DNA of 63,986 bases, the filler included, from Streblomastix strix (Eukaryota): NCBI GenBank assembly GCA_008636045.1. It is 3 parts of 3 records of this genome, joined end to end, with 100 filler letters (N's around TTAATTAATTAA, not from the genome) between each part and the next. Parts side by side here need not be neighbours in the genome. Positions count along the whole stretch, not along the records: positions 21,993 to 43,866 come from SNRW01000346.1; 2 more parts are not named here. One strand, written 5' to 3'. The translations under genes were made by a program, and so were the position numbers. The notes under the pieces were generated by a model. It ran no database searches, was not told the origin of the DNA, and saw only the letters and a list, made by a program, of their open reading frames with translations. Positions 1-63,986 of the stretch are shown here, in pieces; within the stretch, counting starts at the first letter, position 1, and every line of letters starts with the position of its first letter.

Positions 1-1012
1 AGATGGGTAATTATGTGCAGGTTTAATGGAAATTGATAGAATGGAATATGACTGCGAATATTATGAATCATAAGCTGCAAGATAAAACAGAATGAAATCA
101 CGAGCAAAAACGTTTGAAAGGCTGCCATTTCATCCATCAATGATTCAAAGAACAAGAAAACATGGAGGTTCATAATTTAGAGAAGATGCGGGGGATGTCC
201 TTGTTACACTCATTAGTTATTAAACAGGGATATTAAAAAAATTAATAGGTTATCATCTATCGTTAGTGCACAAAATATATTGACGATAAACATTTGGCCA
301 AACGATTTAGTGTATAAGAACAAGACTTAGATGATAATGTAGCAACACCAGATAATGTGGTTGTTTATGATAAGAAATAGAATGCAATTTATTCCGACGA
401 TGGTAACATAACAGCTGTAGATTTTGGTGACCCAGAGCATTAATATAAAAGAAACCTAATGAAATCATATTATACAGATGTTAATGATTTAGAACGAACT
501 GCATTGGCAGCTAAATTAAAACAATAAGGAATAAAAGGTGCTCCTTACATGAAATGGCTATTAATAACTAAGCCACATAAAATAAAAGAAAAAAATCAAC
601 ATCGCTTCAGAGCATTCGCCTTCTGTGCAAAAAAATCATAAATCAAAATGGAAGTGCTTAATTGCAAATGGCTATCAAATAACAAATAATGGCATCTGTT
701 TGGAATTCTGTATTTATTACTTCTGCTGTCGAAAAATTAGAAAGAACAAACGAAAAAATATATTTAAATAATAGAAATGTTAAAGCAAATGAAAAATTAG
801 AAGAATATGAATATTTGCCAATTGTTAAAATAGTATATATCAAAAAATTTCCCACCATTATTGCTTATCTATATAATGATTAGCAGATTGGTAATAAGAT
901 TGCATAAGCTCTTGCTCAAGCAATGTAATAGTATGGTGATAGTATAGCATAGTGATAACGAAATATTGGAGCTTAGGACTTAGATAAATATAAATTCACA
1001 ATAAACTAATGA
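1..1012 (+). pseudogene. Conserved viral hypothetical protein (5'-truncated), paralogue of 54511-55610
   Basis: With TAR=Gln it reads ...RLPFHPSMIQRTRKHGGSQFREDAGDV...EQDLDDNVATPDNVVVYDK...; high nucleotide similarity to 54690-55610; has frameshifts. Confidence 0.7.
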
Positions 1013-1040
1013 AATAACTCTTATAATTATTATTCTTATT

Positions 1041-1200
1041 AATTTTTCTCACTAATCTAGCAGAATGGTAGGCTGACAGCAGTTTTTGATGAAAGATTTT
1101 GATTCGGTCCACTCAATCCACTCTGTCCAGTCAAAAGTCATTCATTAATCAACACAATTTCTCATGCAAATTTCGTAGATTTCATTGAAGTTTTTCATTC
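1041..1200 (+). repeat. Conserved intergenic viral element, copy 1
   Basis: Core GCAGAATGGTAGGCTGACAGCAGTTTTTGATGAAAGATTTTGATTCGG; related copies at 6222-6328(-), 49150-49205(-), 53545-53665(-), 55630-55780(+). Confidence 0.8.
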
Positions 1201-1270
1201 CTGTGCAATCATTTCAACTAATAATTGAAGCAATTAACAATATTTTTTTATTTATTTTATTTTTAAATAA

Positions 1271-4200
1271 ATGACAGATAAATAGTGGGAAGACTTGTAA
1301 AGAAGATGAACACCTCTGAATATAATTTCAAATATGCCACCAAATCAAGCATTACCAGAGCTATAACCATTTAATTAAACACCTTATAAAACAACCAGAA
1401 AAACACAGTTGTAATTGATGTAAATGTATGACTATATTACATAAATGCAAACACACAACTATCAGACATCACATAAATTATAAAAGGAACATCAACAATA
1501 GTAATTGATGTAAATGTAGAATTATATTACATAAATGCAAACATGTATTTACCAACAACAGGAATTACCACATGAACTGCAACTTAAACAAGGCGAAGCT
1601 CACGAATTGTGGGAGAATTTTCAACTAAATTTAAGGCACTAAAAACTAACACCTGAAATAATATGAGAATTAACGACTTTATATGACCATAATATTTAAT
1701 ATAAAATAATCATTTATAAATTGAGGTCTTAATTTTCAACAACTTTAGATAAAATTGATTTAGATAACGGTAGAAATAATAGAGATATAGTTAGAAATGC
1801 AATATTATAATCAAGACCATTTGCATAATGAATAAGGTAAAAGACTTAGTTAGGCTTTTAAAATGAAGAAATAATAGGTAAAGTTTATGCTAAATAATTT
1901 ATGCAAGAGTAAGATAATAAATAGAATATGAACGCTTAAGACGAATAGAGCAAACGGCACAATCAATAATGGGAGCAAGTAATGGATGATTAACGAGTCA
2001 GACATGCGAATCTATTAAAAGAAATTTTAAAATAAAAAATAAGTCATAAATTAAAAAAAAAGTGCAGAATTGATCAAGAACGTTTAAGAAGAAATAAAAG
2101 AATTAAATGAAGAATATAATAATAAGAATTATAAGCCAATTAATGTCCAATAGAATACGATTATATTATGCACACCACAATTCGAGTAAGAATATGAAAG
2201 AAGAATTAGATTCGAGCATAAATATTTAAAAATTTGTCATATTTAATGTAACTACTTTTATGTTCATACTATCAGCACTACAAAAGAATATTGCAAAAAT
2301 GATTTAAGAACTATTGAGGATGACGATGCTTATTTGGATTAAATATATTAACGTGAATAAAAATTTGCGTTCAAAATTGCATTTAATTTTGGAGTAATTA
2401 TTGAACGAGTCAGTTGCTAAGAAAATGAATAATAAATAATGTATAAAATTATTCATACCTTTAATTTAAAACTGAGATGAGAGCACAGACAACCATTCGC
2501 ACACACTTATACTTAGCAGATTATAAAAGATTCATTGGAGATCACATTTTCTTAATATAAGTGCGAACTATTATGAATACAAAAGTGAAAATAATTGGTA
2601 TATTTTCAATAAAGATTCAAATGTTTCGTCTTTCACATGATGACGCTGGTGGTCGAACAATACTATCATTAAAGAAGCATATAATTAGGCGCGAGATTCG
2701 AAATATTGATCTTGAAAAAAATAATCAAAATTTATGTTTCTTTCTAGCATATTCATTTATTACAATGTCACACATCAAGGCTGACGTTGATGCAGACAGT
2801 TCTGCTATTGCTACAAAGCATTATAAGGAACATTCACGTATTGCAGAAGCAAAGCGATTATTTTAAAGAATTTATGGAAAAAAATTGATGAAAATTATTA
2901 AGGGTTTAATTTCGCAACAGAAGCAGATTAATTTATTTAGAATGAGAATTTAAATATAAATGTGTTCGCTTACGAAGAAACAACGGCAACAGCATCAGCA
3001 ACTTCATCGACAACCAATTAAGGCAGTTGTTATCGATGGAAATAATATCGAAGAAACGAATAGAATAAATAAACAAAAGAATTTAATATACTTTTAATAA
3101 CAGACACAATCAACGAACTACGAACAGCTCACGTTTTTTATATTAATGATATTGAGGCACTAACTGGTTTAAAACATTGTCCAATCTGAAATATGCAGGC
3201 TTATAAGACCAGAGATTCAAATTTGTAGTCAAAACTAAAAAGACACATGTAAGAATGTTAAAAAAATGGTGGAAAGATAATAAAGAAAGTTTATTTAGAA
3301 AAATTTCCAAGGCCATACGTTCCACATATATTGAATAATGATAGGAACACGTATCTTCTGGCGCATGGTCGAGAGGATGAATTCAAACCTACTAAATATT
3401 ATATAACATATGATATTGAAACCGTTGAAAGAATCTTATATGAAAAATTTGGTGTTAATTCAACGCAAATTTCAATATTTGAACCTCTATCGATTGCAAG
3501 TACAATAAAAATAAAAAATAAAGTTGTTAATGGTTCAAATAATGATTCTGTTGATTAAATTTATTCTATTTATTTTGATATTAGAACCCCTAACTTTATC
3601 AATGTATGGATAAAATAGTTGTTTAAGGAAGCCAGAAAAGTTATTGATTCAAACAAATATGAAGATGACACGATACCGTAGCATTACGAGGTACCGGTAA
3701 TTAGCTTCAATTCTTCAAAGTTCGATGTCGTACTAATTCTTAAAATTTTATTGAGTGATGAGCAACAATTAATTAAATATCTTGAAAGTGGTTCAAACGC
3801 TAAATAAATTATTGATAAACATAATATATCTGGAATTAAGTTAAGGTTCATTGATGCAATGATTTATTGCACAAAAATGAAATTAAAATATTTCATAAAA
3901 AATTTCACGCCCAATGCAGCGTCGTCACCACCAGCGAAGTTAAAGTTTCCTTATGAATTCATCAATTATGACAACTACAATGAAAAATTAATGTAATCTG
4001 AGCCATTTTCGATTGAAGCATTTAGAAAAACAACTAAAAATTAAAATATTAGAGAAGAGAAATATTAAAATTGTTTGGCAACAACCAATAATGGTATCAC
4101 TGGTTGAGATTATCTTCGACACTATAACTTTGAAGATACTCTCTTGATGATTATGCCATTGGATTATTTATTTGATATGTTCATCAATTATAAAATTGAT

Positions 4201-6200
4201 ACGTTGTAGTTTATGTCAATGAATGCATGTGCAAATGCTATCAAATATGCCCTTACTTATTGCGATTTCAAATTGGATTAAGATTATACTTCAAAAGATG
4301 ATTATGCATCATTCGTACTTACACAAAATTATATGAACATTAAAGTTTAAAATTATCTGGAATAAGGTAAAAAAACAAATAAAGACACAAGCAACAATAT
4401 CAAGAAATCAGCTTGTGCGTTCTACAGAAAATTATTTTTATTGGCAGGATGCCATATATGCAAGGCACGATTCATAAGTAAAATTTCGCCAACATTAGAT
4501 AGAATTGGCAATGACAAGAGTCATTTTGTAGATAACGTGAAACCTTGCTGCTTATTCCGCAATAAATTTAAGCCAAACAAAGATGAAAATTTAACAAGAT
4601 TAGTAATACAATTAAAAATTTATGTTTGTTGAAGTCGCTCCCAATGACAATAAATGATGAAGATATTTATCAAATTTTACGTTCTGGAATCACAGGTTGT
4701 CTATCATAAGTCATGCATAGATATAATGTTGCAGGTGTAACTAAAATAAATTAGTTAAAATATACTAACGGAAAGGTCATTAGTTGGGACACCGATTACA
4801 TAATTACTCATCTTTTAACACTAGATTTCAATTATTAATATCCTTCTGTTATGAGCTCAGAGCCGCAAAAGTTCATCAAATATACGGGTAATAAATTATA
4901 TATGGCTGAATAAAAAGAAGATAAAATTTTTGATAAATTAACAGCAAGAAATTTAATTTTTAATCCCGTACGATTTAATGATATTGAAGGATTGCCGCAA
5001 TTTATCGTAGTTGTTAAAGGACACTTCGACGAATGCCATATTAATGATTTCATTAATTTTCTTCCGATATTAAGAAATATCGACATAGTGACAGATGAAA
5101 AAACATTAGGTTCATACATGTGTTATCAGCTTCTTAAAAATATTATGTTGAATGATAAAATTGAACGAAAATTAACAAATTTATTATTGATGCATGAGTA
5201 GTTCATGTAGTTCAATAATTATTATATATGACTATTCATCGATGATTTTCATTCCATTGCTGATGACATGTAATGTATTATAACATTATCTAAACACGAC
5301 AGATTCAATCCATTTGTTAAGGAATTCATGAATCAATAAATATAGGCAATAAACGAAAAAAACAATGGAAAATAATAGTTCTATAAATTAGCTTTGATTT
5401 CAAGCTATGGAAGTGATGGGATGAATTAAGAAAAATATTCATAAACGAAATTGTTGAGCTCTGATAGGACTTGATTGTCTCATCTCTAAGGTTCATTCGT
5501 TAAAGATTAATAATTAACAGATGATTTATTTGCTGTGTAATTTAATGCTGAGAGCTACAACTGCAACACCTGCCTCCATTCTGCTTATTTCGTACTTGAT
5601 AATAGCAAATATTAGTATGTAAATTTTATCTATAATTTTATGGTTAAAGCTTTCGATATGAACAAGATGCATTATATTTGTGGTGATATCGATTCGATGA
5701 CATGGGCAATCAGCGGGAACCCAGAAGAGGATTACAGGCATTAGTTTAAATATGTATTCAAGGACTAGAAATTTTTAAATGAAAATTATCCTCTTTTCTT
5801 AGGTCAATATTAACAATTATTGGGAGTCAGTTATATGGCAGAATGAACGGCTTGCGTCGCTTTAGCTCCTAAAATACATTACATTTATAGTCCCTTATTT
5901 AATGAAAATGAAAAAGATTATAATTGATGTTTGAAAGAAAAAATATTAAAATAAAATGTTCAGTTAAATGATGAATAATTTAAATATTCTTTAAATGAAG
6001 AATCAATTTATGCCCAAAATATTATCCTCGGTTAAAGAAATAAATAAATGTTAAAAATGTAAATAAATAAAGTTGGTTTAAAGTCAATTCAAAGTAAAAT
6101 AATTGTACTTTAAAATCAGTGTTGTGCTCCATTTCTGAATATTAGCGGGTAACAATTGAGTTCAGATAATTATGTAATTACTAATGATGAATACAAATAA
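1271..6200 (+). pseudogene. polB: Protein-primed family B DNA polymerase (pPolB), disrupted
   Basis: NLCFFLAY (vOTU-like Cys), ExoI YYITYDIETVE (~3397), ExoII FNSSKFD (~3705), ExoIII YLRHYNFEDT (~4110), HNH insert CHIC...LDRIGNDKSHFVDNVKPCC (4450-4560), motif A LDFNYQYPS (~4820), B KLALISSYG (~5385), C GDIDS (~5683), LAPK (~5862). Many frameshifts and TGA stops. Confidence 0.9.
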
Positions 6201-6221
6201 TTGGCACTAATATTAAGCATT

Positions 6222-6328
6222 AATTTGGCACGAAAAATTGGAATAACTAATGAATGACTTTTGAGTGTTTCGAATGTTCCGAGTTAAAAACTTTCATCAA
6301 AAACAGCTGTCAGACTGCAATTCTGCCA
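6222..6328 (-). repeat. Conserved intergenic viral element, copy 2 (inverted relative to copy 1)
   Basis: Reverse complement: TGGCAGAATTGCAGTCTGACAGCTGTTTTTGATGAAAGTTTTTAACTCGGAACATTCGAAACACTCAAAAGTCATTCATTAG. Confidence 0.8.
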
Positions 6329-6399
6329 GAGTGTTAAATGATTTCATCGGTGAATTGGACAAAAATTATTTTATTTTTGCGTGAAATAAATATTAAACG

Positions 6400-7710
6400 A
6401 AAATATAATATATGAAGATATTCCTCGGACTTTTGCAGACGATTAATTTCAAAGAGATGAATGTGAATTTGAAGCATAATAAGATATCGATGATAAAACA
6501 TATAAAGTTCATTATTAAATGAGTCTATCAGAGTTCATTAAAAACATCATTAAAATTGCAAAGAAAAAATTTATCGATTTTATGATAGAGAAAGCAAATG
6601 AATTAATTATTGGAAAACGAACAATGGCGGACTGGTACTACTATTATATTTCAGTTTAATGATAATATGAACCTTAAAAATAAAAAAAAATAAATAAAAA
6701 ACAAACAAATGGAAATAGTGGCATATAAATGGTTTCGACATCCAGCCAGTAATCCGTTTAAGGTGGCGACGATGAAAATATGCTCTATTTTCCCATCAAA
6801 ACAAAATTAAAATTACTTGAAAATATAAATAAACATAAATATGCAAACAATCAATATGTACCAGTGAAAGATTATAAATTAATGCCATTATAAAGACTGC
6901 ACCTACCTTATTTCTCTCCAAAGTTAGGGAGTCAGGAAATAGATATAGTCTTTTTAATCAATTAAGATATGTAAGAAAATGACGATAGATATGATGAAAC
7001 TATCTTTGAATATGACGAAATATAAATATAAGAGAAAAAAGAAGAAAATAAATATGTATTTATTTTGCATAAACAATAATACAAAATATTTAGTGGAATA
7101 TCCATTGACTGATAAATCAATCGCATAAGTAGTTGGATAATTGTAAAAATTAATTAAAAATTATTATGTTAATAATATCAGGGGTGGGTGAAAAAGGATT
7201 TAATATGTCTTTTTTTGCTTTGTTATGTTCAGAGAATAAAATTAATGGTTATTTCACTGATTCTAAATTCACTAATCATAATAGAGTAGTCGATTCAGTT
7301 ATTCATACAGTAAGGAATACATTTGGTTATAAATTTAATTAATTTTCAACAAATCAATAAATATAAATAGTTGTAGATATATACAATAATACAACAAATA
7401 TTGCGTTTCAAAATAAAAATAGCCTATATTAAGTTCAACTGTCAAAAGATTTAGAAGGATAATATATATGTATGTTTATAAATGAAGAAATTGGAACGAC
7501 AATTAGCTAAATAATAATAAGAGGCCATATTATTATTTAAAGCAGGAAAAATAATATTAATACATTTTGATTTCTAAAAAAATATGATATAAATTTATGA
7601 AATATAGGAAAAATTTCAATTAGTTAGCGGAGTTTATTAGATATGGAAATGGTAATGTTTTATGCAGATTATTAAATCTTTCTTATAAAATAAGTATAAT
7701 AAAATTTTTT
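6400..7710 (+). pseudogene. Retroviral-like (rve) integrase, disrupted
   Basis: LPYFSPKLGSQEIDIVF, YLFCINNNTKYLVEYPLTDKS, NNIRG/GEKGF and FTDSKFTNHNRVVDSVIHTVRNTF match the integrase at 28584-29751 block by block. The 5' boundary is uncertain. Confidence 0.8.
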
Positions 7711-7837
7711 TCATATTATTGTTAATATGAAAGTGAAAATTAAGAATCAACACCAGAATATAATGCATCAGAGTTTTAATTTAGATGAAATAAAAGTTAA
7801 AATTATTATTTATTTTTCATTTTCTATTTTAATTATA

Positions 7838-8175
7838 ATGACAGATAATCAGACAATCAATGAAACAACATAAACTAAGTCAATAGAAACTGAACAATAA
7901 ACAGCTTCTACAAAACAAGGACGTCCAAAGAAATGCACTGATAAAGAATAAGCAACGATTGCTGCTAGAGAGCAACTCAAAAGGCAAGGATTAGATATAA
8001 ATAAAATTAAACAAATTATGTTTCAAAAAGTCAATGATATGCAACTATTTATAGTCAAAAATCTAAAAAAATAATCGTTAATATTAATGAATTAATAACA
8101 ATTAATGACATTATTAAAAAATATGATAATAAAAAAGACAATAATGAAGATGCTAATGACTCAATCAAACTTTGA
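7838..8175 (+). pseudogene. Small basic protein with AT-hook-like KQGRPKK motif
   Basis: MTDNQTINETT...KQGRPKKCTDKEQATIAAREQLK. Same position (after integrase) and similar motif as 29782-30246; frameshifted. Confidence 0.6.
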
Positions 8176-8685
8176 GCCGCCAATCGATATTATTTTTTGA
8201 TACAAGCAATGTGAAATATATCAATGATTCCTATCAATTTGGAACATTGGCGCATTGGAAACTAATTTCTATAATAAGTTAAAAACACTCTCAGGGTATT
8301 GGTACCCTAATCACTTAAAAGTCATTCACTATCAACATCAATTATGTGTGCCAATTACGTACTTTTATTATCGCTTTTCATTAACGTTTTCAACAATATA
8401 TTTTTTTTGCATTAATGATTTTCATCAAATGCTCCATCAACTTACTTATGTAGTTATGTGAAAAAGAAGAGTGCTATATATTTCAAGAATATCATACAAT
8501 AACGTATATCACAAATATACTTCAATATCCTCATCCATTAATCATTTTCAATCATGTTCTTTCAATAATTTTGTTCAAGTATCTATTTTCTTTTACAATA
8601 TTTATTTTCGTTATTTAATAATATTATTTATTTCCTTAATTTTTTATTATATTATTTATTATTATATTATTTTATTCTATTTATC

Positions 8686-8720
8686 AATGCGGGGGCACTC
8701 TCCTTTTTTACATAACTACT
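8686..8720 (-). repeat. Candidate right terminus (TIR end) of element A
   Basis: Reverse complement AGTAGTTATGTAAAAAAGGAGAGTGCCCCCGCAT versus AGTAGTATATATATGAGAAGTTCGCCCCCTCAT at 27769. Confidence 0.7.
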
Positions 8721-8809
8721 GTCTATTGATAGTAATCATTCAAATTTGTCATATATACCAATATTACAGATGTACATGCATGAAAACTAACTGAGATTTT
8801 GGTGTCTTT

Positions 8810-9905
8810 CAGTGCATTAGCTGGAAAATTAAATAAATTTTAAATTTGTAATTTTTTGCAAAAAAATAATATTTATTAAAAAATGGTTAATTTAATTTAT
8901 TTTTGAATTTTTTTGGTTGCAAACTATCTTCAAGGGACATTAATCATATGTTACAATAAGAATATCGTGACGATCGATCTAGGTATCTATTGCACAATAA
9001 AGCACAGTGCCTGAAATTTGCCCTAAATTGCGTGAAATAGCATCATTATTTTCGTTTTCAATTTCTCAGTCCATGCCATTTTGGAATCTCTTAGGCTTTC
9101 AAAAGAAGAAATAATCACTCGATATAAAGTCATTTGAATAAGTATGGTGGATGTGACTCGTGAATATACTAGAATGAAAATAATTTTAAAGGAAATACAT
9201 ATTATTTATCACCAGTCTGCAAATAAGGATATCCATGCTTCGTGTATTTACATAATGCAGATAACATAATCCTGGCATTGTATATATGTTTATATTTTAT
9301 TGAATCATCAAGCTTGTGTAGTATGAATTTCGTATGAACACGAAGACATTACATTTCATATTTATTACTGATTTTCTTAATTTTAAATCTAATTAAACAA
9401 ATATAAAAACATAAAAATGTAGCTACAAAGGAAAGAATAGAAATTGATTCAGAAAATCAAATAGTTCACTTCTTCCTATTTATAATTTTATCTATATTAT
9501 ACTTAATTTTGATGTAAAAATTAGCAGCTGAAATAAAATTTTCTACAAAAGAGAAATGATTCGACATCAATGATGAAAAGAATATTATATTCTTCTTAGC
9601 AAGTATGAGAAAATGCTTATCAACTTGAAAGGTGAAAAGATTATTTTAGATAAAAGAATTTTATTAAAAAGAGAAAAAAAATATTGATAAAGAAGTTCTT
9701 ACTATTTAAATTAAATTAAAACAAAAAAAATATTAGTTAAACTTATTTTTTAAAATTCATTTAAATGTAAAAATTAATAAAATATTTTATGCAAATTTAT
9801 TTTAAATAATTTATAAACTTATGTAAGAAATTAATTAATTTTTTATAGATTTTAACAATTTAATAAGTTATTTAATTTTTAAATAATTTTCAGCTAAATT
9901 TTGAC
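8810..9905 (-). mobile_element. Degenerate Tc1/mariner transposon relic
   Basis: Minus strand gives HIYNAR (cf. HDNAR, ~9271-9288) and HPPY...SDYFFF (cf. HPPYSPDLAPSDYFLF, ~9105-9155). Weak inverted repeats TTAGCTG(G)AAAATT at ~8817 and ~9885. Confidence 0.5.
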
Positions 9906-12900
9906 TTCAAAAAAATTAATTTCATTTATTTTAAAACCAAATTTTCCTAGAATTACAAAGACAATATATAAAGGTTATATTATGTTTAATAATATTTAAA
10001 TTAATTACATCAATTTATGATATATATACAATATATGTAGCATACCAAACACATTGTGTGATAAGAAATCTATATCGAAATTTGACATGCAAGATAAGAT
10101 ATATGAGGCGGATGGGAAATAAAAGAAAAAGAAAGAGAAAAATGAGAATAAAATGAAGGAAAAAGAAAAAGAAGAAAAGATAAAAAAAATATAATTCCAA
10201 AGTTTTAATAATCAAATTTCTGATAATGCAAGGATTCAATTTTTTTTGCAAGTGCACAAAAATTCTTATAGGGATCACTGTATGCTACGTATGATAATTC
10301 AAATTTTAATAAAGAAAAATTTTCGTCAACATATTACAATAACATTTGTTTGATGGATATGAAAAATTTATTTGAAGAAGTGTTAAAAAAAATAATGCTT
10401 TTGTATTTAAATATTTAAAAAGTAAGGATTTGACTTCACCAAATACCCTATTTATAAATTTAAGTAATTATTTTTAAATATTTGGAGTTTTAAATGTTAT
10501 TTTATTAATAATATAAATATAATCAAATTAAATTAATGACTGCTGTAATTACCAAAAAAGTGCTAAGAAAATTAAAAACTTTTTAAAGATTAAAAAATAT
10601 ATTTTTAATATTTATTTTCTATAATATAAAAATTAAATGGAAATGAAATATTAGTAAAATAATTTGTGCTTGCTGATTATTTTTTATTTTTGTGATCTTC
10701 ACCAGTCGTAATTTGTAAACATTGTAAAAATCGGATACAAATAAAATCAGAAGATGGTCATGCATCTGGAGATGTTTATCTATATCATATCAGTACCGTT
10801 ATTACTTGAATTGAGCGAAAGTAAAGTCAGAAGCGATGATGTAGGAAAAAGTTTGTTTTTTTTATATATTAGCATTTTTATTACTGATTTATATTTTGAA
10901 CATATAAATATTTTTAATTTCATTACTATTTTCTTCCATATTGTTTATTTTTGACATCCAGTCTTCAGATTCAAAATTAATTAAGTTCAAATACCTATAA
11001 CTGATTCTTTTTAATTATTTAATGAATGTGATGATGATTATATATACATTACATAGCAGTATCATTAATATATCTAATTTAAAACTCATCAAACCTACGA
11101 GAGCATAGTCAAAACATAGAATTAAAAACAAAAATACGAAAATCTCAACGAAATGTTGATTCTTACTTATTATTTATAAAATGAAATATATATTGATCAC
11201 GCACATGAATTAATAACAGGATATTTCTTAATATAACATAGAATTCCTCAAGTAAAAGATATGATAGTTTAATAGATACAGAAAAATAATTATTTTTACA
11301 TCATATTGAATAGAATTTGGAAAGCAATTTTGAATTCTGCAATTTTTTTGATTAATAAATCATACACAGTAACATCTTGCAATAGAAGTTCTACATTACA
11401 TAACCAAACAGTATCAAAAACAGAAATACACGAAAGGAAATTAAGTGTTGTAGAATTCAAACTAATCAAAACATCTACTGATAAAGAATTTATATAAACA
11501 ACATAGACAAATCGTTAATAATATATATATACACCAATAAATCAAACAGAAATTGTATGTTAATAATTAATAAACGAGAAAGCCAAATCAATAATAAATA
11601 TCCTATTCCATCATTTCACATAAATCTCATTATAATTCTTCACAAAAGTTTCTTTCTCAAAAATAATTTCATCCATTTCATTACCTTCTGAACATTAAAT
11701 CATTATTAGGGCAAATAAAAACTTTAATATAATTAATTAATAATTTCAATTATTAATATAAAATAATAATTCAATCAACTCAAACTCTATAATATTACTT
11801 ATTAATTAGATTAAGAAATATTCATTTAATTCGTTATTAAATCTTGAAAATATAATAGAATAGAAAATTATTATTTATAATTCTAATTATCATAACATTA
11901 ATTACTCCAAATTCTTTATCAGTGCACAGATTCAAATTGTCAATTTCAAAGTATTGAATTAAATTATTAATTATGCAATTAGTTAACATTACTACAAAAT
12001 CATTGATATAAAACAAATAAAGAACGATTAAAATTCCAAAACCGAGATTTATAGTTAAAAAATGTAAAAAGCTGATATTAATGAAATAATTTCAATCTAT
12101 TTCATAAACTACATTTTACCATACTCACTCGCTTCTATTGAATTTGGAAATGAAATAAAAGAATAAAGGCATGTAATTGTTGAATAATTTTAACCAATCA
12201 GAAAGTATTATCATATTTAATCTACTAACATCAACCATAAACTTTAAGATATATCAGACTATACAACTTTATAACCAAATAAAGATATTCAATCATTTCA
12301 CATAATCCTTATACATACTTTTAAATATAATTTCAATTCACATTACAAAATCATTTCGTATGAATACCTCTCTGAATATATTAATATGCTTATCGATAAA
12401 AAATAAGAATAAATAAAAAATATGAATAAATAATTCACTATAGATAAACTTAATTAGTAATACAAAGTTATAATAATGAATAATTTATCAAAAATTAAAA
12501 ATAAATAAGCATAACTCAATAATAGTTAAGAATCAAACAGAATTCAAATTGATACAATTAAATATGTTAAAGAAAATAAATAAAAAAGATTAAATTCGAT
12601 GAATAACTATAATTATTAAGATGATTAAATTCAAAATATATAAAGTAGTTCTTCAAATTTCACACATTCTATGAATTTTGAAAAATAGAATCATTAAATA
12701 TCATCAAATATAATAGATGATAATTAAAAAGAAATTGATCTTAGTCCTAATAAGGTTTATATTATATTTAATGTTATATATTAAATAATTTATGAATGTG
12801 TAACTATAAATATATTGATGGTTGATTTCATTATATATGATATTTTTATTCAAATTATTAAATTTATTTATTTTTCTTTTCATTATATTTAATTTATTTT

Positions 12901-13408
12901 ACTTTTAGTTTACATTATAGAAATAATTTTCTCCTCTCACATAATACTTATCTGCAGGTATAACTAATCAACATTATATATTAATATTAAAAATTATAAT
13001 TTAATTAGTCATCATTTTCCATTAATCATTATTTTATATTTTACATTAAAATAATAATGTTTCTTTTTATCATTATTTTATTATACAGTTAAAATAATAC
13101 TACAAAAAAGAATAATATCATTGATTTCATCAAGTTTCATTCTTATCATCTTAGCTTTGATCTTTATATTATCACTTGCTTCAATTCCACTGTTATAAAC
13201 TAATTTGCATAAGTACACAACTGTAGATAAATATGATTATAGAAACAATATATCATTCTCCATGTAAAATCTCAACAGATATTAAAATATAAATTATTAA
13301 TAATCACATATATTAAACAATCCTCCTTCAGTTTCTTTAGTTATTCTCCATTCTCTATAATTAATCATTTACAACCTTTTGTAATCTATTAATAATAAAT
13401 CTTCAAAA

Positions 13409-16400
13409 ATGATAATTAACTCAAAATCAATATGTCTCTATTTCCTTTTCATTACACTTCTAACTCATAATTAATTCTTTAATGTTTCAGGAAATGAATA
13501 TTATACGAGTTAATCTGGAGATGATTAATAAATATGTACATTTGCAGATCATTGTTATACGTTGAATGCTGATGAAATTGCAAGTAATATTGATACTGAA
13601 GAAGAATTTATAGTTAATATTATTGATGCAACAACACTTGCATAAAATCTTACTATAGAATAAACTATATCGCCAAGAATATTTCGAAATAACCCTTCTA
13701 ATAGCATAACATATTGTACTATCTAAATAGATTAAGGAGCAACATTTGAAATTAATGGATCAATTTCCTTTTTATTTATAGACTTCTTAATTGACGATTA
13801 ATCAACTGATGGAATTATATTCTTAATCTAAAAGAATGGAAGTTAAAGTGCAATTATTAGTATTATTGATTGCATCTTTAATAGCAGCAAACCAAATTCA
13901 TAAGATTCTTTAATTGGTGGTGGAGCATCATAATCGTCTAATTAATTATAAATTGTCAATAATTAATTCATTGGAATTAACTGCTCTTCAAAAGGGCCAA
14001 TAAGTCAAAGTTTAAGTGAATGGAGTACCTTATCTATTAGAAATACATCTTTTACTGATTGTGAAGCATAATCAGGTGCTGGCATTTACATTGATATTTA
14101 TGAAAATGGCGTATTATAGATTGATGGATTGAGCAAATTCAAGAATTGTAAAGCTAGAAATGCAGGAGGAGCTATATACTTATATACAGCATTATCGGGA
14201 TCAAGGACAATTTATACAACACTTGAAAAAGGGTTAACAATTGAGAACTGTACAAGTAATAATGTTGGAGGAGGAATATATCAAAATTGCAGATATAGAA
14301 GTGTGACAATATAATTATTCAATTTTACTATGTCAGAATGCAGAGCCTAAAATTATGGAGGTGCTTTATACAATGATATTGCTTCAAGTGGAGTGACTTT
14401 CATTTTTAACTAAACCACTTTTATTAACTGTTCAGCTTCTGCAGGTGGTGCATTTTACTTTCATTAAGATCTAGATATGACGATAATATTAATAGAGGTA
14501 GTATTCTAAGATTGTTAAAGCACAACTGGATCAGGAGGAGCTATATATATGGATACTCGCTTCTTTACTAATATGACAATATATAATATTAGTTCATTCA
14601 CAAATTGTACCAGCGCAACAACTGGTGGAGCAATCTATGCCGCATTAATAAGCAATTAATTTTTAGAATTAAATAATGTTATTATAAGTGAATGTTAAGG
14701 AACCGAAGGTGGAGCAATATATTCAATGATTAGCATTAATGGTACATTAACTATTAAAAATGTGAGCATATTTACTTAATGTGAAAGCACGCAGGGAAAT
14801 GGTGGTGCAATATTTGCTTCATTGGGAAGTATAGAATTTGGTGGATTATATATTGAAGGATATCCAGATTCATTAACAAAATTCAGTCAATGCTCAGCAA
14901 GTTAATTGGGAGGTGCTTTTTATCTTGATCTAGCAAATGGATCCGAAGGTTCATTCAATTTGAGTGGAGCAAGCTATTAAGACACTCCAACTCTTAATAG
15001 CAATTCAGCCTAATATGGAAAGAGTTTATTCATTAATGCATAAGGTGATCTTAAACTTGCAGTGCCAGTTGGTCAAGGCATTAAAATAGGAGCTGGTGAA
15101 GATAGTTATGAATATGCTAATCTAGATAATCTGATGGGATATGATAATTTTGATGAAATTTAATCTGATGAAATTCCACTTTATTTTGCATATTCTCTTC
15201 CACTTGACGTTTGTCATATAAAATATCCAGTTCTCGATGAAAAAGGAGATGATAATAGATTCTGTGGACATTTTTATTAACCATGCTTAACATTAGATTA
15301 TGCTTTATTACAAAATGGAGCTGTTCCAGAAGAAAAGAAAGTTGGAATTATTAATTCTTATGTATTAAATTCACTAATAACAATAGATTTAATTGAAGGA
15401 GAAGCTAAAATATAAAACTCTCTTAATAATTAAGGGGAAACTACTAATATTCAATCAGAATTATTTATTGAAGAAGATGGAAAATTCTCAATAACCTCAG
15501 GATCGCTATTATTTGATAAAATAACATTTAAAATTGATGTTAATGCAGAAGAAGGATATATAATTAGTGGACTATCATAAACAACAAAGATATAAATTGA
15601 TAATTGCATTATGGCTACAACAACTGCTTCATCATCAATACTAACTGGATTTGTTGAATTGGAATATGGTATTCTAAGTATATCAAATTTGAGTATAATA
15701 AACGTGATAATATAAGAACGAAGTGTAATTAAAGTTGATGAAGGAACAAATGTAGGAATAGTGAGTATAAGTGCAAGTTAATTTGAGAATATAACAAGAA
15801 CAGGAGATAATTAGAAAGGAGGAGTAATAGAAGGATATCTTGGAAGCAATAATGGAAAGATAACAGTAAGCAGCAGCACATTTACTGATTGTAAAGTAGA
15901 TACAAGTACAGGTTGTGGAGGAGCTATTTATCTCTAAATCTCAGATGGAGGAGAATAGTTATTTGATTTGAGTGGAGTAAGTTATTCAGGTTGTGATGCT
16001 AAGTATGGAAAAAGTTTATTCATTAATGCATATAAACTTAGAATTGCAGTTCCAATTCACGCAGATACATCACCAACCAGAATAAAAATAGGAGCAGGAG
16101 AAGATAATTACGAAAAATTTAATCTTAACAATCTAATGGGATTTAATGGAGCATAGACATCGTTAGCAATCCCTTTATATTATTTATATACTACTATTTC
16201 TCAAGATGTATATCATGTATCCAATTCAGATTCGACTCCGAATGGAAATGATAACACCTTCTGCGGATAACTAGGTTGGCCATGCTTAACAATTGATTAT
16301 GCAATATCGCTAAGTGAAAATGCATCTATTCCATATCAAATTGGGATTATAACAGGATATAAATTAATTTAAGAATAGGAATTATTATATGATGAAATAA

Positions 16401-19400
16401 ATTTAAAGATATAAAACCAACTTACTGATTCGGGAGTTTTAAAAACCGAAAATTCAGTTTTATTAATTGAAACTACAGGAAAGTTTACAATAACTGCATA
16501 ATCACTTTCTTTTGATCGAATAACATTCTCAATTAGTTCTAATGCATCAGGAGATTATATTATAACTGGAGGTAATACTTTAGCAGAAATTGATATGTCT
16601 TTGTGTAAGATGATTATGACTGATGGGGCTTCTACATCAATTTCTGTTGGACTTGTTTAAATGAACAGTGGAGTTCTTATAATTAATTAATTTATTGTAA
16701 CTACTATTAAGATATCTGGATGTAGTATTATTAAAGTTGGAAATGGAGCTGGAAGTGTAGATATAATTGAGAGTTCATTTACTTCAGTTGAAAGAACTGT
16801 TACGAATGGGAATGGAGGAGTTATTGATTATATTTCTAGTAGTACTAATTAATTGAATATTAGAGATACAAGTTCATTTACAGAGTGCAAAACTAATAGT
16901 GGATCAGGTGGAGGAATCTATTCATCGATAAGCAATGGGGAATTGAATATTGATAATACAATATTCACATCATGTACATGCACTTAACCTGGAAATGGAG
17001 GAGCTTTGGCTATTGAATAACTAGGGACAGGTAAAATAATCATAAACAATGTTGAATTTATATCGTGTAAAACACTCACTGGTAGTGGAAACTATGGATG
17101 GGGAGGAGCAATGTTCATAAAGACATCAATTGCAGCTTCATCTCTTACATTAGATAATTTTAAATTGACAAATCTTGTATTTTCTTCTGACTGTTCATCT
17201 TTTGTAAATGCTGGTCATTACATAGATATTCAATCTGCAAATACTGCAGAAACTGGTGCTAACATTGAAACCAAATATCTTCTCACAGTCAATGGTACTA
17301 CTAATATCTATACAAATGAGAATTATAGAATTTTATATATGGGAATTTAAACAGATGATGTTAATGGTGGATCAAATAGTCCATTCAAGCATTGCCCTCT
17401 ATTCACAACATGTAATATAGGAGAATATTACGTTAAAACAGGAGGAAATAATTCAAAAGGATGTTTTGATTCCACGATCAATCATTGCTTAAACTTTGAT
17501 GCTGGTAAATTAAAAGATACTTCGAACTTAAATGGTGTTGGTAAATACATTGTATATGTTGTTGATTCAACCACCATTCCAAACAAATTAGAAATAACTT
17601 AAGCATCAACTGAATTTCCACGAACATTTAGAAACGATGGTGGAACAAGCACATCTATAAAAGCTATTGAATTTAGTACAGATGGGTAGTTTGATATTAA
17701 TGGAGGAAATGTCTTATTCAATTATATAAACTTTGTTGTAGTAAGTAATATTAATTCGATGATATTATTAGAAACTACAACATCATAAACATCATTATAA
17801 AATTGTTAATTAAATATGGGCGATTTGACATCAATTTTATATAATTTCATTGAAAGATAGTCTGGGAATGTAATAATTAATATCTTGAATGCACCAACCG
17901 CAAAAGCTATATCTTCAGGAATAGATCTTATTATGATAAGTGCTAATACAGGAGATGTTTCAATTACATCTGGTACATTTGGAACAACAACATATGGAAT
18001 ATCATCAAGTAGTAATAGATTAATCAGCGCATCTGTTGGTGGATCTACTGCTTAAAAATTAGAAATTAGCACTTCTTCTTTCACTTAATGCACAAATACT
18101 AATGGTAATGGAGGAGCGTTAAATTTAGTGATAGGAAGTGGAGGAGAAGTAGAATTGAATTAAGTAACATTCAGTTCATGCTAATCAAAATCTGGTGGAG
18201 CTATCTACTCAACAATAAGTGGAGACGGTAAATTAACAATTAAAAATTCATGTTCATTCACTTCATGTTCAAGCACTGAAAATGGTGGAGCTATATATAC
18301 TTCATTAAGCAGTATTACTGATAATGGATTCTTTTCATTTACAGGGACTGCATCAACATTCACGAGCTGCACTGTTCCAACAGGTTCAGGACTTGGTGGA
18401 GCTATATATCTTGGTCTTGCAACAGGAACAGAAACTAAATATGATTTAACAGGGGCAAGTTATTTAACTAATAACAATGCATAATTTGGAAAGAATTTAT
18501 TTATTAATGCATTCAACCTTAGAAGTGCAGTTCCAGTAGGAGATCCAACACGAATCAAGATAGGAGCTGGAAATAATGAAAATACTTAATTGACTAATCT
18601 TATGGGATATGATAATGGAAATACTTAATTTGCTATTCCTCTGTATTATATGTATACAACTATATATTCAAATATTTATCATGTTAATAATCCCAATGAA
18701 CCTTTTTAGTATGAATCTGGCCATAATAATGTTGGATGTGGACATTATTACTGGCCTTGTTTGACTATTGAATATACTCTATCACAAAATCCATCAACAA
18801 CATAAAGAATTATTGGAATTATTAATGGATATGAATTCAATGAATAATTAACTCTTACTTCAACTTCATACACTATTTTAATATAAAATTCACTTAATCC
18901 TACAAATAATTAAACAACAACAACTGTATCTAATATGAAAATTACAAACAATGGATAATTTATTGTGAATTAAGCCAGTATTTAATTCAATTTAATAAAC
19001 TTCTAGATATCAACTGGAGGATTAAGCGCTAATTATTTAATTTAATCTAAATTAGAAACATCATCTATATCGATTTCAAATTGTGAAATTCATAAGGATA
19101 CAACATCAATTTCTAGAGGGCTTGTATTAGTTACTTTAGGAAGTGTAAGTATTACAGATTCTAAAATGGAAAGTTTTACAAAAAGTGGAGGAAGTATAAT
19201 TAAACAAGATGGAGGAACATTATTATTTACAAGAGGATAAATAACAACAGTGACTATTGAAAGTGGGAATATGATATAAATCAGTTCAGGAACAACAACA
19301 TTAAATTAATTTTCAGCCAATGGTATTACTCTTAATGATGGATCATTAATATCTTATTATTCTACTGAAAATCTTAATATTGTTGGATGCACATTCACAA

Positions 19401-21892
19401 GCATTTCAAAGATCATTACAAATGGAAATGGAGGTGTAATAAGTGGTACATTGAACGGCACCTCAGGAAGTATATTAATAACAGGGACTGCATCAACATT
19501 CACGAGCTGCACTGTTCCAACAGGTTCAGGACTTGGTGGAGCTATATATCTTGATGTTGCAACAGGAGGATAATCAAAATATGATTTGAGTGAAGCGAGC
19601 TATTATTTATGCAATGCAAAATATGGAAAAAGTTTATTTATTGATGCATTCGATTTGAAATTAGTAGTACCGATTAGCTCATAAGCTATATTAGGAACGT
19701 TAAGTGATTCTACTGAAATATTATAACCAGAATAAATGATGGGATATGATAATGATGATATATCAATAGCTATTCCATTGATATATGTATACACATCTGT
19801 TGTAAGTTCAGTTTATCATGTAAAATACACTTCAAATGATGATAAAGGAAACGATAATAGATTTTGTGGACATTTGAGTTGGCCATGCTTAAAAATTGAT
19901 TATATAATAACAACATTAACTGGGAGCACAACCCCCAAACAAATTGGGATTATAGATGGATATATATTAAATGAATTAATAACAATCGATTAAAGTGATA
20001 AAGAAATTTAAATTTCAAATTAACTTTCTGGATTAGGAGAAGTTACAAATATTAAATCGATTATAAATATTGAAGAAGATGGNNNNNNNNNNATGGATAT
20101 ATATTAAATGAATTAATAACAATCGATTAAAGTGATAAAGAAATTTAAATTTCAAATTAACTTTCTGGATTAGGAGAAGTTACAAATATTAAATCGATTA
20201 TAAATATTGAAGAAGATGGTAAGTTCTCAATAACTTCAGGAACATTATAATTTAATTAAATAACATTTCGAGTTGATAATAGTGCAACTAGCGGATATAT
20301 TATAACGGGAACCGACGGATGCAATGGTATTTAAATTACTAATTGTTATATGAAAATGGCTAATGTTGATGCAGAATATACTATATTAACTGGATTTATA
20401 GACTTGATAGGAGGAACTTTGATAATAAACACTTTAGATGTAAGTGATATAAGAGTATCAAGTCAAAGTATAATTACATTGAATGATTAAGCTGGAGATG
20501 TGAGTATTATTGGATCTACATTTTAAAACATTGAAAGAACTGGATCTGGTGGAAAAGGAGGAGTAATAGAAGGATATCTGGGTACTAATAGGAAGTTAAC
20601 TGTGAGTGGTAGTACTTTCACAAATTGTAAAGTTAATAGTACCGATGGACTCGGTGGAGGAATTTATCTTAAGATATCAGCGAATGGATAAACGAAATAT
20701 GATTTGAGTGGAGCAAGTTATTCTGGATGTGATGCAAAATATGGAAAAAGTTTATTTATTGATGCATATGATTTGAAATTAGTAGTACCGATTAGCTCAT
20801 AAGCTATATTAGGAACATTAAGTGATTCTACTGAAATATTATAACCAGAATAAATGATGGGATATGATAATGATGATATATCAATAGCTATTCCATTGAT
20901 ATATGTATACACATCTGTTGTAAGTTCAGTTTATCATGTAAAATACACTTCAAATGATGATAAAGGAAACGATAATAGATTTTGTGGACATTTGAGTTGG
21001 CCATGCTTAAAAATTGATTATATAATAACAACATTAACTGGGAGCACAACCCCCAAACAAATTGGGATTATAGATGGATATATATTAAATGAATTAATAA
21101 CAATCGATTAAAGTGATAAAGAAATTTAAATTTCAAATTAACTTTCTGGATTAGGAGAAGTTACAAATATTAAATCGATTATAAATATTGAAGAAGATGG
21201 AAAGATCTCTTTAATTAGAGGAACAATCTAATTTGATAAGATAATATTTACTATTAATTAAAATGCAACTATTGGATATATTATAACAGGAGCAGCTAGT
21301 TCAACAAAAGTTTCTATCAATAATTGTTTTATGAAGATGACAAGCGATACGACAGGATATTCGATACTAACTGGATTTGTTGAATTGAAAGGAGGAATTT
21401 TGAATATAAATAATATAGAAATAAAAGATATAATTGTATCAGGATATAGTTTGATTAAAGTGAATGAAGAAAGTGGAATAGTATATGTAATTGGAAGTAA
21501 ATTTGAGAATATATAAAGAACAGGATCTAATGGAAAAGGAAGTATAATTGAAGGATATCTAAATAATAATAATGGATTAATAACAGTGAGCAGTAGTACA
21601 TTTAAAAATTGCAAAGTAGATTCAAGTACAGGACTTGGAGGAGGAATATATCTTAAAATCGCTAATGGGGGATAATCAAAATATGATTTGAGTGAAGCGA
21701 GCTATTAATTATGTGTTGCAAAATATGGAAAAAGCTTATTTATTGATGCATATGATTTGAAATTATCATTACAAGGAAGTACTGATGGAAGTATATTAGG
21801 AACATTAAGTGATTCTACTGAAATATTATAACCAGAATAAATGATGGGATATGATAATGATGATATATCAATAGCTATTCCATTGATATATG
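13409..21892 (+). CDS. Very large secreted/surface host protein with GGA(I/L/F)Y beta-helix (Pmp-like) repeats; 3'-incomplete
   Basis: ATG 13409 is followed by a hydrophobic signal-like segment (CLYFLFITLLT). ORF-track fragments 14129, 15968, 17111 and 19736 are all in the same frame, joined by TAA/TAG=Gln. Repeated FxxC-x-GGAIY, YGKSLFI, NLMGYD and DNxFCGxxxWPCLTIDY modules. Continues past the 20083-20092 gap to the contig end. Confidence 0.85.
19575..21892 (+). repeat. Near-identical ~1 kb tandem coding repeats within the surface protein
   Basis: MMGYDNDDISIAIPLIYV starts at 19736, 20854 and 21841 (987 nt spacing for the last pair). 19957-20082 is duplicated across the N gap. Confidence 0.85.
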
Positions 21893-21992
21893 NNNNNNNN
21901 NNNNNNNNNNNNNNNNNNNNNNNNNNNNNNNNNNNNTTAATTAATTAANNNNNNNNNNNNNNNNNNNNNNNNNNNNNNNNNNNNNNNNNNNN
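21893..21992. other. Artificial contig spacer
   Basis: Exactly 100 nt: Ns flanking TTAATTAATTAA, the standard six-frame stop linker. Confidence 0.95.
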
Positions 21993-22004
21993 TTAGAGGA
22001 AGAA

Positions 22005-22789
22005 TCATGAATCTAGTATCATTATTGTTGTTCCATCATTGCTGTTTTATACTATTAAGGCTTATCTCGTTGTTAAATTTATATACTATTCCCATACTTT
22101 ATCTTTATCAAATGATATAGAAGATTAATAATAAAATAAGTTAAATTTCTAACGATTGAATCCCCCGAAAAAGTATATTATATCAACATTAGCTTTTATA
22201 CTTGCATCAAGACCAATTATGTCCTATAAACATAGAAAATAAGTGATTCTTTGCTATCTATACTTGTATAGCTTTTTTTATAATGGTAACTATTTTTTTT
22301 AAACATTGTCATTGCATCATCAAATAGAACTAGTGTATGAGGATATTTCATTTTAAAATTCTCTGCTCCAATAGTTGTCAAAATTTCCTGCTTTGAATCT
22401 GATGTGAGTTAATTTATTAGATGTTTCTCTACAACAGTATCATATGCAGCCTTTGCTTCAATTAGATCATTAAGCACACCATCAATCTCACCATAAGTGA
22501 CAATCTTTGTTGGAATAGTTATTAATGTACTCATTTTCTTGTATGTTTAATCATTATTGCTATCAGTAACATATATAAATAGTGTATAACAGTTCTTAAT
22601 CTAACTCAATTTAATTAATTCTTTGAATATATTATATGACTTACCACTTCCTCTCTATCCTATAAGTAAGTTAATAGAATTATACGTAAAGTTAATTTCC
22701 TTGTGAACAATGCTTTAGATCTCATGTTTATTAGTGACTTAACTATCTAGCAATTCATTTACATATTGCGTTAGAGAATGATTTGACAT
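22005..22789 (-). CDS. A32-like (FtsK-HerA) DNA packaging ATPase; one homopolymer frameshift
   Basis: Walker A LLIGQRGSGKS, Walker B HTLVLFDDAM, RITYFLCLQD and IKANVD. One missing base in the T run at ~22293-22300. Confidence 0.88.
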
Positions 22790-22851
22790 TTATTTACAGT
22801 TGAAACTAATGATTGACAAGTAGTTAGTATCTATTTTTTTGCTTAAACTAA

Positions 22852-24029
22852 ATGAGTGAACAAACTTAATAAAGTGGATCTTCATAATCAACTGCAGCAG
22901 ATAAATTAGGATTTCCTTCCCATTCTAAACTAAGAGTTTAAGAACAAGATTACTATGGAAATAAGGGGATAGTACTACCATATGAAACATATCAGAAGAT
23001 AATAGGACCATAATTAACATTAAATTAAGAGTTGAGAGATAATTAAGATTATTAAAGGTTAGAGAATAATCATTAAAGAAAAGAAATGTGCTTCTAGCGA
23101 AATCAAGGTAGTAATCATATGCTCCAATAATCGATTTGATTGGTAGTAATAAAGATATTCAATTCAAGAAAAAGTGATCAAATTAGCCATCATTTGAGGA
23201 ATGGAAGAAGAGTAGAAAAAACCCTAGATAATAGAAATAGGTTGGAGTAGAAGAAGATATCAATGGAGATAAGTTTCCAGAGTTTGTTGTTCGTGATGAT
23301 AGAGGATTTATTCAATCAGCTGATAGACTTAGAATTACAGTTCCAATTAAGCGTCAAAGAGTAACCAAATATTTCACTGAAAACCCAACTAAATAAGACC
23401 GAGCTACTACATATTATAAAGCATGGAAAGAAGAAGATAAGCCAGCTGATGGTTATAGACATTTCATTAAAAAATATCTATCTCCATTCTTGAAAGAGCG
23501 TGGCTATACTGTAGCTTTAGTATATTCAGTAATAGGAGGTAGAATATGGAAAGAGGTTATTGCTCCATGGCTATTATAATATTATGATAAATCATATTAA
23601 GCATAATCATTTATTGAAGGTGATGCTACATCACTAGCTATATATAGGAAATTGAGTAAAACAATAAAATAAGCATATAATTAATATTTCATAACTGGTA
23701 ATACTTAGTAAAGAGATAATTAAATGATGAGACTGATATAAATAGGTTATGCGGCATTTTGGGACAATCAATTAGGTGATATCCTTGATGATACAAATGA
23801 TGATGGAAATGAAATATTTACTATTCCAACAGAATAAGCTATTAAAGAGGCAAAATTGAGAAGAGATGAGAAAAGAGCAAGAGAATAGAGATCATATGAA
23901 TCGGATATGGCAAAAATAAAAGCAAGGAAAAAGCCAACATTTATTGAAGAAAAGACAGTAGAAAGTGCTAGACTAGTACCACATGACTTCTAAAATGATT
24001 TAGATGATTATGTTATTGTGGATCAGTGA
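22852..24029 (+). CDS. Conserved viral hypothetical protein, divergent from the ATPase
   Basis: About 390 codons (TAR=Gln, one likely frameshift) containing EEDINGDKFPEFVVRDDRGFIQSAD. Close copy at 60004-61173(-). Confidence 0.75.
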
Positions 24030-24068
24030 AAATTATTAATAGTTATTATTATTTTTGTTTTCATTGAA

Positions 24069-24362
24069 ATGAAATAAATTAGCTGGAATCTTGTTCATAT
24101 AGATAAATAAGGTAGGATAGAATTAATTGGGGATATTGCTTCTGATAATTTCAATGAAATGTAGATATCAAAGTACTATTTACTCTTAAGATAAGATTAA
24201 TTAAATGATTATAAAGAAAAAATTAAAAATATTTGTGATGAAGATGAACTGAAAAATTATATTGATGAAATGTATAAAGTTAGTGAAAAATAACACAAAT
24301 TACGTGAATAATATATAAAAGATTGGTGTTAATTTTAAAAACAACTGTGGGGAGAAGATTGA
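24069..24362 (+). CDS. Small viral hypothetical protein (97 aa)
   Basis: Open ATG to TGA with TAR=Gln (MKQISWNLVHIDKQGRIEL...); a remnant homologue lies at ~59900-59950(-). Confidence 0.6.
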
Positions 24363-24400
24363 AAATTATTCACATACATTAGCTATAATAAATAACAATA

Positions 24401-24570
24401 TGCATTGATGCTCATAGTCATTTGGCGTGGATGAATGATTCCAATTAGCACGGCTAAATTAGTGCTCTCCGATGCAGAAATTTAAGTAAAATTGACTATA
24501 TCATTTGAATTGTGACTATGATTAATTTTTGCGTTGATGCTCATAGTCATTTAGCGTGTACGAATGATGT
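24401..24570. repeat. Pair of ~38-bp direct repeats at the edge of the viral fragment
   Basis: TTGATGCTCATAGTCATTT(G/A)GCGTG..GAATGAT at ~24405 and ~24534, with partial inverted copies (TGACTAT) between them. Confidence 0.6.
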
Positions 24571-26099
24571 TATTTTTATACGAAAAATCATAGGTTCCAA
24601 ATTTTTTATACTCTATCTCTAATATTCTAAAAATACTAATTTATTTTTAAATGTTTATTATTAATTTATTTTATTTACAACATAAATTTGTTAGCTTAAA
24701 CATGCAGAGAACACCGGGCTGCAACTTATAATTAACACACTTACATTCACAGTTTCATTCATTAATAGCATGTTGCATTTTTTCAACATTCACTTCATTT
24801 AATATTTAACTAACTTGTATAAAGCAATATTTTAGATATACTTATAATCGAACGCATTTTTCATAAATTTTAAGGTTTTGCTTATCTAGATATAATTTAT
24901 ATATTTGAAAATATTTATTACCTTTCACTACGATATATAATGATTTTCTAAAATATTGGAAATATTTAAACGATTAAATATGCCAGAACACTATCATTCA
25001 TTTTAACGATGTTATGAGTATATTGAGTGATTTGCCATATTTAATTTATGAGTACGTTGAGGCGGATCCCAATTTTTCTAATTAACTTTTAATTTCTATC
25101 CATGAATATATTTAGCATTTTTTGAAATGTTAAAACTAAAATTGATTTTGAAATGCCATTATTTTTACACAATTTTTACGATGATGAAAAATTTTCTATA
25201 TTTTAAAATTTAACATTTCATTCAATGATATATATTATTAATCCAAGTTTTAATTTAGCACTTATTATTATAAATCATACATTATATTTTCATAGAGGTT
25301 AAAAAATATGATATTACGATAGACTTGTAAAATTTTTAGGCGTATTTTGCTTTTATGACCGAAATTAGTCGTAATTTTTAAAACATTCTACTTATTTCTA
25401 GTTAATTTTTTATTATAACTTAAAATTGCAGATACATAATATATACCAAGTCTTATTTAAGCTGTAAAAGTTTCACTTAAATAAAATATATATAATTCAA
25501 GTTTTTAATTTAAGAAGATATTTTTATTTAACTTAATAAAATATTAGTTAACAATTTATGTAAATAAATTTTTTTAAAAATTAAATTGTTAAAATTCTAT
25601 TTTACGTCAAAATAGTTCTTTAATTAAATTCTATATTTCGGTATACTCATTTGCATAATTAGCTTAAAGATAATCATATTTAAAATATCATGATATATAT
25701 ATATATAAAATTTTATAAAATTTTATATTATTAATTTTTTTTTCAAAAAAGATTTCTTTTATATTTTTTTTACTTATCTTAGACAAATTATCATCAAGTT
25801 TGGATAACAAAATATTATTAATTTTATGAATTTAAATTTTTTTTTAAACAGATTTAAATTATTATATTTTTTATTCATGCATATTTTACAAACAAAACAT
25901 AAATCTTTTTTTAATTTTATATTTCATTAAGAATTATTTTCAATTTTTTAAAACATTACCTTTTTATATTTTAAGTAGTGTTTCTAAAATAAATGTGAAT
26001 TATGAATCTATGTTTGATTTAATAATGATTTTACTGGATTATTCTATTTTATTCTCAATTTAACCCATTTTTTCTTTATTTCTGTTATTAGACCATTAT

Positions 26100-27768
26100 T
26101 TATTTACTCATTTTATTCTTCATCGTCATCACCATTTAAATCATATTTATCTTCATTAATACTAATATTATCATCTAACTAATTATCAATTCCAATATCA
26201 TTCATTATACTCAGGATAATATCTTTAATATCAGCAAGTTCTTATTGAGCCAAATTCAAACATACAAATAACTCATTATTTTAATCATTTAATTATTTCA
26301 TCTGTTTTTCTAATTATAGTTCTCTTATTTGATACTAATTTTCTCCTTCTTTATTTGACTATCTTATTACTAATGCTATTATCCAATCTCATTCACTGTT
26401 TTATTCATTTCTTCATTAAATATACTTCTTTCTTTGTCCAATTAAATCTTAGCTTCTTACAACTGTGCTTATTCAATTTTTATGTTTGCTTTAACTTTTG
26501 TTAAAATTTCTCTGTTTAATCTGATTTTTTCTCGATTTGTCATAATCTGAGCTTTATATATCTTAATTATTTCAAAATTTTACTTCATTTGTTCTCTTTC
26601 TTATAAAATTATTAATTGTTTTTATTAAAACTTTATTTTTTGTTCTTCTAATTGAGTTCTCTCAAAGTATAAATGCGTACAAACCCATTCATCAAATCTT
26701 CGTTCTATAACTGCATCTTATTTATCAAACCAAGTAAATGCTATTTTAAAAATATTTTAATAATCCATTGATTAATCTTTAGATAATAAATTATTTTGAT
26801 TTTTTAAAATAATTTTAATATTTGTTTGATTTTTTGTTAATTAGGTATATTCACTTATTTAAAAATTACATTAAGAATATTACATTCATTATGATTTTTA
26901 TATTGTTTTTTATCTCTATTTATCAGAAATAGGAGAATTTGATGTTTTCACTGGAGAATTTAAATTAATTCAATCAATTTGATTTTGAAAGCTTTCCCAT
27001 CTACTGAAGCCCTACTATAGAATTATTTCAAGATTTTTAACAAATTGTTCGAATTATTATTAATATAATCTATTAATTGGATACTAATTTTAAGAATCAA
27101 TTTCCATGGTTAAATATGAGTCCTTTAGTGGACACTATTTTGGAATAATTATAAGATTTACATTTTCTTTCAAAATAAGTTGTAAGTAATTTGAAATGTT
27201 GATTATTTGGTTATATGCTGATATTGAACATATTTATTAAAAATAGCATCAATTTAATTTTTAAAACAATTAATCGCATCAAAAACTTATAATGATTAAA
27301 ACAAATTTAATATTATCATCAAATTAAGGTTATTTGGAAGTTTATGTCAGAGCTTCTCTACAATGAGTTCAGCCGATATTCCAAAAACAAAAACTCCATT
27401 TAGATAGGGTGATGTTGTAAAAGTTCATTATGTTCTCGGAACAGAAGTTGGTATAAACCTAATCGAGCAGATTTTCTCTGCAACTAATTCTATTGGATTA
27501 AAAAGTTTGATTAAAAAGTTACAATTATAATTCTATATTTTACTTCAATTCTTTTTAAAATTAAATTATAAATCTAAAAAAATATTTGATTGAATGAAAT
27601 CTCTTAGCCGAACTAACAATGTTTTTTATAGGGCAACATTATAGTGAGATCACTTCAAAACAAACATAAAAATGAGTCGAGGCAGTAGAGGAGTATGCTG
27701 CGCGCTAATTTATTTCATGAAATCTTATCTTTAATTTCACTTTTCTTTAACTTACCAGAGAGCAGGCG
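26100..27768 (-). pseudogene. Probable host gene with a spliceosomal intron, interrupted by element C
   Basis: Minus-strand GTAAG...AATTAG intron at 27705-27755 (51 nt, AT-rich, GC-richer flanks). Coding-like stretch RLGLYQLLFREHNELLQHHPI downstream. Product and extent unknown. Confidence 0.4.
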
Positions 27769-27827
27769 AGTAGTATATATATGAGAAGTTCGCCCCCTCA
27801 TGCTTTGAAACTCGTTTTGTTCAATGA

Positions 27828-27942
27828 CCCATCAGCAATACCCCATCATCATCTTCATCCATCTTCCTTTTTCACCAATGCCCCATCATTCTCCCAACAG
27901 CAATGCCCCATTATCCTCCTAACAGCAATGCCCCATCACTGT
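27828..27942 (+). repeat. Subterminal tandem motif CAGCAATGCCCCATCA (about 4 copies)
   Basis: CAATACCCCATCA, CAATGCCCCATCA, CAATGCCCCATTA and CAATGCCCCATCA seen directly, 60-170 nt inside the terminus. Confidence 0.75.
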
Positions 27943-28439
27943 TCGCCCCTCGTGTAATGAAAATGCAGTAATGAAAAAACATTAATGTTCCCCTATATAT
28001 ATAAATTAAAAAAATATAAAAAATAAAAAAAAATTAATAAAAAACGTTAAAGGTTTTCAAATGTATTATGTTTGTGGTTCATAATAAGATAATATATAAA
28101 TAAATTTAAATTAATTAATAAATTGAAAGTTTGAAATTACGGGTAGGCAAAAATTAAAAAATTAATGTTAATAAAAATTTATTTCGCGTTAGCGCGAACT
28201 GTTTGAAATTGTGCTTTAAATTTATGTTAATTTAGATAAAAATATATTGATTAAATAAAATTTGCATTAGTAGCATTTAATAACATATCCACCGGTATTT
28301 TTGCCCAATTGTAAAAAACAAAAAATGTCTCGTGCATGCATTAGCTTTTACAACACCCATCTTCTTTTTTTATGATGGGTGGACTCAGTCCTGTTCTTTT
28401 ATGCTGGAGCAAGAACTGTTGGCCCCTCGCTCGTGGAAA

Positions 28440-28550
28440 AAATTAAAACTTACTGTTAAGTTTAACGAATGAAAGGGCGTGAGCGGGGGGAGTCGAACCT
28501 AGACACTCGACTTGATAATAGGGGGACCAGTCCCACTGAGCCATTTGCGC
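28440..28550 (-). ncRNA. Putative Pol III (type 2 promoter) tRNA-like small RNA
   Basis: A-box TGGCTCAGTGG (28543-28533) and B-box GGTTCGACTCC (28499-28489) at tRNA-like spacing; T4 and T6 tracts at 28448-28437. No proper cloverleaf. Confidence 0.55.
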
Positions 28551-28583
28551 GCATTTATTAATATACAATTTAAAACATATATA

Positions 28584-29751
28584 ATGTCCAATAGAAATAA
28601 ACCAATTAACGAAGTAATTGACATTTTAATTTTTAAGCCTGATAAAATAAACTTAAAGGATTTCATTAGAAATACCAATAATTATTTTAATTAATAATTT
28701 ACAATAAATAATTTAGAGCAGAAAATTTAAAATAAAACAATTTCGCAATGGTATAAAATTTATTTAGATAATTATTTAAACTATCACGCTGAAAGAATTA
28801 AATAAAATACCAAGCCAAAATAAGTAAAGGAATAAATTGAGTCAACGATAATATAAAATCCCTTCAGAAACAAAGCAAAAGATAAAACAAATATAGTTCA
28901 AGATATAAAATTGAAATCATTAAAGAAATACCAACGACCATATTATTCGCCTTTGTTAAGTAGCTGGGAAATTGACGTTATTTTCATAATGCATCCAACA
29001 ATAAATAAAATCAAATAGAATTATCTTTTCGCCATAAATATTAATACAAAATATTTAATTGTTTATCCAATCAAAGATAAAACAACTAATGAATTACTCA
29101 GATGTATAAAATAATTAGTAAAAGACCAGCATGTTTCCAATATTCGTTCTGATGGTGAGGCCGCCCTCGGTAGCAATCAAATAAAGGACTATATAAAATA
29201 AAATGGCATCACATATTATTTTACCTCATCCAAATTTATCAACAAAAACCGAATTGTTGATTCTGTTATCCGAACTATAAGAAATGCATTTGAAAACGAT
29301 GACCAACTCATGGCTAATAATAAGCAAATGTAGCAAGTCGTTGATGACTACAATAACTCTAAACATTCGGCGTTCAAGAGTAAATTTACACTTCAGCAAG
29401 TTAATGAATCAGAAGATTTAGAAGGTATATATATCCGTTAGAAAATAAAACAAGCAGCCAACATAAAAGAACTATAAACAAAGGATAAATTATTAGACCT
29501 TCACTAAGGGAATATATTAATGATTCATCTAGATCTTTCAAAAACCCAGCATTACTTTTAAAAGAAACGAAGATAATTTAATGAAATCGCCGTATTTATT
29601 AATTATAGCCATGGAAACGTTATTTGTGAATTATTAAGGCCGTATAAAGATATTAAAACTGTTGAAGTTCCCATTTTTACTATACAAAGAAAGTAACGGA
29701 TTCTATTGATACTTTATAATAGAAATATAAACGAATTTTAAGTTAAATTGA
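28584..29751 (+). CDS. Retroviral-like (rve) integrase; frameshifted
   Basis: SWEIDVIF (D1), YLFAININTKY, NIRSDGE (D2), KNRIVDSVIRTIR (third acidic position is D) and YNNSKHSA. Confidence 0.88.
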
Positions 29752-29781
29752 TTTAATTTTTTATTTTTTATCAGTTAATAA

Positions 29782-30246
29782 ATGGAAGGTAAATAAATTG
29801 AGAAAAAATCACGTAAAAAATATGTAAAAAAAGGGAAGCCATCAATGAATCCAATTGTGGAACCATCAATGGAACCAGTAATGGAACCGATAATGGAACA
29901 ATCAGTGGAGCCATCAGTGGTCCCACCTGTGGGGCCAACGACAGAGCCGCCAATGGAACCGTTAATGGAGGCTCCAATCGGCAGGCCCGCAACACCAAGA
30001 CAAAGTATGCCACGAAAATATTACACTGAAGAAGAGGCTAAAGATATGGCTAGATTACAACGTAAATAATTCAAATAACGTTTGAGAGAAAAATAGAAAG
30101 TATTTAAATCTGACATTTCTGAGCAATAATTATCAGCCCAAAAGTTGTTAAATAAAGTTGCTTTATCAAAGGAGGATTTAATTAAAATCATTGATATAAT
30201 CGAAGGGAAGATAGAGCAGGTAGATGTAGCAGTATAGACTTTTTGA
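29782..30246 (+). CDS. 154-aa protein with PxME repeats and a GRP...RKYYTEEEAK DNA-binding-like motif
   Basis: Intact frame with TAR=Gln extends ORF-track 29845..30069; 12-nt repeat units. Confidence 0.75.
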
Positions 30247-30248
30247 TT

Positions 30249-31049
30249 TCATTTTTTCTTATTTTTGTCGTGTTTCTTTAGTGTGTCTTATGTAGCTATT
30301 GATTGCATTAATTTACTTGTTTTAATATAATTCTTTCGCTCCTTTGACCTATTAATTCTAGACTATTTATCTAGATATTATTTTTCTGCTCTTAATGCTT
30401 GAATTCCTCCATCTTTCATATAGTACGCGGTTTTCATTATCGGATATGGGGTATTAGTAAATTCTTTATTAATTGGTTGATGGCCACAATCAGTTGCACC
30501 ATATTAGTATTATAATTCTTTTATTGTTTATGCATTATCTTTTTATAACATTTTACTTTCAATTTAATTCTCTTTATCTGCTCCCATTTATTATTACAAT
30601 AGTGTTCCTTCTTGTGATTCTTCGGTGAAACTACCTGTCAAAAGATTAAATGGGTCTTACGATTATATTCCTTCTCCATCATTGGGGTCCTCCTTCATTT
30701 TTTCGTTTTCGTTTTATTTTATGCGTTCTTTTATTTATATAGGGTATGATAATCGTCGGCTTGCTAAATCGTGTGAAGGTTCATTTAGTCGTGCATTAAT
30801 ATTATTGGAATATGTTATCTTTTTGTCAGGAGTCCCTTAAAAAGCCATTGCTACCTCTAGCGCTGATTACATCAGCATTTAAGCCATTGGGTCCTCGTAT
30901 TATGTTGTTTTGGGCTTGGGTATGTAGTATATCGTTCTCTTTCCTTTGTTATCTTCTTTTATAAGAGTGTTAAAGTTTTAGTTTGATGGGGCCGATTGTT
31001 ATATATTTCGTTGCGTACTTAGTTTTCCCTTTATTCCTTTTTTAAGCAT
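30249..31049 (-). CDS. Viral hypothetical protein (266 aa)
   Basis: 801-nt ATG-TGA frame, open only with TAR=Gln (MLKKGIRGKLSTQ...). Confidence 0.7.
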
Positions 31050-31217
31050 TTTAGTAAATTTTAAAAATATATTAATGATATTTTAATTATAAATAAATAG
31101 AAACCAATTTTTGTGAAATATTAATTATTATATCTAGAGCTTTATTATTGATGACTTAAATTTATGTAATTAAATATAAGGCTTGAACTTTGTTTTTATA
31201 TATTTATTTTTAAATAA

Positions 31218-31445
31218 ATGATTAAAATTTCAAGCGAGGAATTTATGATATATTGTTCATTCTTAAGTTCTCTTGTTTCTTTAGCCACGAAATTAGACCC
31301 AGAAATTGAACTTCGATTTTTATTGAAGCAATATAATAAGCGTCTGAGGATGGAAGAGCTAAAAGAAGTGGTATAATTAGCCGCGGAAAATAGCTAAAGT
31401 GCTGTTATAAAATTAATGGAATTATTTAATGAAAAAAGCAAATGA
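31218..31445 (+). CDS. Small viral hypothetical protein (75 aa)
   Basis: TAAATG start; MIKISSEEFMIYCSF...NEKSK then TGA. Confidence 0.65.
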
Positions 31446-31468
31446 TTCTTTATTTTTGTTATACATAA

Positions 31469-32930
31469 ATGTCAAACATCGGCATGCAAATTATTAGCTC
31501 TGACTCAGAAGAAGATTTTGTGACGTGGAAGACCACCATACCCTCTGGCTATAATTCATTTCAAGTGAATAGCATTAATAATATACCAATAAATTTAACC
31601 TATTATTTAAATAGTGATTATATAGAAATATAGCACAATATTATTTCTACCCCCTATAGGAAAATACATTATTAGCAGGATAACGGAAATGGTTACTTTT
31701 CATTATAAGTATTAATGGAGTTGCCCCCAATCAGGCTAAATTTAAATACAGCTACAAATAACTGATATGTCGATGACCAAGATAATCAGGGATATAAATA
31801 CGTTTCATAATTGCTTGCTCTTTAAGTTCCTTAGTTTATTAATTTTATTGATGGATAAGAAAAATATTTCAAGTTATAATCAACCACTAATCGAGGCGCT
31901 ATTTGCTTTAATAACCCCCAGAATGAACATACATAAAAATTATCAAATAATAAATTTTCATTAAATACAAATTATGGACACGATATAGTAAGTTCAGCAA
32001 TGAATTATATAAATTTAAGAATTTACGCGTTCCTTTATCATTATTGGATAATGGACTATAGCACAAGCGTAGCATATCGAACAATAGGATTAATCCGATT
32101 ATATTGTCCAACTACAAATAATTTTATAACTTCTGTTGAACCATTATCGCCAAACGCATTATCTGTACGTTATTTATTTGGTAAGCGCATAAATATTACT
32201 TCAGCGGGTGCGATAACAACATCAGATGACCAGCCAATAAATGTTTAATAATAGACCATGCAATAAATAATCAATAATATAAATACTTTCCCAGTGAGAA
32301 TAATATGCTCACTACCAGCACTCACCACTCAAGAATGGACGGATATTTATGCAGCTGTAGGAAGATAGGGCTTTTATGGCTAATTCATCGCGGAAGTTGT
32401 TGGTGAATGGTCAGTAGTTGAACATATTAATTGGTTCGCTAAAAAAAATAATATTGTCACCAAATTAATATGCTTAATTAGCTGAGGCATTGGATTTATA
32501 TGACGGGATAAATGAGAATGGATCAAATTAAATATCAAATCTTTCGTCGTCTATAAAATAGATTGATTTAGAAACATGGTTTTATAAGACTAAATTTCCT
32601 GCTAATAGTTTGATTCCTGACCTGCCAATATTCAGCCCATTCATAGATAATTTTATTGACTATCCACAGATATTAATTATATGCGTAAATAATTAATTGA
32701 AAGGAATAACGATGGAAACAGTCGGAGGTAATCGGTTCAATAATGTATGCTTCAAATAAAACTTGGTTGATGATCCAGTTTTATGGTTTTAAAATATGCT
32801 CTCGCAAGAGTGTTTTATTGTCTAAAATAAATCAGTGATATTTACATTATATGATAACTTTGGCCGTAAGGTGCCAACATAATACGGGGATATGTATAAT
32901 AATCTTTTACTTGAGATATAATTTAAGTGA
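31469..32930 (+). CDS. Candidate minor capsid (penton) protein; frameshifted
   Basis: About 485 codons, beta-rich. The C-terminus VIFTLYDNFGRKVPTQYGDMYNNLLLEIQFK resembles the hxhxDxxG...hxhxh end of Polinton/virophage mCPs (pattern recognition only). Confidence 0.5.
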
Positions 32931-32964
32931 ATCTAATTATTTTTATTTTTCTATCTTTTATAAA

Positions 32965-33279
32965 ATGAACAAAAAAATCGATTATTACCATTAAGCAGCA
33001 ATAGATTATGCGTTCCGTATCAGAAAGATTAAAGCTTATTAAGATTAAATAATTAACCCAGATAAATATACCCAAGAATATATGCCTTTTGGATTCCATA
33101 AATTGACTGAATAACGGAAACCAATTAATGATATTATTGATGAAGCATAAAATTAGATAAAAATATTCAAATAATGGCTATATTAAGATAAAGAAATCAT
33201 AAATGTTTTGCATTAAGCATATCCAGAATTGAAAAATGAATTTGATACCATAAACTAAGAATTTCTATTTGGCAATTGA
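32965..33279 (+). CDS. Small viral hypothetical protein (104 aa)
   Basis: 315-nt frame open with TAR=Gln (MNKKIDYYHQAAIDYAFR...). Confidence 0.65.
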
Positions 33280-33350
33280 TTTATTTTATTTTTATTTTAT
33301 CCTAACTAAATTTATTTTTTATTTTTTATTTTTATTAATTCGTAATAAAT

Positions 33351-36300
33351 ATGTCATACTTAAAGAAGAAGGAAATTTTGTTATTGCTTTAAACAGTTGG
33401 ATAAAATAATGTAAATCGCCGCTTAAGAGTACCCGCACTAAAAAATTAACTAAATCAAATATTTGATTAATTAGAATACCCCAAAAAGGAAGAAACAATT
33501 TAACCCAATTAACGTATTTTACAAATGCAGTACGTCAGCGATAAGTTGCTAAATCTTAGAATTAACAACAGCCGCAGGCGGAGGTCGGATGACCGACCTA
33601 ACAATAACAACAATAACAATAACAACTAATGTAGTAAATTAACCAAGTCAATTATTTCCATTAAAATTAATATGAATACGATTTGCTTGAATATAGACGT
33701 AAACAATAATAAGAATAAGTATAGCAAGAATATGATTAATAGATCCAATAGCATTTGCTTAACGAAACAATTTAATTCACAAGACCCGAGAACTTTAGCT
33801 GGACCAGAAGCAATTTTGTTTTACCCCAAATGTACATTGATATAATATAGAACGAAGAAATAAAGGATAAAATTAATAAGTACAATAATGGTGAAGTTAA
33901 TGAGATTGAAAATGACTGGTCTAACACCTTGCTTTATTTTCCTCCATAATAAAAGGATAAATTTATTGAAGCAGTTGATGAAACATTCAAAGGGTATCAT
34001 TTTGAAAAGGATATTGAAGGTGAAATAAGCAATACATATTATAATTATTTCATTTATTCTTTAGGTGAGATAAATAAATTTATTGATGACGTCTATGAAA
34101 AATAAAACCATAAAGCATTTAAAATTGCCTTTGATTTTGGGGTGATTTATGAGGAGAAGAATAGTGACAAGCTGGGGCACCTATCAGTGTCATACGGTAA
34201 CATTCGACCCAATGAAGCAAAGACATAAAAGCACACCCCCAAATCAATCATTAAAGGGTAAGACATCGAAGAATATAAGGAGTATGTTAAATCAGAAATA
34301 ATAGATATGTAGAACTTTAATTTAGATAACACAAAATAGCGTTTCTTAGCGATTTATTCAATGATGATAAAAAAGTTCAAATTATCACAATTTCACATAG
34401 GCGGCAGCATTAAGAAATTAATTGATTTTCATTTGAAAAGACATAAAAACTGTTTGGGAACGACAAGAAGCAAATATAATATATGCTGGTTTTACGCCTA
34501 TAATTTATTTAAATATCCTGACACCCCAGAGAAAGGAATTAAAGAACATTCACGGGAGCTCATGGCAAAAGAACACATGGCTAAATTTTATGAATTACCA
34601 TATGAAACAGATGATAATGAATTTCAAAAATGGCTAAATGATTTCACAGGTTTTGACATTGAAACAGAAATTGATGAATTCGTTTTAAGGGAGAAAATTA
34701 ATGTAAATATATATAGTTATTCAGTGGAAAGTTAAACATATCATCAGTCAAAAGTGTATAAACATAATGAAGACGTTAATGAAGCCGCCGATGAATCCAA
34801 TGATGAAACAGTTAATGAGCCCGTTGTAGTTCCTGACTTTAATGTAGTAATTGACGAAACCAGCCCCGAAAAGGCCATCCAAAGGCTAAATGATTAAGCC
34901 GCAACCCTTACCCAAGCTTTTTATATCTCGAATAAAGAAACTTTAACAGGATTGAAATTTTGCCCCTTCTGTACATAAAAAGCATCTGACCCTAAAGACA
35001 TTCATTTCGTGGCACAATATGAGAAGCACATTAAGAAATGCGAGATAAATAAAGGTAAAATTGTCAAAGAAATTAAATTGGAAGCTGAACAAAGGTCATT
35101 TTGTCCTCATATAAATTAGAACAAAATATATTAATTCTTGCTAGCAAATAATCGAGAAAATGAATTTTAGCCTACATAATATTATATCACTTATGATTTT
35201 GAAACAGTGGAGAAAATAATTAATAAAGATTTTGGCAAATCAAACAAATAGATTTCATAATTGGTTCCCCTTTCTGTAGCCTCGACAATTAAGAACAAAT
35301 AAGGTATAAAAACAATTTACTATGATTTGAGAAATAGCGATGATTTTATAAATTAATGGCTCAAATAAATATTTATAGAAGCAGAATAAATTAACCATGA
35401 CAATTAATATATAAACGCTGACGTTCCATTTGACGTTGAAGTTCCAATCGTTGGTTTCAATAGCGCAAAGTTTGATTTTGCTTTGATATTTAAAAATCTA
35501 TAATCATCGGACTGGGAAATTAAAAGCTATATTGGTAGTTCTTCACAAGTGAAATAAATTATTGATAAAAATAAGAACTCATAAATTAATCTAAAATTCT
35601 GTGATATAATGGTCTATGTTCAAGCGATGACATTGAAGGATTTTGCATAAAATTTCTCTAGCTAAAAAGATAATAAAAAATGCGTATTTTCAGATGAATA
35701 TATTAACTCTGATAATTTTAATAATGTTCTTGATAATACTGAGCCATTCCCTCAAGAGGCTTTCAATTCAACACTAAAGAACTCATTAGTGAATAACGAC
35801 GAATATAAAAATTATTTAGATGACGCAAAATAATTTAAAAATAGATGAGAATATTTATAGTACTATAATGAACAGGATATAAAAATAATGATAGCACCAA
35901 TAGACAATTTAATATAAATGAATTGCAAATATATAATTGATATGTTTAGTTTTATGTCCATAGCTGCATGTGTAAACGCCATCAAATATGCATTTTCTTT
36001 TTAAGATTTTGATATAAATTCTAATTATCCTCCTTGTATTGATAACTCTTAAAAGTTCATTTTATATCCCAGTTATTGGAAATATAAAGTAGATAGTTAT
36101 AAATTCCAGGACTAAATTAAAAAGATAGACCCAACAAATAACGTACGAGTTGATGATTATGAATATTTTAAGCAATTTTTCGAATCTTCTGTATGTGCCA
36201 TTTGCTGCGATAAATTTACAATGATGAACCGCCCAACACTCGATCGAATCAATAATGATTTACCACATACCAAACATAATGTATAACCCTGCTGCTTATA

Positions 36301-37920
36301 TTGCAATAAATAGTGTTCAAATAATGATAAAAATATTAGTAAATTATTTATTCAACTTCGAAGGTTTTGAATGTTGCACTGTCTCCCTACAAATATAACC
36401 AATATAGACGATTATAAATTTATCCGTGGCGGGATAACTGGAGGTTTATCTAATGTCATGCATAGAGAAAATATAACAAGTAAAGATTATGTAAAAAAAT
36501 TCGTTTATAATGCAGCACATAAAAAGGTTCATGTTCAAACATCAAATAATCTAATGTCTCATATTATGGGTGCTGATTTTAATTCCTTATATCCCAGCGT
36601 CGTGTCATCAGAGCCACATAAATTTATAAAATACACAGGAAATAAAATGTATATAGCTGGCTTCGTCATTGGTAGGACAAGTGATAAACAAAACATAATG
36701 GATATAATTAATAATAAAAATAGATTCACCCCACAGAGTCAATTATTTATAGCTGAATTAAAGGGGCACATCGACGAAAAATATATTAATGATTTTGTTA
36801 ATTTCCCACCTATTTAAGAAACTATACATTTACTACGAATGAGGAAACCATTGGGTCCTACATGTATAATCATATGAAAAATAATGGTATTAAAACAGAC
36901 CGAAAATAAAGAAAATTAACAAATTTATTATCAACGATGGAGGAATTTATGTCTTTCAACTCTTACTATCTATGATTCTTGATTGATGACTGCCATTTTA
37001 TTATTGTTGATGTAAAACAATTAATTTTATATAATAAACATGATGGATTTAATCCGCTCGTCAAGGAATTTATAGGCAAGAGAATATAAGCGAAAATAGA
37101 AGGAAATAAAGGACTAGAATAATTTTGTAAAATAACGATGAACTCCTCATATGGAACCGATGGAATGAACACGGAGAAATATATCGAAATTAAGGTCATG
37201 GATAAGAAGGGAGCATTAAAGGCCCATTTATCAAATACTTTTATGGATGAACAATAATTATCTGATAATGCATACGCGGTATAAATGAACCCCGAAACCT
37301 GCACATGTAAGACACCAATTTAAGAGGCATATTTTGTATTGAATAATGCCAAATTTTGGTATCTTAATTTTAAATATAATTTTATGCATAAAGCTTTTGA
37401 CATGGAAAAAATACACTTCATAGAAGGCGATACTGATTCGGCCTATTGGAACGTTAGTGGGGACGCTAATGCAGGATATTTATAATAATTTAACCATGTG
37501 ATTAAAGATAAATAATTCTATGATGATAATTCAAAATATTTCTTCCCCACTATTGAAGGTGATTTACTCGATGAGAAAAAAATACTAGGATTAGCTATCG
37601 AAAATGAAGGAACCGAAATGATAGCACTAGCGCCTAAAAATTATTATATCAAGGTAGGGGAGAAAGAAAAAATAAAATTAAAGGGGGTCAATTAGAAAAC
37701 GACTAAAATTAGCAATTTAAATATAGTGGATAACATTAATAGTGGAACGATAACGAAGGTGACTAATATGAGGCTAGGGTAAAAGAATTATATTATGTCA
37801 AAAATAGAACCACAAAAGAACAGCATTACTGGGATACACACCAAGGCTATTGTACTAAAAGAATAAAGCTGTTGTCCTTATATTCTTGGTCTTAAAGCTA
37901 GTGATTACGTTATTGATTGA
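33351..37920 (+). CDS. polB: Protein-primed family B DNA polymerase with N-terminal TP/vOTU-like region and HNH insert; a few lesions
   Basis: YNICWF, CPFC..HxxxC, ExoI YYITYDFETVE, ExoII GFNSAKFD, ExoIII YYNEQD, HNH CAIC..TLDRINNDLPHTKHNVQPCCLYCN, IRGGITGG, A ADFNSLYPS, B KITMNSSYG, C EGDTDS and LAPKNY. A few frameshifts and in-frame TGAs (~35846, ~36368). Confidence 0.95.
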
Positions 37921-37977
37921 ATAAACCAGCCCATGCCAAATAGCTCGGGCTCAAAAGTGTGGATATTTTTGTTCAAA

Positions 37978-38848
37978 TCATCGAGCAGCACCAGCCGGTG
38001 GGGACCCCCACTGACTCAAAAATAAATTGTTTTCATTGATATAATATTTTAACTAGGTCATCCAATTCATTTAAGAACTTATCATTATCCGATTTTTGAA
38101 CTTCCATTGTGGAATAACGAATTGATATATTTTTAAAGCTTATCCTAATATTTTTTATTATCTCATGGTTTCCACTAACTGCTACGGGTAAATCATAATA
38201 AATTTTGATAAAGCTTTTATCTTCTTTAAAGTTATTTTTATGCTGTCTATGGAACTTGTATTTTATTGAATCTTCTTTTTCTTCGATTAATTATAAAGCT
38301 AAAATATAATTGTTTTCTTTGTCAATGGGTATAACTCTTGGTTTCAATGATTAAATTTGAATATCTTTATCAGTATTTAATTAATTTAATTCCCTTATAA
38401 TTTACTATATTTTGCTGTTAGCATGTTATTCAATGGCTTCAATAACCTCTGGATTAATTGTTGCTTAAACACGACTATTTACCTAGTCCATTATTTTATG
38501 AACATAAACAGCGTATTTTGGTTCAATCCATGTTGCCACGTAGTTGATTAGGATAGGGCTGATATAATAGCCTTTGTAAGCATTTTCAAATCCTTTATTT
38601 ACATCATACACTAATGGGTATGCCTGTTATTGGGCATGCTCAGAATCATCCGTTTCTGCTTTTAAATAATCTTTCCAATGTTAAGATTCAATTAAATTTC
38701 TAAACCGCCTATTATATTAATCACAAAATTAAGTAGCAATAATGTAATGGTCTTCAGTCTTAATCAATAATTTTAAACCGTTATATGAACCTTCAATTAA
38801 ACGAATATTGTTGTTTGAAATTTTAGCGATAATCCTAACTTGTTCCAT
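37978..38848 (-). CDS. KilA-N domain protein; frameshifted
   Basis: GSYNGLKLLIKTEDHYIIATQFC...KGYYISPILINYVATWIEPKYAVYV matches the KilA-N pattern. The 3' end is approximate. Confidence 0.8.
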
Positions 38849-38944
38849 TTTATAAGCTGATAAAAAAATAAAAAAATAAAGTTGTTTCCAAAATCGTTTT
38901 ATCGGTAGTTGCAATATTACAAGGACTCAATTTTTTATGATTTT

Positions 38945-40022
38945 TCAAAATAGTCCTTGGCTACCACCCGAGACCATAAATTCTATTTCTTAATATTTCA
39001 TAAAGACCGAGCCACTTATTTAATACCATAAATTCATATTTATTTAGTGTGTTATACAATTGCTAAAATTCTTCGTAATAAAAATTTTAAATTGAATTCT
39101 CCTCATACTCCTATTTTAAATCACTCTCGCCTGAATTAACTCCTAAACAAATGACATGCGACAGTATCCTCGCTGTCTTAAACAAATAACTTGGCCGTTA
39201 AGCTATAAAGAATATGGTATTTTTTCTATGGCGAGAATCACTAACCAAATGGATAATGGTCTTGGCTAATGAGCTACTAAAACGTTATATATCAGCATTG
39301 GATCCAATGTCATCGAAGATCATTAATGTATTCAATAATAGAGCATCTTTTAGGATGGGTATTTTTAGTATTTTAATATCCGCGGTTTATTTATCGTCAA
39401 TAACTTTTAACTTCTTTTGAAAGGATACATTTTAAATTAATGCTGGGATTTTGAACCGCAATATTGGACTGGGTTATGAGTATTTATTTATGGTCTCCAT
39501 CACTATAGATTAAAATAGCTCAGTTATTCGTTCAATATATTTGTCTGGTTGCTCGGCCACTTCGTGGCGGTCTGCCGACTCCCTCTTAATCGGATTCGCT
39601 TCTATTATTTTTTCTTTCATTCGCTTAATAAAATCGCTATTGTAATCAAAATTTTATTCCCACAGCTTATAATAAGTATATACTTCTTTAGTGCTATATT
39701 TTACCTCGTCAAACTCTGGCAAAAAAACCATAGCCTCGCTATATGTTATATTCACTATTTATATTCCTTTGCTATTTTAATTTAATGCCATTGTTTCATC
39801 CGCTCCAAAATTAGTGAAATATAATATAAATGGATTAATAATTCTTTTATACATAACGATTAGCTTGTACATTAATGTAGTTTTACCCGAGCCAACAGCC
39901 CCAACGATATAGTGGTTACCGTTGATGAGGAACAATGATATTTTCGTAAGGGGACGCGTTTTGTATTCATTCAGTAAATTCTTGTTTGTAAATTATATAT
40001 TTTGTAAATCTGCTAATAACAT
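38945..40022 (-). CDS. A32-like packaging ATPase (second, divergent type); one frameshift
   Basis: Walker A HYIVGAVGSGKTT, Walker B LMIFDDIG, SRHRKNTIFFIAQ (Arg-His and Gln motif). Confidence 0.88.
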
Positions 40023-40070
40023 TTTAAGAATATTAAATTTTCAACGAAGTTGCATTTTTACAAAGATTAA

Positions 40071-40442
40071 ATGAACATTTTGAATTTGATTATAGGGATG
40101 ATGAACTACATGTTTTATGGCATCAATTTTATTATATCTATTTTATCCTTATCTATCCCTGACAAATTAACTGACACTGTTAATTTAGTTAAATAATTGT
40201 GGGGATATTTGGATATAGTATTGGTGCTATTAAACATAACAATTTATATAATACAATTTTTTTATCATAGAAAAATGGGGAAGAATCAAAATATAATTCA
40301 TTGGAATAAATTAACGGAGTAATAAATTGAGGCACTTTTGAACGAAGCGATTGCAAATAAAGATTTTGAATTAGCTCAGCATTTCCGTTATATATTATAT
40401 TTGAAGATGTTGAATTAGCCCCAAGATAAATAATAAGTTTGA
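40071..40442 (+). CDS. 123-aa membrane protein with two hydrophobic segments and a UVR-like C-terminal motif
   Basis: MFYGINFIISILSLSI and YLDIVLVLLNITIYIIQFFY; LLNEAIANKDFELAQHFR. Confidence 0.65.
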
Positions 40443-40476
40443 TTTTAATATTTTTTATTTTTTTATCTGATATAAA

Positions 40477-40908
40477 ATGACTCTCGCTTCGCTCAACCTT
40501 TCAGTAAATTAATTTGAGAAACTGGAATTTTATTTGAGCCAATACAAAGTAAAGAAAGATGGGCAATTAATAGAGTAAATCAATGACATATCATTTAATG
40601 AACTCCGCTTATGGAATCTGTAATTTTATTAATTAACCAAAGCCAAAAAAAGTGATTATACATATTATAGAAAGTTAAAATAATACGGGAAATATAACGA
40701 AAAATACATTTTCGTTAATGACACAAATAATAATGAATAAAAAATAAACATAAAACAAATCATTCAATCAAATCATAAGAAGAAGGCCATTATGCAAAAC
40801 GAAGTTTCGCTACCGCTTGCGGCTGGAGCAATCAAAGAGCCCATTAACGTGCCTATAAACGAAGCCATTAATGGATACGTTGATGAGGAATAATAATGCG
40901 GGATATGA
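40477..40908 (+). CDS. Viral hypothetical protein (143 aa)
   Basis: 432-nt ATG-TGA frame with TAR=Gln. Confidence 0.55.
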
Positions 40909-40942
40909 TAAATATTATTTTTATATTTTATTTAATATATAA

Positions 40943-41191
40943 ATGGACGAAATTTATTAATTAGCCACAAACATAGGCTAATAATATAACGCAACATATT
41001 ATGAGATATTCAAAATATTCGAGGCATTAATTGAGCCAACTGTTTTAACCGATGAAGAAAAATAAACCGATTAGTAATTCAAAAATCACTATACATTTAT
41101 TGAACCGGTCAGCGATAAAACCGATGAGCTCATAAAATATATCCAATATCTCAATTTTCTTATGTCGTTAAATTAAGTTGATAATAATTGA
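40943..41191 (+). CDS. Viral hypothetical protein (82 aa)
   Basis: 249-nt frame with a TAAATG start. Confidence 0.55.
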
Positions 41192-41597
41192 CTAAGCTAC
41201 TATTTTATACGTCATTTACAAAATCAGCATATATTTATTTCTCTGTTTCATTAGCTTCGGAAATTATATATTTTTTGAATTGCATGGGCTAATTATTCAA
41301 ATCCAATTGTATTTTTATTTAATTGTATTTAAATTTAAAATATTTCTCCTGTTCATTAAACAGTTTATTTTTATATTCTTCTTCATCAACATATTATTTT
41401 ATGCTTTATAATTTATTTTATAAATTTAAAAATTATTTATTTATCCTCTGTAATTCTTTCAAAAGTGGATGGCGTTGCTCATTGCTATCTTTGATAAGTA
41501 TATTTTATAGGGCATCGATGGCTACCCTTATTGTATCCTCAATTTCAAAGTGGCATTTAACCAGTTCATTAAACAATTATTTTAAGGGCTTATCCAT
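41152..41597 (-). CDS. Viral hypothetical coiled-coil protein
   Basis: MDKPLKQLFNELVKCHFEIEDTIRVAIDALQ...; 3' end approximate. Confidence 0.5.
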
Positions 41598-41636
41598 TTT
41601 ATATAAAAATAAAATTTTTGAACCTAGAGAAAACCA

Positions 41637-43565
41637 TCATTAATTTTAGTAGAATGGGTTAAATTACAATGCATGGTCTCTCCAGAATACAGTAGTTCCA
41701 TCATTATAGAATCCGCCATCTGTTCCAAGACTTTTTGCACCCCATAAGATTGTATTACCTTATGAATAATTAACTAATCCGCCAGCAATAACCTAGCCAT
41801 TGAAAGTAAACGTGTTTCCATTAGCTGTTTATAAATTGAGTCTGATATTCTTATACCTTAATTATATGATACACCTTGAGTATCACCAATTGGATTAATT
41901 TATACTGAACCAGTTTGTGTAATTGGAAATAATTAATATATACCTCTTTACCCTGTAGGCAAAGCTGAATGTGTGTCAGTGGTTAATATATCAGTAATAT
42001 TTCCCTAAAATGCGCTTATATCGGTTTAATATATAAATGTATTATAAGTAAAATCATCAATTGAACACTATAATTCTTCATATCTATTTATACCAGTTCC
42101 AGAATATATTATCCATGCGCTATTCAAACCGCAAGATAACGAAGGGATAAACTAATACTACTATTTATCAATTCTTATATCACTAGTCAAATGTTAATTA
42201 AATTATATTTTTCCAAATCCACTTCTAGTATTTATTTTGAATTCTATTGAATTATCAGTTGAAGAATTTAAAGCATTAAACGTACATAATTTTATATACT
42301 AAGACTATTCAATAATTTGATATAATTTGCTTGCTAAAACGGATTTTATAGTATCCCCATTCGCTAGTAATATGTAGTTATTTGTTCCACCTGTTTTAAT
42401 AAATGTAGTCGCGGAAATGTTTCCATCATATGTTAATTATTGAGGATGAACATGGTCATTTCTACAGTAATAATCACTCGTACCATTAACTGCTGCGGCG
42501 GCATTTACCAGTAGCACATTTGCCACAGTTGGATCAACATTAAGGGGGTGTTAGTTCTGAGCACTGGCATATATATTAGATGTGCATGCCGTTCCCGTTC
42601 CTGAATCTTTTAGCGGTACGTCATTACTTAGATTTACATGATGGGTATGGTCAGATCTAGCATAAGTGGCAGCAGTGCCTACTTCACCTGTTTCGGTATC
42701 TGCGGAAGGTAAAGCAGACGAAACTTATAGTGGATGTTAATGGTCCCCTCTAACATAATCATTTTAAATTCCTGCAACACCTGCGCCACTATCAGCCAAT
42801 GGCACCGCATCACTGGCTGGTGATACCTAGTCTGGGACCATATCACCACTATTATACCAATTATCGGAGTACATCCATACGGTCACTGACACCGCACTGA
42901 ATGCAAAATCACCAACAACGGAATTTAGCAAATTTTAAATATCTGTGTTCAATAAATAATATCCCCGAAAATGCTACTATCGCGCAAGCTCTTACTAGAT
43001 GGTTATTATATCATTTTTTACCCCAACAATATCAGCGTCAATGGATCCGATAGTAGATTATAATTAATTTACTTCATTAATTAATTAGTTAATTTAGGCG
43101 ACGAAATCAAAATTTAGAACCTTTAAATTCTTTACCGTTAACAAACCATCGGGGGCAATTTTTAATGCAAAATCTGAAGCTTGACCATCAATGATTTAAT
43201 TATTGGCAGCATAAACTAAAGCGTTATCGTTATCTATAAACAATTAATAATCTTCANNNNNNNNNNCATTCTACTAGTCTTGAAGAATTACAGCCTCAGA
43301 TAAATGAATCATCCTTGGCTAATTTTCAAGCTAGCATAAATTTATTGGGGTACATTGTTTTAGTCGCTTTTGAACCATTATATAATGTAGTAGCATAAAA
43401 TAAATTATCATTATCTATAAACAATTTATAATCTTCATTTTATAGCATTCCACCCGCAGAATTTCCCCCACGTTTCGAATACTGGATATAATAAGCAATA
43501 TCATTAGTGATTAATTACCTAACAGTTCGGATTTGCTATTATGAAAGGCCGTTATTTCTTTGCAT
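41637..43565 (-). CDS. Phage-like tail-fibre / receptor-binding protein (assembly gap at 43257-43266)
   Basis: Coiled coil, FRGYY..GDFA..W module, repeats YVRGDHQHP, YARSDHTHH, YASAQNQHP and YCRNDHVHP, then ATTFIKTGGTNNYILLANG and a beta-rich C-terminus. Confidence 0.75.
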
Positions 43566-43615
43566 TTTATTTCTATAAAAATAAATTATTTTAGTGAAGC
43601 CATTAATTGAAAACG

Positions 43616-43822
43616 TCAGCGTTTATTTACCAATCTATCTACTGCTCCCGCAAGATTATCACCAACACCAAGTGCTGACCCGATGCCCTGATGAATCATT
43701 CCTGCTGGACCCGCTACCGTACATAATACTTTATGAAGAGTTGGAGCTATCCATTATGCAGCATGTTTTACTTCACCTAAAATTTTCGGACCAAAATTTG
43801 CTATTTTGCTGTAAAAACCCAT
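43616..43822 (-). CDS. 68-aa Gly/Ala-rich amphipathic protein (MG start), pVI-like candidate
   Basis: MGFYSKIANFGPKILGEVKHAAQWIAPTLHKVLCTVAGPAGMIHQGIGSALGVGDNLAGAVDRLVNKR; 207-nt frame. Confidence 0.7.
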
Positions 43823-43866
43823 TTACTTTATCATAAAAATAACAAAAATGAATGCCTGCGAGTGAT

Positions 43867-43966
43867 NNNNNNNNNNNNNNNNNNNNNNNNNNNNNNNNNN
43901 NNNNNNNNNNTTAATTAATTAANNNNNNNNNNNNNNNNNNNNNNNNNNNNNNNNNNNNNNNNNNNN
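43867..43966. other. Artificial contig spacer
   Basis: Exactly 100 nt with the TTAATTAATTAA linker. Confidence 0.95.
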
Positions 43967-46900
43967 ATAGTCAATCAAAAACCATAAAATGTAGCTAGTG
44001 AAGCACATAAATTGATTATGTGTTGATAGCAACGATGTTAGGTTTGTAGTAGGTTAGTCAACAGTTAATCCCTATGCCATCATTTTGTTATACATGAACT
44101 CACCAAACTATTCAATTGAATTGTTATATGTTAATTTCCTCCATATCGGTGCTAAATTTATGTGTGAATTATATACATCTCATCAATGTGCCCCTTAATA
44201 CGAACACAAAATAGCTATCCCTTGTCAGTATATCGATCGGAGCTCATAATTATATCTCGAGCTTTCTATTTCGAACTATTAGATGTACATTTGAAATAAC
44301 TAGTTACTCCCCCAGCTTGATATATTCGATTATTTATATAAGGGTTATTTTTGTAGAAGATACCACTAAATACACTTGGATAGAGAAAGTTGAAATCTAA
44401 ATCAAAGATGTGAGTAATTATATGTTAGGTGTCATATAACGTAATTGTTTTAGTAACATGATTATATCTAAGTTTGTTAATATGTGTGATACATATCAAA
44501 TTACATTAATGATACACATTAGACAATCCACCTTACATACATTCCTTTAACATATTATATACAGATTCATTATTAATTGTCATAGGCAGAAGTTCATAGA
44601 TTGCATATTTCATTAATTATAATTATAATTTACTAATTTCATTCTCTCTGTCTGCCTTTACTGTATTACATTTTTTACAAGCTAATTAGCTATTTTATTT
44701 TGTATAATTATTTGCATTATCTATTCTATCTAATGTACGTCTATTTTCCTTAGTAAATTTGTTGTGGCGGAGATGACATGTTTCATTAAATACTTTATCT
44801 CTAATCCAATCAATATCATCCTCATTAACATTATTAATAATATTTTTTATGCGTATTCATCTTGATTGATATATTCTTTAATTTTATTATTTAACCAGTA
44901 TTAAATAACTTTAAATTATTCATAATCATTAACTATATTATAATTTGCTGTGATGTCGTATTTTCCATAACAATACTTATACTAAATTTAACAAGCAATG
45001 TCAACGAATGATATATATCCTAGCACATCAACTTTCTCATCCCATTATATTTGAATTAGATAATTGATGGGGTTTATCATTCAAGTAACATCTCTAATAT
45101 TATAGTGTTTTAGATATGCCCACCTGTCAGCAAAATTTCCCGAGTCAGTGATATATTATTCATAATCATCATGGCTAATGTTTTTATCGTTCAGTTTGTC
45201 ATAAAATTCTTCCTTAACAAATGTTGTTAGAGTTAATATTTATAAATAATTATCATAATTGAATGAACCATATGGAAATATCCTTTTTATTAGCCTTATA
45301 CCTTTTAAACCAAATTCTTCTTCGAATTTCTTTAATGTGATATTTGGTGGAATGAATGATAATATATCAATAAATCTCAAATCAAAATCATAACTAATAT
45401 GTGATATCGTTGTTTATTTAGCTTATGTTGTTGAACCCATGTAGGAGTAATTTAGCTATTATTTTTAGTTAAGTATTTAATCAAGAAATTCATATCAAAT
45501 TACTTGGAATTAAACCCAATTACTGATATTTGGGGTTTATATGGCTTATAGTTTTTATCTTCAATTGTAATATCAGGTATATTTGATTAATTAGCTTAAT
45601 TAACTTTAATAGCAACTTCAAACAATTAGTTTATCTCTTTTTAGATAAAATCAAATCAATCACGCAAAGCAAAATCTAAATTACTAATAGTATCAGTAAT
45701 TGTAGCGGCTGATGCCACTGATAATGGTTCAAGTTAGGCATGCAAATTATCAATATCATTAATAATCTTCTCAATAGTCTCAAAATCAAATGTAATATAG
45801 TTTAATGAAAGCAAAAATTAATCTGCTTATAGTGATGCAATTAGTGTCTATTGTAATTTATTATTTGATACATGTGGATAATATGGCTTTGGTTAATAAT
45901 CTAATTTAACTTATTTAGCTGTCTCTGGACCCTAACAATATTTCAAACCTCTTACCAAAACACGTTAATAATTCTAGTTTTTTAGTTTTAAATATTTTCT
46001 AACAATTGCGGGGACATGTTTTTCTATTATTAAATTTATCAATATTGGTAATATACATATCATGAACTTCATCAACAAATGACAATGGAACTAATAATAC
46101 ATTAACAGTTAGATAGTCCTTGTCAATAATATACTCTTCAAATTTGTTAAATTATTCAACATCACTACAATTTTTTTATTTTTCACCTAATCAAATGTGC
46201 ATGTTATTACATTTAGTTTGAATACTTATTAATATTTTTCGACATCTGTTACTTAACTGAAACCTTTATATTGTTCGTATAGTTGTTTATTAGCCTTATT
46301 TAATCTGCTGCCAGGGTTAGTATCATGGAATTAGAGGAACAATTTAATGACATCGTATATTCTACTCTTTGTCTCAATTATATCAGGGTGTAAGGCAAAT
46401 GATGCTGTAATAAACCAACATATATTATACTCACAATCAGCATCTCTAGTAATTCCTTCCTTATTGAAGTGTTGGCATATTTATTGTAATTTTGTGCCTA
46501 GTGACAGCATATAAATAACAAGCAAAAGCGAAAATAACGCAATCTTTAATGTTGATGAGTCCTCATGTGCATAATCTTAATATTATGCCAATAATTCAAT
46601 GGCATGCACTTTAAATTCCTCTTTACTGGTGATATCACGAATAACTATTAAACCTGAATGGTTTTTATAACTATTATCAGTATTTGGTCTTGTGAAAACA
46701 TAATTATATTCATCAGTAGTCTGCAAATGCTTATAAACTTATTACTTTTTCTACCAAATAGATCCAAAATCAATATATATTTTAAATGATTTTGCTTTCA
46801 CTAGCTATTTCTCATAGAAATGATTATAATAGTATTAGACATATGGCACTTTATTATATATACCTTTTGATACTATTAATGTATCAGGCAAGCCTTCAAT

Positions 46901-47230
46901 ATTAACCTCCTTTCTATCCAAATATCTCTAATGAGTTTGGGCTAGAGTTGCATACACTTATAAATTTAATGATTCCGATTTTTAAGTATTAAACTCATTA
47001 TATAATCCTCTATCGTTTCCATAGTACGTTTTAATGAAGTTCTTTGTTCTCTAATCAAATTCTTTAGCCCCTATTTCTACTAATCACAATAATTTCGGTA
47101 TAGCATTCAGCACTACTGACTATCTTATTTTGATTTATTTTTTCTCAATTGTTTTATAGATTCTTTTCATTTTTGACAAATATATTCGATAGTTCTAATG
47201 CAAGTACGTAGTTTTTAATTATCAAATCAT
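43967..47230 (-). pseudogene. polB: pPolB of a third lineage, degraded, C-terminus cut by the contig end
   Basis: YNICWFITAS (~46420), YITFDFETIEK (~45785), IGFNSK (~45510), YLKHYNIRDV (~45100), TLDRIDN..ACKKCN (~44700) and LDFNFLYPS (~44385). Confidence 0.88.
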
Positions 47231-48067
47231 ATTAAACTTTATAAGTAAAAATAATGTATTTTTAAAAAATATGTTATATCTAATTTGTTTTTATTTTCGA
47301 AATACATTCATTAATTCAATTAAAATAAATTAATAAATTTTTTCTAAATTTTCGGTCATTTTTTCATATTAAATCAATTGTTTTTGAATTAAAATGTATT
47401 AATTATATTATAATTAAAAGTGAAACGTACTATATGATCGAAATTCATTTTTGAATCAATAAATTTTAACCTTAATTATACATTCGTTTCCTCATTTTTT
47501 CGTATCATTTTTGAGTCAAATTTTAATATGAAAAAATTGATTTAAAATTTTTTTCTTTTTCTGTTTCAAACAAATGGTGATAAATAAAACTTAGGTTTTA
47601 AATGTACTCTAAATTATCGCTCTATAATTATCTGAACTAAGATATTTATGATAAATCGTCAGCAATGTAGTTGGCCGTTAGTGGATAATTAAATATTTAT
47701 AATTTTGAATTTCAAGGAACGGATGTCTTTGATAACTACGCCAACGACATGAATAACGAAGTTTCTAATGAATTAACATCTACTAATTCTTTCTTCGACG
47801 ATGAAACAAAAAAACATGAAAAATAGTTAGGTTCATCTCCACAACCGCAAAATACGTTAACAAATATATTCATTTAATTTATAACTAAATATTTTTTCCC
47901 TTCATCAGCATATAATACGTCCCATATCGTTGATGATGGCTCTTGTAGAGTATGTGTATTCAATTTACACTTCAAATCAAAAGGTTTTTAAGGGAAAACA
48001 AAAGAAGCAGGTCAAATTGCAGATTCGATAATACCTGCTGATGGTAAAAGTTTGGGATTTCCTGCAA

Positions 48068-48893
48068 CTATATATGGGAGTATCCGATCACAAACAACCA
48101 CCTCAATTTTTTTTAAAAATAATGTAACATGATTTAAAATTAAAAAAAGTTGGAGTTGTAAAATGTTTAAAAATCCACCATGATGGAATTGCGCGGAAAA
48201 TTTTTTTTGGTTCGCTAACCAGCGGTAGGTTGTACATGCTCTTGAATTTTATTTAATTTATTTTATAAAAATTATTTATTAAACATTATTAATATTTGCG
48301 ATATTTTTAGGCACCAGCGATGGAGAAAAATACTTTTTTTTATATTTTCCATTTTTTGAAACATTCAAATAATTATTTTTATTAATTAATATTTAATTTG
48401 ATGTTTTTTATTTTATAATTAAATTTTATATAATAAAATTGATAATTTTTAATCTACATGACGCAAATTCGTGATTTTAATATTTTCATTTTCGCGCATT
48501 TGTACTTTTGTCGAAATAAATTTAATATTCGAATTTTATAATTTGTATTTTATTGTTTATTTACATAAATTGTCATAAAAATCTAAAATTAAACATTGGA
48601 TGATTTGAAAAATAAAAAATAAAGAAAATCTTCGTTTTTGCTTGTGCCAGTGCCTAAAAATATCACAAAAATTAGTTATATTAATTATTAAATTTAAATA
48701 AAATAAATTAAATAAAATTTATTAACATATGTAAACTCCCGATGGCTCTCGAACCAAAAAAATTTTTGCGCAAATTCGCTACGATGCATTTCTGAAGATT
48801 TTACAACTCCAACTTTTGTTTGTCTTAAATCATATTATATTTTTTTCAAAATAAAAAACAGAGTGGTTGGTACTGATCGGAAACACTCATATA
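48068..48893. mobile_element. MITE/foldback-like non-autonomous element with ~300-bp imperfect inverted arms
   Basis: 48068-~48370 is the inverted counterpart of ~48590-48893 (e.g. AAAAGTTGGAGTTGTAAAAT / ATTTTACAACTCCAACTTTT; GATATTTTTAGGCAC / GTGCCTAAAAATATC). Ends are TATA-rich; no ORF. Confidence 0.75.
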
Positions 48894-49149
48894 GAACAAA
48901 AAGCGAAAGAAAGAATGATTTTTATGTGAATTATTTTATTGTAAATGCTCAACTTAAAATTCTATACTTTTAATTATCTGAACCATAAGAGTCAATCCCA
49001 TAAGATTCTGTTGATATTTATAAATATTGCGCTAGTGGAATGTATTACTTGTGAAAAACAGCGCCAGCAACTTCAACGAAAAGCATTATTTTGGAACGAG
49101 AAAATGGATTAGGTATTGAATAGCTTTTAACTGCACCAAGGGCATCAAT

Positions 49150-49205
49150 TCCATTGAGTCAGAAATTTTTATCAAAAACTGCTGCCAGCTTGCCATTCTG
49201 CCAAA
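49150..49205 (-). repeat. Conserved intergenic viral element, copy 3 (core only)
   Basis: Reverse complement TGGCAGAATGGCAAGCTGGCAGCAGTTTTTGATAAAAATTTCTGACTCA. Confidence 0.75.
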
Positions 49206-49231
49206 AATAAGAAATAAAAATAAATGGTATT

Positions 49232-49600
49232 TCAAACATTAGTACTTATATTTTTCATTGGTTCTATAATTATATTCTACCACTCTGTATATCAATGGGT
49301 AATTTTTATCATAAATATTCATCGTTTCTTAACGTATCAAAATCTTATCTAAATTAGCCATTTTTATCTGCTCCATAATCATAATCAAAAAATGAACTAG
49401 CAACATCTAACCCTTTACCTATTGTTTAGCCGAAAGGGCCCAGTGCTCCAAGTATAGGTTTAGAAAACGGTTTTATGAACGGTTTATAAACGTTTTCATT
49501 AGTACATTAAATACTTATCCTTACTTTTTTAACTAATTGCATTATTTTTGAAAACACGTCGACTGCCATCGTTTATTTGAAATATAAATAAAACTTTATG
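49232..49600 (-). pseudogene. Amphipathic small protein relic (possible counterpart of 43616-43822)
   Basis: VYKPFIKPFSKPILGALGPFGQTIGKGLDVASSF. Confidence 0.4.
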
Positions 49601-49989
49601 TGTATTATTTTGGATTTGAATAAATGATTTTAATTTTTTGATTTTAAATGTTTCGTTAGTACTTTTCATTATCATATTGGCACATTGGTACATTGACTTC
49701 TAATTTTTATAATGAGTCAAAAATGCCATCAAGGTATGGACACCCTGACCACTTTATAGAAATTCATTATTAAAACCAAATTACCGTGCCAAAATCATGA
49801 ACTTTTATATTTTAAAATAGATGAGCATCAATAGTTCATTATTTCATTAATTATATATTGAACTATTTTATTTTTTTTTGAAAGTAAAAAGATGAATATA
49901 TTCAAAATGAAAGCTACACATTTACAACAAGCAGGAACAAATGAGGAAGTATTGTTAGGTAATGCGGTTACTTCATTAACTAATGATTG

Positions 49990-51603
49990 AGAAAATCATT
50001 ATTCTATCAAATAATCAAACCAGGATCATAAATGACAGCGTTGTTTGATAAAGAAATAATCATTAGTTTATCAGAAACAGACAACGATATTAAATAGACA
50101 TAAAATTCGTTCTTGTCAGTAGTGCTAACTGCTAATATTTAACTCGATGAAAAATTTGATAAAATTGACGAATCATATAAAACGGATTGGTTCTATTTGT
50201 AGGTCTCAAATCAGGTTCAAATCTTATTAGAGAATACACCATATATCACAGAGGCATTATCATTGATGGAAATCTATAGAATGACGTAACAACTCCATCA
50301 TTCATTTATAACATAATCAAGCCAAAAAAGTGAGAAAAATAATAGAAAACATATTCATTCTCTTTATGAGAATATTCATAAATTTGAAACTTCAGCGTGT
50401 GGAATATATATAAGTATGCGTGAGATTGATGAATTAATAGGAAATCAAACATCTGTTCCATATATAATTCCAATTCGTTTCAGAGATAATATTCCAATTG
50501 ACGACCTTTTGATATTCTCTGCCTTCACTGAATATCATAATGGCTTATTTGGTGATTTAAAAATAAAATTCAAAATAAATCCTCATACATTCGTTTTCCG
50601 TTAAGTAAATCGAAATATTTCAATGGTTAAATATTATACAATGAATATAGATGAATTATTGGGTAGTAGTCAGTAGAAGTTAATAGATATCGATTTGGTG
50701 ATCAGAAATTAGAGTCCGACATTCCAATATACAAAATAATTTACATAACTTGGATGCATTGTTGATTTGATTAAAGGACTACTTGAGGAAGTACTAACTG
50801 AGTCAGGATTGAAGAACTTTGTATGTGACATCAAACCCGTTACCATAAGAATAAAAAATTATATCATTACTGAGATTGCTGCACATATGGCAGGTTATAA
50901 AGCTACTGATGCATACTTTAATCGAGTCAGAAAATTCTACAGTTAACGTTCATTTGCCGTACTTGCTCAACGAGTAGAAATATGGCTATTTCCGACATCT
51001 CCTACATTTACTGGAATATGAACATCTTAAAATATTACTCTGTCTCACGTAACCGACTTCTTCCGTTTATTTCTTAAAGATGCAAGAGCAACAACTTGCT
51101 TAGATAATCCTTGCTATTAGAACAGGTTTTTAACTACCTATGGTCGCAACTTTCCAGATATGCTATTGAATATGCTTGTCCAATAATTCTTCCAATTATA
51201 ACTCAATGCATCAAATCTTGACCTGTTATTCGAAGCCACTAATGAATTTGAAGATACTTTGTCAACTCTAAGAAATACAGCTACTCGAGGACTGAATCCT
51301 TACAATGATTTAACAAGCCTTTTGATATCAATTTAATGTAAAAGGAACAGCAATGGAGTATTAACTTTCGATGAACTAGACACTAGGAATTAAATCACTT
51401 CTGTTGAATTAAGAGAAACGCCAATATATCAAGGGGCATTGGATACATATTATACTGTTGATGCAAGTGGAAAGAGACCACAACCTCCAATTCTATTCAC
51501 AGTTCATGACAAATTTTAGTTGTTCTCACCAGTAGTAGGTGAAAGCTGTAAATATGATACTAACCATTCATTTGATGAGGTAATTGGAACACCAAGTTCT
51601 TGA
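49990..51603 (+). pseudogene. Probable double-jelly-roll major capsid protein, disrupted
   Basis: More than 500 codons: LFVGLKSGSNLIREYTIYHRG, IPIDDLLIFSAFTEYHNGLFGDLKIKFKINP, TTYGRNFPD and NGVLTFDELDT. Size, strand pattern and context (KilA-N, ATPase, pPolB) fit an MCP; not confirmed by search. Confidence 0.7.
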
Positions 51604-52297
51604 AATAATTGAACATTTTAATTTTTTATTTGTACATATAACTATCAGCCTAAACACTAATAACAACATTAACTAAATAAGTTAATAAGTTATATCAGTT
51701 ATTTATTTTTTTTATTTCATAACAAATGGCATCGAATATAACTTCGGCATAAAACTTAAAATATTACACTTTGACATAAAGCGACGGAGTTGTTATCGGA
51801 GAAAACGGTTAAAATAATTTTGGTTTTGCATTACCTTTTGCGTTTGTAAATTCTGATAATTAAAGAAAAATAATATTCTGCTAATGTCATTGTTCAAACT
51901 AAGGCACTAACGAGAACATAAGCGTTCATAGTTCAATGGTTCAAGAGGTATAATATTTCGATTAATTTGTTGGTTATTGTAATGAATAACGAGTTTATAA
52001 GCCTTTCATGCAATACAACCACAAAATATATTTATACGTATGGTTCCATTAGAATTAAGAATTAATGAATATAAATTAACAAAAGTTAAAATTAATTTTT
52101 GAGAAGATGCTGGAATACTGATTCAAAGAAGTTGCTGAGCTGAATTAGCACGACGAACTGATGTTTATATTTTTGTTTATTTTTCTAGGAACTATTTTTG
52201 GTTGGTACAGTTCTATAGAGTAAAACTGTTCAAAATTAATTGATTTAAAAGTTAATCGTTATTTTTTATTTAAATCTAACTTTTTATCCGCTATAAA

Positions 52298-53493
52298 ATG
52301 GAAGCACAAACAGCATCAACTCAATAAATTACATCAAACAATGAAATTTTTATTCCTGGCACTTATATGATGTTTGGAATTATTATTCTTGAAAAAGATG
52401 GATACATTAATGCGACAAAAATAGTAGCTTTAATCAATGAATAGGAACATACAAACAAGCACTTAAAGACAATTAAATAGTCAATTATGTATTGAGAATA
52501 TAAACAATATTTGAATAATAAAGTTGCAGGGACAAAAACATCCGAATAAGTACTTGATTATTAATTGATAAATAATTATGGTAGTGACGTAAGAGGAATA
52601 TATATTCATATGGAATTAATAAATATCATATATATGAAAACATCGATAAAACATCTGCATTACGTGAATAAAAAATTGGAATTATTAGATGAAATAATAC
52701 AATTAGAACATCGATTTGATGATTCAACTCGTATGGCCGAATAAGCTTCTATAACATTAGATAGAAATTTAGAAGAATGATATGCAATAATCAATTAATT
52801 GAAAAAGTTAATTTTACAGAAAGAAAAAGAAAATAAATAATTAGAAACAAAAGCTGTTCCAGAAGGATATTAAACAGTTTATATATTCGCTGTTTAGGTA
52901 GAAGATGATAATGAGAATTATAACTCTGTTCTTAATTTTAGAAGGAGAAATAAATATTGTACGAGCAAAAAATTAATAAAAGAGTTGAAGGATAGTCTAT
53001 TATACTTTGGAAAAATATCAAAAAGTATGTCAAAAAATTATGAAATAAAAAATTTGTTATAAATACTGTTTAGAGATTAAATATAGTTTCATAAGTATAG
53101 ATACCTCTTTAAACCTGAATTAATGAATGATGTCATTAGTTTTATAAAGCACACGATGGAAGACAAATGAACGACATTATTTAATTTATTGTTGCAGAAA
53201 ATAAATGGAAAGAATATTGTTCGACAATAGAAAAAACAATTAATTATCCTCAAAATTATAAATAGAAACGGATGAATAAGAAGAAAGATCACTCGAAGGG
53301 GAGGTATAAGGAAACAAATAATTCAGGCAATTTGAGAATATTAACGATTTCAAATAATTTATTTCCTAAAATTAGTAATAATTATCTAAACAAACAACGT
53401 AAAAATTAAAGAAATTATATAAATTAGAGGATTATAAATTATGAAAAATAGAAGGTCTATTATGTTTAAGAACTTGTGCTAAAGATTGATTGA
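52298..53493 (+). pseudogene. KilA-N domain protein with coiled coil
   Basis: EKDGYINATKIV...RGIYIHMELI; internal TGAs. Confidence 0.8.
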
Positions 53494-53544
53494 TTAGAAT
53501 TGAATATAAATTAGTAAAGTTTTTAGATGTTTTGAGTTTTTTAG

Positions 53545-53665
53545 TTGAAGCACTGAAATGAGTGACTTTTTAGTGGACCAAGTGGATTGAGTGGACAGCG
53601 TCAAAAATTTCTATAGAAAATAGCTGCTATCCTGCCAATCTGCCAACAAGTGAGAAACATTGATA
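53545..53665 (-). repeat. Conserved intergenic viral element, copy 4
   Basis: Reverse complement TTTCTCACTTGTTGGCAGATTGGCAGGATAGCAGC...GTCCACTCAATCCACTTGGTCCACTAAAAAGTCA, closely matching copy 1. Confidence 0.8.
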
Positions 53666-53679
53666 TTGTGCATGTGCGT

Positions 53680-54469
53680 TTCAGATTATTTTAACAACTG
53701 TTCCATTAACCTCATATTACACCACTAATGCTTATTATTTAGTTAGTCATACGTACTCATACCATATTATTTCTTTATCTGATAGAATAGATGATTAATA
53801 GAAAAATTAAATAAATTTTAATTCGTTAAATGACTCAAAGTGCTATAATGAATCAAGATTTAATTTAATAGCAGCATCTAAACCAATAATATCTTGCAAA
53901 CAAAGAAAATATATTATTCAGGGCTATCCGTTCTTAAATAACTTTTTAAATAGTGGATTATTTTTATTTTTAAATATACTCATTGCATCGTCTAATAAAA
54001 CAGTAATATGAGGACGTTTAATGATAAAATGACTTTCTCCTATTGCTCGAAATACATTGGTTAGTATATGATCTTTTGACTTTTGAGTTAGTTTTTTTTA
54101 TAATTATTTTTCTTATATTTCATAATATGCTTATTTACATACAATTAAATCATTCAATATTTAATCTGCTTCGGTGTATGAAACAATTTTAGTAAAAATT
54201 TTAATTAAATCCTTCATCTTTTTATAAGTGATGTCATTATTTGAGTCGCTGACGTGTAAGAACTGTTTATAACAATGCTTTTTTAATTAGATTAATTTAA
54301 TTAGCTCATTAAAGGCATTATACGTCTTACCACTAACACGCTAAATTATTAATAAATTTACAAAGTTATATGTAAAATTTAATTCCTTATGAAGTATAGC
54401 TTAAATCTCGTGCATATTAACTATTATTTCTTTTAACATGTAATCTACTTTTTGTGTTAATGTCACCAT
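53680..54469 (-). pseudogene. A32-like packaging ATPase, inactivated
   Basis: Homologue of 22005-22789. Walker A decayed to IIQRVSGKT; HITVLLDDAM and YFLCLQDIIGLDA retained; internal TGAs. Confidence 0.85.
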
Positions 54470-54510
54470 TTTTATATAATAAAACATATTTATTATCGGT
54501 AAAAAATAGA

Positions 54511-55610
54511 ATGCAAGAATTAACAGAATAACAAATTCAATAAATATTTAATGCAGAACCAGCAAATGCAAGAAGAGAATTTGAAGAAGAAAGATAATAA
54601 GGCTCAAGTGGTGCAAGTGGTTAAGGTTTTATGGAATTTGATGGTATAGAGGATGATTATGATTATTATGAACCACAACCTGCAAGATAGGACAGAATGA
54701 AATCACGAACAAAACCGTTTGGTAGGCTGCCTTTCCATCCATCCATGATTCAAAGAACATGAAAGCTTGATAGTCCATAATTTAGAGAAGAAACTGGGGA
54801 TGTCCTTGCAACGCTTACTGGTTATTTAAACAGAGATATTAAGAAAATTAATATATTATCGTCTGCCATCAGTGCTTAACAATACATAAATGATAAACAT
54901 TTGGACAAACGATTCAGTATATACGAATAAGACTTAGATGATAATGAAGCAACACCAGATAATGCGGTTGATTATGATAAGAAAAAGAATACAATTTATT
55001 CTGACGATGGTTATACAACAGCTGTAGGATTTGGTGATAAAGACCATTAACATAAGAAAATTTGGAAGAAATAATATTATACTGATGTTAATGATTTAGA
55101 ACAAACAGCATTGGCAGCCAAATTTAAACAATAAGGTATAAAAGATGGTCCTTACATGAAATGGCTATCAATAACTAAGCCATATAAAGTAAAAGAAATA
55201 AAACTACATAGTTTCAGAGTACTCGTCCTCGATACAAAAAAATCATAGACGCTAATGGAGATATATAACTATCAATCGCTACCAAATTTCAAATATTGAT
55301 ATAAGTTCGGAATTCTGTATTTATTACTCCTGCTGTTGAAATATTTGAAAAATAAAACGTGAAAATAGACTTATATAACAGAAATAATGAAACAAATGTA
55401 AAATTCTGAGGTTATGAATTTTTGCCAATTGCTAAAAGAGCGCATAAGAAAGAATTACCCACCGTTATTGCATAACTATATACTGATTTACAGATTGGTA
55501 ATAAGGTTACGTTAGCTCTTGCACAAGCAATATAATATTATGGTAATATTATAGAGTAGAGATAACAATAGATTGGTGGTTATGATTTAGCTAAATACAA
55601 GTTCGTTTGA
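54511..55610 (+). pseudogene. Conserved viral hypothetical protein, divergent from the ATPase
   Basis: Paralogue of 1-1012; EQDLDDNEATPDNAVDYDKKKNTIYSDDG. Confidence 0.7.
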
Positions 55611-55629
55611 AACAAATGATTATTTCTAT

Positions 55630-55780
55630 TAATGTTTTTCATTGTTCGCAGATTGGCAGTCTAGTAGCAGTTTCTGATGAAAGTTTCTGACTCAGAACAC
55701 TCGGAACACTCGGAACATTCAAATGTCATTTACTATCCACATCAATTTGTCGTGCCTTTTTTGACTATTTCAATGAAGAT
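55630..55780 (+). repeat. Conserved intergenic viral element, copy 5
   Basis: CGCAGATTGGCAGTCTAGTAGCAGTTTCTGATGAAAGTTTCTGACTCAGAACACTCGGAACACTCGGAACATTC. Confidence 0.8.
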
Positions 55781-55847
55781 TTATGACTCGATGTCCTCAA
55801 CAATTCTGATTATTAATATAATTATTTTTTATTTATATTTTAAATAA

Positions 55848-58800
55848 ATGATAGATAAATAGGGTAAGACTCGTCAAGAAGACATATGCCTCCGAATACG
55901 TCTCCGAATTTGCTTCCCATTATGCCTACAATCCATGCACTATCAGAACTATAACCACATAATTAATCACGTAATTAATTACCTTACGAATCGCTTAGAT
56001 AAATTCAGTCGTAATTGATGTAAATATAGAATTATATTACGCAAATGCAAGCTCAAAATTACCAGCTATCGACTGAATTATCTCCAGAATTTTCTCCTGA
56101 ACTGCTACCCGAACAACGCGAAGCTCACGATATGCGGGTGAACTATCAACCGAATTTAAGGCACGAAAAACTAACACCAGAAATAATTAGAGAATTAATG
56201 ACTTTATATGACTTTAAAATTTAATAGAAAATAAACATTAATGAGTTGAGGTCATAACTTCAATAATTTTTGATAAAATTGGTTTAAAATACAGTAGAAA
56301 CAATAGAAATATGGTTAGAAAAGCCATATTATAATCAAGACCTTTTGTATAATGAATCAGATAAGATTCTTAATTAGGCATTCAAAAAGAAAAAATAATA
56401 GATAAGGTTTATGCTAAATAATTTGTGCAGGAAAAAGATTATATGTATAATATAAGCATTTATGACGAATAGAGCAAACAGCTCAATTAATATGTTGATA
56501 AATTATAAAATTAAAAATAAACCAAAATTCTTATGAAGTACTCATGAGCGTTTATGAAGAAATAAAAGAATTTAACGATGAGTATAATGATAAGAATTAT
56601 AGGTCAATAAACGTCCAATAGAATTCGATTCTGTTATACATACCACAACTCGAGGAAAAATATGAAAGAAGAATTAGTTTCGAACGTAAAAATATAAAAA
56701 ATTTACACATCAAATATGACCCATTCTATGTTCATACAATCAGCCTTACAAAAAATTTTTACAATAATGATTTGAAAATAATTGAAGTTGTTGACGCTTA
56801 CTAAGTAGAAATATATTATCGTGAATAAAAGTTTGCGTTCAAAATTCCATTAGATTTTGGAGTAATTTTTGAACGAATCAATGGCTAAGAAAAAGAATAA
56901 TAAATAACATATGAAATTAATCATCCTCATGAAGTTAGATCAGAGATGAGAGCACCGACAACAATACGCACTCACTTAGACTTAGCCGATTATAAAAGAT
57001 TCATTAGAAATCACATCATCTTAATGTATGAGAGAACCATAATGGATGTCAAAAAGAAAATAGTAGATATATTTTCAATAATGATTTAAATGTTTCGTCA
57101 TCCACAAGCTGGTGCTGGCGGTCGAACAATGCCTTCTTTAAAGAAGCATATTATGAGGGGTGACATTCGATATATTGACTCTGAGAAAAAAATCAAAATT
57201 TATGTTTCTATCTAGCATATTTAATTATTACAATGCCAGACATCATGGCTGACGTTGCTGCTGACGGTTCTACTACTGATGCAAAGCGTTATAAGGAACA
57301 TTCACGCATTGCTGAAACTTAACGAATATTTTAAAGAATAAATAAAAAAAAATTGATGATAATTATTAAGAATTTAATTTTTCAATAGAAGCAGATTAAT
57401 TTATTTAGATTGAAAATTTAAATATTAATGTGTTTGCTTATTAAACTTCAACGGCTGCATTAACAGAACAATCAGCAAATTCTGGTAGTTACTTTCTATG
57501 GAAATAGTATAGCAAAAATGAATAGAACGAAAAAAACAAAAGAATTAAATGTTCTTTTAATAACCGATACAATTAACGATTAATAAATAGCTCATATTTT
57601 TTTATATAAATAATGTTGATGCACTTACTGGTTTAAAATTTTGTCCTATCTGCGGGGTATAGGCTTATAGGACCAGAGACTCAAATTTATAATCAAAGCT
57701 AAAATGCACATATAAAAATGTTAAAAAATTGGAGGAAAAATAGTAAAAAGGTATATTTAGAAAAATTTCCAAGACCCTACGTTCTTCATATTTTGAATAA
57801 TGTTAGCTACAAGTATCTTCTAGCGTATGTTCGAGAGGATGAATTCAAACCTACTAAATATTATATAACATATGATTTTGAAACCGTTGAAAGAATCGTA
57901 AATGAAAAATTCGGTGTTAATTCAAAATAAAACTCAATTCTTGAACCCCTTTCGATTGCAAGTTCAATAAAAATAAAAAATAAAAACATTAATTAAATTT
58001 ATTCGATTTATTTTGACATACGAAACACTAACTTTATTAACGTATAGATTAAATCTTTGTTTCAGGAAGCAAGAAAAGTGATTGATTAAAACAAATTTGA
58101 AGACGAGACGATACCACAACATTATGAAATGTCAGTAATTGGATTTAATTCTTCAAAGTTTGATGTTGCGTTAATTCTTAAAAAATTATAGAGCGATGAA
58201 TGGCAAATAATTAAATTTCTTGATAGTGGTTCAAACGCTAAACAAATCATCGTTAAATATATCATATCTGGAATCAAATTGCGGTTCATTGATGCGATGA
58301 TTTATTCAACAATAATGAAAATAAAATTATTCAAAAAAAATTTTACGCCTAGTACAGCGTCACCACCACCAGCGAAGCTAATGTTTCCATATGAATTCAT
58401 CAATTACGACAACTTTAATGAAATATTGGCTAATGCTTAGCCATTTCCGATTGAATCATTTAAAATACAATTAAAAATAAAAATATATGTGAAGAGAAAT
58501 ATTAAAATTATTTAGTTGCAACCAATAATAGAATCACTTGTTGGGATTACCTTCGACACTATAACCTTGGAGATACTCGCTTAATGATTCAGCTATTGGA
58601 TTATTTAATTGATATGTTCTTTATTTATAAAATTGATATGTTGCTTTCATGTCGATGTCAGCATGTGTCAATGCTATCAAATATGCTCCTGCTTATAGTA
58701 ACTTCAAATTGGATTATGAATACAGTCCAAAGGACGATTATGACTAGTTCGTTCTCTCATAAAATTATTGGAACATTAAAGTTTAAAATTGTCTGGAATA

Positions 58801-59745
58801 AAATATAAGAAAGAAATAGAGACATAGGTAACAATATCATGGAATATGATTGTGCGTTCTATAGAAAATTATTTCTATCGACAGGATGCCATATTTGTAA
58901 AACACGAATAACAAGTAAAATTTCACTAATATTAGATAGATTCAACAACGACAAAGGTCATTCTGCAGATAATGTGAAACCATCTTGCCTATTCTACTAT
59001 AAATTTAAGTCAAATATAGATGGCAATTTATCACTTTTAATTATATAGTTGAAGAATTTTTGTCTCTTGAAGTCGCTTCAAATTACAATAGCTAATGAAG
59101 AAATTTATAAGATTTTACTTTCTGGAATTACTGGTGGATCATCATAAGTTATGCATAGATATAATGTTGCTGGTGAGACTAAAATAAATTAATAAAAATA
59201 AATTAATGGAAATGTCATTAGTTAGGAAACCGACAACGCTATGATTCATCTTTTAACTTTAGATATCAATTGTTAATATCCATCAGTTATGAGCTCAGAA
59301 CCGCATAAATTCATAAAATATACAAGCAATAGATTGTAAATGGCAGGTTAAATATTAGATATAATTATTGATAAATAAACAGTTAGAAATTTTATTTATA
59401 ATCCAAATAGATTTATTGACGTTAAAAGAATGCTTATTATTTTTCGCAGTAATTAAAGGATACATCGATGAATGATATATTAATGATTTCAATAATTTTC
59501 TTCCGATTTTAAGAAACATTAATATTAAGACCGATAAATAAACGTTAGGTTCATATATGTATAATCTACTACTGAAGAACAACATGTAGCACGACAAAAT
59601 TGAACGAAAATTAATAAATTTATCATCAACGCTTGGGTAGTTCATGTCGTTCAATAATTATTATTTGTGGCTACTCTGTGATGATTTTCATCTCATTATT
59701 GACGATACTTAATGTGTTATAACATTCTGTAAGTACGATAGATGA
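55848..59745 (+). pseudogene. polB: pPolB, same family as 1271-6200, truncated before motif B
   Basis: YYITYDFETVE (~57860), GFNSSKFD, CHIC..LDRFNNDKGHSADNV and LDINCQYPS; collinear with copy A until ~59740. Confidence 0.9.
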
Positions 59746-60003
59746 ACTGCTTATGAAAATAAAAAAAATAATAATTATGCTTCCCATATGATAAAGCAAA
59801 GAAAAAGGTCAAAGGAAATGAAATGATTTCAAAGAAAAATTTATGTATAAAGCTTAATTTCTTCTTGTTAAACTAAAATGTATGAAAATTTTTATAAAAA
59901 ACATTACTTGTTAATTCTATCCTACCTTACTTTTCAATATGAACAATACTAAAATTTATTTTTATAAATAAAAACAAAAATAACAATTGATATTTGTTTT
60001 CAT

Positions 60004-61173
60004 TCAACAACATAATTTTCTAAACTATTTACGAAATCATATGGTGATTATCTTGCATTATTTAGTAACATTCCTTAATTAAATTTATGTGCTTAACTTT
60101 CTCTTATTTTTTCCATATTTTATTCAAATTATTATTCTTATTTGGCTCTTTTCCCAACTCTTTTCTATTATGTGGCTTTAATAGCTGTTTCGGATGGAGC
60201 AGTAAATAGTAATTATCCAATTACATATATACCATCGAGTATATCACCTAATTGCCTATCTAAAATTGCAGCATAACTTAACTAAATCAATCACATCAAC
60301 TAATTGTTACGTTTTTCACTTTATTCTACAAAAAAAATTGATGATATGCTTATTTTATTGCTTTACTCAATTTCTTATATATTGCTAGTGAAGTTGCATC
60401 ACCTCCTATAAAAGATTATGCTTAATATGATTTATCATAATATTACAATACCCATGGAGCATTAACACCTTTCCATATTCTTCTTCCAATGACTGAATAT
60501 ACTTGAGCTACAGTATAACCACGCTCTTTAAGGAATGGAGATAGATAGTGTTTGATGAAATGTCTATATCCATCTGCAGGTTAATCTTTTTCTTTCCAAT
60601 ATTTATAAAGTTTCTCTTAACGTTCTTTTTATTAGTTGCATCATCACCGAAAAATTTTGTTACTCTTTGACGCTAAATTAGAACTGTAATTCTAAGTCCA
60701 TCAGCTGATTGAATAAATCCTCTACCATCACTAACAACAAACTCTGGAAATTTATCACCGTTAATATCTTGATTAGATCCAACTCATTTATTTTATATAG
60801 GATTTTTTCAACTCTTTTTCCACTCTTCAAATTTAGGCTGATTTGACCGCATTTTCATGAATTGAATGTCTTCATTCTTATAAATCAAATCCATTCAAGG
60901 ACGATATGACTATTACCTTGATTTCGCTAGAATATCATTTCTTTTAGTTAATGATTATTCTCTAATCTTTTAGTAATTTTTATTGTCTTTCATCTGTTAA
61001 TTTAATGTAAATTATGGTCCAATTGTCTTTTGATATGCTTCATATGGTAGTATCACTCCCTTATTTCCGTTGTAATCTGTTTCTTAAACTCTTGGTTTAG
61101 TACGGGAAATATATCATAATTAACTTGCAACATTTGATTATGAAGATCCACTTTATTAAGTTTGTTTACTCAT
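60004..61173 (-). pseudogene. Copy of the 22852-24029 hypothetical gene
   Basis: Long near-identical reverse-complement matches; DINGDKFPEFVVSDGRGFIQSADGLRI. Confidence 0.8.
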
Positions 61174-61231
61174 TTAATTTAAGTAAAAAAATAGATACTA
61201 TATGTCAATCATTAGTTTCAACTATAAATAA

Positions 61232-61580
61232 ATGTTAAATCATTCACTAACGCAATATGTATATGAATTACTAGATAGTTAAGTCACTAGTAAACATGAG
61301 ACATAAAGCACAGTTCACAAGGAAATTAACTTTACGTATAATTCTATTAACTTACTTATAGGATAGAGAGGAAGTGATAAGTCATATAACGTATTTAAGG
61401 ATTTAATCAAATTGTGTTAGATTAAGAACTTTTAAACAATATATATGTTACTGATAGCAATAGTGACTATACATATAAGAAAATGAGTGCATTAATCAAT
61501 ATTCCAATAAAGATTGCTACTTATGGTGAAATTGATGGAGTACTTAATGATTTAATTGAGGCAAAAGCAGCTTACTATAT
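61232..61580 (+). pseudogene. 5' fragment of packaging ATPase (22-kb type), truncated
   Basis: MLNHSLTQYV...LLIGQRGSDKS (Walker A G to D). Homology stops at ~61575. Confidence 0.8.
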
Positions 61581-61584
61581 AAAA

Positions 61585-63260
61585 ATTAAGTAATTACTAA
61601 CAAATTGGCTTGCATAAGACTCGCTATAATTGATATTTTAGGATAAATGAAGTTAATAAATGGTTTGCAGTAATGAATGCGCAATTCGAGAGATTATTCA
61701 TTGAAAACGCGAATAATTCATTTTATCAGTAAAAAAGGAATTACAAGTCGCAGAAATATATATATTAAACTAAAATAATAAATTACTAATAATTGTTTAA
61801 TAATTGATCAGAACTGCATACAAGCATACTTCCACAACGCGTTCAATAACAAATGGAACAAAGTCAAATTATACATCTTTCCAAAAATATCTGTATTTAA
61901 TTGAATTCTATAAAAAATGAAATAATATAAAACACAAGGAATAATTTAGCACCGATTTGGCAGTGACAATCATGATACCTGAAACAACTGAATTTATTCA
62001 TCAAATTCTTTTTCCTTGGAATAACTGTGAAATTCTGGAGAGATGACTGAGAGTGATGGACATGGATCAAAAACTTCCTTCAAATAATGTGTGTGCGTTC
62101 TTTTTGGACCTGTTGTTGACACAGGAAGATATTTGCTAATGATATGTAAGAAAATGAGAGGTTTTTCATAAGTTAGAACTAATCTCTTATTTAGTGATCA
62201 AAGATTGAACTCAATTATTAGAAATTTTTATTCTTTGACCCTATAAAAAAATTGGTTAGACACATAAATATGAACAGCAGAAAAAATTGATGAAAAGAGA
62301 TGCTGATGTAATATTAATAGAAGTAATTGCATTCTACACGAAATAAAACAACTCAGTTGCATAAACAAACTAATATACGTTTGACTAACTACAATACAAT
62401 CCCTCATATATAGTTAGAACCTAGCAATGTATACGGCTTCAATACTGATTATCAACGCATTAACAAATGCAATAATCCCTCACAGAAGACACTAAAATAT
62501 TTTGAACATCTGAATACTATTCAACCATTGGAATTATTCAAAACAAAACAAATACTTATATAACTTTGACTAACTAGTTAAGATTGTTTCCTTTCTGAAA
62601 TCATAATGCTTCTTCAGACCAAATTAAATAGCTGAAATAAGACTAAAATTCTCAAATGTTAACAAAACAGAGAATCAAACATCACTATGATTAGCACCAA
62701 AACAAGAAAATGCAATAGAAACATACGAAATATATGAAATTGAATATGAGAAACTAAGTCCAAAACTGGCAATATACGAATGGATTGATAGATTATAGAA
62801 ATAATTTCCAAAGAGCACTTATTTTTATTGTGAATTAAAGGTTTTAATAAATCAATAGTTACAAAAGACTCCAATATTCAACTAACAAAACTTTTAAGAG
62901 AACTGAAGATAATAGGAGTATTTGCATATTCAAAATGACACTCAGCAACAAAAGAACTTGCAAAGCTAGGTATCCCTGAAAGAGATCTCGCTATCTTTAC
63001 GCATCTCTCATAAAACTCACACACCGTCTAACAATACTACATTTTCCCACATTAAGCAAGATATATTTAAATATCTAGGTAATTAACAGGTAATGCAAGC
63101 CAAGATAATGAAAGGTTAAACTTACCATTTCAATAAAAAGGTGAGATAATGGGCGACGGAGGTAACTAATTATTATCCTCGTCTCTATTGGAGACAAGGT
63201 TATGATTTGTTATTCTCTTATCTCCTTATTCCACCTCTCGCCCACCCAAAATATGTAACG
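61585..63260 (+). mobile_element. DIRS-like tyrosine-recombinase retrotransposon relic (MT-like plus YR region)
   Basis: LYIFPK..LAPIW (DIRS methyltransferase-like region, ~61870-61965) and AYSK*HSATKELAKLGI..FTHLSQNSHTVQQYY (YR boxes, ~62920-63045); many stops. Confidence 0.7.
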
Positions 63261-63866
63261 CAACCTGAGATGATCCAAAAATAAGGAGATAATTCCCTAT
63301 GGAACAGTAATATTGAACATGCGGAACGACGCAGAAGATGAGGTTGAGCTCATGGAATGATTATGACGAGAATAGGACTTTATTCTGTCAAAGTAAGATA
63401 AGGTTTATATAGCATATTATCGATAAAGAGAAGTTGTCAACGAATCGCTTCGACGAATATGAAGAAAAAATAGACGAATGAGTAAAATTAAACCAATATC
63501 ACAAGAATAATTAGTCGAATAATGAATTGCCAACGCATCAAATAAAATATTTAAATAGTTTAACTGAAATATTTTATAAATTCCATTATTATGTGAGGTT
63601 TTTCTTTGAGATCCTGCATTTTCTTTTCCTGACGAGTGCTGTCGTACTTTAAATTTATCATTGTTATTAGAGTTTTTGTTTTTATTAGTATATTTTCCAT
63701 GGGGAAAAGTTTTTTCAAACAAATTTTTTTTTACTTTATATTTAGTTTTTTTAAAAATTTTATTAATTTTATGTATATTTAACTATGTGTTTTAATAATG
63801 TTAATCAATACTTTTCCCAGAGGGTTCTAATTATTTAATTTTTATCCACTCTGACTATAATTTTTT

Positions 63867-63986
63867 TATATTTCGTATGTTTCTATTGCATTTTCTTGTT
63901 TTGGTGCTAATCATAGTGATGTTTGATTCTCTGTTTTGTTAACATTTGAGAATTTTAGTCTTATTTCAGCTATTTAATTTGGTCTG
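63867..63986 (-). repeat. Exact inverted duplicate of 62615-62734
   Basis: 120-nt perfect reverse complement running to the window end. Confidence 0.9.

Follow-up and report, generated by a model that had tools for sequence, protein, structure and literature searches.

A 16-kb interval (positions 27769 to 43866) of the window, the whole 63,986-nt stretch of DNA analyzed here, raised the question of whether the termite-gut protist Streblomastix strix carries a near-intact and recently active Polinton-like virus written in the TAA/TAG = Gln code of its host, as the original prediction held. Our answer is that the interval very probably holds a truncated, mutationally broken copy of a Polinton-type element that occurs many times in its genome, likely that of S. 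strix, and whose genes read TAA/TAG as Gln. Because code-matched insertions in S. strix are already in print (Bellas 2023, PMC10120064), the main claim was known before; the only part that may be new is the capsid module, which is unlike the published one.

Gene content and extent of the element

The visible portion of the element, about 16 kb, is closely packed, with 15 gene units covering 13,552 of 16,098 bases (Table 1), so the predicted gene cluster is real. Its gene set comprises an rve-type integrase, a protein-primed polymerase (pPolB) with an HNH insert, a KilA-N protein and an A32-like ATPase, together with what are likely a long penton and a fibre. There are also nine ORFans, against about nine predicted. 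The presence of pPolB, the rve integrase and the A32-like ATPase supports the assignment to Polinton-type elements.

Table 1. Features of the element and its borders, in window coordinates
Position	Strand	Feature	Basis or remark
27769..27774	+	Candidate left terminus (weak), AGTAGT	Sequence
27833..27947	+	Four 25-nt repeats, non-coding left end, putative TIR region	
28584..29801	+	rve-type integrase	Pfam rve; identity to related loci; frameshift ~29680
29782..30246	+	ORFan, 154 aa, Pro/Glu/Met repeat and basic helix	Translation, Pfam scan
30249..31049	-	ORFan, 266 aa	Translation, profile scans
31218..31445	+	ORFan, 75 aa	Ahead of the penton candidate in two siblings, P0002 and P0014
31469..32930	+	Likely minor capsid (penton) gene, ~490 aa, broken	Homolog alignments; Atlas lead via P0075
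32965..33279	+	ORFan, 104 aa	
33351..37920	+	Protein-primed DNA polymerase B with endonuclease VII/HNH-like insert	Pfam DNA_pol_B_2; phrog_1035, E 7e-10
38033..38848	-	KilA-N protein, 271 aa, open	Pfam, E 6.7e-17
38793..40022	-	A32-like packaging ATPase, ~75-residue insert, open core	Motif alignment with Pox_A32-positive ATPases
40071..40442	+	ORFan, 123 aa, N-half hydrophobic	
40477..40908	+	ORFan, 143 aa	
40943..41191	+	ORFan, 82 aa	
41151..41597	-	ORFan, 148 aa, helical	
41637..43565	-	Likely fibre gene	51-78% identity to siblings; frameshift near 41830
43616..43822	-	68-aa protein, amphipathic N-terminal helix	Sibling comparison
43867..43966	.	Contig spacer N44-TTAATTAATTAA-N44, element cut here	Sequence

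The AGTAGT motif proposed as the left end is indeed present, but it is a weak sign of a terminus because the window holds 30 copies where 18 are expected. Near this end, the summed depth of contigs from run X1 climbed from 45 (27079-27657) to 164 and then to 788. On the right, the contig stops at 43866 without having reached an MCP, the right TIR or a second copy of the TSD. No MCP was recognized in the visible part and no adenain-type protease among the 18 frames scanned of this truncated element, in agreement with what had been noted earlier.

The integrase matched Pfam rve (E 1.7e-5, under the Pfam curated cut-off). It was also 28 to 34% identical to the integrases of L001, L008 and L011, three of the at least 14 standard-code metagenomic Polinton-like loci (L001 to L014) obtained from a pPolB scan of 27 of 64 parts, and it has the D-D-D triad as in related loci; together, the profile match and these identities support its assignment. 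Its frameshift swaps the last ~25 residues, and the tail of the L001 integrase matches the other frame. The polymerase matched Pfam DNA_pol_B_2 (E 8.8e-6, likewise under the curated cut-off). All of its catalytic motifs (Exo I-III and Pol A-C) can be seen in translation, as predicted, but they are spread over separate open pieces. A PDB sequence search with the C-terminal part of pPolB had no match. In a pPolB tree of 13 rows, from which L007, L013 and L014 (partial or broken) and the contig L015 were excluded, the element fell in no starred clade and lay nearest to the rows of L008 and L001.

The Pfam match bears out the KilA-N assignment. For the ATPase, alignment with two Pox_A32-positive ATPases showed Walker A, Walker B and an Arg and a Gln column in common, and a pairwise comparison gave an E value of 0.003. 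It had no Pox_A32 hit of its own in the Pfam scan and no match in a PDB sequence search. The A32-like assignment is thus upheld by the conserved motifs and columns rather than by a direct profile hit. The C-terminus of the ATPase may read through.

Genetic code of the element

Under the standard code, the region from 26 to 46 kb contained just six ORFs of at least 70 aa, the longest of 148 aa. The element frames (4,529 codons) contained 228 TAR versus 99 CAR codons, and TGA was the gene end in 12 of 12 ends checked. These results bear out the prediction that the genes open only when TAR is read as Gln, the code of the host, and that standard-code gene calling would miss the element. The feature that marks code-matched S. 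strix EVEs (TAA/TAG = Gln, TGA as the sole stop) is present here. Across five related standard-code pPolBs, which are mutually non-independent, Gln stood opposite 12% of TAR, 17% of CAR and 2.4% of other positions. In the same comparison, Lys was commoner than Gln opposite TAR (19%), so the column test alone cannot fix the residue that TAR encodes.

State of this copy and of its family

We counted at least eight lesions in four genes (four in pPolB, two in the penton candidate and one each in the integrase and fibre). Those in pPolB are firm (a frameshift at ~36812 plus TGA at 35846, 36368 and 36973); two further lesions, a frameshift near 33482 and a TGA at 33590, are probable in its N-terminal part. 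The penton candidate is broken twice, by a TGA (31763) and by a frameshift (~32441). The fibre gene is split by a 10-N gap (43257-43266) flanked by two copies of a 33-mer. The closest sibling stretches were ~78 to 89% identical to this copy. Given the lesions and the contig end, the description as near-intact does not hold for this copy, nor, with lesions of this number and siblings of such limited identity, is recent activity supported. The copy is likely a fossil, without the capacity for a full-length polymerase or penton.

The element family is multi-copy, with many divergent siblings: 6,319 X1 contigs aligned at ≥85%, with a depth of thousands inside the element versus 45 to 63 outside. 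Six ORFs of the window tested against the protein collection had no letter-for-letter match. All 27 matches of the penton and 68-aa ORF searches, the query aside, were named S. strix, which supports the proposed metamonad host.

Two readings would remove the lesions. The locus could be intact or nearly so and recently active, with its lesions arising as artefacts or as a chimera in the short-read assembly of similar copies. Bellas 2023 (PMC10120064) cautions that assembly can create spurious stops in elements of this kind and describes one EVE whose stops were removed by polishing. Moreover, the family is highly multi-copy, X1 contigs skip the scaffold gap and duplicated 33-mer in the fibre, and two of the three bins with a pPolB TGA showed zero exact-match contig depth. 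However, three X1 contigs (330 to 389 nt, depth 12 to 19) matched flank plus element with no other letters, one of them gapped, which is the pattern expected of a distinct single copy. Furthermore, the copy differed from related contigs at ~1,900 places, at many of them from nearly all, its lesions are scattered over four genes and include substitutions, and neighboring elements of the window are likewise broken; we therefore regard an assembly origin of the lesions as unlikely. Alternatively, all three stops, TGA included, could be read as sense in the element, and the stops would then be no lesions. Two of the four in-frame TGAs do face a conserved Trp, but the remaining pair stand opposite Ala and Arg/Lys, TGG outnumbers in-frame TGA by 30 to 4, TGA stands at every gene end checked, and the frameshifts would be left unexplained. 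Because the homologs show Trp, Ala, Trp and Arg/Lys at these positions, the TGAs are not one recoded residue; TGA recoding was rejected, and its chance of being correct is negligible. A broken copy in the TAR = Gln code is the reading we retain.

Candidate capsid genes and a possible second lineage

The ~490-aa gene is likely a minor capsid (penton) gene, as judged from its sequence pattern and homolog alignments. The candidate gains from P0075, a full-length standard-code homolog with an Atlas lead to the Sputnik V18/19 cluster (0.87, sub-threshold). It loses from Pfam, PHROGs and PDB sequence/profile searches, in which it had no match, and from AlphaFold models of its homologs, which were of low confidence (pLDDT 30.5 and 34.4) and showed no capsid fold; Foldseek with the pLDDT-34.4 model returned noise only. 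Pepsin-like clusters for P0003 (Atlas 0.76) were rejected, as shuffled sequence reached the same level. The gene listed as a fibre is likely one by its similarity to siblings, two of which carry the UniRef label "Tail fiber protein."

A JGI scan with the 68-aa gene found 0 matches. The 68-aa ORF of siblings P0023 and P0027 has a conserved gene next to it in divergent orientation, which makes the predicted MCP beyond 43866 plausible. All that is visible of this candidate MCP is an antisense trace in the gene models of siblings, and its sense strand was absent from all proteins retrieved. Against cluster-40 MCPs it gave shuffle-level scores, with a cluster-40 positive control at 71 to 88 versus ≤29 for shuffles. 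Judged by these scores, the sibling gene is not a cluster-40 MCP and could represent another MCP type that has not been catalogued; its motif was not found among the entries listed in the supplement of Bellas 2023 (PMC10120064).

That study reported S. strix viral elements in the TAR = Gln code, with 820 MCP hits (Table S4) in one cluster (40), so the novelty claimed for code-matched elements in this host falls away. Our element resembles those EVEs in its likely host, its code and its many fragmented copies. The paper counts MCP genes and is not known to give an S. strix gene map, and the S. strix MCP listed there matches a gene on another contig of the window (~49905-51600) and nothing linked to the element. 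The visible part of the element had no cluster-40 MCP, although one may lie further to the right. Neither its ATPase nor its penton candidate resembles the counterparts in the cluster-40/Trichomonas-type elements elsewhere in the window, where both lacked a tblastn match; its pPolB, integrase and KilA did have matches there. Given this difference in capsid module from the cluster-40 elements of the window, the element likely belongs to a second lineage in the same host. In its full form, this proposal is tentative, and we give it somewhat less than an even chance: a second high-copy Polinton-like lineage of S. strix, missed by published MCP surveys, would combine a protease-less capsid module (an unrecognized MCP, a penton of ~490 aa to which one standard-code protein, P0075, is distantly related, an insert-bearing ATPase, a fibre and, as a separate protein, an amphipathic entry peptide) with a polymerase, integrase and KilA common to the Trichomonas-type lineage, all in the TAR = Gln code.

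The family could instead have become a capsid-less self-synthesizing transposon in which neither the ~490-aa gene nor the gene past the contig end encodes a capsid protein. The missing capsid fold, the blank searches with the penton candidate and the lack of a visible protease speak for this reading. Against it, the element retains an ATPase of the packaging type and a gene resembling a fibre, the lead from Atlas is to a minor capsid cluster of virophages, and the MCP homologs of L004, L006 and L013 are each adjoined by a similar small amphipathic ORF in divergent orientation. We consider a capsid-less family improbable, even more so than an assembly origin of the lesions, and continue with the capsid-bearing reading.

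Proposed life cycle and significance

By analogy with known family biology, the linear genome of an intact ancestor would have been copied by the protein-primed polymerase, inserted by the rve integrase and packaged by the A32-like ATPase into a particle of MCP, long penton and fibre. The 68-aa amphipathic protein could have served as a membrane-active or capsid-lining partner. Host ribosomes and tRNAs would translate the genes of the element, so that long residence would let CAR drift to TAR and would confine the lineage to same-code hosts. Because this copy is broken, it provides no clean genome.

Should the second capsid module prove real, the metamonad viruses would gain a divergent MCP/penton family. 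These viruses could not be classified in a 2026 framework (10.64898/2026.06.19.733378), in which Metamonada elements were left ungrouped because their capsid modules were too divergent. The S. strix viral load of 820 copies (Bellas 2023, PMC10120064) would then be an undercount. Moreover, one recoded host would harbor two capsid lineages with a common replication module.

Comparison with other Polintons

Animal group 1 Maverick-Polintons (Polintoviricetes) have pPolB, integrase, ATPase and a probable penton in common with the element, as well as an AGT-type end; in contrast to them, the visible 16 kb of the element has no adenain-type protease. Hosts of T. vaginalis-type Mavericks use the standard code. 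Compared by description, the Mavericks/Polintons of T. vaginalis likewise combine pPolB, rve integrase and KilA-N with a metamonad host and massive expansion (10.1101/2023.08.22.554363; 10.1101/2024.03.23.586382). KilA was described in these papers as apparently restricted to parabasalid polintons, whereas here it occurs in an oxymonad.

IMG/VR scans yielded no true relative, and L015 was rejected as a relative because it is a phage contig picked up through a chance motif. Cluster-40-like MCPs are present in L001 to L014, except that L012 has a different large gene plus a protease-like ORF; these loci had no match to the ATPase, penton or fibre of the element, and in-frame TAR was absent from the 11 pPolB stretches counted. 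Their pPolB C-terminal parts were 35 to 49% identical to that of the element, and its HNH motif was matched in 7 of the 14 loci.

Gene content and genetic code

Reading TAA and TAG as Gln (table 6) gave 15 counted gene units covering 13,552 of the 16,098 bases of the element, whereas under the standard code just 6 ORFs of at least 70 aa overlapped 26-46 kb, the longest of 148 aa. This confirmed the original prediction of packed genes that open only when TAR is Gln. The 4,529 codons of these units included 184 TAA, 44 TAG and 99 CAR; a long ORF of contig 1, likely a host gene, held 150 TAR and 31 CAR. TGA terminated all 12 gene ends checked. We also masked the Gln codons while aligning the element pPolB to 5 related standard-code pPolBs. 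Gln lay opposite 12% of 139 TAR, 17% of 65 CAR and 2.4% of the remaining positions, and Lys lay opposite 19% of TAR positions versus a 9% background; Gln is therefore the most enriched residue, not the commonest. Under host translation, CAR would drift to TAR.

The proposed gene set was also largely borne out. A Pfam run on 19 frames, 18 of them from the element, matched KilA-N (E 6.7e-17) and, each under its cut-off, rve in the integrase (E 1.7e-5) and DNA_pol_B_2 in pPolB (E 8.8e-6). The element ATPase had no Pox_A32 match in Pfam; over the Walker A and B motifs and the Arg and Gln columns it could be aligned with the ATPases of the standard-code metagenomic loci L004 and L012, which do match Pox_A32 (pairwise E versus the element ATPase, 0.003). 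Nine ORFans had no convincing family in Pfam or PHROGs. The integrases of the element, L001, L008 and L011 have Asp at the catalytic Glu position, where rve integrases usually carry Glu.

The gene that we call the penton candidate could be aligned end to end with S. strix proteins and showed 18-27% identity to P0075 (703 aa, standard code), for which Atlas ranked the Sputnik minor-capsid V18/19 cluster fourth (0.87), a lead only. P0075, from a 14,030-nt JGI/IMG contig, was the sole full-length distant homolog among those inspected of 52 matches. Because structure prediction of penton homologs gave no usable fold in either of two models, we grade this gene only as a likely penton (minor capsid). 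The fibre call is likewise likely, given sibling labels and repeat structure. The 68-aa protein may be membrane-active, given its hydrophobic moment of 0.50 and a likeness to adenovirus protein VI. Following established Polinton biology (background of 10.1101/2023.08.22.554363, available in part), pPolB would replicate the element, the integrase insert it and the ATPase package it.

Two features may extend reported distributions. In the available part of Jeong et al. (10.1101/2023.08.22.554363), an HNH insert is called unique to oomycete and nematode pPolB2; the pPolB of this element has an endonuclease VII/HNH-like insert, perhaps a comparable one, as a motif and profile match (PHROGs phrog_1035, E 7e-10), and the motif was found in 7 of 14 comparison loci (L001, L002, L003, L005, L006, L012 and L013). 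Polinton KilA is described as apparently restricted to Parabasalia in the available part of the egovirus preprint (10.1101/2024.03.23.586382), whereas this oxymonad element has a KilA-N gene too.

Features of the window, with lesions of the element
Position	Feature	Remark
144-7850; 43970-47083	Broken pPolB copies	Integrase 6864-7848
10955-20350	3,132-codon open frame (table 6)	Internal repeats ~1 kb apart; likely host surface protein
21893-21992; 43867-43966	Spacers	Contig joins
22022-24026; 60005-61635	Other-lineage fragments	Short ATPase and 283-aa ORF; 70-89% alike, inverted
28800-29765	Integrase	Tail carries on in other frame, which matches L001 integrase
31469-32930	Penton candidate	TGA 31763; frameshift ~32441
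~33482; 33590	pPolB frameshift; TGA	Probably cut off N-terminus
35846; 36368; 36973	pPolB TGAs	In frame
36170-36310	HNH-like insert in pPolB	
~36812	pPolB frame change	X1 contigs totalling depth 1,789 of 2,705 have one extra base
38033-38848	KilA-N gene	
~41830	Fibre frame change	Basis, sibling P0016
	Fibre start	Broken by gap between two 33-mer copies; X1 contigs skip gap
43257-43266	10-N scaffold gap	
43616-43822 (-)	68-aa ORF	
49905-59739	Second broken Polinton	Trichomonas-type lineage
~49905-51600 (+)	Its MCP	Cluster-40-like; small ORF follows
52325-53077	Its KilA	
~53984-54463 (-)	Its ATPase	
~55787-59739 (+)	Its pPolB	

Integrity and ends of the element

The element had been described as near-intact, which did not hold: we counted 8 firm lesions across 4 genes (pPolB, penton candidate, integrase and fibre). 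Homologs carry Trp, Ala, Trp and Arg/Lys opposite the in-frame TGAs, differing residues that rule out recoding of TGA as sense. The stops could also be assembly artefacts in a copy not truly decayed. Some stops of such elements proved to be artefacts (Bellas 2023, PMC10120064, available in part), and contigs of the termite gut metagenome run X1 at 100% match, which drop rare variants, left the bins with the TGAs at 36368 and 36973 at zero depth and were also absent from 35800-35849. As assembled, the element copy is broken and truncated.

Since a spacer starts at 43867, the right coordinate of the element, 43866, is the contig end. On the left, the AGTAGT proposed as a terminus is present at 27769, where X1 depth begins climbing, with a non-coding stretch containing 25-nt repeats 3' of it; the window holds 30 copies versus 18 expected, and its role as the left end is plausible but unproven.

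Host, copy number and other remnants

Three protein searches gave 2, 13 and 15 proteins, every one named Streblomastix strix, as were 5 of the 6 library matches looked up. Protein stretches of siblings showed 51-89% identity. X1 is possibly the window's own source and hence not independent; its contigs aligned to the region numbered 6,319 at ≥85% and 702 at ≥99%, and summed depth rose from 45-63 over the left flank to as much as 14,800 within the element.

The 64 kb hold at least 4 pPolB remnants, and contigs 1 and 3 have long direct repeats in common (77-86% identity). One other-lineage fragment lies on the same contig as the element, ~4 kb to its left. A broken gene of contig 3 resembled, by eye, an S. 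strix MCP row in the available part of Bellas Table S3; next to it come, in order, a small ORF, KilA, a short ATPase and pPolB. Other parts of the window hold counterparts of the element's pPolB, integrase and KilA, but gave no match to its ATPase, penton candidate, fibre or 68-aa ORF.

A candidate second capsid lineage

Sibling gene models fuse neighbouring ORFs and so reveal how the genes are arranged. Those of P0023 and P0027 have, ahead of the 68-aa ORF, a stretch that reads a conserved gene on the wrong strand; members of this gene's family also follow the penton in P0014, P0057 and P0011. In the window, this gene would begin just beyond 43866. In L004, L006 and L013, a ~100-aa ORF with an amphipathic N-terminus takes the corresponding divergent position beside an MCP like those of cluster 40 (the Metamonada/Trichomonas-type group), a pairing which suggests that the hidden gene would be an MCP. 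When its degenerate profile was compared with the cluster-40-type MCPs of the window, L004 and L011, the scores (21-27) were no better than those of shuffled sequence, whereas the window's own MCP, as a control by the same method, scored 71 with L004 and 88 with L011 versus shuffles of at most 29. These scores argue that the hidden gene is not cluster-40-like across ~200 N-terminal residues.

The feature itself is real, and TAR=Gln viral insertions in S. strix are already known: the available part of Bellas 2023 (PMC10120064) reports EVEs using the host table, with 820 MCP hits in one cluster. A 2026 framework preprint (10.64898/2026.06.19.733378) leaves Metamonada elements ungrouped and, in the part available, does not name Streblomastix. 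None of the literature searched (open papers, the main text of preprints and the available rows of the Bellas supplement) describes a further capsid lineage in S. strix; the available parts of 10.64898/2026.10.13.758929 and the Yaravirus preprint had no bearing on it. A distinct capsid module would be the sole new element, as an unconfirmed candidate.

Locus L012 (16,935 nt, 22% GC, standard code) carries pPolB, a KilA-like gene, a Pox_A32 ATPase, a 145-aa ORF that is protease-like by motif only and an unassigned 650-aa gene, perhaps a divergent MCP as well.

Follow-up and report, generated by a model that had tools for sequence, protein, structure and literature searches.

A broken copy of a probable virion fibre gene from Streblomastix strix, with a shaft unit related to gut-bacterial prophage proteins

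Phage-like fibres in Polinton-like viruses (PLVs) and virophages are already published, as are viral elements of Streblomastix strix that are read in genetic code 6. In the available part of the survey of these code-6 elements, 820 capsid genes are counted in S. strix (PMC10120064), and metamonad elements are left unplaced among the PLV groups in what is accessible of a recent preprint (bioRxiv 10.64898/2026.06.19.733378). The HxH pair is described as an iron-binding fibre motif of T4 gp37 and other fibres in the consulted part of PMC11705849. No prior description of a fibre family in S. strix was found in the literature searched, a coverage that leaves subscription journals outside. Here, we analysed a stretch of S. 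strix DNA of 63,986 nucleotides, filler included (GenBank assembly GCA_008636045.1), which is referred to as the window. We consider it probable that the gene at 41637-43565 is a broken copy of a family that is hundreds strong in S. strix, and that the product of this family is likely a trimeric fibre for attachment of an endogenous Polinton-like virus, with a shaft likely captured once from a gut prophage.

The fibre gene copy and its family in S. strix

The first-pass annotation had taken 41637-43565 as a single gene. It is not one reading frame, since it is interrupted by an N gap with a change of frame and by a deletion with a frameshift near 41830. The parts of the copy are as follows, with P0010 being an intact relative.

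43392..43565, minus strand: N-terminal piece of the fibre, likely the capsid-anchoring end; 88% identical to residues 1-60 of P0005, in a frame that differs from that of the body
43257..43391, no strand: non-matching stretch with a 10-N assembly gap (43257-43266), flanked on both sides by a duplication of about 49 bases
42974..43108, minus strand: coiled coil of about 45 aa; helix 14-63 in the P0010 model, weak LPP leucine-zipper match (E 0.009)
42845..42973, minus strand: small beta domain with FRGY...GDFAF...TVW, common to gut prophage proteins by BLAST and profile matches
42443..42830, minus strand: four His-box repeats of about 31-34 aa, predicted metal-pinned shaft; three intact RxDHxH boxes, the third box degenerate
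42356..42412, minus strand: FIKxGGT...LxANG connector, here ATTFIKTGGTNNYILLANG, the last conserved block before the variable part; the pattern is common in viral contigs
41890..42350, minus strand, limits approximate: variable beta-sandwich domain, likely receptor-binding; the P0010 equivalent (268-419) matches the C-terminal region of WceF
41828..41860, minus strand: junction of deletion and frameshift; the distal GIRIS...GLQISADG module or modules are gone, and P0010 residues 438-605 (168 residues) are absent
41637..41828, minus strand: C-terminal end of the fibre, a conserved part that shares 82% identity with P0010 residues 606-666; its frame differs from that of the body

The body begins at 43255, in a frame other than that of the N-terminal piece, and contigs of related copies connect 43256 directly to 43459. 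At the deletion junction, the summed contig depth is 54-93, compared to hundreds to thousands on both flanks. In relatives, 52 complete distal modules were counted, with lengths of 60-74 aa. A 32-base GT...AG stretch at 41856-41825, picked out by eye, is unlikely to be an intron that bridges the frameshift; it coincides with the conserved GIRIS codons, and the whole module would still be missing. The window copy is broken, and a full-length fibre cannot be made from it. The existence of extracellular virions, which had been read from this gene, does not follow, since a broken copy shows ancestry as a virion part and not present-day virions.

The four His-box motifs claimed from the first reading are all in place when the minus strand is read in code 6 (YVRGDHQHP at 42757-42731, YARSDHTHH at 42664-42638, YASAQNQHP at 42571-42545 and YCRNDHVHP at 42469-42443), with spacings of 31, 31 and 34 aa, and the coiled coil before them and the connector after them were likewise located (42974-43108 and 42412-42356). 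Boxes 1, 2 and 4 are intact RxDHxH and box 3 is degenerate, so the description as four repeats of about 30 aa holds with one box impaired. Two or more RxDHxH boxes arose by chance in 0 of 20,000 shuffles, compared to three observed in 468 aa. In the window copy, the third box has lost one histidine, while both are retained in 69/73 rows of relatives; for boxes 1, 2 and 4 of the same alignment (A3) the corresponding counts are 68/73, 67/71 and 67/71.

The 468-codon body carries 20 TAA and 11 TAG codons in frame compared to 6 CAR codons, which bears out the earlier claim that TAR is read as glutamine and that the DNA is not bacterial contamination. Phage or bacterial contamination of the gut sample might be suspected because the only sequencing run containing the stretch is a termite-gut metagenome and because the relatives of the fibre are bacterial prophage genes. 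However, the in-frame TAA codons across the conserved region already refute this reading, and the whole window yields only 8 ORFs of at least 100 aa in table 11, compared to a 3,066-aa frame in code 6; contamination is left with a negligible probability. In addition, an S. strix gene model matches the window at 30.7-36.2 kb, where identity in some segments reaches 99-100%. To our knowledge, recoded phages reassign TAG or TGA, not TAA.

Among 7,996 candidates scored, 434 match the fibre family at E<=1e-3. The best 120 of these 434 are all named S. strix, and 4/120 had been automatically named 'Tail fiber protein'. Up to the connector, the relatives are 55-90% identical; past it, the identity is 36-53%, and the coverage falls from about 115 to 87 and then to about 50 of the 120. 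Shafts and tips were compared in these best 120 matches only, 73 of them with a scorable tip, and the sequences are public gene models, some of them mis-spliced. At 65% identity, the shafts form one cluster (68 proteins) and the tips form 21 clusters (73 proteins). A comparison of the tip among genomic copies had been proposed from the outset, and the tip proved variable: among 425 pairs whose shafts are at least 80% identical, 332 carry tips that are less than 35% identical or unaligned. At the level of these gene models, shafts are shown to be conserved and tips to be shuffled within the S. strix family.

The element around the fibre

The genes near the fibre were assigned within the limits set by the linkers of the window.

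43867..43966, no strand: masked linker around TTAATTAATTAA, like the linker at 21893-21992; stops in all table-11 frames
43616..43822, minus strand: ORF of 68 aa immediately upstream of the fibre; its N-terminal helix is amphipathic, and the product is likely a membrane-active core peptide
38793..40022, minus strand: P-loop ATPase, likely a packaging ATPase; Walker A GAVGSGKT and Walker B in the sequence, weak P-loop Pfam matches only
38033..38848, minus strand: KilA-N protein (PF04383, E 6.7e-17)
33629..37917, plus strand: protein-primed family B DNA polymerase (pPolB), in pieces; PF03175 at 28.2 bits (cut-off 25.8) for 36976-37917, PHROG 1907 at E 8.4e-9
32349..32930, plus strand: possible C-terminal half of a penton, an unproven candidate; single-sequence model with pLDDT 34, no PDB sequence match
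28584..29801, plus strand: probable retrovirus-type integrase; PF00665 at E 1.7e-5 and 25.4 bits, below the cut-off of 32.6

The linkers are likely artificial joins of unrelated contigs, so that the window likely consists of three contigs and the element is cut at 43866. Because the linkers likely join separate contigs, only 21993-43866 is taken as the true context of the fibre. In the 68-aa ORF, the hydrophobic moment is 0.42-0.48 over residues 1-34, and the peptide is frequently joined to the fibre in public gene models, which amounts to a conserved adjacency; the peptide may resemble adenovirus protein VI. The ATPase is fused to the fibre in gene models P0124, P0126 and P0127, and no A32 family match was obtained for 38793-40022 in Pfam and PHROG scans. 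The ending of the 32349-32930 product presumably resembles that of pentons.

A Polinton-like virus had been proposed as the context of the fibre. The neighbouring genes fit a Maverick/Polinton-like element, but no capsid gene was found on the fibre-bearing segment (21993-43866), which is itself cut at 43866. Self-BLAST found no terminal inverted repeats around the element, one end of which is missing. The Polinton-like assignment is well supported by the replication genes, as judged from their sequences, and unproven by capsid linkage.

The absence of a capsid gene from the fibre segment also bears on a different reading, in which the protein is phage-derived cargo of the element or a variable surface adhesin used by the host for its symbionts, outside any virion; the very high copy number and the variability of the tips would fit a repertoire of adhesins as well. 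We regard this reading as improbable, since the gene keeps a fixed adjacency to the amphipathic-peptide gene and is linked to the ATPase in other copies, a signal peptide or membrane anchor is not evident in the sequence, and many copies are broken. In addition, the 820 capsid genes given for S. strix in the available part of PMC10120064 are of the same order as the fibre count.

Other features of the window and of related elements were recorded. Beyond the linker, an interrupted gene at 49987-51600 (plus strand) looks by eye like the S. strix major capsid protein in the available part of the supplement of PMC10120064; after it come what may be a penton gene (51579-52118) and a fragment that resembles KilA-N (52325-53077). 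Another type of element, with pPolB-like pieces on the minus strand, lies at 44083-49665 and includes a possible short fibre tip (47602-48132, plus strand) and a second amphipathic-peptide ORF near 49312-49570 (minus strand). A third element with pPolB is present in two copies that have diverged (75-78%), at 19-5304 and 54624-59743, the segment 22443-24126 is repeated in inverted orientation at 59911-61574, and a second, broken integrase copy at 6864-7848 (plus strand) is 34-47% identical to the integrase at 28584. Very long code-6 frames at 11153-22407 (plus strand), with internal repeats at 14.7-21.9 kb, likely encode a repetitive host surface protein, and another 10-N gap lies at 20083-20092, with a 127-base duplication. 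Gene models P0124-P0127 represent S. strix elements with a second fibre-like gene beside the ATPase, which carries the motifs QTITGxKxF and IKxGGT...LLANG.

Relatives in gut-bacterial prophages

A profile of the shaft (A1) gave 2,350 matches among 1.84 billion representatives, the top one being P0130 (E 1.6e-116). Most of the best 150 of the 2,350 are Streblomastix-like by similarity, and all five that were checked are so named. In P0130 and about a dozen other proteins (including P0170, P0173 and P0211), a unit of coil, FRGY domain, spacer and His box is repeated two to five times. Such coil-FRGY-His proteins come from metagenome-assembled genomes (MAGs) of Tannerellaceae or Bacteroides for 3 of the 10 looked up, and the Streblomastix unit is 33-48% identical by BLAST to the prophage proteins over 88-206 aa that cover the coil, the FRGY domain and the first His box. 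Among 18 genome loci, the top 7 are Bacteroides/Tannerellaceae MAGs (Bacteroidales), and the remainder include Bacillota and Treponema. Genes for tape measure, head protease, portal, holin and amidase surround the fibre-unit gene in locus L256. In L276, genes for a tape measure and a tail-collar fibre come before the fibre-unit gene; in L001, the order is tape measure, tail protein and then a protein with nine boxes. The nearest relatives of the shaft unit outside Streblomastix are thus found in prophage virion modules, in line with the phage derivation claimed at first reading. The term tail fibre is kept in part: the homologues belong to virion modules, but the best prophage loci place the gene between capsid-region genes and the portal, and 'virion fibre' is the safer name.

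To place the units, a tree of 46 was built with one unit per protein or locus, 12 of them from Streblomastix proteins; the 'Bacillota-like' label of L273 is a guess. No single branch separated the chosen outgroup from the other units, and the position of the root is uncertain. All 12 units from Streblomastix group in a single clade (100/99) nested among prokaryotic units. The closest relatives outside Streblomastix are prophage proteins, not the ordinary host proteins that would have spoken against the first-pass annotation. The sister group of this clade (90/81, not starred) is a mix of Bacteroidota, Bacillota and unnamed rows. Because the Streblomastix units form one clade among prophage units, the shaft unit was likely captured a single time, from a gut prophage. 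The direction of transfer, from prophage to protist virus, is also likely and rests on the distribution of the unit.

Searches of other collections were also performed. No loci were found in viral and metagenome contigs with the Streblomastix queries, nor with P0220; among GenBank phages, P0002 had no match and P0220 gave coiled-coil matches only. For the prophage unit, the ESM Atlas returned scores under 0.9 only, so PF22337 and PF12789 are treated as leads. The PHROG matches of the prophage relatives are mostly generic coiled coil, and their role as fibres is therefore deduced from gene position and shape.

The connector and the tip have a different distribution from the shaft. Among the viral and prophage ORFs compared, none matched the tip or the distal modules beyond the connector. 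The FIKxGGT pattern of the connector occurs in an estimated 910 or so stretches of viral contigs, and one of four FIKxGGT ORFs scanned matched a fibre family, weakly. His-box and connector motifs were found together in 0/122 and 0/127 viral ORFs; these are raw frequencies of motif scans of viral collections. Since the two motifs never share a viral ORF, the fibre is viewed as a mosaic and not as a copy of one known phage gene, in which the connector motif would come from other viral proteins than the shaft. The statement that both motifs recur in phage fibres was correct in that both occur in viral contigs, but never in the same ORF.

Two further groups of phage and prophage proteins were noted. 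Loci L255, L256, L257, L259 and L275 represent a Bacteroides prophage family with a coil-FRGY-His repeat protein of 900-1,600 aa, which lies between capsid-region genes and the portal and may be a fibre of the head or neck; this protein matched no specific PHROG family. P0178, P0203, P0240 and L176-L178 represent unrelated, GC-rich phage proteins with 10-33 RxDHxH boxes without the FRGY domain, a widespread repeat; the box repeat of P0128 and P0129 matched no Pfam family.

Proposed function and comparison with known systems

A model of P0010 was obtained with a mean pLDDT of 63. It is uninformative on the His-box region, because the pLDDT there is about 30 as a monomer. Foldseek of this model against BFVD gave 109 matches at E<=1e-3, and gp37 was the top match (E 3.9e-9, TM 0.17). 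The named matches in the top 50 are mostly phage fibre, tail or tailspike proteins, as expected for the fibre initially proposed, but the TM-scores are low. The likeness to gp37 is such a low-TM match of the distal half of a relative, and gp37 was not matched in Pfam, PHROG or PDB sequence searches. The sole solved-structure match above Z 8 pairs residues 268-419 of P0010 with a C-terminal region, that of WceF (Z 11.3, rmsd 3.6, 133 aligned); the P0010 tip matches C-terminal domains of tailspikes at Z 5.4-6.9, and T4 gp9 is also below Z 8. Pfam and PHROG fibre families gave no meaningful score for the window protein or for 8 full-length relatives, PDB sequence searches returned coiled-coil noise only, and Peptidase_S74 was not matched in the window pieces or in these 8 relatives. 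The modelled fold that the tip shares with other proteins shows no function, and we infer that it may bind glycans.

We propose that three chains would wind into a shaft, in which each HxH pair would place six histidines round one axial Fe or Zn ion, by analogy with T4 gp37. The N-terminus would dock on a capsid vertex, a surface glycan would be the ligand of the distal beta-sandwich, and a swapped tip would mean another receptor. The amphipathic peptide encoded next to the fibre would aid the breach of the membrane after uptake.

The receptor might instead be bacterial. If the fibre had retained a bacterial target, the virions would attach to the Bacteroidales ectosymbionts that coat the protist and reach the protist through them, and the tips would track the surface glycans of the symbionts. 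The nearest named relatives are Bacteroidales prophage proteins, Streblomastix bears filamentous Bacteroidales ectosymbionts according to the available part of PMC2717939, a gp37-like virophage fibre is reported to bind cyanobacterial LPS in what is accessible of PMC12724248, and the tip resembles C-terminal domains of tailspikes. However, the part in common with prophages is the shaft and not the tip, and the tree does not pin the donor to Bacteroidales; this reading is unlikely. Similarly doubtful is its extension, that the fibre came from a prophage of the host-coating type of Bacteroidales and that hundreds of tip variants are kept to use symbionts as receptor. An attachment fibre of the endogenous virus with a prophage-derived shaft is the reading that we favour.

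If so, the locus would record a traceable move of a virion part from a gut-bacterial prophage to a eukaryotic virus, with one origin and full recoding. The genome would hold a large library of receptor-binding tips, with which the question of whether the receptor lies on the protist or on its symbiont coat is directly testable. A fibre with swapped tips argues that metamonad elements spread as particles. The general phenomenon is known and the copy is broken, which limits the reach of the finding; the number of swapped tips is unusually high here.

The closest described systems share some of these features and differ in others, as far as the available parts of the sources go. The phage-like fibres of PLVs described by Bulzu et al. 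(PMC12220804) are likewise modular phage-type genes in protist PLVs and are taken to point to independent host attachment. They carry S74 chaperone, laminin G3, collagen, PTR or BppL domains, which were all absent from the scans of the 8 full-length S. strix relatives; His-box repeats are a feature of the S. strix fibre that was not met among the fibres covered there. Ltf of Gezel-14T/PgVV-14T (bioRxiv 10.1101/2022.07.28.501842) is likewise a phage-fibre-like PLV protein; it has gp36-like repeats and was shown in purified particles, while the Streblomastix protein is known from genes alone. In the virophage DSLV2 (PMC12724248), also a small eukaryotic DNA virus with a fibre traced to phages, the gp37-like tail proteins form a heterotrimer from three genes with a link to Synechococcus phages, compared to one modular gene with hundreds of endogenous copies in S. 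strix. T4 gp37 and other HxH fibres (PMC11705849) likewise have periodic HxH pairs, which in the S. strix protein lie along the predicted shaft; no sequence homology to gp37 was detected, and the RxDHxHP repeat, about 31 aa long, is nearer to unnamed prophage proteins. Finally, the Maverick/PLV elements of the Metamonada group in S. strix (PMC10120064) have the same host, the same code and neighbours of the pPolB and integrase type; that work counts capsid genes, of a type to which the present fibre may be linked, and the words 'fiber' and 'fibre' are absent from its main text as available.
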